Positions 1 to 64,000 of a stretch of 64,000 bases of DNA are shown here, in pieces (positions within the stretch are counted from its first letter, which is position 1; each line of letters opens with the position of its first letter). The stretch is from contig CM119371.1 of the NCBI GenBank assembly GCA_051294905.1, forward strand, positions 28,894,001 to 28,958,000. The letters are read 5' to 3'. The stretch is from Botryllus schlosseri. Taxonomy: Eukaryota. The notes beneath the pieces were generated by a model. That model saw only the letters and a list, made by a program, of their open reading frames with translations, searched no databases and had not been told where the DNA came from. The position numbers were made by a program, and so were the translations under genes.

Positions 1-663
1 CTAAATTACAACACGTGCAGAATTGCATAAATCGCTCAACAAAAATTGAAAAAATGGTTGTTATGGATCGCAGAACATTCATTGTATCGGAACATTCATA
101 GTCAAATTAGGATTTGGATGCGAAATCTACAGAAAATGCTACCGTAGCATATTAAGTATGACGAGGCCTTGAGGAAGGTGAATGGGTGTCTCTAAGACAG
201 CATGCTCATTTTCTCGTAGACGATGAACTGTGTGACAGTTCATTTGAGTGTTAAATGACAATGGCATTATTATGAGTGTCAAATAATTCAAATCATGGTG
301 GGAATTATGGTGGTAATGCAAATTTTATCATTCCAGTGACGAACAATCCAAGATAGGCTACGATTATATTAGGTTGCTAGTTGGCCATTGGACTGGGTTG
401 TGGTGATGGCTTAGACTCGATTCAGGGATATATCGATATATAGATAAATAGCCTATATCAGCCTGTATCACCGGATTAGATTATGCAAATAGCACGTGTA
501 ATGTGACGCATGAAACAACGTTGTTACTTGATCTTCTGCGGTTAGTGCGACACTTCTCAATATGGCAATGCAATTCGCTATCACTGATTCGCTAATGTGT
601 GCAGCTGTACACTCTCGTTTTATGTAACATAATACTGTAAAACGGAATCAATCGTTAAATTAC

Positions 664-2258
664 CACGGTGCTCGTAAACTCGTTGCGTAGGAGGTCTAGA
701 TCATCTACCTCGGCAGCTTCTGGAGTTTGATTCCCATTCATTGCTTGCAGCGCCTCGGCTTAAATGCAAGATTCATCAATTCAGTTACCAAGCAGTTCTG
801 TATTCACAAAGTCTGTAAGAGTATAAGTCTGCGTTGCTACGCATGTAGAGTAGACGTAATAACGTTAATCCAATCTCAATTAGAAGTAGAGGTAGAGATA
901 TTCAATCGATGTCAACACTACTTCTAATGAAATTAGGGTTTGAAAGGTACTTTTGGAAATTGATTCGGTGGTGGGGTCGCACAATTTTGCCAGCAAATTA
1001 TCAGGTTCGCTACCTCAGAAATTGAAAGCGAAAGACGCGTTCGTCACGACTAACACAGAATGACAGATGATGCCACAAATAGATGCAGTGGTAAAGAAAC
1101 ATTTCCGAGGCATTTTCACCCCGTATTTTGACAATTTTATGACAATTACATTGATCACGAAGAAGTGAAAGTATAGTCTAAAACCATGTTGAGTACAGAG
1201 TAGAAGTAGGGAAAATATACTCAACTACTCAAGAAATACTTTTGTTGACCCATTTTTACTCAATGTCTCATCGGGTGGATGCTGGAAATTTATGGAAGGA
1301 CTCGAATTTCCCTTTTCACGATAAAATTTTCATATTATCAAGTTAGCTGTTTTTTCACGTTAGTCAAGGTCTCATACTACGATAAAATCACCTTCACACA
1401 CAGCCAAGGCCTCCTTCAGTAAACCGCGCACCCACTTCTCGTCATCCCGAAACAGGGTTATGTTTTCGGCGATTATCTCCTGTCAATGGAATCACATCGT
1501 GACGGTTAGTCAACACGAAACAAGCTGCGGCCATTCAATAATACAGAACGTTCCACGGCGGGAATGTTCCGTAAATTCAAACATAAAAGAATGTTACACT
1601 AATAACCGTAGAATAACGCATAAATTGAAAATGGGCCACACCATATTATTCTATTTATTGTGAGCTATCGCCGCCGTTCAAAGCGCATTCAACCAGAAAC
1701 CGGGACCTGACTATATATGTAGCAATGTAGCATATAGTTGTTCATTTTTATGCAATAATGTGTTTCTCAGCCAATCAACCAACCAATCAATCTACGAACG
1801 GAAGTATCAACACTATCAGGGCAATCAATTTATCGACCTAGCTCCTTTGAAATAAGGAAACGAAATAAAATTTGTCTTTTCTGTTGCTCATAATACGCCG
1901 ATTAGTGGTAATGAAGGTTTATGAAGACTATTATTAGTAATTTGCCGTGAATGTAAGCATGAAAAAAATGCGAACACCTATTTCTATACTGCCGTGAATG
2001 TAAGCATGGAAAAAATGCACACACCTATTTCTATACGAGGAACCGCATCAATCCCCCAAAACGGCCACGCGTTCGCTAGGCCGGCCTTCGGGTCAATAGG
2101 ACGAACATCAAAATACACGCGTACTCAAATTCTACTGCCGTGTGCAGTTCGTAATCACCATAGCCTCACCAGTTTCGCCATACACGCGGTTTTGCGTTTA
2201 TCTTCCTCACTTGCAGCTTCCCGATAAAGATTCCGGAATTCTTGCCCTGGCATGTGAT
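664..2258 (-). pseudogene. Unrecognised multi-exon gene, copy 1 (putative exons 2258-2170, 1479-1392, 812-664)
   Basis: AG/GT-bounded, phase-compatible segments read MPGQEFRNLYREAASEEDKRKTACMAKL | EIIAENITLFRDDEKWVRGLLKEALAVCE | DFVNTELLGN*IDESCI*AEALQAMNGNQTPEAAEVDDLDLLRNEFTSTV. Splice sites are retained in the paralogous copies. Confidence 0.55.
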
Positions 2259-2569
2259 CTACGGTTTAAATTAAAATGTACATTATCGAAACGATACCAA
2301 GAATTTGTCATTATGATGGCGGAGGTCATCATGATGGCGGAGATGAGCAAACAGGGATTTGGATTTCATGTAACGGTATACCGTATTTGAGAACTTTGAC
2401 ATGATTCGGACTTGCAGTTGTTTCGAAAGTTCATTTCGATTTATACAAAGATATGGGCAAAGAATCCATATGCTTCTACTCAACTCCAAGTTACAAATGT
2501 GCAGAGAGTACACATGGAGCATGCAGGCAAAGTCAACTTGAGCTCTGATATGTGACTTATGACTTAAAG

Positions 2570-3173
2570 CAGTGGTTCTCAACCTTTTTGGCTTCGCGGA
2601 CCCCTTTTCACCGTGACGGACCTTCGCGGACCCCCTAAAGTTTTAGTTCAAATTTAGCACAATTATGGTGGGACCGTCATCTGTCTTGTGCAAATATAAA
2701 CTGTAGGCTTGTGATAACAGCCACTAAATGACTTTTCTTGAAAATAACACCATACTATTTATGTAGAAATTGGGTAGACTTTTATTATTTTTTTGCTAAT
2801 TTTGCAGCGATATTTCTTGAAGTAAGCGGTGATATGAACGAGTGCCGAGAATCCCTTTCCACAAAGATGGATGGAGGCTAATGTATTAACCAGGAACGCT
2901 TCAGACGACACTTTTGGTGTGCTCACAACATTTATCGCACCATGATGAAGAAACATATATTTAATGAACATATCACGTCCAGCTTACTCATTTTAATCTA
3001 GCATTTCATCTTGAAGTTATTATGAAACAGTGTTTATGTTAGTAATATTATTATTACAACACACGACGTTGGTGCTTATAGCCTATTTTAGGGCTTTGTG
3101 CTCCACGACAGGATATATTTCACGCAGTTTATTTTATCTAGAGGTCTCGCGGACCCCCGGTTGAGAACCAAGG
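2570..3173 (+). mobile_element. Non-autonomous hAT (Buster/Charlie-type) element
   Basis: TIR cagtggttctcaacc...ggttgagaaccaagg; TSD acttaaag/acttatag; internally similar to 52488-53264. Confidence 0.85.
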
Positions 3174-6100
3174 ACTTATAGTGTGGTGCCGCCGTCAATC
3201 GTCAATGCCGTGTATAATATAGGACGTATAGGCATTAGATAAAAAAAAATCGGAATAGCGAACATCAGGTACCTGTTGCGTATCCATAGCGTGCATCGTT
3301 CATCATCCTTTTGCTATTGTGATGACAAGGCTTTAACAAACGATAAATCTAAATACTTCAGGAAACAGAATGTAGCAGCACGTAAAAGACAACAGGAAAC
3401 AGAATGTAGCAGCACGTAAAAGACAACAGATGACAATTGGTCACTTTTAGAATTTTATGACCCGCGTATACTGACACTATCTAACAAAATACAAGCGTAG
3501 GATAAAAATCAAGTTACTAATAGAAAACTGCCTCACAAGTGTGGATGCAGGTAGGCTACTACTAAGTATGTTTCGACGCGGCACTCTAGTTCCAATGAGC
3601 GCCGATTTAGCAGGCGTCGAATCCTGTCTGTTGCGGTAACTCTGCTCTATAGGGAAATCGGCAAACGTTGCGTATCTGTCTTCTATTCTACTCAATATAA
3701 TCAATCGATCCAAATGAACAGTAATGCGGTTTATCTTGGTCAAAAGAAGATGCTTCAAGCGAGACTCGCAATAGTGGTTGCCCGTCTCATGCTCGATAGA
3801 ATGGAGCTCGACCAGCAGTAACGCATGCAATTTATAGTACTAGCGAAAAGATAATTGAACACTGAACAGTAATCAAACAATCAAAATCACTAAAATCATA
3901 AAATCACAATAATTGGAAAACCCGAATACAAAATAAGGGCAGTTACATTGGCGAACTGATTGCTCTAAAAACGTCCTCAAATCAAGACTAGCAAATAACA
4001 TGCGCAATCGCTAACAACGCATGCGTCGAGGCCTACGCTTTCAAATGAACCTCACGCTTATATTTATCGTTCAACTCGCGAGGACGTTCCGCCATGAACC
4101 AAAACATTGCCAATGAAGGAGGAGTTGCCTATACGCAGCACACTCGAGAAGAAATCGTCTTGCAGCTGAATTATACCTTTCTCAATATTGATATGACAGA
4201 GGTTTTCGAAGCGATATATATACGACGCGTTGAGACAGTAAGCTTTGAAATCTCAGCTGGATGTGTGGTGAAAAGCTGGGGTGGGTTGCGAAACAATGAA
4301 CTCCATTCCATTCTTTGTCCGTTTAGCTTGAAATTCGTATCACGGCTAATCCCAGACATTCAATTCCAACTGTGAAAAAATAATTACCAGCTTAGATTAA
4401 TGCTGTGATAGCTGGGATGCTGTGCTTTACAAGGACTTATAAGAATATAGTGCAATCGACTATTATGAAACAAAATACCAGCGATGGGAAATAATTGTGA
4501 TCTTAAAATGACTAATACAACAGCGTAGTGGCCTAATTTCATGAACTCCAGGGGTATATTTTAGGTGTCGTATGGGCTACACGAATTTGACCGCGGCGGA
4601 TAAGTGGATTTGGTGATATACATAATTCGGAGTCTTTGTCATGACAATATCTCACAGTTCCTATGAGCTTAGCAACTGTGTTTGGCGGAAACTAATCATT
4701 AAACCATGAGCGACAGCAATTGCGAGGCCTTTCCCACGCCCATGGGTGCCGCTTGAAGAAGTGGTAAATTAGGTCGACATGTAATAGAATTAAGAAGTAC
4801 AGATTATGACGATGACATTGTCGCTGGTTCTGTTATTTTCTACTCGCTCATGACACACAATGTACAGTGCGATGTAATGGGCAGATGGGAGGACATCGAA
4901 ACGTTCAAATACGGTGTCTCGATCTGGAAAGACCGTCTGCCTAATGCCCGATGTATCGCTCTTTTTCATTATCTTCCGTGAATTCCTCCTCGGCTGGGTC
5001 TTTTTCTGTGCATTTCTGTAAGAAACTGTGAGCATAGTTAGGCAGGGGAAGGCCACCAACTCGCCCACGTATTATAGCATTTGGGAAGGTGAAAACTCGC
5101 CGCTTAGGGTTATCGAAGTGCCAGGGGCCACTGGGCCGTGAACTATTTCGCTCTTTGAGAGGGTCCCGCGAGGTCAAGAAGGTTGAGAACCACTGATTTA
5201 GCCTCAAATGCCATATGTTCTGATAAGAATTAATGGAGTGCATTCCGTTTAAATAGGTTAGGGCGCATGTATCAAGTTTTCCACATTTTTATCAAATCTT
5301 TTCAATTGTAAATTGAAACGCAGCTTCTCGAGTACGTAGTGAAGATTGGTCACACGCAATTTTTAATTCGCATCTGCAACATGTCAAGGAGCTCCCACCA
5401 CGATGAGCTTTGACCATTTTGTCATTCTAATTGAAATACACGTAGTTCGGACTAAGTTAAATGAAATAGTTTGAATCGGGGGTTTATAGCCTGTGCCCCC
5501 GGGAAACCCAGGGGGCCCATGTGCCAGTCTAGGGGGTTGCTAGGAAGTAAAGACGCACTTTGAACTCTGTAACGTGTATTTTTCCTGGAAGGCTAAACTC
5601 TGTAACGTGTATTTTTCCTGGAAGGCGAAATCATACAGTCCTCATGATTTCTATTTACCCGGCATTTCAATCTTTATAGTTGACGCTGGGACTGATCTGA
5701 TACCTTATTTGCCGGTTTCGCATCCCTCAAACGTACTTTTTAATTTTATTTAATGAACTAAAATTCAGAAATTAGCCGCCGATAACATTCGGTTAATTTG
5801 ATTTCTTGTAATACTAATTGGTATGTAATTTTTGTCCCCTCGACCCCTAAAGAATTAGGAAACGACCCCATTGCGGTCGCGGCTCCTAGTTTGTGAACTC
5901 CTGATTTACACTCTGCAATTCTGCCATTGAAATGAAAAAAATTGGCGATTGCATGTGTACTTTCCTCACAATCCTGAAGCCGAATGCCCCTACATAAAAT
6001 TCAAAATCCACCCTAAGTGGACAGTGATGCCTTTATCGCTGGATAGTACCACTTTTATGCACGCAGCTTCACATATATACGGAGTAATGATTGTTGCTGC

Positions 6101-8370
6101 ATATAGCTGACGATGATGAGAATGAAATATATGAAGCTTACCATGGCCTGAACCGTAATCGACACCTTACGTCACTGTGCTCATCGCGCAAAGGAAGGTA
6201 ATGAAAAGAGCGAGAATGCCTAAAAAGAGGAACATGATGATCGAACACTGGCATTAGGCATACCAAATCGATGGCGCGGATTTTCAAAACATGATCACGT
6301 ATTTCAAGAAATGCAGCTACAGAAATCGCTTTCAAACAATGAAAGTCTACCCAATTTCTACATAGATAAACTGATGTTATTTTCAAGAAAATACATTTTG
6401 TTGCTGTTTATCGCTAAGCCAACAGTTAATATTTGGGCAGTCCGCGGGGGTCCGTGATGGCTAAAAAGGGGTGCACGAAGACAAAAAAGGTTAAGAACCA
6501 CTGCTGTACACAATAACTATAGCGACGATATATGCCACATTATGTCACATTGCGGAAGTACACATGACTTTTTGAACGTCATCAAACCTAATGTATCAAC
6601 TGGAGCAATCAAATGCTGTACGATAATCCCCCCAAATCTATATTTTTCGTCGCCTTGTCAACAATTTCGACGAGCACTTAACGGTCCAGGCCAGACCGGA
6701 CAATGTATTCGGCGTGTGAGTATTGCTACATTGATATTGAGCGGAGTGTAGAACGGACGGTCTACGCCAGCCCGGACAATGTATTCGGGGTGTGAGTATT
6801 GCTACATTGATATTGAGCGGAGTGTAGAACGGGTTTCTATACTTGCTACTGATATTACCCCATGATCAAGTTGTACAGTAGCCAACACTCCAATCGCACG
6901 GATTTGGTTTTTATGATACAAACATATTGAATCAAGATGAATCCCGAGAGCCTGCTAGATTTTTTACATTTAGTCAGCGATGTATGCTTTATATCAATTG
7001 CGTTGATTGGTTGAATAAGCATCATTCGCTGACTACTTGCATATTGTGTAATCCGTTCTTGATGTTGTGTGATTGTGGGTCAAGCTCACAGCAGAGAGTC
7101 ACTGAATATTCACAATCGGAAAGCTGATTATTTCGACCAGAATGTCGTGACAAAGCAAGTAAATTCTTGAGATTGGCAAGGTGCATGTCGCTCTCTTTCA
7201 GTGTTGAAATTTTTTATGCTGCCGGCAGCATGCATAGAGTGGTCCGAAGCTGAAATGCGAAGAATTTCAACCAAAGATGGTATGACCTGAAAATTGCAAT
7301 CTATCAAGACGGACGTCGCATCACAAATCATATATATATGAAAATGATCGAACTCGGTGGACTGTACAATGTTCTATACCATTAACATCATAAATCCGAT
7401 TAATATATGTGCACAGCCCATCATCATCCCGCAGCACTGCAAAGCGTTCGAGTAAAGCCTTGAGACTGCCCCCGGCTCGACTCAGAAAACGCGCACTAGA
7501 CTGCCAAATTCTCAGCTCGTCAGCTACCGCACATAGTCTCTGAATACCGAACAGCTCGAAGTCGAGCTGAATAGAATGCGAAGTATGACTCCAGCCCTGC
7601 TCAAACTCACTGAGTTGCGCTCTCTGAATACCGACGCCTTGCTAAACACCTCGCTACGCAGAACATGAGCAGTGAGCACCTCCGCAATCAACAGGCAATC
7701 ATAATACTCCCTGCGCTATTATTAATTATCTCCTACGTGGTCACTGGTCGGTCAACCCTTACGGGAATGCGCTGCCAAAGCAGTGCTTTCATTTCTGGGT
7801 TTATTGTCTCGAGCAGCTGTATTAACAACAGTTGGGGGAAGACTGGTCTTCAACACGAAACAATGTCCATGCGCGATTCGCTTTAGTCAGTTGGGATTGT
7901 TGTCACCCGTTATTCACTGCGTTTCGTTTCAGGAGGATAGGGGCAGCACGTGATTTCCGCGATTGAGATGTTTCATACGTCTACTCTATACAGTCCCGAG
8001 TTTTCATTTGTCTGCTATCCAGGTGCTGGTATAATTAGGAAATTTTCGATCACATCATGGATAAACATGCTCAATGCTGCGGCAGCCGAACGGAAAGTAC
8101 GCAAGTTGACTTCTGCAACAAAGGTATAATCAGTGGCTAAGCTGATGCCTTTACAAACAAGACGATAGTTGTTTTGTTCACCTGTGACAAGCAGATGTCC
8201 ACATTGTAGTGTATAGCATAATCATGACCATTGACTATCCGGATATTGGGATATAATATGACTTTACGCACATCAAAGCAAGCAGCGAGAACGGTTATCC
8301 GTTGGTTTTCTGTAGAATATAGGCTACACTTATGCAATGTAAATATAGGCATATCCGGAACTTCTGTTCA

Positions 8371-8955
8371 ACGCCACAATCACCTAATCATTATGACTTA
8401 CAGCCACGGCACCCGAGAATTCGCTATCCACCTACAGCTTGGATGAGTGTTCGCTGGCGGCACCCGAGAATTCGCTATCCACGCCACAATCACCTAATCA
8501 TTATGACTTACAGCCACGGCACCCGAGAATTCGCTATCCACCTACAGTTTGGATGAGTATTCGCTATCCACCTACAGCTTGGATAAGGATGAGTATTCGC
8601 TATCCACCTACAGCTTGGATGAGTATTCGCTATCCCCCTACAGCTTGGATAAGGATGAGTATTCGCTATCCACCTACAGCTTGGATAAGAGTTCGCTATC
8701 CACCTACAGCTTGGATGAGAGTTCGCTCGCGGCACCCGAGTATTCGCTATCCACCTACACCTACAGCTTGGATGAGAATTCTCTATCCACCTACAGCTTG
8801 GATGAGAGTTCGCTATCCACCTACAGCTTGGATGAGAATTCGCTATCCACCTGCAGCTTGGATGAAATTCGCTACAGCTTGGATGACAATTCGCTACAGC
8901 TTGGATGACAATTCGCTATCTACCTATACAGTTTGGACGAGAATTCGCTATCTAG
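8371..8955 (+). repeat. 30-bp minisatellite (gagtattcgctatccacctacagcttggat) with variant units
   Basis: About 15 degenerate copies visible; translates as (MSIRYPPTAW)n or (DEYSLSTYSL)n; preceded by a duplicated block at 8371 and 8481. Confidence 0.9.
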
Positions 8956-11094
8956 CTAGTCTCAACGAAGAAACTAAAAGCCTGGCGGATTTGAACAAGG
9001 CGATTGAGGAGAGCGCTGAAACTGAAAGGTTTGACAATGGAGTTATCCGGTATCGCTGTGACCGTTACCTGGCATTGCTGCGAGAAGACGTGCGATAGAA
9101 CAAGGATGTTTTCAATAGTTCTTATTGAAATCAAATTTTACGAGATGCATAGGTGCCTCGCTGTGGTAACAAGTTTAAATTGAGGGATTTTGACATTCAC
9201 TACTCGCATATATCAGTCCATTGGCAAGGTACTACAGAAGTAGGCCTACTGGTTTCCTATCGATATTTACGGAGCCAATTTAGCCATAGCGCACATTTAC
9301 ATTCGTGTATTTAACATGTCATTTAATATTTGTGTATTCATTTTTCTAGAATTCAGTTGCCGATAGATAACCGACGGTTCATGCCGAGTTTTTATCATTA
9401 TCATAATTGGTATCGTACCATTATCATAATTGGTATCGCACCATTATCATAATTGGTATATTTCATCATCATATTAAAATAGACCTGGCACCAATCAATT
9501 CATTTTTAAGTTGCATTTTCCTCTCAGCACTGCTGGTTCACCAAGCGACGAGGGCAGGGCACCCTCTGTGTCATTCCGTTAGACCTGGCCTGGTTGAGGA
9601 TACAATGAATACATATACCTCAGATTCGTTGACAAAGTTATGGTTTGGAAACTACATACCAGACAGGGTGCGATCAGAATGATCTCCACACCACTCCGTA
9701 TTGAAATGCAACCCGTAACTGCCTACAGAGGGGATGCGTCCAGTCTGGCTACAAATCTGGTGTATGTAGCTTACAATTAATTAATTAATTAACCGATCTA
9801 TACACATTGGGGTTTGATGATCGCTCTAGCATGCATCCCGGTGGTGTTCGTGACTATAACCGAAATCTTTAAAAATGAATGCAACCAAAATCGCAGATGG
9901 TTACACGACTAGAGCACGTTCGTCGGTAGCATCCATCTCATTTCGAATGTGAAAATTAAGCTAGGCAATTGTTGTGATACTTTCTTTTTCGCAAAGCAAC
10001 TGCTGTGATACCTTTCTTTTTCGCAGACTTACACCGGCTACGTATAACGCCTGCAACAGCCAGAACGCCCATTTGTCACAAAAAAGCGGCTAGGATAGCC
10101 AAGGCAGCGGAAATGGCAATGAGGATGGAGGAGTCAATTGCGACTTGCCGAAATGGAAACGCATCACCGAGAAAGAGCACACCTCTTGACTGAGTTATGC
10201 AATTCGAAGAGAGCGCAGTTGATCTTTTCCTCCGAGCATAAAAAGTGACACAAGTCGAAAAGCGAACCACCCTTCAATAGCCGACTACATTTTCGAGCGC
10301 GCAATGGTAAGATTTACTACATTCGTTTCATTTTTCGCATTTTTCTTTGAGACAAATAGGACTCCCAATAAGCTGCAGTGATGATCATTACAATAAGGGT
10401 GTGCGAAGTCATCTGCGACCTTGTGGTCAAATGTTATAACGAGGCGTCGCGACGCTACTCCATGATATTCCGGTATGGCTGAGCTATTTAATTTGCCATG
10501 ACATACGCGTGTTCTTGTCTTGGTGTTTGATTAACGCTGGTAGTCGAGTTGTGGGAAGACTTGTGAAGCCATCGTAGCTCAGGTTGTCGGGATGTGTCCG
10601 GTCGCGAGAAATTGAAACCAGTTTGGGACGACCAAGTCACATTGACTTAATTTTTGACCCGAGTCACGTTTTAGTCTCGAGACTAAGAGCAAAATTTTCG
10701 AGTTAATCTCAAGTCACCCAGTAATCAGAGTCAACTAAATCAATGAAGTCTTGTATATGTTCGCATTGTTCGCCATACGCTGGCGTGACTGATTTTGCGT
10801 TTTACCTCATTATTACATATCACAAATAAATTGACCGAAAACGCATTGATCAGAGACTAGAGAGAGCCCATGTAACAAACTTTTAAACTAGTAACGTAAT
10901 ATTGCATAGCAATATTTCATAGCAGGGGTTATAGATAGTTGCGAGTTCAAAAAATTGAGCATTCGAAAAATTGAGCAGTCTTAGTTTTAGTTGCGAATTT
11001 TTCAAGTTGCGAAGTTTAAAAAATGAGTAGGGCCTAGTTCTAGTTGCATTTTTCGAAAATCCAGTAGTTTTCAAAAATCCAGTAGATTGTGCAG

Positions 11095-11860
11095 TAGGGT
11101 TGTCCAAAATTTGGAAAATCTCAAAAAGTCTTCGTGATTGTGTCTCATTCTATAGATTATTGATAAAAAACAACAATTAGCCTGAAAGAAGCTTACAGGA
11201 AAGCCGTTAAGATTTCGGTCAAAGCGTTTGAAAGTAGCTGCTCAAGAATGGGCGTGCAACTGACCATAGAACGGCGTGCAACTGACCATAGAACGGCAAG
11301 AAGACTAGTAATCAAATAACCATGGCAGCAGCAGCTTGCTGATCAGGTGTCCAAGAAGTCTGCTACCGGCGGGGATTCTGAGTGCGCATTGTTAGTAGTA
11401 GTAGTTTGGCAGGTGATGATTTAAGATTAATTCAGGACATGTTGAGGTACGAAATCCATGATGAACAAACAACACCTGCTTCACAGAAGCTTTTACAGCA
11501 TGACTGCTTCATTGTGAAGGAAACGGCTGAAGCCTACATGTCGTGTTTTCATCGAGAGAAAGCAAAGGCGCTTATGCAAGTGTTGAGCGAATTCACCGTT
11601 TTAGTACGGATCCACCATCAGTGAATACAAATGTATAAAGCTTAACAATGACACTATACTTTGTGTGATCTTATTGGATCCAAGTTGTAGTATATAGTGA
11701 AGTATTGAAGGTTCTAGGGATCGACTGAATCGGCCGGTTATGCTTGGCAGTTATACTTACAGCAAATTGCATTCACTTATAAGAGTTGTCAAAGTCCTTA
11801 ATGATACTGCAGAATAGAGGTTCAAGGTAAGCACAGGCTATGTTGGATATGATATCCAAA
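11095..11860 (+). mobile_element. Decayed divergent-hAT (hATm-like) DNA transposon fragment
   Basis: A TAGGGTTGTCC-type end lies at ~11095. Peptide remnants DDLRLIQDMLRY...KLLQH and VKVLNDTAE*R...STGY resemble the NDL..L..Y...KL..H and VVND.AERGVK motifs of this group (recalled, not searched). 11135-11320 recurs at ~33070-33235. Confidence 0.5.
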
Positions 11861-12302
11861 CTATGCTTGATGCTATATGCAGCATAGTCTGTGCTTTTCT
11901 TTACACCTCTTTTCTGCGGGATCAATAAGGACTTTGACATACCATATCCAGCACAGCCTGTGCGAGTGTGCGTACATTACCACCTCTTTTCTGCGTTATT
12001 ATTAAGGACTTCAACAACGCCTACAAGTGCATTCAATTTGTTGTACGCATCTGATAAGGGCCAAGCATAACCGGGTGATTCCGCCGATCAATAGAGCATT
12101 TAAAACGTCACCTATACTACAGCTTCAGCCCAATAACATCACACAACGTATAGTGTCATTGTTAAGCTTTATATATTTGTATTCACTGATGGTGGATCCG
12201 TACTGAAACGGTGAATTCGCTCAACACTTGCATAAGCGCCTTTGCTTTCTCTCGATGAAAACACGACATGTAGGCTTCAGCCGTTTCCTTCACAATGAAG
12301 CA
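11505..12302. repeat. Long inverted repeat (~350-bp arms) derived from a transposase remnant
   Basis: 11505-~11668 is the reverse complement of ~12140-12302 with about 3 mismatches. The inner arms (to ~11855 and from ~11940) are still alignable but clearly more diverged. Confidence 0.9.
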
Positions 12303-12505
12303 ATCTAATGGAAAAGTCTATATTATGTATATATAAGCAACACAATGCAATGTGTGATCTCACAACGCAATGTGTGACCTTATAGGTCAATGACTGTAAT
12401 GTTATGTAAGCTAACCTTACAGCTTGCCTTCGTTCAATCAGAAATTGCCTTACTTTCTTAGTGCTTAATTGCTTCACCGCCTAAATTGGCACTTTTTATT
12501 TAAAG

Positions 12506-13194
12506 CAGGGCCGGCCAACCCGTGGCCCGCGCGGTCATTTCCGAAATTTCTAATATCATCAAAAATGGATTGCACAGATTGTGAACTTGCAATGCCAACC
12601 AAAAATTTGATTGGTCAGGCCGCAACACTTGAGATGTGATGACTAAAATATCAGTTCCGACGCCATCAGCCTTTTACATATTGGTATATCTTCATTCACT
12701 ACAATAAAGCAGAATAATTTTCGGTAGATTTATCGAAGGTTAAAATTTTCTACAAGCTAGGCGCAACATTTTGTCACTCGATTTCTTGTTTTTAATATTG
12801 TTGCCCTTTTGTGAAAATGCCCTTTTGTGAAAATGGAAGAACACCTAATGTATCAAATTGAGTCTAACTATATTCGCGATTACGAGACAAAGTGTCGTTC
12901 AACATATGCGACATTGCATTTGCGCTCGCAGTAGGACCGTCGACTATGAAACCTAGGCACGAAATGATTGACGCATGTTGGTCGCATCTTTCGATATCGG
13001 TATGTCCAAGCGCCGAATAGCCCAGTCCTCGCAAACTTGGCCCAACGATATACAGCAGGCCCGCTATATAGTCGAGTGACAAGATTATTGACCTATGAAC
13101 TTGAAAAAATTTTCGCGCTTAGCGCGGCTAGTGGCCCGCGCAATCATTCATCGATCGAATGTGGCCCGTTGGCTGAAAAGGTTGGCCAGCCCTG
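12506..13194. mobile_element. Non-autonomous hAT element
   Basis: TIR cagggccggccaacc...ggttggccagccctg; perfect TSD atttaaag. Confidence 0.9.
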
Positions 13195-13516
13195 ATTTAA
13201 AGTATACAACAATATGACTTTATAACTCAAATATGACCTAACCAGGAAAATATGACTTTATATGACTTTATAACTTTCTTAATACACCCCATAGGGCCGT
13301 GGTTTTCGCGTTAAAAATGATTTCACGACTTACTAATGCATAGAAAAAAATATCACTTTAATGACTTTAAATGGCCCTAGTTATTACTCTGTCACATTAC
13401 ACAACATTTTTAGCCCAAACCAAAGTTATATTCGAAAACTTGACCTTCGAGACTCTGGAATTTTTTTGGTACTTATTTTGGTACTTAGTGTCACTACCTC
13501 AAAATATTAATCGCAG

Positions 13517-13770
13517 ATATGGAAAGTTATCGGTGTCAGCTATGTGATGTGCAGTTCTCGCGAAGACATCGATTTGATGCGCATATGGCTATCCAACTAC
13601 GGGGATGAAGCAAAGCAATGCCGCCGGGTCTGTGCAAAAGAGTTCAACCGGAAATCCAATCTATCCGGACATATAGCGACGCATTACAACTTGAAGACGC
13701 ATCGATGTTGGATTTGAGACCGGGCATTTATGAGAGGGAGCGATCTGAACCGACACATCACACAATGAAC
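13517..13770 (+). pseudogene. C2H2 zinc-finger pseudo-exon (about 3 fingers), absent from the ORF track
   Basis: tcgcag|at ATG gives MESYRCQLCDVQFSRRHRFDAHMAI. After a frameshift it reads YGDEAKQCRRVCAKEFNRKSNLSGHIATHYNLKTHRCWI*DRAFMRGSDLNRHIT. Confidence 0.8.
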
Positions 13771-14666
13771 CTTGGACAACAAGTACCGGTAATTAGTCGT
13801 TTCACAACTCGCGAGTCTAGATTACTTTTTACATCTGTGCTGCGACGCATCTTCCATAGCCATAGGCTACAGAGATTTACTCAGTAGAGAAAATCTCCCA
13901 TGTTTAGATCAAGCGAGGATAGTGAAAAGGAATGTTCCCGTGTAGAGGAGAAAACCACCCGCGCTCTTGCTTTATAAATGCGTTAAGATTACCATATCAC
14001 AATTCAACTTGTGCACAACTATGTGCGTCAAGTACAATGTACGCATGTTGGATTGGAAGTATGCAGCTCGACTGAAAATAATCAGGTTTATAAGGAATAT
14101 ATTTCAGTGATCAATTTTCAATCAACAGTGAATAATAATTAAGCGCTCTGTTAAGAATTGCTTTGCGGACCGGATAAAATCATCCCGCTGTCCGGATGCG
14201 GCATGCAGGCCGTATGTTAGACACCGCTGGTCTACAAGAGCCCAGCCGCTGGAGAGCAAAACTACTGTCGAAATGGTGTTAAGTGTACACTCGTAATCAT
14301 TGTAGAGATTAATGAGCGCTGTTTTGTTCAGGGCTTGTGTCCCTCTCATTCGGTGCCTATAAAATGTTGACCGACCGATCGCTTGCATATCAGAAATTCT
14401 CTGCGGAAATATTGGCATCTCATATTATCTCAATCTGCTCGAATGCAGGTGTGAGAAGAATATTGCAAGCTGCGAGGTATCTGCGAAATATTGCAAGCTG
14501 CGAGGTATCTGCGAAAGTGAACCGGTTTCTATAAATCAGAGTCCACATCATGTCAAAGTCCTGAATCCGGTATCCAAATATCCAAATCCCAGTTACCCAT
14601 CTCCGCCATTACGATGGCTAATTCTTGGTATCGTGTCGATAATGTACAGTTTAATTTGAACCGCAG

Positions 14667-17554
14667 ATCACATGCCAGAGCAAGAATTCAGGAATCTTTA
14701 TCGGGAAGTTGCAAGCGAGGAAGAGAAACGCAAAATCGCGTGTTTGGCAAAACTGGTAGGGATATGGTAATTACGGAGCTGAACACTGAACAGTGCACAC
14801 GGCAGTAGAATTTGATTACGCGTTCATTTTGACGTTCGTCCTGTTGACCCTAAGGCGAGCCCAGCCGACCCGTGGCCGTTTTTGGAGGATCCACGCGGTT
14901 CCTCAGATAGGAATAGATGTCCGCGGTTTTTCCATACTTACATTCACGACAAATTACAAATTATATTCTTGATAAATATCACTAAGCTAATAGCAGCAGA
15001 AAATACACATTTTATTTGGTCGATAAATTGATTACCCCGAAAGAGTTGATAGTTCGGTTCGTAGATTGACGACAGGTTGATTGGTTGGTTAGAAAACACA
15101 ATATTGCATAACAATGAACTTGAACAACTATACCACAATAAGCGTAGGTATAAGGTACCGACCGGTTTCTGGTGGCACGCGCTTTGTACGACGGCGATAG
15201 CACCCAATAAATGTTGTATGATATTGCGTGGCTCATTTTCAATTTCTGCGGTATCCTATGGTAGTATTGAAACATTCTTTCATGCTTACGGATATTATTG
15301 AATGGCCGCAGCTTTTTTGTTGTTGACCGACCGTCACGATGTGATTCCATTGACAGGAGATAATCGCCGAAAACATAACCTTGTTTCGAGATGACAAGAA
15401 GTGGGTGTGCGGTATACTGAAGGAGGCTTTGGCTATGTGTTAAGGTGATTCTGGGCGTATTACGGGACTTGACTAACTTGAATAAACAACGGGACTTGAC
15501 TAACTTGAATAAACAACTAACTTGCTCCGACAGGCTCTGTGAATGCAGGACTGCTTAATACTGAATTGATGAATCTTGCCCTCAATTCGAGGCGCTGCAA
15601 GCAATGAACGACGAGAATCAAGCTTCGGAAGCTGCAGAGGTAGATGATCCAGACCAACTACGCAACGAGTTTACGAGCACCGAGGTAATTTAACGATAGA
15701 TACCGTATTATTGAATGGCCGCCGCTAGTTTTCTTGTTGACCAACCGTCACGATGTGATTCCAATGACAGGAGATAATCGCCGTTACTCGGTGCTGATTT
15801 ACTGTATCCAAGTCGATTTTGCCATTCATTTATTTAACCAAAATTGAGGATAAAATCTCACAGAGGAGGACATTTGGGTGTCCTCCGAGGACACTTTAAA
15901 AAAAAGTGGACAAAGACGTGTGGTAACCCTATCATAAATCATCTGATGTTGTTTACCGCCGCACAGGTAAAGTTTGAATTATATTCAGTACGAACCGGCG
16001 AATAGTATTTACGAGACTATAGCGAGGGGGGACTATAGCGATGGAAGGGAATTATGAATGAAGTTCTTCGTTAAGACTATAGTTGAGCAAGATATAGTAC
16101 GGGCTATTATTGAATTTTTTCGCATGCTTGCTAAGATGTGTATTGGTAATCAAATGGTGTTTCGAATAGTAGTTCAATCACAATAATTTGCTTGATAGCG
16201 TTGGACTTGATATAAATGATGACTTTGGCCTTTTCCGTGACCTGAAATGTCAGTTTGGCGGCAGTGAACAGCGTGATACTTGTCAAGTTATTTATTGCTC
16301 TGAGCGTAATGCGTACTACCGGTCCGTTGGTATTTCAATGCTAAACCGCGGAAAAGTGTCGTTACCCATCACCGAATCTTGACGTGTTCTAGTTATGGCT
16401 TTTATATTAATTCATCAGCCCAAGTTTTGTCAACAGAAGGAGCTCGTGTACCATCTTAAAAAGTACATTGAACACTCTTGAGATACTTTTCACGCTGGTG
16501 ACGTCATATCTCATACGATTGTTGATATACAATGTTCTTTCCAATTTTCTAGTCTAGTTGCTGACGATTAGCTCTTGACGAGTGTCAGCCGACTTCTATT
16601 CAACAATTTTATGCGGGAGTTCTGTCCCTCCAAGAAGCTCTTCAAATTCAACACTCGAACAAAATCGTCTTTTGCTACTGGATTCAGATTCGAGTACTCG
16701 AATCATTGTGCCCGGCCCCAATCAACTCTGCGTCGGGCCGCCTCTTGAATGCAGTCATCAATTGGTGACTGTCGAAGCTAGATGGCGAACTGGGTTATCA
16801 GTTCGTTGGAGGACGTCCCTTGTCTCGCACATGGGCCATGTGACATGGCCTTCGCCAAGGACATAATCCTTACGACCATGAATACCAGGTGCAGTTGGAA
16901 TTGGCGGAGTGCGGGTTTTAAAGATCAACCCGTTCACGTGCGCGAGTCTTGGTTCATGACGACGGCAAGCAAAAAACCTGGGCGGTCAGCCCTCGTGACC
17001 AACCGATATCGCCGAAAACATAACCTTGTTTCGAGATGACGAGAAGTGGGTGTGCGGTATACTGAAGCAGGCTTTGGCTGTGTGTTAAGGTGATTCTGGG
17101 CGTTTATTAATTATGGGACTTGACAACTAACTTGCTCTGACAGGCTCTGAATGCAGAACTGCTTATCCACTAAATTGATGAACTTGCCCTCCATTCGAGG
17201 CGCTGCAAGCAATGAACGAGAATCGAGCTTCGGAAGCTGCAGAGGTAGATGATCCAGACCAGCTACGCAACGAGTTTACGAGCACCGAGGTAATTTAACG
17301 ATTGATACATTATTATTGAATGAATGGCAGCAGCTTGCTTTGTTTTGTCGACCAACCGTCACGATGTGATTCGATAGCAGAAAACATAACCTTGTTTCGA
17401 GATGACGAGAAGTGGGTGTGCGGTATACTGAAGGTGGCTTTGGCTATGTGGCCTCCAAGTCGAGGCGCTGCAAGCAATGAACGAGAATCAAGCTTAGGAA
17501 GCTGGAGAGGTAGATGATCTAGACCAGCTACGCAACGAGTTCACGAGCACCGTG
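14667..17554 (+). pseudogene. Unrecognised multi-exon gene, copy 2, with tandemly re-duplicated exons
   Basis: Inverted paralogue of ~510-2420. Exon 14667-14755 reads MPEQEFRNLYREVASEEEKRKIACLAKL; exon 15357-15444 has GAA>TAA; an acidic exon lies at ~15534-15685. Further copies occur at ~15705-15783, ~17005-17290 and ~17310-17554. Confidence 0.55.
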
Positions 17555-17932
17555 GTAATTGAAAATTGATACTGTATTCGAATAATATGTTTCATGCGTC
17601 ACATCGTTTTAATCTGAGTCACCGGGAAGAGTTTCTATTGCGTGATAAGAGTACCCTGAACCCAATGCAAGTACTAACCCCGTACTAACTCAAAACCTCC
17701 ACTATTTTGAATTGTATTTTTCACTCAGGTTACGGACATTGATATAATTGTGATTTGACTTGTTTACTCAACAGGTCAGACACGCGGACATCCTACACCA
17801 GCTACGGTCCTGCTCTAGCACCTAAGAGCGATTCTCAAGGGTATATGACCCTTATCTTTACCATTCAATTGCATAGTGTGGAGAATATTCGACTGCTCAC
17901 TCTACGGCAACATTCCAATTATGTATGTATAG

Positions 17933-18560
17933 TGATGAATTCCTATCGATGTTCGGTTCGCGCGCACCTGTTCGCGAAGAGAAGTACTATTAAAGTCCAT
18001 TTAGCGACGCACACCGATGTCAAGAACCACGAATGTGAGATTCGTGGTTCGAAGATTCCTTCAAACAGGAAATAATCTCCATACACACACAGTGGGACTC
18101 TTCGACGTAAAGAAGCACGGATGCGAGGATTGCGGAAGACGTTTTGCTAAAAAAAAAGCACATTGACCACTCACGCACGCTACAGTAAAAACATCTTATG
18201 GTTGTGAGATTTGCGAGAAATATTTCCCGCGGACAAGTACTCTACGCGGTCATTTGCTAACGCACATCGGGTGTAAAAATCACGGTTGCACCTACTGCGG
18301 GCAAAGACGCAGGCCCGGGAAATGCGGACCAAGTGCACGAAGAAGGGCACCGACAGTCTCGAGAGACTCGTAACCCCGGAGAGGCACGGTCGGATTCCCG
18401 AGGACGAAATGTGTGCATGTTTCGTTCGTCTCGTGTATCGGTACGGTGCAAAATGTTTTTACGCAGATCCTCACGTTTTCTCAGACCGTATTTAATCTGC
18501 GACGTATCTCATCATTGGTTGTGCGCGCACTGCGGCGCGAAGCGAACACATGGAATAAGG
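17933..18560 (+). pseudogene. C2H2 zinc-finger pseudo-exon (5 or more decayed fingers)
   Basis: tgtatag|tg ATG gives MNSYRCSVRAHLFAKRSTIKVHLATHTDVKNHECEI. Other frames give KHGCEDCGRRFAKK and SYGCEICEKYFPRTSTLRGHLLTHIGCKNHGCTYCGQR. The 3' limit is approximate. Confidence 0.8.
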
Positions 18561-20656
18561 AGACGTACGTTCACGAAACGGTGTATCCGTCAGCAAGGCG
18601 CATTGCGCGAAAAAGCGAATATGGTTATTAGACTCGTTACAGTGTAGAAAGGCACGGGACTCGTTACCGTAGAAAGGCACGGTGTAACACGGGCTGACGA
18701 AACGTAAGTACTTCGCGTGTCGGGTCGCCAACCAGTATGTCGAGACGATATTTACGCAGGAGTGACTAACAAGAATGGAGGAAAACTTGGAAAATAGGAC
18801 GTCACTCGACAGCCGGTCAAATTTTTAGTCCGCGTATTACCAAACGTCAAGCTGGAGCAGCCACTCATGCTGCGGAGACTGAAAGACAACGACAGGCTCT
18901 GCCAAACCGAGTGGTATGTCACTGAACAACGCATTTAGGCCGTTGGACTCTTCTCCGATACCTCGGATGTCACTCGATAGCTAGTTTCTCAAATCCGGAT
19001 CCTTTTGACAGCGGACTGGGCTGCCCCACGTGCATGCCGGAGATACAGTGACAAAGCCGAAAAGTCTGGGACACTGCAGGCACCCAATCGGCGACGTTGA
19101 TGGGCGCATGTTTGACGACTGTTTCATTTTAGACTTCGCTTATAGTAAACTTCTGTGCATTTTTAGACATCTTCTTTTCATGGAACTTCTTGGAGGTGCA
19201 GACCTTCAATATATATACACAAGAGAATAGTAGAATAGTATATTCTTATCTAAATGAACCCGAATCACAATGTTATTTCCCATTATCTAAGAACCCGAAT
19301 CACAATGTTACTGCCCATTATCTAAGAACCCGAATCACAATGTTACTGCCCATTCTCTACACGAGTTGCTGACGTTACCCCTGACGAGGGTCAGCCGAAA
19401 GTATTTTGACTCATTTCAAGGTATAGTAGAGTGGGCTCATACGAATATATTTCTCTCATCTTCTTTGTTTATCTGCCGTTACGTAGAGGCCCCTGTTTAT
19501 CTGCCCTTTTTATCTGCCGTTACGTAGAGGCCCCTATTTCATATTTGATTCCGAATTGCAAGTCCCTTACCCTTTTTACTGATGGTATCCAACAACAAGT
19601 GTTAGTTGAGAAGCTTGCAGCTATCATCAACTGGAGGGGCGATTTTTTTTAGGGGCCTCAGCTACTCTGATAACACGCTGAATCTGTGTCGTAATTATCA
19701 CCGAATTGTGTCGATTATTGCTATAGTAGTGATTGAAACAGTGGTATTGAAACTGTTGATATTCTGGTGTGAAATGCAAGGTAGTAGTGGTGATATGTCA
19801 TCGTTCTTCCACTGGCATGGTGCAGATCAAGATTTACAATGAAGGGTTCACGGAGTGGTTAGTTCTTCAGATATTTTCCTGACATCGACCACATATTGAT
19901 CTTCGACTAGGCCTATTATTGAACAATCTAGCATCAAAACGGAAAGAACATTAAAAAGACGTGCGTGCAGACCCCTAATCAGTTTTTTACACACCTGGCC
20001 GACCCTCCCGACGTTTTGCAGTCAATATGAGGGTTGTCTGACGATACGTACAACAGTAAACTATCTCGTCAACCTTACACCCACACTCGCCGAGGGAGTG
20101 GTGCACCGGGTACTAGCCCGACCTGCCAGCCGACATCTATACTGATGTGGTGCGTTCTTTACCATATTCATCATATACTGGTGCACCGGACGCGTGCGCA
20201 CCAGCATGAGTTATGCCTACAAACCGCCGATCGCAACGCCTGCATTGGTTACAACTATATGTGAAAGATGAAGGACGAGAAAGGACTCATCAAAGCGGGG
20301 TCAGTGGACGTGACGCTGATCGGTGACGTCACCAGAATATCGTAGAGCTGGTAGTTTCAAATACCATGCATGAAGTCACGCTCTCCAGAACAAAGATAAA
20401 AGGAGAGCCGTTATCCGGTATTCGTCGATACTGGTGAACTCGCGATAATAACTCGACAGGTGGGTAAGATCATATATTATTACTGATCTGATCACTTTTC
20501 GATTGCCATAGTTTGAACTAGTAGTTCTCCTGCTCTGTGTATTTCGCCCGTCGCTTAGGATGCTAGCTGAACAAGGGTATGAGATACAATACAGTCACAA
20601 GCGTCAACAAGATGCAGATAGATACGTAGACACCGTAGGTCTAACACGTAGCAAGT

Positions 20657-21016
20657 TGTCACAATCCCCTAACAGGAGTTAACGCCAGGCGTAGTGTAAA
20701 GTCGGGTAGCGGGTAGAGCGATAGCGAACACGAAGACGACAGCGGCCTCGGAAGAAGAAATTGGAAGACGCAAACGCCACGCCAACACGGCGTAAAAAGA
20801 ATCGACCTGTCTCACACACGCGTCCTGTCCTGAACACGACAAACAAATAATGAGCGTACGTGTGAACGACAAACCCGTACCAGCGCGCATACAATAATCT
20901 CTCGGCGCGCGCGTCGAAGCGAAGGATATGTGAAGTGTGAACGCGATTCTCTCTAATTAACGAAATAGCAATTACGTAAGCATGTGTCTGAGCATCACCT
21001 TCCCAATAACATGACA
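20657..21016. mobile_element. Possible LTR (360 bp)
   Basis: TGTCA...TGACA termini and a CpG-rich interior; no TSD or clear PBS/PPT found. Confidence 0.35.
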
Positions 21017-22245
21017 ATTTCCCTAGTAACTCGCTAACACAGGGTTTTCATAGTGTCCACTAGGGCTGTTCAAATTTGAAAGATTTTCAGGAAACCTCGT
21101 TCGCGTAATTTCAAATGATGGTTTAGTACCGGGGTGGCCAACCTTTTTACTATTCACCGCCGTATTGCGATTGCTTATGTAGCCTACAGCCGAATTCTAG
21201 GGCATAGACATCGTCGCAATGAGCTAACTGGACACCTAATACCCATGTTAAACTGTCCGTGTCCATTTCCGGTGAATTTTGTATTAATCTACTTTTTCAT
21301 ATCGTCTTACTCTCCGCATCAGAATCGCTAGTGGTGATGTGACGAATAGTTACTGGGTTCGCGCCAATATATTTTCAGATTCGCGTATGGATTTCGTCAT
21401 TAATATTAGTAGTTTCGCATATTACTATCAAATATTTATCCTGTCTCAGCCCATGTGAACAGAATCACCGATAGACTGCATGGAGGGAGTGTTTTCGAAA
21501 ATTCAGGGCTAGTTACAAATGATGATGCATATTCGGTAGGCCAATTGTTATAAGTCACCTTGCTGCATGCTGTTATTTCTTTACCTCCCATCAGGATTGT
21601 CGGTGTAGTGGTAATATTTTGGAATCTCCCAAACGTGCCAGAAACAAATTTCTTTCGTGAGGAGCACACGATTCCAAGGTGGTATTTCTGTAAGGGATGG
21701 ATCATTTTCGTCCGCTGTTCGCATCTGTGTAGTCAGGGGCTCAGATTGCAAAGGGCGCTACTACATTAAAATCAAAAAGTGAAGTCTCATGGAATCGCGC
21801 TTAGCCCGAAGAAAAATTCAAGATCGGTTCAATCTCTCATAGCTTTAAAATCAATTTCCTAAAAATCGGGAGTCAAATCGTAAATTCAATTTTCATGTCG
21901 ACGGCCGCCAACGCCCGCATACTAATTGAATTAGGTGTCCAGGGCAGCACAATTATCCTTCTGCGGCAGACTTGCACAAACTAAACATTTAGTTAGTTGA
22001 CTGTCAATAGTCATTGGTCAACTGACTGACGTTTTTTGAGTAGTTCTAATTCTAGTTCTAGTTGCTGATTTCGAAAATTAAGTAGTTGTAGTCACTGGCG
22101 CAGCAACATGTGCTGCCGCCCCTGGCTTTGCTTAAAATGCCGCCCCCCCCCCCCCTAAGTAGACCGCAGCAAATTTCGACATAGATTCCTGTTCAAGCAA
22201 TCTTGTCAATAAAAATAATTACAAATAATATGCCACGTCTCAGTC

Positions 22246-22500
22246 TCACCGTCTCAACGTTGATAAGGCCCAAAATAATAAAGACAAGAAATAGCGAACG
22301 AATGTATTCTGCAAATAGAAAATCAATAGCCGCCTCAAAGCAAAATCAGCGATAATACCCTCAAATTCAAGTTTTTGAACGTAGTCTCTTGCTATAGACA
22401 GAATGGATAGAGCTGATAGCCGATCATCATTCATGGTAGAACGTAAATAAGACTTAATCATTTGATCTTTGAGAAGCTTCTCACACAGCTCGCAATAGAA
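22246..22500 (-). mobile_element. hAT (Tip100/ZMYM1-like) transposase C-terminal dimerisation remnant
   Basis: IKSYLRSTMNDDRLSALSILSIARDYVQKLEFEGIIADFA matches the typical IK.YLRSTM...RL..L.ILSIE motif. Confidence 0.8.
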
Positions 22501-25500
22501 ACACCAATGGTCTGATAAAGTTCCAGACACGAGCATAGATATCGTGTCGAATCAAGTAGATTTGCATTAACTAACCACTGTAAAACATCACACGCTGTTG
22601 CGCTACGATCAAACGTGGTTTAATTGCTCCGCACCAGCCCCTTAACCCTTTCAAAATCTCTAGTTAAACAACTTCATATGATCATATCTTAATTTGTGTA
22701 CGTCCTAGAGGCCTCATATTGATTTGTACGAAAAGCTAGCCATCTTCTGATTTATATGATCCCTAATTCGAAGGTATAAGGCACAGGGTTGTAATGACTC
22801 GAGTCACGAATTTTTGGTGACTCGACTTGACTTGAGTCATTTTCTTGAAAAGGGAAAATGACTCGACTCGACTCGAGTCAATATTTGGATTGAATCGTCT
22901 TGTACTCGAGTCATTACGCATGACTCGACCCAAGTCATTGACTCGGCATATTTTATATGACTTGAAGATGAAGAAATTTGCGAATCGTACTGGCTAGGCC
23001 GTGAAACCTTGATTGGCCGTGTTTGGGCATACCAGGCACAGTTTAAAGCTACGAACGTTACTGGAAATAACACATTTCCGAAGTCATTATCATCCAACAA
23101 AATTGTTAAGAAGTGCAATGAAATCGGTATGGTCGAAAAATTACCAAAGTATCTTTAATGAGATGTATAACAGGTATTACGCTCTTTGTGGTGGCATAAA
23201 AGGTTTATATTTGGACTTCGACATAGTGCATCCGGTTGTGACGTCATAATGAGTGATACTCGATTACTCGACTCGACTCGAAGCATATTACGTGATTCAG
23301 AATCGAATCACGCAGGTACTAAATTTTGCCCAGCCCTACTCATAACCCCTCGTAACGACGAATGGCTGATTGGATACACGCTTTCTCGTCTGTTTGTTTT
23401 GTGCTATTCATCATGTTTTTTTACTACAATGGTTATTTACACCAGGCAGGGATATATAGAACTCCGGGATGGCTGACTGCGTCATCGCGGTATTACCTTA
23501 TGGGTCCAGATTCGCGCATTCAGTTTTGATGCACGTTCCGGTCAGCCGCTTCGTCTGTGTGTAATTTTAAGTTTTTGAGAGCGTTAGAGGCATATGATAT
23601 CCATGTTTATGTTATTATATAAAGCTAGAGGTTTACTAGGTTATGAGATGTTCAGGTAGTCTGAAACTTTGCGGTATTAGCCCTATTCCTTCAACAGCAA
23701 TTTAACGGTATACCGGGCGGTACGGTCATTTACTCGCCTTCGGAATATCTCTGCTTGTGTAGTATCTTAGGTAACATGTTTTGCCGCGCTGATAATCGTG
23801 AGAAGATAACAAAATGTAGAATAATTTCCAACGTTGACATTGATATCCGCAGTATGATTTTGATTACGCCTTGCGGTATGTTTTTCATTTACCGGTATGC
23901 TATGCGAATGTATGTCACCATCCAAGGCTGTACACTGTACAGTGTACATTGTACAATTACAAGTGTACATTTACACTGTGCCGTGTCAACTATGAAGGCG
24001 ACCGTTAGGAGGGACTTCGTCAGTTAAGATCTTGTACTATAGATTAATGTGTGAATATGCAGGTAGTGCTGGTATTGCAGGTTTACCGGTATTCCAGATC
24101 ATTGCTGGATTATTCCTAGTAAGAATTGGAGCCACTGAGTACACCACCGGTGTGCAAGATTCAAGAGGCATTTCAATTAAGGATAACCAAACATTTAAAT
24201 CTAATACAAACACAACACGTCAAGGTCGTTGCAGTTGTAAGTGTCCATAACAACTGTTGAATCCAATCTCTTGTTACAGATACTATTCATCAGTTACATG
24301 TCTAGTAAAACAAGGCAGGCATATGTTTGTTCATGAACGGCACCTCAATACTACAGTACTGGAATTATACTTCAACAGAAGTGCACTGTTGTGAACTGCC
24401 AATGGCTGACTCCCAGTATATGGCCACAGCATTTGTTGACCATTTGCTCTTACTGAAGCCATGAAGATGCCCACTCCCTTGAATGGATAAGCCAACACAA
24501 TCGTCAGGACACGATACGACCCTGAGATACGGCCTGTCTTTACCATATAAACACTTATAGCCTATAGGCTATATAGGCCTGTACGATGGAGGAAGAGAAA
24601 ACTCTGAAGATTGCTTTCAATTTGCAAGGTTTAGTCAAATCATCGCAATAACGCATGAACGTCTCCTCAGTCGGCCCAAGGTAAGTTTGGTTGATTCTAG
24701 TGATACGCTATTAAATGAGCGATTTACATTAATCCTGATGTGGTTAAAGTAGTCTGCATTGCTACTCAAGTAACAGTTGTATTCCCGGGCGTACGGTATT
24801 TAAACTTCCTCAAGTAGCTGTAGAAAGTGAAATGCCTGCAAGGTACTTAAGTTTGGAGATGGCTGCTTCAAAATTACAAGATGTATCTTCGAAAATAGGC
24901 AACACCTACTTGAGTACTGCAGTGAAGTAGAAGTTCTTCATTACTGACCAACTCTGCATACATCTTTATATATTCCTAATGTTAATTTGTGTCTCTAAAT
25001 ACATCATTTGTTCATTTATGTTGCAGATTCCGGAAAAACAAACGCGATGTTCCAGCATTTGCATCACGTCAACAGTGGATATCCTGATATAATATACTGG
25101 GCACATTCCATTGAAATCTTGGCAAAGATGGCCACGATCTGAATATTTGGATCTCGTGCCTCCTCACCGAGATGAATTTTTGTCATGGAATCATCTATCG
25201 GAAAATCTGCAAGACAATGATACTGAATATTTCTTAGCTGATAAATGGCATGAAATGCTTCAGGAGGCCCATTCGTGATGTACCGTTAAGCCATGGTGGT
25301 ACTTTCTTCACTGCGGTCATGAAACTATTTCTCGGTGAACAAAATATCAGCTGAATTCAACAACTGGGTCTACCGAATGCTTCTTAAATTGATAATGATA
25401 TGTACCAAACTGCTACCCTGGCTACATTTGAACCTGAAGAGAAGTATCAATGGTGTGTTGATTTCTTGATCAACTTTCATTGAGTGACATAGAAGCTGAC

Positions 25501-27609
25501 AATGCTGCCATCACAATTTCGAGTTCTTACAGGCCGTGCTATCTTTTCGTTATTGGAAATGCTCCATGGTAGGGGTGCATTTAAAACAAACGGTGTTTAA
25601 AACATGCTTCAAACAGTGTTTTGAACAAAGGCCTTTTGAAAAAAATTCTTTTTAAGTTGTAAAATTATGCCATAATTGTGTAGATACTTTCCAAAATACG
25701 TGTTGTATGAGCCTACGGACGATTACCACCCGATATAGCCGACTAATATCGATATGGGATGGCTGGAACCCTCAAAATAGTCGGTTCAACAGCAATAGCC
25801 CAGATATTTCGTCAAAGGAGGTATAGTTACATCATATTTTCAATTGTCAATGTCAATCCAATATGACGTCACTATTGAATATTCTTGACGTCATGGCTTA
25901 AAAAAGTATGTTTTATACAAGGGCCTGGTTTTAAACATGTTTGTCGATTGTAATTGTCGATTAACGCGAATTGAAACGGTTAATTTAACCAATCCTATTA
26001 ACCCCCCCCCCCCCCTCCCAGCTGCAAGGTTTCCGACACTGGCTTGTAAATAGGTAAAAGACGCTGATATTATTCGTTATTCACCCTGTTATTCATGGCC
26101 TGATGCAAATTATATGATGTGTAGAAATTAAACACATTCATGATTTACTGAAATTCAGAGCTGTCATAGTTTACTTGGTTGGCTATACAGCAGTGTCACA
26201 CTTTACTAGGTTGGCTATACAGCAGTAAGGTTGTGATAAGGGAAGAATGTCTAGCTTATTCACTAACTATTCCGCAAATGGTAGAGGATCGTTATTCTAG
26301 AAACAGCTGTATCGCTAGCTTGCAAAAAAGTGGATATTTCGAGGCAGATTGCAGGTAACTTTCTGGACCTACTTAGGTAAAGGCCAAAATGAAGTCAGCC
26401 ATCCCGGAGTTCTATATATCCCTGACACCAGGCCAATATTCTTTATTATGATTCCGCATCTGAAGACTTGGAGCACGGTCCACTTCCAGCAGATCGGATG
26501 GCGAGGAACCTACATAAGCGTTTCACGTCTGTAATCATCTGTTACATGCAGAACCTTAACCGCTCGACCCAATTCCCCAATTGGTGCATCGAGCTTGAAG
26601 AGAGACCAAAATTATCTCAGGAATCAACATAAATTATTGAGTATTTGTTGGAAGCGTTATTGAACTTCTTTCAAATTTTCTTGGCGCGTTGCGCGAATTG
26701 GCATTGTTAAAAGTCTTGGTTTTAATACCCATCTCCCTAATAGAATAATACGCATAATTTATAAAAATAGGCCTTTCGATGTCGGCCATTACTGCGCCAT
26801 TACAGACCAAGACATATGAAGTTTTGGCCAACATGCGATTCCGCGAATTGTGCAGCCAAAAATGTCGACAGTGAGAAAACCTCTGCCGAAAAGCATCGAA
26901 ACCTTCAGTGTATGTATGCTGAATTGTCCATGGACTATATACGGTAGGCGCCTAAATGACTGTCTCCAAATATTGCTGTCGCCAAAAATTCGTAGTAGTA
27001 TATGTAATTGGCAATATCATTGACCGAATGCCATCATGAATTTCGAAAAATATTCACGCTAGGCGCGACCAGATAACTGTAACACACTGACAACATAAAA
27101 ACTGGCACCCACGAGCAGTGGTTTAAACATTAATCGCGAAAGGGCGTCTAGCTGGTCGCGACATGAAATTTGGATGAAAAGTGGGTCGCGAACTGAAAAA
27201 GGTTGAGAAGCACTGTACTAGAACATACGCCATTCGAGTAGATGCATAAAATACGAATATATCCTCCTCCACGCAGGCTACACATCATGCATTTATGATA
27301 TGCATGTGCATTTGGGTTGTTCAAAAATATCTTTTTCCGGATCCAGTGATTCACTGACTAATTGTCAGGTTACCCTAAAAACGCTGCACACAAAATTTGG
27401 TTCAATTCCAACAAGTAGAAGCCGCCGCAGAGACAATTAAAATTCTTAATTACATATGAATAAAAAGAAATTGAAAAAAAATGAATTCTTCTGTCACTCC
27501 CATGTTGAGTTGTCTTCAAAAACGATGCAAAACAAATATGACTCAATTCCAACCTGTAGAAATGAAGATACTGCAGTTGAAGGTGCTGAATTTGCAAAAA
27601 TAGCAATGT

Positions 27610-28430
27610 CGGTGAGGTAATCTCATCCTAGCAAAAGATTTCCCACATATTTCAAAATTAAAACGTTCGGTACCAGCATGCATATCCATTCATATGACGT
27701 TTGAGGGTGCGCTTCTGCACAAATGCATCGCCACATATGTGACATTTACGGTATGTTTTACTTGAACATGCATGTCCAATTGGCCATATGACTCTAGTGA
27801 TGCGCTTGTGATTAAATGCTTTCACTCATGTAACACATTCATGATTTCTCGTCCCAGCATGCATTTTCATATGAATCTGGAGGCGGCGTCGCTGGAAAAA
27901 TGCATTGCCACATATTTCACATGTTTGAGTTTGGATGTCAGCATGTATCTCCATATGCTTCTTGAGGTAACTTTTATTTGCGAACAAATATTTTCCCACA
28001 TAAGTCACACTTGAAACTTTCGACATCGGCATGATCACTCATATGATCCTTGAGGTTACCCTTCCAAGTGAATAGTTTCCCACATACATCGCATTCATAA
28101 TTTTTGATTCCAGCATGCGTGACCATATGAATCTTGAGGCCGCATAGTTGCGAAAATAGATTTCCACATATTTCACATTTATAAGTTTCAATGTCCGAAT
28201 GTGTCTTGATATGCTCCTTGAGGTAACTTTTGCGAACAAATACTTTCCCACATATGTCACATTCTGGACTTTTTACGTCGGCGATACACATATCTGCCTT
28301 GAGGTTACCCTTCCGAGTAAATAGTTTCCAACATACATCTCATTTATGATTTTTGATTCCAGCATGTATGTATATCCATATGAATCTTGAGGCTGCGTTG
28401 CTGCGAAAATGCATTCCTACATATTTCACA
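27610..28430 (-). pseudogene. Decayed continuation of the ZF gene 1 finger array (probably now 3' UTR)
   Basis: After the TAA the frame continues CEICRNAFSQQRSLKIHMDIH. ORFs 27974..28291 and 27826..28038 carry further fingers in shifted frames, with 4-bp duplications near 28370 and 27975. Confidence 0.85.
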
Positions 28431-29552
28431 TTACCGAGTTTTCACGTCCGCATGTATCTTGATATGCTTCTTGAGGTAACTTTTGCCAGCAAATACTTTC
28501 CCACAAATGTCACATTCGTGGTTTTTGACGCTAACATGTGTACCCAAATGGACATCAAGGTGGTATTTAGTCCTAAATGATTTTCCACATATATCACAAA
28601 CATGAATTTTAATATCGGCATGAACATTCATATGAATTTTAAGGCTAACGTTCCGAGTAAATCGTTTCCCACATACATCACATTCATAATTTTTGATATC
28701 GGCATGTATGTTCATATGTTTCTTGAGGTTACTCTTCTGAGTAAATCGTCCCCCACATACATCACATTCATAATTTTTGATATCGGCATGTATGTTCATA
28801 TGTTTCTTGAGGTTACTCTTCTGAGTAAATCGTCCCCCACATACATCACATTCATAATTTGTTTTGCGGGCATGCGTATCCATATGATGGCGAAGGTCGC
28901 ATCTATCAGCAAATCCTCTCCCACATATATCACATTTATGATTTTTCACACTGGCATGACGCTTCAGGTGTTGTTCTAGGCCAGGTTTCTGAAAAAATGC
29001 TTTCTCACATATATCACATTTATAATTTTTGATGCTCGAATGTATCTGAATATGAACCTTGAGGCGTGCTTTCAAACCGAAGGCTTTCCCACATATATCA
29101 CATTTATGACTTTTGACGTCGGAGTGATTACTCATATGAGCCTTGAGGTTACCTTTCCGAGTAAACAGTTTCCCACATACATCGCATTCATAATTTTCGA
29201 TTCCAGCATGCATAGCCATATGAGTCTTGAGGCCGCGTTGCTGCGAAAATGCATACCCACATATTTCACATTTATGAGTTTTGATGTCGGCGTGTATCTC
29301 CATATGCTCTTTGCGGTTACTTTTGGAAGCAAATACTTTCCCACAGATGTCACATTTATGATTCTTGATGCCATAGTGCACATCATCCATATGATGCTTA
29401 AGATTACACTTCCATCTCAACGCTTTTCCACATACATCACATCTATGAATTTTAACGGCAGTATGCAAATCCATATGAAGGTTGAGGCTACCCTTCTGAG
29501 CAAAGGTTTTCCAACAAATTTTACACTTATGATTGTTGGCCACTGCATGCAT
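28431..29552 (-). CDS. Tandem C2H2 zinc-finger protein, 13 intact fingers (ZF gene 1)
   Basis: ORF track 28431..29702 contains 13 CxxC-x12-H-x3/4-H units at ~28-aa period. The track start is TTG; the first ATG is at 29552 (MHAVANNHKC). A splice acceptor (tctttttccacag) opens the exon at 29773. Confidence 0.85.
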   Translation of the reverse strand: MHAVANNHKCKICWKTFAQKGSLNLHMDLHTAVKIHRCDVCGKALRWKCNLKHHMDDVHYGIKNHKCDICGKVFASKSNRKEHMEIHADIKTHKCEICGYAFSQQRGLKTHMAMHAGIENYECDVCGKLFTRKGNLKAHMSNHSDVKSHKCDICGKAFGLKARLKVHIQIHSSIKNYKCDICEKAFFQKPGLEQHLKRHASVKNHKCDICGRGFADRCDLRHHMDTHARKTNYECDVCGGRFTQKSNLKKHMNIHADIKNYECDVCGGRFTQKSNLKKHMNIHADIKNYECDVCGKRFTRNVSLKIHMNVHADIKIHVCDICGKSFRTKYHLDVHLGTHVSVKNHECDICGKVFAGKSYLKKHIKIHADVKTR

Positions 29553-30512
29553 ATCCTTATCAAGCTTCGGGTTACTGTTCCGACAAAGTTCTTGACTGAA
29601 AATATCAGTTTGATGATCTTCTAAATTGTGATGAATGGAATAATAGGAATCACAGGTATCACAGAACTCAGAGATAATATCTGAGTTGGACTGTTCGGAC
29701 AAATTTTGTGAACTCTATTCAGCACATATAACTTGGTTCAATGACAGCAGGACATCATCTGATATGTATGAAGCTGTGGAAAAAGATAATCATTAGATTG
29801 TTGACTGCGCAATTGCTATGCCCTATTCTAGTACATAATTCAACATAGCGAAACAAATGTATAAAGAGCATCATCAGTATATCACTTTTGTTTCACTCAA
29901 ACTATAACGAGAGAGCAAAGTTACGAAGGAGTTATTGAGATGAATGTTAGTGTTGAAATAACTAAACTAGAAAACAGAGCTATGTGGTAAAAGTGCACTT
30001 ATATCGTTTAATTCAGTGGTTCACAAACTTTTTTAGACACGCCTCCTTTTATGATGGTGACAAATTCCGCATCCTCTCATCGTCATATCACAATGGATAG
30101 TTTGATGACATGGAAGGTAGTGACTGATGAGAGAATTCTCAAATGTGAAATTAGGACTCTACACAGAGCAGTTCCGCGCCCCTTCACATGCTTTCACGCC
30201 GCCCTGGGGGCGCCCATAGTTTGAGAACCACTGCTGGTCCAATTAAATAAAGATTATTTCTCACAGAATATAGCACACGGCACGAAAGATGTGGCTATGA
30301 GCGGCATTGATCAATATGTCAGGAAGGATTTCTTCAGTACTTTATCATATGCTTCATTCATAGTAAAACTGGGAAATACACACATAATCCTAGGAACGAC
30401 CTGTCTATTGGGGAAAATGGCGAGATTGCACTCAATTTTGAAAATTTCAGTAATTGAGACAAATTGTTATCCCTATGCAATACATGAAGAGCTCAGATTA
30501 CAGAATAGCGGT

Positions 30513-31037
30513 CACGGTTGTAATGACTCGAGTCACGATTTTTTGGAGACTCGTCTTGAATCAAATCATTTTACAAATGCGTAATATAATTTGATTCGAT
30601 TCAATTTGTGCATTGACTCGACTTGTGCTCGAGTCATTGTGCATTGAGTCGAACGAAGTCATATGACTGGAGACTATGACCGCCAAGACAGACATTTCAT
30701 TGAGACTTCGAAGAATAGTAGAGTCACCACATTATTGGTAATTCGTCTCCACCAGTCCTGATACTTGAGAAATAAGGTGAGAAACTTTCAGGACTGAGGA
30801 AAATTATGATATTATCAATGCGAGCGAAGCCATTCTATATCACTCGAGCAGAGTTGAGAAAATCGGGTTGAACAGGATCAAACTAAAAATGGAGCAGTGA
30901 ACACTATGACTCGGACTCTACTTACTGACTTACTTGACTCAGTGATAAATTAAAAATGACTCGACTTGACTCGAGTCAAAACTATAAAACTGAGATCGAC
31001 TTGTGACTCGGAGCCTTGTGACTTCGTTACAACCCTG
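30513..31037. mobile_element. GACTC-rich hAT-like MITE
   Basis: Ends cacggttgtaa...ttacaaccctg with GACTCGAGTC arrays; TSD not clearly preserved. Confidence 0.7.
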
Positions 31038-31308
31038 CTGAGTGGTAAGCAAGCGACTAAAAAAACGACCGCCAAGCCGGCCAGCAGATTAGTGGGTAAC
31101 ACTAGGATTCTGAGCGGCCTGCAGACTGTTACCGATCTTGCGTGATAATTATAGTTCTTTATTTTCTTTGATTCTTTGTTTTACATATTAGTAACTTGAC
31201 AAGCATGGCATATTCCGTCACGAAGGGTCCTTCCATTTTTCTTTCAGTGATAATTAATACCTTGCCTCAAGCCGTAAAATTAATCGAGGTGCAATTTGAG
31301 CTAATTAG

Positions 31309-32270
31309 TAGGGATGGTGTGAACCTCTGAAAGGTTCAGGTTCGTGTGAACGCGAACCTTTTTGAAAGGTTCTGTGTGAACACGAACGTGAACCTCATGA
31401 CGTCCCCTGACGTCATATTGCCAATTCCAACCCTATATTTCAATAAAGTGATAGCCTATATTTATATCAATGTGCACGATACCTAGCGACGACTCGGGTC
31501 ACATAATGCCACAATGCTGAATTAGATATTGACGTTCTAAACGTCACAAAATGTATCAACTGAGGCAACCAAATGACATAATAATCCCATAAAATCAATA
31601 TCTTCCGTCTCTTTGCCAACGATTTCGACGAGGACTTGTAAGGGAATATAAGCTTACGCCTTAACTGTCTCGGCCAGATATTGATATTGAGCAGAGTGTA
31701 AAACGGGTTTCTATACTTGCTACCGATATTACCCCAGCAACAAAAGCTATACAGCATCAGTAGCCAAACCCCAACCGCATGGATTTTGCTTCTATGATAC
31801 AATAAACATATAAACTCAAGATTGACCCTGTACACCTGCTAGATTTTTTACATCATGACAACGATGCCAATTCCATTGATTGGTTGAATAAGTGTCGTTC
31901 ACTGATTACATGTAGTGTATTTTACTCTTAATGTTGTGTCATTACGGGTCAAGCTCAAAGCAGAGAGTCACAAATATCCGCAAACGGAAAGCTGGATATT
32001 TCGAGCAAATTTTTGCAACAAAGCAAGTAGAATTTTTGAAATTGCGAAGGTGCATATGCTCGTTTAGTGTTGACTTTTTTATGCTGCAAGCGCCATGTAT
32101 AGAGTGGCCCGCAGTTGAAATGTAATAAATTTCAACCAAAGATGTTATAATGAAGTGAAAAAGGTTCACAGTGCCGAACCCACCAAGGTTCGTTTGTGAA
32201 CGTGAACGTCTAAATTTCTGAGGTTCACACACAGAACGCGAACGTGAACCTCACGTTCAGACCATCCCTA
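31309..32270. mobile_element. Non-autonomous hAT (Ac-like TAGGGATG ends) element
   Basis: TIR tagggatggtgtgaac...gttcagaccatcccta; perfect TSD ctaattag; subterminal GTGAAC repeats; the internal part recurs at ~6530-7295. Confidence 0.9.
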
Positions 32271-32349
32271 CTAATTAGTGTACCGTAGTGACTGTTGGTT
32301 AGCATCACCGAATGAATCTAAGTGTTCCAACTTGAGAAAGATGGCCACG

Positions 32350-32540
32350 AAATCACTTGTCCTGTTTGGATCGTACATTGCGAGCAAACATTTTTCACCT
32401 TGAACATTAACAAGACAAAGCTGCGTTCCAATTTAATTGATGTTCATGTGCAGTCTTTACTAATGGTTTCTGCGTCCGACATGCAGCCATTGTCCAAAGA
32501 ACTTTTTCACAACTTTGATCGCAAACATGTCACATTAGCT
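32350..32540 (+). mobile_element. hAT (Buster-type) transposase C-terminal remnant
   Basis: CEQTFFTLNINKTKLRSNLIDVHVQSLL in ORF 32322..32699 matches CEQ.FS.M..NK.KLRS.LTD.HL. Confidence 0.75.
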
Positions 32541-35000
32541 TCAACAACTATTGTTGAATTAATAAATTCATTAAGTACTGTCTTTTACCTCTGTGCTATG
32601 AACATAAACTTTACACAAAATCGTATTTTGTTTAAGTGGATTGACTTATCGATTCAGGAATCCGGCCTGTCATTTTCCCATACAACGTCCGTCGACTGAA
32701 GAAGTTAACCCCCCTAAACTATTACAGTTGTTCCCAACCATATTTGTTACAAGCTAGAGATCGTCAAGCATTGTGTCGCTCTTATATCAATAAAATTGAC
32801 TGAACTATTTAACATTACCGCCGCACAATCAACCCATTTCTCTTAAATCTTCACCAGGTGGCGATATCGAGCCCTCTGGGAACCACTGCTCTCTGGCATT
32901 GTGGTGAGGAAAAGTTTCTAGTTTCATTGTGTCCAAGTCACGATATTCATTACACCCCTGTAAAACTCATACAAGTAGAACACCCTTGGCAAATTTTGGT
33001 AGACCCTAGGTCAGTGGTTGGTAACCTGTTGAAATGTGGGGACCTCCAACACTAATCTGCCTGCCTTTTTGTGATGTCTCATTCTATAGTTATTGATAAA
33101 AAACAATGAGCCTGAAAGAAACTCACGGGAAAGCCGTTAGGATTCCGACCAAAGCGTTTGGAAGTAGCTGCTGAAGAGTGGGCGTGTCAACGAGCATAGA
33201 ACTACGAGAATACTAGTGATCACAAAACCACGGCGTTGGATTGGCTAATCGGCTGCGACATTACAGCTGAGCAATTTTAGGAATTTTGGACATTAGTACA
33301 ATGGCAGATTTCGACACTTACGTATGACCAAACATCGTGTTTCAGGCATGTCTGAAGAGAAAGTGACGTTTATTTCACGGGTTTACATCTTGATAAAGGC
33401 CAATGTTAGAGTTTAGAATTATTCATGAAATTGCTTATTATTGAAAAATTAATTTGACACTGATTTGGTGGAAACGAGTCAAAGACATTGAAATAGCCCC
33501 GTGAAAACGATAGTGGTATAATTATTTATCATCAACTCTAATGTACATTGTACAATCTGAAAATAGTACATTGAGCTTAAGCGCTTTTTTCGCCCCAACA
33601 ACTTGAAATTTCATGCTACGGACGTCATATTTTGTGAGATGATTGCATATTAGGGTGAAGTGAGGAATCGAAATATTTGAATTTCTAAACGGACACTTGA
33701 TATGTGGTGCCAAATATCAGAAAAAAGTTCCATATTAATTTTGGGCCAGTGCACCCTCTAGTGGTCGTGCAATTTCACCAAACGAGCCAAAAATAGCTAA
33801 TTTCGCTATATATTGATCACTGCTTACACTAGAAAGCAGATTTTGGTCTTTAAAGATGCAGAAGCAACAAGTTTATATCTCACTTCCTCAGAACTTTGTC
33901 TTAAAAATATACAAAAAAGTGATACTGGTAGGCCTAAGCAAATTATTGATTTTTATACCGTTTATAGGTAAAATTGGGCACTGAAGCAGTGAGTACAATG
34001 CCAAAAGCGTATAGTGATTGATCTTATGACTGATAAATCCATATTGAAAGCAAAGAAATTACAAATACATATTGAAAATACAAAAACATCAAATCTATAT
34101 TGACAAAAAGAACTATAACTACCCGAGTATCAGTCTGCACAAACTTCAAAATCATGTTTAGCATTGAAGGATTCTATTGGATTTTGAGACTTCAGTTTTC
34201 GTCTGATGAGACCACACACAAACGCTCAAATCTCCCTCGAAATCTAAATAACACCTCCCTTGATTTCCGTATCCAATGGCACATCACATTTAGTCATCTT
34301 GCCCAGTAATTCGTACTAGCAGTGTGGCGCGCTGCCAGTTGGCGAGAAGCGTGTTGCAAATTAGCGAGAGCCGTCTGCGCTGTACAACAGGACGTGAGCT
34401 CCTACTGAGTTGGTTTGAGGTTTGCACGCGAGCGAAATTTATCGCGTCAACGACAGGCCTGAACAAGTGGACATTGAACAGTCGCATATACAGCAGGAGT
34501 GGTGCGCACGATATAATCGTTCGCCTGAACAATCGCATCTGTAATAGGCCTCGTAAACAAGACAGCCTCGCCGGCCTGAACTATCGCGCCACTGACATCG
34601 CAGGATTTGGCTGGTATCTTCAATCATTCTGAGACAATGCCGTTAAGTGTATAACAAGTAGCGATATTTGTTGTCATGATTGTTCAACAGTGACCTCGCA
34701 AAACACAATTACACCGGATATTAAAACATAACCAAGGTCAAAACAAGATGCTTGTATAATAGGCATTTACGCATGTACTATTCATGTACTGCGAATGCAG
34801 AGGCGTACTATACATGGGTACAGGCTTTTTCCCAAAATTTACATGCCACTCACTTTAAGGGTGCGTAATCGTATTATACATGGGGCCATATGAGCGTATT
34901 ATAAATGGAAAATTACGGTACTAGGAAATTTGAACTGGAACCATTATTTGGAGATATACACTACAAAAGTTAGGATACTAGTGTCATGACTACATCCAGG

Positions 35001-35291
35001 CAAGCGGTTCTCAAGATGCTGGGCGTAAAAATCATCCGAGGGTGCACGAAGCTGTCGTCGTCGTGTCAACTGAAAGTTTGCACGCCCGGCGTGATTTACC
35101 GCCTGTTCATAGTTCTTGTGCAGTGTATGGTCAAAATATCATGTTTGAGAATTCTCTCATCATCAGCAATAACCTTCCATGCCATCAAACTATCCTATCC
35201 TTCTGGTTGCATTTTGTGATATGACAATTAGGGGTAGCACAAAATTTTTTACTATTATGGGGGCGTGTTTACAAAAGTTTGAGAACCACTG
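35001..35291. mobile_element. Short hAT MITE, with a relative at ~63588-63874
   Basis: Degenerate cagtggttctcaa/ttgagaaccactg ends; shared internal ttgagaattctctcatca...catcaaactatcc. Confidence 0.7.
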
Positions 35292-35975
35292 ATCTAGGCG
35301 AAAGTAAAGGGGGGGTTTTAGGCGAAAGTAAAGGGGCGGGGGTTCTTCCCTTTAATTTACCGGACATGACATCACATAAATTTGTTTTGTCACTTAACAC
35401 TGCTGCATCACCATTGTAGTTGACCATGTCATAAACAAGGTAAACTGTGATTGCAAATTTGCAACTAACAAATACGGTGACACGCTTTTGCAAGGCTCGC
35501 AAAATAGGCATACCGGTAAACCAATGAGCTTGGCCACAGATTTTTACACCCTAAATTTTCTATCAGCAATCATGCATGGCACATTAGTTCCTAGAAACAG
35601 GGCTAATAACTTTGGCAACAATGTATTATTCGGTTAACTTCCGTATGTTTGCAATTTGAAATTGATAATATGAACGGCACCAATTCCCTTAGGTTGGGCA
35701 CAACGAATCCATTCCACAGGTGACATTGGTTGCCGGCATGTCAACAACTTTGTTTTGGCAATTGGACAAACTATGCATTGAGCTAGACAAATTATATTTT
35801 TCCGATGTTGATCCAAGAATTCCTCTATCGTTCAAGTAAGACAAGTGCAAAATAGAGGGAGAAACATTGATACAGCCAAGAACGGTCATAGCTGAAACCC
35901 AACTGTTCACGACATAAGGAAATTATTTGATTGTTCCGTATCAAATGAAATGATTCTGGCTGGCATACTTTCAAC

Positions 35976-36472
35976 TAGGGCTGGGCAAAATCGAGTACCT
36001 GAGTGATTCGATTCTTCGAGTCGAGTAATCGAGTATCACTCATTATGACGTCATAGCATAATGTCATATGTCAAAGTTCAAATACGTACCTCTGATCTGA
36101 TACGTCCACAAAGAATATAATGTCCATTACATCATCACTTTGGTATTTTTTCGACCATATCGATTTCATTGCCCTTGGTGACAATGCTGTGGGATGATCA
36201 TGACTTAGGAAAACTGCTATTTCCAGTAACGTTCGAAATTCAGTACTACAATATATGTTTTGTATGTTGCGACACGGCTAATCAAGGTTTCAAGGCTTCA
36301 ATAGTGAAAATTAGTACCGAAACTATATTTATCATTGATAAATTAACTTTCAGTGGCGAGGAGCGTATAATTTCAGTACTCGAAAAAATCGTCTTTTGCT
36401 GCTCTCGACTCGAATCATTAAAATTAATACTCAATTCAGAATCGAGCACTCGAATCATTGTGCCCAGCCCTA
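35976..36472. mobile_element. hAT MITE (TAGGGCTGGGCA family)
   Basis: TIR tagggctgggca...tgcccagcccta; perfect TSD ctttcaac; relatives at 60905-61410, ~23000-23338 and ~16640-16720. Confidence 0.9.
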
Positions 36473-39400
36473 CTTTCAACATTAATCATATTTTTGACAC
36501 CCTAAATAACTGAAAGGTACCATACTATATTTGCCCTATGATAAAAAAGTGAGTATATTAATCTGTAATTATTAGCAAACCCATCACAGCAAGCCGAACA
36601 TACCGGAATCTATAACCGGGAGCGACGTAATTGCATCCCCAGTCACTTTCAGTTCAAAGGTATGGATTCGGTTGTGGAACACAAATTCTATACATACACA
36701 CATACAATGTGCCAGTAATTTACACTTCAAGCAGAAAACAGCTACAGAAACTCATTGTGACGCTCAAACATCCTTGTTAAGGATTCTGCACTGATTTGTT
36801 GGAGCCAATGCCACATAACCATCATGCAGTGGTGATGCAAGATTTGACAACACGTTTGCCTGATGCAAGAAGAGTTAACGCACCGCAGACATGGCCGATA
36901 TTAGCAGCAAACAGAAACAGCTGACGTCAAAGCACAAGAACTACTTTTGGTAACGCCCGCAGTACATTTAGTAAGGAGTCAAAGCACCTTACACAAATAT
37001 AGACTTATGCTATATCTGCTATAAAATGATATATTGATGTCGTGTGATAACTGAGGAGGCAATCGACACTGTGCATATGGTTAACAATAAAAAGAAACTG
37101 CAGCTGATAAGAATGATGCTCCTACTGTTACACTCCCATCGCCTGGTTTACTGTGTGATGCTGTACACTGTGTACACAATTTGCAGAAAGCTGAGAAAAT
37201 CAATCATAACTAGGGCACATTTATGCAACTTTTTTACAGCTTCGGGCAGCATCCTAAATACTCGGAAGATAGGTTGAATACCGTTTTAAGCTGTTTGAAG
37301 GAATCTTATAGAGCAACTTTTGTTCATTTTTTAATGCAAATTTTTGCAACATTTTGCAGCTTTTTCTATTTTTCATGAAAGCATTTTCGATTTTGGTGAA
37401 ATACACCGCTAAATTCGACTGAAATACCATAAATCATCACTGAAGCACTACATAGCAAATCTATGATAATGTTGGGACATAGCAGGCAAATAGCATGGTT
37501 GAACCAGAAGTAAATTATGGTGAGGCACGAAGTCGGTAGAAAATGACGATGCTACATACGAGATTATGTAATCTAGATAGTTTGAATGCTACATGACACA
37601 TCTGTTTTCCCAATGCGAAATATGCTGTATACTAAGCTAACTGAATAGATACATTAGCCTGACTAGTACAAACTGACAATTTAACACAATATTGATGTAC
37701 GTGACGAAGCGCTATCGCTGCTAACTGATCGCTTTTCACAATACGGCGCATGTGCCACTCGCACTCGCTTTCAGACCGCTTTGGCATTGGCAAGTCGAGT
37801 TCACGAACGATCGGGTAGAACATACGCCTCTACCACGCCCATCAACGACGCACGAAACAAAACAACTGAACGACTGAAATATAATGCGTAGTCTTGCGTA
37901 GCGTAGTCGTGTAGCCTGGCTGCCTGGCAACAGCTTATGACATGACCTAACAAAAAACGATATGATGAGTTGGTGACACCATAGTGTCCTATATGGTGTC
38001 GACACAAGCAAATCGCACGGCTCAGTGAAATTGATTCATGTCACAATTTTCTTTTGGTTACAGGCAATTTGACAGTCATTTTTGACCGGCTTGCTGAGCA
38101 TTAAATTTGGTAAAACGGGTATCAATCGAAAGTTGACTCTACACTGATTACGAAATTATAAATTTTATCCCGCTCGCGGCCTTGGAACCCCTACAATCAG
38201 TCTCGAATTTTTCATTGTTATGGAGATTGGCAACGATGCTGTCTGCTATCTGTTCATGACATCGCATTGTGTCTTATCGCATTGTACATTGTGTGTGACT
38301 TGTTCAGATAAAAATAATAACCCAACAATGTTATGTTATGTTACGTGAAAATAGCTCGAGAGCAAAAGAGCGGCTGCGCACTGCGCAGCGACAGTGGGAG
38401 AGCTTAGCTGGCGTCGCGGCAATGTGAAATGAGCTTATGTTTCGAACTTCGAAGTGCAATCGCGTCGTGCCAGGGCTTTGGAGTCGGTAAATTTTACCAC
38501 TGACTCCGGCTCCGACTCCGACTCCACGCATTTTCTATATACTGACTCCGACTCCTGGGTCTTTAAACGTACCGACTCCGACTCCCGACTGCGACTCCAG
38601 CATTATTACCAATTTACTTCGAAAATTATATGCCACATTGTCGGTTGAATGACCATCATACAGCCATTAAACATATGCAAACATATGATTAACGGTGGCA
38701 TGCTAAATTGTTTCATTGTGGCACAGCTCGAATTATCCACTATGCAATTAACATGAAAGAAAGATTTGCTAAATATCCTTCCTTTTTCAAGTTTTTATAA
38801 GATGACCTCGCTCTAATATCCCGAAATGTATGAATCATTCAAATATGGCAGATTTCCAATCCTGTACAATAAAAATGTACATAAAATCCAAGTGTAGCTC
38901 TTGTGTATGAGTCAGCAACTACTAAAGTGATTGAACTTACTAATTTTGTCATTCGCCACACTATACTGATTACAAGCACATACACTCTTACTACTAATAG
39001 ACATTGGTCATTAATGGAATTTAGTTAAGTAGTCAAAGACCATAGCCTATGTCTAGTCTACATGTACTTAATCAAGTAACCTAGGATTGGGACTTGCAGT
39101 CTTTCTTAATCATTTGTTCGACCCAAACAGCTAAGCTGCACTACAAATATTTTTAATTTTGTCAAGTGGGAAGCATTGTTTGGTCATATTTACATCATTT
39201 TTACAATTTTCTAAAACCAGCCGATGCATTTGCTCTGTCACAGTATCATGGTATAATTCCAAAAATTGCATCAATTTTGACTGGATCGCGAAAACGCATA
39301 TTGCGATTTTTTCCCCTGTGCAACTGAGTTGTAATTTGCAGGTAATGCCTAATTTTATCTATATCAGGGGTGGGCAACTTTTTCGGCCAAACGGACACAT

Positions 39401-41718
39401 ATGAGATGTACGAACCATTGCGCGGGCAACTGGAATGTAGATAATCTTTTTTTAGTCGCCCGATAGGAGCGAACTGTAACATTGCAAACAAGACTTTACG
39501 CTCTAAAATTGATAACAATATGTCATGCAACTGTACAGTGCGCAACCAGGCCCTGGTCGCGCGAAGCACGTATTTTTTTGCAGGATAATGACTGAATTAT
39601 ATCAATAAATATGTTGCTAACATATATTGGGGGTCGCATCTGTAGACCACTGGGCTCATTTGGCAAGGACAGGATTATTCGACGTTTAGACATAGCTGGC
39701 CCGACGGTATCAGTGAACATGCCTCTATCATTTTGTGCAAATGTTTTGTCGGCGATCCCGCTGCGAGTGCACAAGCGAATCCGCATGTTGGACGACACGT
39801 TATCTCCCAGTTGCGAATATAGTTAGACTCGATTCTCTGAATAATATGTATTTATAATTTTCAGAAGGGGGCTCAAATGCTGGATGCAAGAAATCTAGTG
39901 ACAATGAATCATGCGAAGTAGCCTACCGAGAAAATTTTCAAGTCAAATAAATCTGCTATGTAATATTCAACTTTATGGTCATATACGAAGAGGAATGAGG
40001 ACTCGGAATTAATCTGAAGTGGGGAATGAAGCCAAAAGGTTGGTAACCACGGCTACAGACGCTTCGGTAAAAGCGAGCACACATTGCCAGCCTTTCCTTG
40101 ACTTGTAAGGGTAGATCTGAATCCACAGAATGCATTATGACCCTATACGAATTATCGCGCACTATCCTTGAATTTAAAGAGATCCGCCTGAGTAGCTGTC
40201 TACATTAGATATGTCAGATTATTATGATATCGATTGCCCTAACCCGCTTGTTGTGTAGGGCTCCAGAGACACGTTGCGCTGTTGATACTGTCTATAGTCG
40301 CATTGGTCAAGTGTGAGCAGTGGCACACATTACCAGCCTTTCCATGACCTGTAAGGGTGACTTGGTCAGCTATTGCAGCAGGTAAAATGTTGATTAAAGG
40401 CTTACAGCAGGGTTGTCGAACCAAACTGGGATCACGGTACGGATTCAATCCATTATTAGATAGCTTGCGGGTCGGACTAGTAAAAATATTCTAATATGTT
40501 ACCACCTAATCCTTACCTTTGTTTTTCACTGGAATGCTCTATTACCAAGCCTAGGCCTATATAGCACTGAGTCAGGAACAAAGGAGTTTTAACCGAACAG
40601 TGACGTTCACGTTGTAATTTGGTTTATCATTTTTCAATCCAAACTCAGATTTCTCCGATTCTCAGAGACGTTTTGCGTCAGAAGCAATACAGTGGTATCC
40701 TTGCCGCTACGCCAGCTGAGCTCTCCCACTCTCGCTACGCAGCCGCTCTTTTGCTCTTGAGCTACTCTCACGTTTCGCCAGACAGCATTGTGGCGTCCCA
40801 ATGCCAATCTCCATAACAATGAAAAATTGGGGGCTGATTGTGGGGGTTCCAGAGCCACGAGCGTAATAAGATTTATATTTTCGTAATCAGTGCAGAGTCA
40901 GCTTTCGATTGATACCCGTTTTACCAAATTTAATGCTCGGCAAGCCGGTAAAAACTGACATTCAAATTGCCTGTAGCCAATTGGAAATTGTGGCGTGAAT
41001 CAATTTCACTGAGCCGTGAGATTTGCTTGGGTCGACACCATTATAGGACATTATGGTGACACGATGGTTTTGTCGTGAACTTGAACAATAAGGTGATGAC
41101 TTATAAATCTATTTTTGCAGGTAGGTCTACTGCCGATTCTTCTTCTATTTCGACTTGGATGTGAGCAACGGAGCATGAGGTGAGCATGAGCATGGGCACT
41201 GCGCTATAGGTCATTGGCAACTGGGCAGGGCATGATCCAAAAGAGTCGGTTTGCCGGTGAGATATTACATGATAGTGCTCTAGTTCCCAAGCTTTGCATG
41301 ATCGCGCCCAATTTCCGCCTTGAAAATGATCTGTAAACCACCTCTAACTTTCGTAAACTGATTACTAAAAAAGGTCCGCACCTTCGCCGAGCTGGGAAGT
41401 ACCATTACCGGGAATGGTCAGTCCCGAAATGTGTGTATCATTGGACATTGCCGATATCGCGCGGGGGTCGCAGAGGTCTCAAACACCCTGCCCGCGACGG
41501 CATTTTTTGGATTATCAAATGTTCGACAATATATCCAACTGCCGTGCAACTATTTCAGATTTGAGAACCTGAAGTCGACTCTAAAACTACCCCCAAAAAC
41601 TGAAATATCACAACACATTCAAAAGCTGCCATGCCTTGAAAGATTAGCAATTTTGTTGCATTTCTAGTTCATGGTGATATAATCATGACTGATTCATGAG
41701 CCGTTGATGATTTGTTAC

Positions 41719-42280
41719 TAGAGGTCTACCGATTATCGACATGGCCGATTATCGACGCCGATATTTAGTGCTTTGTCGATTATCGATATCGGCCTATGAA
41801 AACCGATATCGCAGCCGATATTTTGTATTTAAAAAAATTAAAGAATTTCGGAAATTCAATGCCCGTGTTCTCAATCTCAAGAAATCGACGACGCAAAGAG
41901 CGATATATGACAGAATAACCCTTGCAGGACGAGTTTAGCTGGGTGAGCATGCAGAGAAACTATGCTTCCTGCATTGCAATCTACCTTTTCTGGACTGATC
42001 TGCAATTTTGTATCATATTTTGCTTTTTGGGTTATCCCAAATTCCATCGAATGTGCACAATTAAGCAATAATTCTTTTCAATTTCAGTTTTCTCGTTTGT
42101 TGGTCACCTTTTTGTGGCATGCACATTGCACAACTGCCATTTTGCCTAATATATAATATTTTTGGTGAAATTGTTCTCTGCTCCTTCCATATTAATATCG
42201 GCCTATGATATCGGTATCGGATCGTGAGTAGGCCGATATATCGGTATTGGTATGTAAAAATCAATATCGGTCGACCTCTA
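41719..42280. mobile_element. hAT MITE nested in an older hAT element
   Basis: TIR tagaggtctaccgat...atcggtcgacctcta; TSD tttgttac/ttcgttac; CCGATA subterminal repeats; the host (~41471-42430) has an uninterrupted relative at ~46183-46610. Confidence 0.85.
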
Positions 42281-43866
42281 TTCGTTACTGCAAATTGTGA
42301 TATGGATGCGACGTTTCGTAATATTATTCCAGTTCGGACTGACTGGGTGATAAAATAGAAATGACTCGAGTTTCGTACGGTCAAACGTTAAATTCAAAGA
42401 AGGACTTGTGACTCGGAACGGTGTGACTTGTGAGTGAATAGTGGTTAAGTAATATCACAGGGTGAAATGGATATTTGCAATTTATGCCAAAACGAAATAG
42501 CTACGGTGGATTTCATGATTAAACCCGCTCGGTGCGTGTTTCACGTACGTTTATTGCTGTTCGTGATTATTGCCTGCATTTTCGATCCGCTAGAAGTGCG
42601 CATGCTTGAAGTTTTCCTGGCTTATAACGGCAAACCTAATAAACCAGAACTCAGTAATTTCATGGTTGGAGCCTGAAAGCATATCAAACCCGAACTAGAG
42701 GTTTTAGTTGGCAACCGGATGACCAGATTGCAGTACTTAATAGCGATATCAAATACAGGCTACTCGGCCAGACTACAAATACAAAATGCAATTCCGAAAC
42801 GCAAATTGATGAAAATCATAAGCGCAATTATAACGACATCACACGTAACGTGTGAGCAAATAGAAAACAGGAGCTGCTGAAAATGGAGCTCGGTCAAGAA
42901 ATCCCAATTTGGATGAGATTGAGTTGAATGCAGACATACAAGCTGGCGAATCGCTTACAGGAAGTGCCGCAGTCAATAACGAGGCTTTTCAGTGGAACAA
43001 TTTTGACTGGATTTCGACGGCAAGGTTGACTGAAAAAGGTCAACTCTAACCGATTATGTGTAGGGACGTCGGGTCGAGTTGGAAAATGATCTTTATTTAA
43101 AACCTTTTATTTTAGTCAACCAATCAATATTAGCAATCAAATTTCAAAAGTTCCCGTATTAATGAATCCTACTTCATCTTTTGTGACTTGTAAAAAGTGT
43201 CCTATTTTTCGGATATCACAATATGGTAACCCTTAACTAAGTTATCATTCAGTATATGATAGGAAGTGAGTGATACGATCTTTCAAAAGTCGACTTGTCC
43301 GATCACACTGCTTTTAATTTATAAAATAATAATAATAAAGTGTACTGCCTCGAGCGTAACGACACGTATGGCAATTTCCCCCATATAAACACGGGCGTAA
43401 AAAACGCGATGATCGCATGCCTTTTTGATTGCCTTTAACGAAAGGTCAGTAAACTATAGAATGAGAATGACCAATATTGTGAATCCTAAATAATTTCGAT
43501 AAACACGCCTAGAAAAGTAATTTCCATTCCTCAGCGCAAAACGCACATAAAACTTATATAATGACATTTAGATATATTTCATAGAATCTCAAGGAGCGGT
43601 GGCACGCATTGCTTCCAAAAACGGTGTTGCATCATATAGCATTGCAACGTGTGCAGCGAATCGAATAATTGTTATTCGAACAAGCAGAAGCTAAATTGCA
43701 TCGCTGACCGTATTGAACGGTAGAACATGCAGCTGACGTTAGGCCTCAAGTAAAGGAACATTTGACTGAGGTCGCCTCCTTTTTTTACTCGCTTTATATA
43801 CTCCATGTTTAGTCTCTTCGAGATATTGCACGTAATGCAACGTGGCATCTCATTTCCAGAACCAGT

Positions 43867-44062
43867 ATGAAATTTCCGAGTGAACCTCACGAGATGTGCT
43901 CATGGACATTGGTAATATTCACACTGTCCACCATATTATTGGACGCAGTAGCTTTGGCAACACCTCGATGGATTTATTCAGACGCGTTAGACACCGAATA
44001 TGGACTTTTCGAAACCTGCGGAATGTCAAGCGATTTAGAAGCCTGTCACGGACACACAAACG
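43867..44062 (+). CDS. First coding exon of a claudin/PMP22/EMP-superfamily tetraspan protein, possibly pseudogenised
   Basis: Hydrophobic TM1 (WTLVIFTLSTILLDAVALATPRW) followed by W-x10-GLF-x2-C-x8-C, matching the W-GLW-C-C first-loop signature; donor-like G|gtacc at 44062/3. The downstream TM2-like stretch (~44150-44230) contains stops. Confidence 0.65.
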
Positions 44063-44470
44063 GTACCGTTTTTACCTTTAACATACTCAATTAGTTTTTT
44101 ATTTTTATTACGAAACGTTCTGTTATGAACGAATTATTGATATTAATCGACAATAAAAGCGGTAGCGGTTCTGCTGATGCCTTGACCAATTCTGACATGC
44201 AAGTAATCCATTGCCTTGCTGCTACATTGCCAACGTAGCTGTAGTGTGCGTAAACAGCAAAAACAACAGAGGACGCAATTCTGAGATTCGAATACGCATG
44301 CGCGTGCAATCGTGAATAAACGGGAAGTCGCCTCGAATTTGACACAATAAAATTCAGCGCCTATACACAACAATGGACGTTTACCACCTTCACGAGAAAT
44401 TTCAAATTTTTACGGTATAATAACACCTCGCTATATACTCACAGCAATATACGTTCTGATATGTCTAAAC

Positions 44471-45934
44471 CAGTGGTTCTTAACCTTTTTTCCTCCAGCG
44501 CCCTTTTCAAAAATTATCGTGCTCCAGCGCCCCCCTCCACATATTGTAAGGACCGTTATTTGTCCTGTGGGGTGCAAATTGCGACTACATGATAATGCGA
44601 CACGAGCGATTTAAGCACCCACGGACGATTAGACTTATATATACATCGAAGTTCACGCTCAACATAAGGGCAATCCTCTTCAGCTAAGGTTTTCTCGCTG
44701 ATGATTTTTTTGACACATTTCTCGGAGTCCCATATTCACCGGAACTTCATATGTCTACTTGCATCGTGGCGTGGTAATGGCCGACGCCGAAATGCCTATT
44801 TCTCTAATTATGTGTATTCTATCGTAATGAGTCGTGAAAACATGATGTTTAATTCATGTTCATTCACCGAAATAATTTAGGGCACCCTCCGAGCTAACCG
44901 ATTGGGGGTTTGGGTTGCAGCAGTTTCGGTCTTGGCAAGAGTTCAAAGTTCAGTCGGTCTTTTTGGGACTTTGGTATTGGAAATATTTCGCGCTTCAATC
45001 GCGCTCGAGTACCATCCGACTATAATAAACCATATAAACATTGTGTGTGGCATATTCAGGGTCAAATCAAGGTTTTTCTATCAACAAACGGGTACGGCCG
45101 AACACCCTGTGGTTCGAACCCTCCTGAATTTACATCGCCGATTGGCAACACGGAGAAATTAATGGTGTTGGATTTTTGTCTTGATGTTTTGTGTAACTAT
45201 AAGTAAGTGAACTGAGAATTGGATGCATATATCTGCTCACATTGAATTTAGTACTGTGCCCAGTTATTCATATTAACATGAATGTATTCCAAACAAATCA
45301 ACTCAGATTATATAACGTTCATGTGAGGTTGTGAACCACAACACGAGATAGTATTATCCTTTTTGATACGATGAAGAAATATTCTGACGATTTAACGTTG
45401 TAGTTCTCAAATACAAGTACATTTAGTTATTTATTTCGTGCACAAAGCGTCAAAACTTATTTTGTGTACAAGGGCTCTCACTCTCAATCAAAAGTGGTAT
45501 ACAGTGCCTCCTTCTTCGATTTTCACACGCTGTGCTCTGCGGGATATAAAACCTAATTCTAAACATTTTGTTGAAAATAACCCTAGCAAGTGTGACGGCA
45601 GTGTCTTATATAACGGTAAATTGGTGATCTATAGTACGCGCAATTCTTTGTATATGTATTATAATAACCCACTACATATATGTAAACATATGTAGCAAAC
45701 ATCGTCGCGAAGCGCGACCAAAAATTTTGGGGTTTGACATGTTTTGTGGAATTTTAATTTGGTCGGAACTTGGAATACTCATTAGGAATATGTCCTACCG
45801 TCACATCATCTACGGCATTTTTCTTCAGCGCCCCTTATCGCCCCCCTGAGCCCAGCGCCCCCTGAGCGTTTCCGCCCCCTTCAAAAGCGCCAGCGCCCGT
45901 TGGGGGGCGCTGGAGGCGAGGTTAAGAACCACTG
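44471..45934. mobile_element. Non-autonomous hAT (Buster/Charlie-type) element, ~1.46 kb
   Basis: Perfect 15-bp TIR cagtggttcttaacc; perfect TSD gtctaaac (nnnTAnnn); subterminal AGCGCCC repeats. Confidence 0.92.
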
Positions 45935-47121
45935 GTCTAAACCATCTCAATGCAATGCACCCGGCCCAGTGCCACCACAACCTATGTGGTAATATCACCT
46001 CTAACCTAATGAAATGTTAACAAGATAACCAACACACGATTGTGCTTGCACCTATATCATGGTGCACTTGGCAAGAGATCAGATATAGTTTGATAGTGGC
46101 AGTACTACCTCGATGCTTTCCTTCGGATTTGTGCACACATTTAGCTCGGAAACTGTTAGACGATTGGCCTTAGACCACTAGACCAGAGGTCTCAAACACG
46201 CGGCCCGCGGGAAGATTTTGTGCGACCCGCAACGGCAATTGGAATTTCAAGTATTCGACAATATCTTCAAGAGCCACATATCTTTTTTAGATATAGGCTA
46301 AAAACTTTAAGTTCACCCTAAACCTACTGTAAAAATCACTGAAATCTCAAGAAACTACACCATCACATCACTTTTGAAAGCTACTATGCGCTAGAAGATA
46401 ACTTATTATGTCAGATTTCTAGTTCATGATGATGAAACACGAACCGTTGGTGATTCGTGACTGAAAATTGTGATTTGGTTTGGTACGACCTTCTATGGAA
46501 TTACTCGATTTCGGCTTGACTAGGTGATTAAATAAAAATGACTCGAGTTGAGTCGGGTCAAACGTAAAAATCAAAGAAGGACTAGCGGCTCGGAACGGTG
46601 ACTTGGTAATCCTATGAACGCAAAATTTATGGAACTGTCATGGAGAATAGTACTATATGTCAAAAGGCCGTAGCTTGCGTTGCGTAGGGTATATAGCAAT
46701 CTAATCAGGTCACGGTGACAAACATCGGCATTATGTGACCAGCGTACGTATAATTAGTTACAAGCTGGGTGTTGTTTGTTTTCGTTATCCATGTTATTAT
46801 CGGTGGCGAGTAAGGTAGTGATGCGCTCCACAGCTGTACCAGTAATCAATCCGTCGACTATTGAACCTTTCTGTTCCAGTGATTCTTAAACCAAGGTCCA
46901 TAGACCCCTTCGGGGTACGAATCACCACTTCAGTCGGTACGAGAAGCTTTGTGGAATTCAGTCTATATGCTGTGGAAGTGGAATATTTTCTTGGACAATT
47001 TATTCAACGATTTTAACATAGGTAACATCAGAAATTGTGTTGAAAATAAACAGGGTCTTCGAGAAATCTTATTGCAAGCACGAGCGGTACGATCGCTGAA
47101 GATGAGAAACTGTGCTATTAC

Positions 47122-47763
47122 CAGAGATGGTCAATAACGATGATAACTTCCACTTTTTGAAGTCCTTGAAGTAGATTTTTCCTACTCGCACTACTTATTA
47201 TGACAGCAGAGATGAGCATGGATTAGGATTTGGGAAAACCTGATTTGTGAAATTTTGACGGATTAGGATTGGAGTAGGATTCGAGATGGACTAGGATTGG
47301 ATTTAGTTATCATTTTAGATTACTTCTACTTAACATTTTTCAGTTTCTTAGGCAAAAATAGGCATGGAATATCTACTTACTTATTTACTTGTGAACCGCC
47401 ACTTCTAGTTCTACTTGAGTGGAAACTATGGCGTTACTTCCACTTCTACTTGAATATAGCTTTCAATACAACATCCATTGTAGCAGAATATTTATTAAAC
47501 TCGAAGACTTTTCGGGTGCCTCTTTTCAAGAGTTAACGGCACACTAAAGGGATTTAAACAGATTTAAAAGCAAAACCAAAAAGGCAAAGTATGACGTAAC
47601 AATCAAAATCACAGACCATGAAATTCGCATTGTATCAATGGCAACAATAACAAACTATGAAGTATACGGACATACGGTACTATAGTAGCAGCGCAATTTT
47701 TAAATTTTTAAAATTTTTAAACTTCTACTTGAGTAGCGACGGTGACTACCTTGACCACCTCTG
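47122..47763. mobile_element. hAT MITE
   Basis: TIR cagagatggtcaa...ttgaccacctctg; perfect TSD gctattac; CTACTT/AAGTAG repeats. Confidence 0.85.
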
Positions 47764-49637
47764 GCTATTACTATGGCTCAATAATGATTACATTTAAGCT
47801 GTAATTGAATATGTGTCAATAATAATCGTGGCACGTCAAAGGCCGACTAGCTGCAATATTACAACCCGACACTTTGACAGTGTCATGATGAAGCCTCCCG
47901 CATGATGTCTATAACTCATTATTGAAACAAATTATTCCCGGCACAAAAATAATTTCATTCAAATATTTCAAAATGTTTTTTTTTTCGTGGCAAGCGTGAA
48001 TAGTGCAATAGTAAATTGCATTTTCACAAGTTTGTTGAATGCCTGTCTGCACGCTCCCTTCAAATAAGGCATACTTAGGAATTATTCATTGAATATCACT
48101 ATTATTGATGCTGCGGCCCGCGATGTCATCAAAAACCAGGAAATTGACCCGCCAAAACACAACCTGTTCGCTGATTAAATAGCAGGGGTGGGCAAACCTG
48201 CTTAATGCGCGAGCCTCCTAACAAAAACCTTAACCTTAAAAGACGTCACAATGAAATGCAGGCTATCGAATGAAGTTTATTATCGTGTGGGAGGCTGTGA
48301 GCAGTGCGGAACAGTTACTTCAAGTGCGGAGGACAATTTATGGATGATTTGAGCTCGGTATTCTCGACAACATTTTCTTGGCCAAACTCTGCAGTTATTG
48401 CTAGCCTTTACAATTAAATGTAAGAGCAGTATTCACCAATCACGATTGCTAGTCCGGAAATGAGATGTGACCTGCGCCAGCGTAATTAATTATCAATTTC
48501 ATTGTTTAACACAATGATTTATCATTTTTACCTAAAAAATGAATTTTGACCACATTTTGACCTCACGTATGCAAATTAGGTGTTTTCGCACATAATGTTA
48601 AAATTGTACTACTTATCTTCATTTCCGGTTAGAAATATCTGTTCTGACGACGTAGTTTTGCCTAAAAAATAATGTTTTTGGCTCAAATACTGACAACTTT
48701 TGTCATGAAAAAAACTAGCATTTTAACGAAATATGACCCTATAAAAAATCCCAGTAGTTACATTACGTATTATGGTAGAAATAATTCAAATTTGTGGTAG
48801 TACAACGAAATATATTTTCCTACATTCTCGGACTAGAAGTTTTTGTCCTTACTATGTAGCTTGCCAATAACGGAGAACGAACGTTCAACAGCAACAGTTG
48901 TTGGCTGGCAACACTGAAGTTGTGCGTACACTGCTGGTGACACACCGTGTTGCTTCACTCTGACAAAGTTGTCTACATCACAATTTTTCAGCTTGCATTT
49001 CTTGATATAAGAACCATGGAATGCGCAAGCATCAGTCTTGCTTCAGTTAGGATATTGCGGTACGTTGACCATAAACCATGTCAACCTATTTGTTTCATTT
49101 GACCGTGTATGATTCGCAATGAGCAGACGATGGGCCGTTTACAACGGTATATGCTCATAAAGTAGGCTAAAAGGTGTAAAATATCAAATGATAAGCTCAC
49201 CGACAGTGTAAAAATCTACGATACAAACGAAATGCAGAGGTCAAAGGAATTTTGACTTTGTAAACAATTTCGACAAATGTTGACCTAACGATACAATTTT
49301 GACAAATTTTGACATGTCAAAAAATCGACTTGTTTATCATTGATTAATGACTGACCACTGACCAGGCATCCATTGGTGCGGGTGAAACTTTTATTTGAAG
49401 TGAACTCAATTCGCGAGTTCAATTGAAAATATTTAGTCCTGTAGTGTCACTTTACCTTCTCCCAAATTTTACAAGTCTTGCGTAAAAACCACAAGGAAAC
49501 AAAATAACTTGAAAACTATACGCATATTGTTAATACGCCATAAAGTACATCAATATATAGTCAGGTCAAGCCCCTCTAGCAAAATGCGTTTGCATGTGCA
49601 CTGCAGATGTGGAGCACCTGCTTCTACTGCACAACAG

Positions 49638-50040
49638 GGTTGTTAGAAAATAACTTGTTTACTGGATTCCAGTCATTCACCGACTAAGATGTCAGGTTAC
49701 CCTAAAACACTGGATATCAGATTTGGTTCAATTATAACATTATTGAATAGTCCGAGAATTATCAACGAAAAACTCAGATAACTCCGCTTCTACTAGTTGG
49801 AATTGAGTCAAGTTTGTTTAGCATCGTTTATGAGGACAACTCAACAATTTCAAAGGGTTGACAGAAACATTTGAAATGTCATTTCCAATTTTTCTTGAAA
49901 ATTAATAAAATATAATGGGCTCTGCGGCGGCATATACTTGTTCGAATTGAACCAAATTTGGTGTCATCGTTTTTTAGGGTAACCTGACGATTTGATCAGT
50001 AACTGGCTGGAATCCGAAAACGAGTTATTTTAGAACAACC
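49638..50040. repeat. MITE-like element with ~100-bp inverted arms
   Basis: 49638-~49735 is the degenerate reverse complement of ~49945-50040; the same arm occurs at ~27315-27450 and ~57543-57665. Confidence 0.7.
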
Positions 50041-52487
50041 GAACTTTACACCTTGTTTTTACTTTGTAAACAATTTTGACATTTTCTTTACCTAACGGTA
50101 AAACGTTGATTAAATTTTGACTGATTTTGTCATGTCAAAAAAATTGCCCCAATAATAACAATTGGCACATCCGAAGATTCATCATTCCGTAGGCTTATTC
50201 ATTATGTTTTTTTGGAAAGTATTTACACAATTCTTGCATAATTTAATAACTAAAAGTGACGTAGCCAGCGCGTGGGTTTTTGGGGTGAAATATCTCCTAA
50301 TACGAACTCATAATCCTGTCCTTTTTGAAATGTCGATACTATATTAAATATTTCCGAAAAAAATGAAAATTAATATGTTGCCGAGAATTACATCCACTTC
50401 AGAATGGTTCTTAACATTGAATGACTTGGTAACACCTACGCCAGAGGTGGGCAATTATTTCTCTGAAAATGAGGAGTATAGGAAATACGTTGGCGGGTTA
50501 GGTTAAAAGTTTGCACTAGACTCTGCGGTGTTTTTATTTTAAGGTCGTTTATAGTTCCAGTTGAGGGTTTTGAAAAGTGAGTAGTTCTAGTTCTAGTTGC
50601 AGATTCGGAAAATGTAGTAGTTCTAGTATTAGTTGAAGATCCAATGGCTTGTACAAATCTTATCACAAGTATACGGAGGGGAAAGCAAACAACTCTCCAC
50701 AAATTTTTGACACTATTGGATACGACTTTACCATTCTGGAACAGTCCCATAAACTATAGCCTACATCCCATCCCCCTTATCACAAAATAAGGAACATAAC
50801 AATACCGTAGCTCTAATCAGGAGCAAATTGTCACTGGTTCAGGTGGGACTAACCCGATATCTACAGTAAGGTACGCAGTGACTCTCATCACTACCTCAGT
50901 GGAGAAATAACTATTCAGAACAGACAATGTAAACGAGAGTGACGTCAATGTGGAACAGTTATATTCCCAACCGCGGCTCCATACATAGCCTTCGTGCGGC
51001 TGTGATAGACTTCTAAATATGACACAAAAATATAATAAACACCAGTTGTTATTGGTTACTATGAATAGTTATAGCCAATTTCTGGATAGCAATGCTAAAA
51101 TGTGAAATATATGTTTTGTCTGAAGCCGTCCAAACTCCGCAGCTTCTGAAAACCGGGAAGGATAATTCTTGCAGAATAGCGTCAAACGCATGGATGAACA
51201 TTGAACACCCGTCGGACAGGGATATGTCTTGGGTTCTGATTGCCATGGACCTTTAGTCCTTTATATATCGTCTCTGCGAAGAGTAAATTGTCTAGTCAAG
51301 TATAAATTGCAGTAAGTCGAATACCACTCAGCGTATCATACCCGCAAACTTGTGGATTAAGTGCTGGGATGTACGAAGAGCAATCACACAACGACATAAT
51401 AGTATGTTGTAGTAAAGATAAACATTTTTAGTTTCTTTCTATTACATAACACTCGTCAATCTGCGTCAATCGATGCTAAAATAACTGATCTAGAATCTAT
51501 AGAAGTCCATGTGCATGCTTTCGACTTGGCTGGATGGTGATATACAGAGGAAGGCTAGGTACCTTGGAATTTTCGTTATTAGTAACCTAGTCGAGTGTCT
51601 GCATGCGACTCAATACGTAGGCTACTCTGCAGTTTGAACTGCGGCTCCGATATCCCAAAAGGCTGGGAACCACTGATGTAGAAGCAAGGTGCTTTGAGCC
51701 GTTATGAAGTATTTGGTTGGCTCAAGCTTTTTCGGTCTGAAAGGTGCAAGAACCACTGTTGTTCATCATTTTCGTCCCTATCGGCTGCTTCGAATGTCTT
51801 CGCTCTGTCTTTCAAAACCATGCCGAGCAGTGCTACACACCTCTATAGACTAACGCATCCCGACGGTCTTGAGATATACTAGGAAGAAATATGAATTCCT
51901 AATTTAGGGACCCCCTCAATAGTTTATGCCCAAAATTGGCAGTTCGAGGCAGTTACGGCCATTCAGGGTATTTGTATATTGCTACAAATATCTGTATCAG
52001 CAATACCTGGACCCAATACTAAACTAGCATAGTTCTTACGAAAGAATTTACAAACGAAGAATTCTTCAATTTTTATTCAGATCTTGACATATTTACAAAG
52101 GCCGAATTGGTAGGGTCAATATAAACTAAATGGAGTAATGACCATGTCTTAATCTGAAACTCTTCGCATATTCAGTGCGAAACTAGCAATTATCCAATGC
52201 AATTATACATGGGAACATCTTAAAGGCATTTAATACACCAACATGATGAAGATTGGTCTCGACCATGTACTGTACAAAAATAGGATCTCTCTACTCACAT
52301 CGTTTTTGATAATTCTTGGGAGAGCATTCTAAACCGATCCATGAAAATGATTTTCATTACGAAATGTTCTGAAACTTTCTATAAAGTAAGCATGCATGTC
52401 CTTCATGACGTAAGTAGGTTGAGGCCCTGCATCTAAATGTATATTATCTATGTTTAAACATCACGTGCAAGTAAATATTCTCTAACA

Positions 52488-53264
52488 CAGTGGTTCTCAA
52501 CCTTTTTGTCTTTGTGGGCCCCTTTCCGACCTTCACGGAGCTCCGCGGACCCACACAATATTTCTTTCAAAATTTACCCAATTATCTGTCTTGCGCAAAT
52601 ATAAACTGTACGCTTGAGCGGAACACCAACAAAATGACTTTTCGTGAAAATAACAGCCTTTATCCAGAAATTGGGTATACTTTTATTATTTCGAAGCGAA
52701 TTTTTCAGCTGTCATTATCGTCTTGAAATACCCATCTTCGATTTGATATGAACGAGTGCCGAAGATATTTCCACAAAGATAGCTGCTGACGAATGTAATA
52801 TTAACACGTATCGGTTCCGACGACACCTTTGAGTGAGATCGCAACTAGTACGGTACCAAAATTGAGAAACAGAGTATTTAATGAACATATATAAGATCCA
52901 GCGTATGCTCAGTTCTATCTAGCATATCATTTTCAGGTTACTCTGGAATAGAGGGTATGTATATCACAGAAGTAAAGGGATGTCATGGCGAAGTTTCAAT
53001 CCCTTCATTGGCAGAGATTGAGAAAAAAATCTGGTATTTCAGTAGGCTATTGGCAATTAAAATGAGTTTGAACAGTAGGATATTTTATTACAGACGACTT
53101 ATTCTAATGATTTGAGTCATGAAGTGTTAGCAGTTACGAAACGAACTGACTCGTGCTTTCTCTAATTAAAAAAAAATCAAATCTGTTATTGACTCATTAT
53201 TCAACTTTAGAGGCTTTGCAGACCCCATGGAAATGCTTTGCGGGCGCCCGGTTAAGAACCACTG
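52488..53264 (+). mobile_element. Non-autonomous hAT (Buster/Charlie-type) element
   Basis: TIR cagtggttctcaacc...ggttaagaaccactg; perfect 8-bp TSD ctctaaca; same family as 2570-3173. Confidence 0.9.
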
Positions 53265-53272
53265 CTCTAACA

Positions 53273-53489
53273 TATGTCACATTCATCACATCCAACATAT
53301 TACATGCGTGATTATTTTGCCAGTGTATTTATAAATGAGTCTTGCCGTAATCATAGTGCGCTTCTGATGAAACACTTTCCAGCGTATGACAGTAAGAAAA
53401 CCATGATTTTTCAACGCAGCATGCATATGTATATCGATATGAATCTGAAGGCTGCGCTGTTCCGAAGACTCATTCTATTATGTATAACA
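53273..53489 (-). pseudogene. Decayed fingers 3' of the ZF gene 2 stop
   Basis: Reading on past the stop gives *CYT**NESSEQRSLQIHIDIHMHAALKNH...KVFHQKRTM, which are finger remnants. Confidence 0.7.
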
Positions 53490-55109
53490 TTAATCAGTTT
53501 TGATGGCCCCATGTATCTTCATATGACGGATGAGGGACCTATTACTATTGTACGCTTTCGTGCATGTAACACACTTGTGACTTTTGACATTGGCGTGCAT
53601 ATCCATATGAGCCTCGAGGTTATCCTTTCGACCAAATGCTTTGTCGCATATATCACATTTATGTCTTTCAATACCGGTATGTATTTCCATGTGATTCTTG
53701 AGCACACTGCCTTGAGAAAATCTTTTTCCACAGATCTCACATTCATGGTTCTTTACGCCGGAATGCATTCTCAAATGAGCATCGAGACTATGTTTTGTTA
53801 TAAATGATTTCCCACATATATCACATTCACGATTCTCGACGCCAGCATGAACATCCAAGTGCGTATTGAGGTGATCCTTCCGAATAAATAGTTTCCCACA
53901 TATATCACATTTATAACTTTTGTTGCCCGCATGTAAATCCATGTGTAGCTTGAGCACACTGCTCTCAAGAAATCTTTTTCCACAGATCTCACATTCATGG
54001 TTTTTTATGCCAGAATGCATTCCCAAATGAGTATCGAGGCTATGTTTAGATATATACGATTTCCCACATATATCACATTCATAATTTCTGACGCCAACAT
54101 GTACTTCCAAGTGAGTATTGAGGCAACCCTTCTGAATAAATAGTTTCCCACATATATCACATTTATAATTTTTGATGCCAGCATGTAAATTCATGTGTCG
54201 CTTGAGCGCACTGCTTTGAGAAAACAGTTTTCCACAAATATCACATTCATGGTTTTTGATGCCACAATGCATACCCATATGAAGGTCGAGAGTTCTTTTG
54301 AGTCTGCATGATTTCCCACATATACCACATTCATGATTTTTGATACCAGCATGTACACCCAAGTGAGTCCTGAGGTTATTTCTCTGAATAAATTGTTTCC
54401 CACATATATCACATTCATAATTCTTAATGCCAGCATGCATGTGCATATGACGGCTGAGATCACGCTTATCAGTAAATGCCCTACTACATACATTACATTT
54501 GTGATCTTTGAAGTCAGCATGTCTTTTCAGATGTAGACGGAGGCCGACTCTCTGAGAAAATGCAGTCCCACATATTTCACATTTATGAGATTTGATGCTC
54601 GAATGTATTTCCATATGAACCTTGACGTACGACTTCCAAGCAAAAACTTTCCCACATACATCACATTCATGGTTTTTGACAGCATGAGCATTCACATGAG
54701 TTTTGAGGTCATACTTACTAATATATAGTTTCCCGCATATACCACACTCATGACTTTTTTTGCCAGTATGAGTATTCATATGCTTGTCGAGGGTGCCTTT
54801 GTCAATAAAGGCATACCCACATATCTCACATTTATGATCTTTGTTACCAGCATGCCTATCCAGATGACGATTGAGGTTTCGTTTACGAGCAAAACCATGT
54901 CCACAGATTCCACATTTATGAGTCTTGATATCTGCATGCGTATCCAAATGACGCTTCAAGTCACGTTTCTTGTAAAATGCATCCCCACATATGTCACATT
55001 TACGATTTGGAATGCCAGTATGCATATTCATGTGAATCTTGAGGATACTCTTCCGATGAAATGCTTTTCCACATACATCGCATGCATGATTTTTGACGTC
55101 CGCATTCAT
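53490..55109 (-). CDS. Tandem C2H2 zinc-finger protein, 19 intact fingers (ZF gene 2)
   Basis: ORF track 53490..55196 contains 19 consecutive C2H2 fingers. The track start is GTG; the first ATG is at 55109 (MNADVKNHAC). A splice acceptor (ttttttcag) opens the exon at 55343. Confidence 0.9.
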   Translation of the reverse strand: MNADVKNHACDVCGKAFHRKSILKIHMNMHTGIPNRKCDICGDAFYKKRDLKRHLDTHADIKTHKCGICGHGFARKRNLNRHLDRHAGNKDHKCEICGYAFIDKGTLDKHMNTHTGKKSHECGICGKLYISKYDLKTHVNAHAVKNHECDVCGKVFAWKSYVKVHMEIHSSIKSHKCEICGTAFSQRVGLRLHLKRHADFKDHKCNVCSRAFTDKRDLSRHMHMHAGIKNYECDICGKQFIQRNNLRTHLGVHAGIKNHECGICGKSCRLKRTLDLHMGMHCGIKNHECDICGKLFSQSSALKRHMNLHAGIKNYKCDICGKLFIQKGCLNTHLEVHVGVRNYECDICGKSYISKHSLDTHLGMHSGIKNHECEICGKRFLESSVLKLHMDLHAGNKSYKCDICGKLFIRKDHLNTHLDVHAGVENRECDICGKSFITKHSLDAHLRMHSGVKNHECEICGKRFSQGSVLKNHMEIHTGIERHKCDICDKAFGRKDNLEAHMDMHANVKSHKCVTCTKAYNSNRSLIRHMKIHGAIKTD

Positions 55110-55449
55110 ACCTATATAAAGCTTGAGGTTACTATTCCGGGAAAAACTCTTCGCTGGAAATGTCGGTTTCAAGTTGTGATCAATATCTGACTCCACGGCA
55201 CTCTTTCTGTGGAAATGATCGTAACAGGTCTCACAGAACCCTTATTTATGACAGTTGAATTATAATCCGAATTCAGTTTTTCGACTCTATTCCGCACACA
55301 TAACTTAGCAATCACAATATGACACCATGTTATACGTATGGAACTGAAAAAATAATTTATAGAACAATCCTTATTAGATTGCACACAGCGTAATTGCATT
55401 AACATACTATTGAAAAATTTGTCAAGTAGAAATATTAGGTATTTCAAAT

Positions 55450-55475
55450 AAGAGAGCGAGAGAGAGAGAGAGAAA
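55450..55475 (+). repeat. (GA)n microsatellite
   Basis: agagagcgagagagagagagagaaaga directly visible. Confidence 0.9.
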
Positions 55476-55769
55476 GACGGGGAATTCGGGCTGTTTCCGC
55501 GGAGGGTCTCAAATATTCATCATGCTTCGCACAAAAAAAATCATTGAGTAACCAATGCATTTCCACAGAGGTCGCCCAATAGAAGTCATGCAGCAGTTGC
55601 GTGATTTGTGCACTCAATCGCAGATGTTGACAGTTTCATCACAGTAAAATGAGCCCAGCAAAACGCTTGGAATTTTACTATCTAACATATTTTCAGTTGC
55701 ATTCCTGATCGCATAAAGTGTTAATGAAGTATGTCATAGTAACTACACAACTCTGCACATAGCTTATAA

Positions 55770-57362
55770 CAAGGGTCGGCAACCTACGGCCCGCGGGCCG
55801 GATCCGGCCCGCCAAGCAAAATCGTCCGGCCCGCGATATAATAATTAGTTATCACAAGAATACGACCCGCCGTTTCATAATGAGTTTCAATCTGCAGTGC
55901 AGCACTGCATGAAAAAATGCATTGCAACGATATAATAGTAGCCTACATCGTATTAGTCTATTGTTACGCCATAAAACGAAGGTGGTTGAAGTAGGAGATG
56001 GAGATGGACTAGACTGGATCAGTGCTTATCAATCGGGTGTATCTCGCAACCGAAAGTGTTCCATACTTTTTCAAAGGGTTTACCACTCTAATGGGGTGTG
56101 ACAATAAAGGTGTCCTTCCCTTGCTTAAAAAACGCTTGGAACATCTCAGACGCAATGACGGAATCTCAAACTGTTCAATTAGAGATAACTAGCCTCCGTA
56201 TGTTAGTTAGCCTATCTATGGGTTGATTTTCCAGAAGGCATTGTGTTTGTGTGCCAAGACAACAAACCTGAATAGTGTTTTGGCCACAATGGTGAAAACT
56301 GTTAATATGATTTTTGTCTCTTTAACTGAATCAGTTACGCCAGATATTACTAGATGCAGAGAATCAATATGGCGATGTCATGTAGGCCTATATCTGCCAT
56401 GTTCGCGCATTAAGTCGAGCAGCTATGCTTACACGACTGTATGAACTGAGAAATGAAATAGCAACTTTCCTCGAAAACACAAATATCGCCGACTCCTAAT
56501 CTTGTAATCGAAAATGGTTATCTCTTCTTGCTTTCCTGGTACATTTAACGTACGTCACATCTGAACAAATTGAATTTGCAGCTTCAGGGGGAAAACAACT
56601 AAATACATGAGATGTTGAGGCGCATTCAAAACAAATCTGTGACTCTGGAAATGTCAACAGTACAAAGAAAATTATGCTCACTTTCCTATACCGGAGGATA
56701 GAAAACCTAGTACCAACACTACATTTGCAACTGTGATACGAAATTTACCTACTGAATATTCACCCGCTTTTCCGACATTCCTTCTCTACAAAATGAATTA
56801 TGGCTATTCAGTACTCCATTTAATGTGGACGTTAATACCATTGCCTGAAAATTTCAAATATGCCTTTCTGAAATGCGATGCAGTTGAATTGAATGAAAAA
56901 TTTCATACAAAGAGCATATCGCTGCATGACTTTGACAAAAAGAGTACGTTCTTGAAATTGGTCTTTATCCCAGCTTGACCAACAATGCAAAAGAAATTGC
57001 ATCGATTTTTGGAAGCACGTACGCACGTGAATAATAGTTTTGAACAATGAAGTTCACGAAGAGCAAGCTAAGATCACGTATTTCGGACGTCCATTTTGAA
57101 TATGGTCTGATTCTTGTTTCATCTGACTTGTTACCAGAAGTTGAAAACCGTTCACAAAGCAAGCTGCGTCAATTGTCACATTTATTCTGTGCTCTTGAAG
57201 TGTAAATACATGTGTCTTCTGATTGGTATGATTGAGATTGCAGCAATGTAGGATAATATACCGAAGTGAGCGTAAAATATAGTACTAAGAAAAATGCCGG
57301 CCCGCCAAAAAGTTGTACACCCGAAATTTGGCCCGCGCCTAGCAAAAGGTTGCCGACCCCTG
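55770..57362 (+). mobile_element. Internally deleted Buster/Charlie (GTF2IRD2-like) hAT transposon with transposase pseudogene
   Basis: TIR caagggtcggcaacc...ggttgccgacccctg; TSD gcttataa/ccttataa. Remnants VRALSRAAMLTRLYELRNEIATFLE, KWLSLLAFLV...HLNKLNLQLQG and IFGSTYARE**F*TMKFTKSKLRSRISD lie at ~56220-57180. Confidence 0.9.
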
Positions 57363-58623
57363 CCTTATAATATCAGTTACCTTATAATCTCATTAACTAC
57401 AGGCCTTGCAATAAGGTAGGGCAACACTGTCACATTTTCTGAAAGGGGCACTGGGGTGAAACAAACAATGGTATAGAACCACTGTTCTATATAAGCGGTA
57501 TCAGTTGCATGGGATGTGTAGCGACACTGCTAAGTGCCAACTAGGGGTGTTAAAAAAACTTTTTTTTTTCATATTTCATCAGCTTAGTTGTCAAATCGTC
57601 AGGTTACCAGACAAAAACTTTGCACACCAAATTTGACTCAATTCCAGACAGTAGATGCCGAGGTCAGTCAAATTTAAAGTTCGGTCATTTTTTAAATAAT
57701 AATCCGTACGGTGACCCATTTCGTCACACCGACATGAACAAAAATCTTGTGCCAGGAATGCCTGAAGATGCAGGGATGTCTTTTCCACTTGTTTTGATCT
57801 TTGCAAGGGCCTATGGTGGAGTTTGGATTAAGACATCCGACATCGCCAGTAAACGAAAAAAAGATATGACACGGATTAGCTGGAAATTAATCCACTTCAT
57901 TGAAATAGACACGTTAAAACGATGGTGAGATAATTTTCAAATAGAGCACATAAAATACGAGTAAATATATTTCTCAAATGATAGTCAATATCTATATTAT
58001 TTGTCGGTCCAATGTAAATTTCTTCATGATATGATATTCCATCATTTGCTCTGCAACACTCCTATAGTACTCTCGCAGGGGAATTATAAGACTAAAGGTC
58101 ATCACGACAGATCTTCTTCCTACCAAAAGTTATCATCATCTCTTCATGTCATCCTCCATATTCGGTTAATACCAACTAATTGTATCCATATCTCGTGGTA
58201 AAATATCAATGCTTTTTATTACTTTACAAGGGCGTTCAGGTGATATTGAAAGACTAGAAATGACTAATGTACTTCATAAGCTCAGTGGGTTACCATTTGG
58301 ATTTCCTGAAGCTTGCAAAGTTTCGAGCACATAAAATGTTCTAGTATCAACGCTTCTGTGAAGTACCAGAAATTTGTAAACGCATAGATACTATTCATTG
58401 GCATATCTTTATTTTTGTATGTCCTAGAGGCCGGATTTTGGTTTGTAGAGAAAGCTAGCAATCTTCTGATTCTAATTATTCCAAGTTTATAGGTATGACA
58501 CGAATATTTTTTAATACGATCGATTTTACAAGAGATGGTCTGCAGAAATAAGCTGCGCATGACGCCGCCGAGTCGTCAGTCAACTTTTATGTGTGAATTT
58601 CTTATCTATATACGGCTATTTCA

Positions 58624-59548
58624 CAGTGTTGGGATGACTCGAGTCATGACTTGACTCGAGTCACCTTTTTCGTATGACTTGACTTGACTGGAGTCACTTT
58701 GCTAAAATGACTTGACTCGGCGTATCAGAAATGTGGATTGACTCGTGACTCGGAGCAAAATTCACGAGTCAATTTCAAGCCATCAAGTAAAAATCACCTT
58801 TTCTTGCATCTTGCATCTTGTTCGCCAAACTTTTGTGTAACCCATGAGAGCGACCGATCATTAAATGATTGTGCGTTTTACTGAGCCCCCAATATTCTCC
58901 CACCAAGATATTGTCCACAAACGAAGTGATCGAAGCTACAGCTTGCGTTGTCGTGAACTAGAAGTAAAGTAATTTCATAGCAAAATATATATTTGTGTTC
59001 TCTACTCATACCTTAACCGAACCTCTTGTTTTATTGAAATTGTAATCGAATATAGTTTATATACTCCTCAACCATCGGTGCAGACTCGAATTGTATCATA
59101 TCAATATGTATAAATGGGTAATGTATTGCATTTTCCCAATTCGTTTCTCGATTCTCGATCTTGGCTGGTAACTATAAAATGTGGCTATGCAATTACTTAC
59201 GTAGTTCAACAGTTCTATGTTTATGTGAGCGATACAGCCCCTTATTGCATGTCTATTCAACTCTATATTCGTTAATCGGTTCAGAATCAATGACCAATCA
59301 ATCTGTTATTCAGAGACCTAGCGAAATGCAATGACGTAATCATGCTTCATATTTCTTTGAAGGCAACTTGACTTGAATTTTGACTTGACTCGTGACTTGA
59401 CGTGACTGGAGTCACCTCCAAAAATCGACTGACTTGACTTGACTCGAGTCACCTTCGAAAATCGATTGACTTGACTTGACTCGAGTCAAAATGTGCAATG
59501 ACTCGAAATGACTCGTGACTCGAAGGTAGTGACTTGATCCCAACACTG
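58624..59548. mobile_element. hAT MITE with GACTC/GAGTC subterminal arrays
   Basis: TIR cagtgttgggat...atcccaacactg; perfect TSD ctatttca; related pieces at ~62100-62281, ~10620-10740, ~22784-22950 and 30513-31037. Confidence 0.9.
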
Positions 59549-59828
59549 CTATTTCACAGTTTTTGTACGTAGAACAGATGTCCCATGGCAATATGTGGAC
59601 AGACATCGATCCACTGATTTATTTGAAGCCAAAATTACAAATATACGTCGCACACTTCATGAATACTATACATTACACGACAAGCGGTCGTTGAAGCAAC
59701 TTGTTACGCCGCGCTGGTTTGTTGTTGCACACTAAACAAGTTACGTAAGTAGCTTCGATACAAAGAGTCACAATAGTGCCTATTGTTTATTTCACAATTA
59801 CTCTTTTGCAAGATAGCTGGGCCATCAG

Positions 59829-60802
59829 CAGGCCTGTTTATTTTTGGATACTGGACCGCATTCAACATCTGAATCCATTCGAGGGCCGCACTATATATGA
59901 TTGAGATTATAAACCATAACGCAATATTGGTATTTGATTATATAGTGAGGACCTGGAGACAATAAATGTGCTTTTTTTAAAACAAACCAAACATTGCTTT
60001 GATGACATTGTACACGCGTCAGAAACATAGTAGCGAGATTTCATAGGCTGGTCGACCTCAAAAACCAATTTTTCAAAACTATAGAGATGAAAGAAGGTGT
60101 CTCGATTCTTGGAACAGGATTGAAATTTACTACGCTTTAAAATTGATAACAATTACCGTATGTCATGCAACTTTGCAGTGTGCAGTCATGCCCTGGTCAC
60201 GCGAAGTGCAAAATTTTTTTAAAGGTAATGAATAATTTCTATATTGGGGGTCGGATCTGTATACCACTGGACTGATTTTGCAAGGACATGATTATTCGGC
60301 GTTTAGACATAGCAATATTGACGTTTCGGTGAACATGCCTCTATCATTTGGTGCAAATGTTTTAACGCCGACAATCTTTATGTCAGCGCACAAGCAAGGT
60401 CGCACGTTGGACCACACGTTATCTCCCAATTGCGATTATTGTTGGATTCAATTCAGTAAATAACGCGTATTTTTAATTTTCAGGAAGGGGCTCCAATAGT
60501 AAATGCAAGAAATCTAGTGACAATAAATCATGCGAAGTACTGAGAAAAATTTCAAGTCAAATAAATCTGCTACGAAATATACTACTTTATGGTCATATAA
60601 ATGTGGCTGGCCATTGGTTACGCCAATGTGTCGGAACTGATGTTTTAGTCATCATTAAATTTCGCGGTCAGGCTAATGAAATTTTGGTTTGCCTTGCAAT
60701 TTTACCTGATGATATAAATAATTTCAAGAATTACCTCGCAGGCCACACAAAACTTTGTTTCGGGCAAAATTTGGCGTGCGGGCTACGGGTTGGCCGCCCC
60801 TG
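59829..60802. mobile_element. Non-autonomous hAT element, with a partial relative at 39365-~39990
   Basis: ~60120-60600 aligns by eye with ~39490-39985; termini caggggtgggcaac (39365) and gttggccgcccctg (60802). Confidence 0.7.
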
Positions 60803-60904
60803 ATCTGTATCTTTATTATTATAAGTGATTGATGGTACATAAAAATCCTACTGAAAATCCTTTAAAAGCAATTGTTTTCATGATAAATAAGTTGGAGTCG
60901 GAGT

Positions 60905-61410
60905 TAGGGCTGGGCACAATGATTCGAGTACTCGAATCTGAATCGAGTAATTATTTTAATGATTCGAGTCGAGTAGCAAAAGACGATTTTTTCGAGTAAT
61001 GAAATTATACGCTCCTCGCGACTGAAAGTTATTTTATCAACGAGAGATATTGTTTGGGTGCTATTTTGCGCTGTTGGAGCCTTGTAACCATGATTGGGCA
61101 TATCGCAGCATAAAAAATCAAAGCTACGACCGTTACTGGAAAAACATTTCTGAAGTCATGACCCTCCTACAACATTGTAACCAAGTGCAATGGAATCGGT
61201 AGGGTCGAAGAAATACCAAGGTATCTTCAGATTGCTAGATAGCAGGCATTATATTCTTTGTGGTGGCAGAAAAGGTACATATTGGAACTTTGACATATCA
61301 CATTTTGTGGTGACGTCATAATGATTGATACTCGATTACTCGACTCGACTCGAAGCATATTACGTGATTCAGAATCGAATCACTCAGGTACTCGATTTTG
61401 CCCAGCCCTA
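60905..61410. mobile_element. hAT MITE (TAGGGCTGGGCA family) nested in a GACTCC-repeat element
   Basis: Same TIRs, opposite orientation to 35976-36472; perfect TSD gtcggagt; host GACTCC repeats continue to ~61522. Confidence 0.9.
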
Positions 61411-63261
61411 GTCGGAGTCAGGGTCATTTTCACGAACTCCGACTCCAGTCACTATAGTTTTCAAGAATCCGACTCCATCAGGCAAAAATTAGCCAAACTC
61501 CTACTCCGACTCCGCAGCACTGGGTACAACAAACCTTGAAATCACAACGTTCTCAATGTCTATATTCAATTGCGCATCACAGTCAGATATATTACTCAGT
61601 AATTCGTATTATCAGTGTTGGACACTGCCAATTAAAGAGAGCCGTCTGCGCTACACAGCAGCATGTGATCTCCTGCTGAGTTGGTTTGTCGTTTGTAGGA
61701 GAGCGAAATTAGGTAATTGATTGCTGATTTATCACGTCGACAGAATTCACTTTGAAGAAGGCTTCCTAATTTCTACATAAATAGTATGATGTTATTTTCG
61801 AGAAATGTCATTTTGATGCTGCTTATCACTAGTCTGCAGTTCATATTTGCACAAGACAAGTGATAGCAGCACGATGTTTGAGCTAAATTTGAAATAAAAC
61901 CGGGGGGGGGGGGGTGGGGAGGTCGGTGACAGTGCAGTAATTTCATTTGTTTGCAGTAATTTCATTGGTGACTTACTGACGGAGGCTCAGTAACACCAGA
62001 CGGCGCAATAGATGAATAACTGCTTGCTCTCACAGAGCGTATAGGCGTGTCAAGAACATCTACCTCTACTGGTACAGCGATTTTTTCGACACCGATTACT
62101 TGATCACTTGAAATTGACTCAAAAACTGTTCTTTGAGTCACGAGTCAATTATGATACGCATATGACATAATTGACATATGATACGCCGAGTCAAGTCAAG
62201 TCAATTTGGCAAAGTGACATGAGTGAAGTCAAATCATCTGAAAAAGTCATCAAGTGATGACTTGAGTCGTCCCAACACTAGTGCTAACAAACGGGCAGTC
62301 ACCATGACCAAGCTATCTCCTGAGTAGCCAATTATGCAACTCCATCGCTTTGGACTTCCAATTTTAAAACAATTGTCGTTGACAGCATTGAAAAACACCA
62401 GAACACCGGAACCCCTAGCTACTAACACATGGCTTATACATTCAATTACTTGCGTTCTTGTAACGCTATTTACGGGCTACGTTTGACAGAAAACATCAAG
62501 AAGGTTATTTCGACTCCTTTCCATAGCATTGCTTTCTAGTGGCATTTTGAACGATAAAAACGGTTTATATATGAAAACAAACCTTAATGCAGCAACTAGG
62601 CAGGCTTCTGTCTTGCTCATACGAATGAAAATAAGGCTTCACGAAACCAACAAGACAAGAACATTAGTAGGCTACATCCTGACAAAGTACTGATGGCAAG
62701 CATTATGTAATAATGGTACAAACCTTGCCATCGAAAAATCAATTTGCTCAAAAGAACACCATTCAACAAGTGATCACTACATGACTGTGACAGATGTCAT
62801 GGACAAGATGATACGTGAATTTTTGGTGACAGTTGAAATACCGGACGATACATAAATAGGCAAGGCTACTTGGTAATTTAAAATTGAACCGTCATTTGAA
62901 TAAATATAGGGCCTACACCAGGGCCGGGCAACATACGGCCCACGGGCCGGATCTGGCCTGCTAGGGCATTTTGTCCGGCCCGCGGACAGCTTCCTGTCTT
63001 ACATGATAATGTGGCCCGCAGACGAGCAGTCTGCCGAGATTCCCCACTACTCGATTACTACGTCAAATTTTAGTGACTGTGTGTTAATATATTCATGTGT
63101 GCGAACTGCGCAGCGTGCGAGAGTGGAGCTTCCTGGTAAGTGTGTCGGAACGAGAAGACTTGCATTGTCAGCATTGACTATATACCTAACCCCAATGTTG
63201 TTTGCAGTAATCATGGTGTTTGTCGACTGCAATTGCCATTTACACCAGGCCGATATTTCTT

Positions 63262-63450
63262 ATTTTTGATTCCCTAACCACCAACTGGTAGCACGGCACA
63301 CGTCCAGGCTAAATTAGTACGCCGCTAAATTGGTATGCCGATGAGATGGCGAGGAGGAGCCTAGGTTAGGTGGCACTTCTTGAGTCGGACTCGAACACAC
63401 TACACATTGGGTTTTGTAGCTGTGGATTATACCACTACACTATCTCGCAA
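63262..63450 (-). mobile_element. Probable tRNA-derived SINE
   Basis: Minus strand shows an A-box-like TAGTGTAGTGG and a B-box GTTCGAGTCC at tRNA-like spacing, followed by a non-tRNA body and an A-rich end. Confidence 0.55.
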
Positions 63451-64000
63451 CCTATACTCAACCCTAATGAATTGATATCTTGGTAAATTTGGGGTACCGG
63501 GCTTATCGAACAAATTAAAATCTTAATTAGGGATTGATCCTTGTATTTATTGATCAGAGATAATCAGACATGGTGGGGCATGTATGACAGTCGTTCTCAA
63601 GCTGGGGGGGCGCCAAACCACAGTTAACTGAGAATTTTTTCGTGCTCCGCGCGATTTATCTGAAGCTCATGGTCTTTACGCTATCTATTGTCCTAATTTC
63701 ATCTAAGTTGAGAATTCTCTCATCAATAGCCATAACCATTACTACCATCCAACTATCCGTTGGGATGGTTAGCATTCTGACTCACGTCTTTAATATCTGT
63801 GATATCACGATAAGAGGGCTCGGAATTTTTCACTATCAAAAAGTGGGCGTGTTCAAAAAAGTTGGAGAACCACATGACAATGCTGTTCTCAAATACAGAT
63901 TTTCTTCGTCATGATCGGCGAGAAATTGCTTCTAAATAACACTGCTTCGTTAAAATACTATCATTAAATACGATTTATACCATGTATAATGTATATGTGA

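What the first reader, a model, noticed from the sequence alone, without database searches (positions are those of the whole stretch)
664..18560. Unrecognised spliced N-terminal module upstream of a zinc-finger exon: candidate lineage-specific ZF effector domain
Seen: three short AG/GT-bounded, phase-compatible exons, none in the ORF track, are conserved between an inverted pair of copies (2258-664 minus; 14667-17554 plus). Two read as amphipathic helices (MPEQEFRNLYREVASEEEKRKIACLAKL; EIIAENITLFRDDEKWVRGLLKEALAVCE) and one is acidic. The plus copy is followed ~380 bp later, on the same strand, by a C2H2 exon at 17933. Established: KRAB, ZAD and fish FiNZ genes place small effector exons ahead of a finger exon. 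Inference: this may be an analogous undescribed effector-plus-ZF family. Caveats: the copies here carry stops, and the acidic exon ends in phase 0 while the finger exon starts in phase 1, so a bridging exon is required.
Basis: partly seen in the sequence, partly recalled or inferred. Interest (0 to 1): 0.75.

Follow-up and report, generated by a model that had tools for sequence, protein, structure and literature searches.

The report
Orphan exons duplicated among zinc-finger remnants
Three small protein-coding exons with no known relatives occur in a better-preserved copy and in a broken duplicate wedged between two dead zinc-finger exons; they may be leftovers of cluster duplication or the front end of a zinc-finger gene, and this window cannot show which.

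Summary
The three exons are real: phase-compatible, mostly strong splice sites, dN/dS about 0.4-0.5 between copies (p=0.06). But introns are 84% identical too, so the inverted pair is one genomic duplication, not two independently conserved genes. The plus copy is dead: no 5' exon, E1 followed by three broken E2-E3 repeats. The C2H2 exon at 17933 is dead as well. E1 is an internal exon, so 'N-terminal' is not shown. No relative was found in Pfam, PDB or 1.84 billion proteins, but the host's proteins seem absent there. KRAB and SCAN tests failed; FiNZ, ZAD and PRDM9 layouts do not fit. For a link to the fingers: same strand, 378 nt gap, a candidate bridging exon (24 of 600 random intervals have one as good). 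Against: the other three finger exons in the window have no module upstream, and both finger remnants start with an ATG two bases after the acceptor. No RNA reads were laid. Best reading: duplicated pseudogene in a zinc-finger cluster (0.5); a real module-plus-finger gene stays open (0.38).

The parts
2170..2258 (-). E1, better-preserved copy; 89 nt, phase 1 to 0, no stop
1392..1479 (-). E2, better-preserved copy; 88 nt, phase 0 to 1, no stop
664..812 (-). E3, 149 nt, phase 1 to 0; two in-frame stops (783, 762), both inside a 30-nt GT..AG stretch (788-759); distal 758-664 is open and acidic
4056..4095 (-). candidate start exon of the minus copy (ATG, 13 codons, phase-1 donor at the 92nd percentile); inferred, untested
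14540..17747 (+). decayed segmental duplicate; homology to the minus copy begins in the intron before E1 and reaches at least 17747
14667..14755 (+). E1, plus copy, no stop
15357..15444 (+). E2 copy a, stop at 15441
15534..15684 (+). E3 copy a, 151 nt, frameshifted
17008..17289 (+). E2-E3 copy b: E2 acceptor missing, same stop as copy a (17086), E3 with indels
17374..17554 (+). E2-E3 copy c: acceptor lost, E2 fused to distal E3 out of frame, stop at 17495
17729..17774 (+). candidate bridging exon, 46 nt, phase 0 to 1, one stop; unproven
17933..18330 (+). dead C2H2 exon, about five fingers, one canonical; acceptor then ATG two bases in
13517..13790 (+). second dead C2H2 exon with the same acceptor-ATG layout, about 750 nt upstream of the plus duplicate and with no module before it

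Best explanation
E1-E3 are internal coding exons of an orphan, helical and acidic protein segment (about 90-110 residues) whose better-preserved copy runs leftwards out of the window on the minus strand. A genomic (unprocessed) duplication copied it from the intron before E1 onwards into a zinc-finger cluster, where the E2-E3 unit was then tandemly triplicated and decayed, partly after it was already dead. The plus locus makes no working protein. Its position between two dead C2H2 exons comes from the duplication churn of the cluster, and the finger exons of this subfamily most likely start at their own ATG after a non-coding upstream exon. Shown: exon anatomy, intron homology, lesions, copy relationships. 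Inferred: coding status of the parent, the start codons, and that the adjacency is incidental.
For: Introns 84% and exons 89% identical between copies. Homology starts at 14540 and the minus copy's upstream 2.2 kb has no counterpart before the plus copy, only dispersed repeats. Copies a and b share one E2 stop (15441, 17086); a, b, c are closer to each other (5-9 differences of 93) than to the minus copy (11-13). A six-frame profile search finds only 2 E1, 4 E2 and 4 E3 copies, next hit at most 2.9 bits, so none lies upstream of the finger exons at 13517, 29773 or 55343. Both remnants have Met five residues before the first Cys, seen in 0 of 33 fingers of the two long arrays. The two long arrays share an acceptor followed by a shared in-frame TAG and non-triplet indels, so their 5' part looks non-coding. 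The plus duplicate is as close to a finger remnant upstream (about 750 nt) as downstream. The patch of the minus copy that matches the bridge acceptor reads CAT, not CAG.
Against: A phase-correct bridging candidate with strong sites exists; 24 of 600 random 378-nt intervals have one at the 95th-percentile cut, 66 of 600 at the 90th. Colinear homology to the minus copy's downstream intron continues into the gap (0 of 300 shuffles, 0 of 300 genomic controls), firmly to 17747 (1 of 300; 8 segments tested), leaving under 190 nt for a breakpoint. Only 8.7 kb upstream of the 55343 exon is visible, and what follows the minus copy lies outside the window.
Confidence: 0.5

Rival explanations
1. The plus locus is one dead gene, E1-E2-E3-bridge-fingers, and the minus copy is its better-preserved sister whose finger exon lies left of the window. 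The helical, acidic segment would be a protein-interaction or cofactor-recruiting domain carried to DNA by the fingers, working like KRAB or FiNZ without being related to them.
For: Same strand, 378 nt gap; bridge 17729-17774 with acceptor at the 99.8th and donor at the 98.9th percentile and phases 0 to 1; intron homology through the gap to 17747; phase-1 acceptor shared by two finger remnants; dN/dS 0.37 for E1+E2 and 0.50 overall; four finger loci in 64 kb; acidic composition as described for FiNZ and KRAB (PMC10547256, passages).
Against: No module before 3 of 4 finger exons; the bridge holds a stop, its donor is a CAG|GT that looks like a duplicated acceptor (seen in the sequence), and its acceptor is not kept in the minus copy; no significant homology beyond 17770 (31-217 of 300 controls); purifying selection not significant (p=0.06); ATG right after the finger acceptors.
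Confidence: 0.38
2. The exons belong to, or were captured by, a mobile element (for example an intron-containing transposase or a Helitron-type carrier) and were spread with it.
For: Repeat-rich window with many dispersed repeats; no cellular homolog found.
Against: No transposase or other element domain by Pfam in the read-through or in the three plus-strand frames of 15300-17000; only two E1 copies, joined by shared introns; no terminal repeats bounding the duplicate in the self-comparison.
Confidence: 0.08
3. The 'exons' are chance readings of a non-coding duplicated segment.
For: Exon excess over intron identity is small (p=0.057); E3 has stops or frameshifts in every copy when read from the 812-type acceptor; E1 acceptors are weak.
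Against: Six donors at or above the 95th percentile and four acceptors at or above the 96th with matching phases in both copies; no indel in 177 nt of E1+E2 while the introns are full of them; dN below dS in all 8 comparisons.
Confidence: 0.04

Closest known systems
Unprocessed (duplicated) pseudogenes and gene fragments in tandem C2H2 zinc-finger clusters
   Same: Exons copied with their introns, 5' truncation, tandem sub-duplication, shared and private stops and frameshifts, dead finger exons on both sides.
   Different: The parent gene cannot be named: no relative was found in any library searched.
FiNZ-ZNF genes of cyprinid fish (PMC10547256, passages read)
   Same: Short, glutamate-rich segment with no database match, upstream of a finger exon.
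   Different: FiNZ is 28 residues in a single exon directly before the finger exon and is conserved over hundreds of genes; here three exons, about 90-110 residues, a bridging exon needed, two copies, and no link shown.
KRAB-ZNF genes and ancestral KRAB of PRDM9 (PMC4592553, passages read)
   Same: Small helical exons; E1 holds a short RNLYRE stretch like part of KRAB-A (11 aligned columns).
   Different: No Pfam KRAB hit, hhalign probability 6%, the first half of KRAB-A is absent, and no SET domain lies between the module and the fingers.
SCAN-ZNF genes
   Same: A recalled resemblance in E2 (WVR followed by an acidic helix).
   Different: Profile score at most 2.0 bits, hhalign probability 0.5%; spacing does not fit.

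Membership tests
KRAB-ZNF | KRAB-A domain match | tested here: not met
   Pfam: 0 families for 5 of 5 module peptides and for the read-through. Own 12-sequence KRAB profile: 0.2, 0.4 and 5.9 bits for three spliced models; only the last beat all 300 shuffles, on an 11-column match, probability 6%.
KRAB-ZNF | effector exon spliced in frame to a 3' finger exon | tested here: inconclusive
   Phases 0 and 1 do not join directly; bridge candidate has a stop; no RNA reads were laid.
PRDM9 | KRAB, then PR/SET domain, then fingers | tested here: not met
   378 nt between E3 and the finger exon; Pfam finds only finger families over 17743-18075.
SCAN-ZNF | SCAN domain match | tested here: not met
   3-sequence SCAN profile: 1.0-2.0 bits, reached by 8-31 of 300 shuffles; hhalign 0.5%; no Pfam hit.
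ZAD-ZNF | four zinc-binding cysteines in two CxxC pairs (recalled definition) | tested here: not met
   No CxxC pair in E1, E2 or E3 translations; no Pfam hit.
FiNZ-ZNF | single 28-residue exon directly upstream of the finger exon | tested here: not met
   Three exons and a phase mismatch; definition from PMC10547256 passages.
FiNZ-ZNF | sequence similarity to the FiNZ consensus | not tested
   The consensus is in a supplementary figure that was not read.
Lineage-specific effector-ZF family (general) | same module upstream of many finger genes | tested here: inconclusive
   In the window 1 of 4 finger exons has it upstream; no whole genome is held.
Unprocessed pseudogene (plus copy) | introns copied with exons, disabling lesions | tested here: met

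The most novel reading that the evidence does not exclude
An undescribed three-exon helical and acidic domain is the N-terminal effector of a lineage-specific, probably ascidian, C2H2 subfamily, an invertebrate-chordate counterpart of KRAB and FiNZ; the minus copy is a live member whose fingers lie left of the window.
Probability: 0.17. Interest if true: 0.72.

Novelty: new member of a known kind. Interest (0 to 1): 0.3.

Why it matters
As a duplicated pseudogene it is ordinary, apart from marking an unannotated orphan gene. If the module proves to be spliced to fingers in many genes, it would be a new accessory domain for an invertebrate-chordate zinc-finger expansion and would let one test whether transposon-silencing effector domains arose again outside tetrapods, insects and cyprinid fish. 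One genome search and one read alignment would settle it.

Tried and rejected
Homolog searches, all blank: phmmer of the minus copy read through its introns against 1,835,955,588 representatives, 0 hits at E<=0.001; word-indexed search with E2, 0 of 4 candidates, and E1, 0 of 2; PDB sequences 0; ESM Atlas best scores 0.83 and 0.75, below lead level. These blanks are weak: the control query, a 583-residue finger array from this window, found at most 42% identity among 120 listed hits, so the host's proteins are probably not in the collection. DNA scans with E2 gave 1 of 214 metagenome and 6 of 25 viral candidates, 13-20-residue matches; 2 of the 7 loci were read and are unrelated prokaryotic ORFs; rejected as chance. 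No whole genome is held. No RNA holder listed among 24 runs; nothing was laid, so there is no evidence on expression either way. tblastx between the upstream regions of the two long finger arrays showed only matches that coincide with dispersed repeats, no shared exon. Earlier scan notes: no look-alike by sequence or place. Recalled SCAN and KRAB resemblances were tested and dropped. No structure was predicted: only 30-residue single exons or intron-filled read-throughs were available as input. Literature: five searches listed no paper on an ascidian zinc-finger effector domain; the library lacks most subscription journals. PMC12448946 (passages) gave only repeat-content background and is not used for any claim about this window.

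Full report
Setting. The window is animal DNA, 37-46% GC, rich in dispersed repeats, with four C2H2 loci: long arrays on the minus strand near 27.6-29.7 kb and 53.5-55.2 kb, and two remnants on the plus strand at 13517 and 17933. No whole genome is held. Earlier scan notes call the genome a sea squirt's; I did not test that.

Observation. The three exons exist in both orientations with AG/GT ends and matching phases 1-0, 0-1, 1-0. With weight matrices approximated from recalled consensus, their six donors rank at the 95th-99.8th percentile of GT sites in the window, the E2 and E3 acceptors at the 96th-99th, and the E1 acceptors at the 67th and 80th. E1 opens in phase 1 and is thus internal; a possible start exon lies at 4095-4056 on the minus strand (inferred). 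E1 and E2 are modestly amphipathic (87, 93 and 159 of 2000 shuffles as high) and distal E3 is acidic.

The two copies are one genomic duplication. Introns align at 588 of 700 bases and exons at 288 of 325 (p=0.057; E1+E2 alone p=0.017). E1+E2 show no indel in 177 bases. dN/dS is 0.37 for E1+E2 and 0.50 for all three exons, with 10 of 28 changes synonymous (one-sided p=0.06). This fits a parent under purifying selection and a copy that has drifted, but it is not significant.

The plus copy is dead. Its homology starts inside the intron before E1, and the minus copy's upstream region has no counterpart before it. After E1 come three E2-E3 units. Units a and b share a stop at the end of E2; a is frameshifted in E3; b and c lack the E2 acceptor; c is fused out of frame and has a stop at 17495. 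The three are closer to each other than to the minus copy. The minus copy has open E1 and E2, and two stops in E3 that both fall in a 30-nt GT..AG stretch; a very short intron or a weak acceptor at 758 (73rd percentile) would leave it open. Whether it is alive is unknown.

The finger exon. 17933-18330 holds about five fingers, one canonical, with stops at 18073 and 18164 and 59-63% DNA identity to the long arrays. The remnant at 13517 has the same layout, an acceptor and then ATG two bases in, which supports the acceptor. Met at that position occurs in 0 of 33 fingers of the long arrays, so it may be a start codon. The long arrays share an acceptor at 29773 and 55343 followed by a shared TAG in the finger frame and non-triplet indels, which also points to translation starting inside the finger exon; an alternative acceptor at that TAG is possible for the first array.

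For a link between module and fingers. The gap is 378 nt on the same strand, a 1.25% event for a given point before selection. Of 9 AG..GT stretches with the right phases and at most one stop, one, 17729-17774, has strong sites; 24 of 600 random intervals hold one at the 95th-percentile cut, 66 of 600 at the 90th, and 2 of 400 at its own scores, a post hoc cut. The gap is colinear with the minus copy's downstream intron (0 of 300 shuffles and 0 of 300 genomic controls), firmly so only to 17747 (1 of 300, among 8 segments).

Against the link. A six-frame profile search finds no further module copy, so the finger exons at 13517, 29773 and 55343 have none upstream within 13.5, 23 and 8.7 kb. The bridge holds a stop, its donor looks like a repeated acceptor, and the matching patch in the minus copy reads CAT for CAG. 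Nothing beyond 17770 matches the minus copy (31-217 of 300 controls), and no finger motif lies in 1-660. The duplicate also abuts a finger remnant on its upstream side. No RNA reads were laid.

Known families. Pfam gave nothing for 5 of 5 module peptides or the read-through; PDB, 1.84 billion representatives, two word-indexed searches and the ESM Atlas gave nothing usable. A control finger array found at most 42% identity among 120 listed hits, so these blanks say little about close relatives. Profiles built from fetched KRAB (12) and SCAN (3) proteins gave one result above all 300 shuffles in 6 tests, 5.9 bits on an 11-column KRAB-A-like stretch with hhalign probability 6%; this is not membership. 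FiNZ is a single 28-residue, glutamate-rich exon directly before the finger exon (PMC10547256, passages); PRDM9 with ancestral KRAB occurs in tunicates but carries a SET domain (PMC4592553, passages). Neither layout fits. Five literature searches listed no ascidian effector domain (listings only, except the three papers read in passages); supplements were not read.

Verdict. The exons are real and orphan; the locus beside the fingers is a pseudogene. I put incidental adjacency in a duplicating cluster at 0.50, one ancestral module-bridge-finger gene at 0.38, a mobile-element origin at 0.08 and non-coding chance at 0.04. A family-wide effector domain, the novel case, is about 0.17. Interest 0.3.

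Noticed in passing
window 13517-13790 +: Second dead C2H2 exon (about three fingers) with the same acceptor-then-ATG start as 17933 and no module upstream.
   Followed up: yes
window 788-759 -: A 30-nt in-frame GT..AG stretch contains both stops of the minus E3; a very short intron or an alternative acceptor would leave the copy open. The GT is absent from the plus copies.
   Followed up: partly
window 29773-27600 - and 55343-53490 -: Two long C2H2 arrays (13 and 19 Pfam fingers) with HAGIKNHEC-type linkers, at most 42% identical to listed database proteins; they share an acceptor, a branch-like site and an in-frame TAG near the exon start. The first decays into frameshifted fingers at its 3' end.
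   Followed up: partly
window 24580-25560 +: Decayed relic that looks spliced (donor at 24681, acceptor near 25028) with several frameshifts; no Pfam match better than E=0.12.
   Followed up: partly
window 11502-12305: About 800-nt imperfect palindrome, 80% identity between arms.
   Followed up: no
window 8370-8960: Tandem array with a 30-nt unit (11 copies) that keeps three reading frames open for 133-233 codons.
   Followed up: no
window 15706-17007 +: A partial extra E2 start (15706-15783) followed by 1.2 kb of unrelated sequence; a 7-base word is repeated at both ends, as after an insertion; 64 nt of it recur at 19337-19398.
   Followed up: partly
window 4095-4056 - and 3306-3271 -: Two candidate upstream exons of the minus copy, each with an ATG and a phase-1 donor that would join E1 in frame.
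   Followed up: partly
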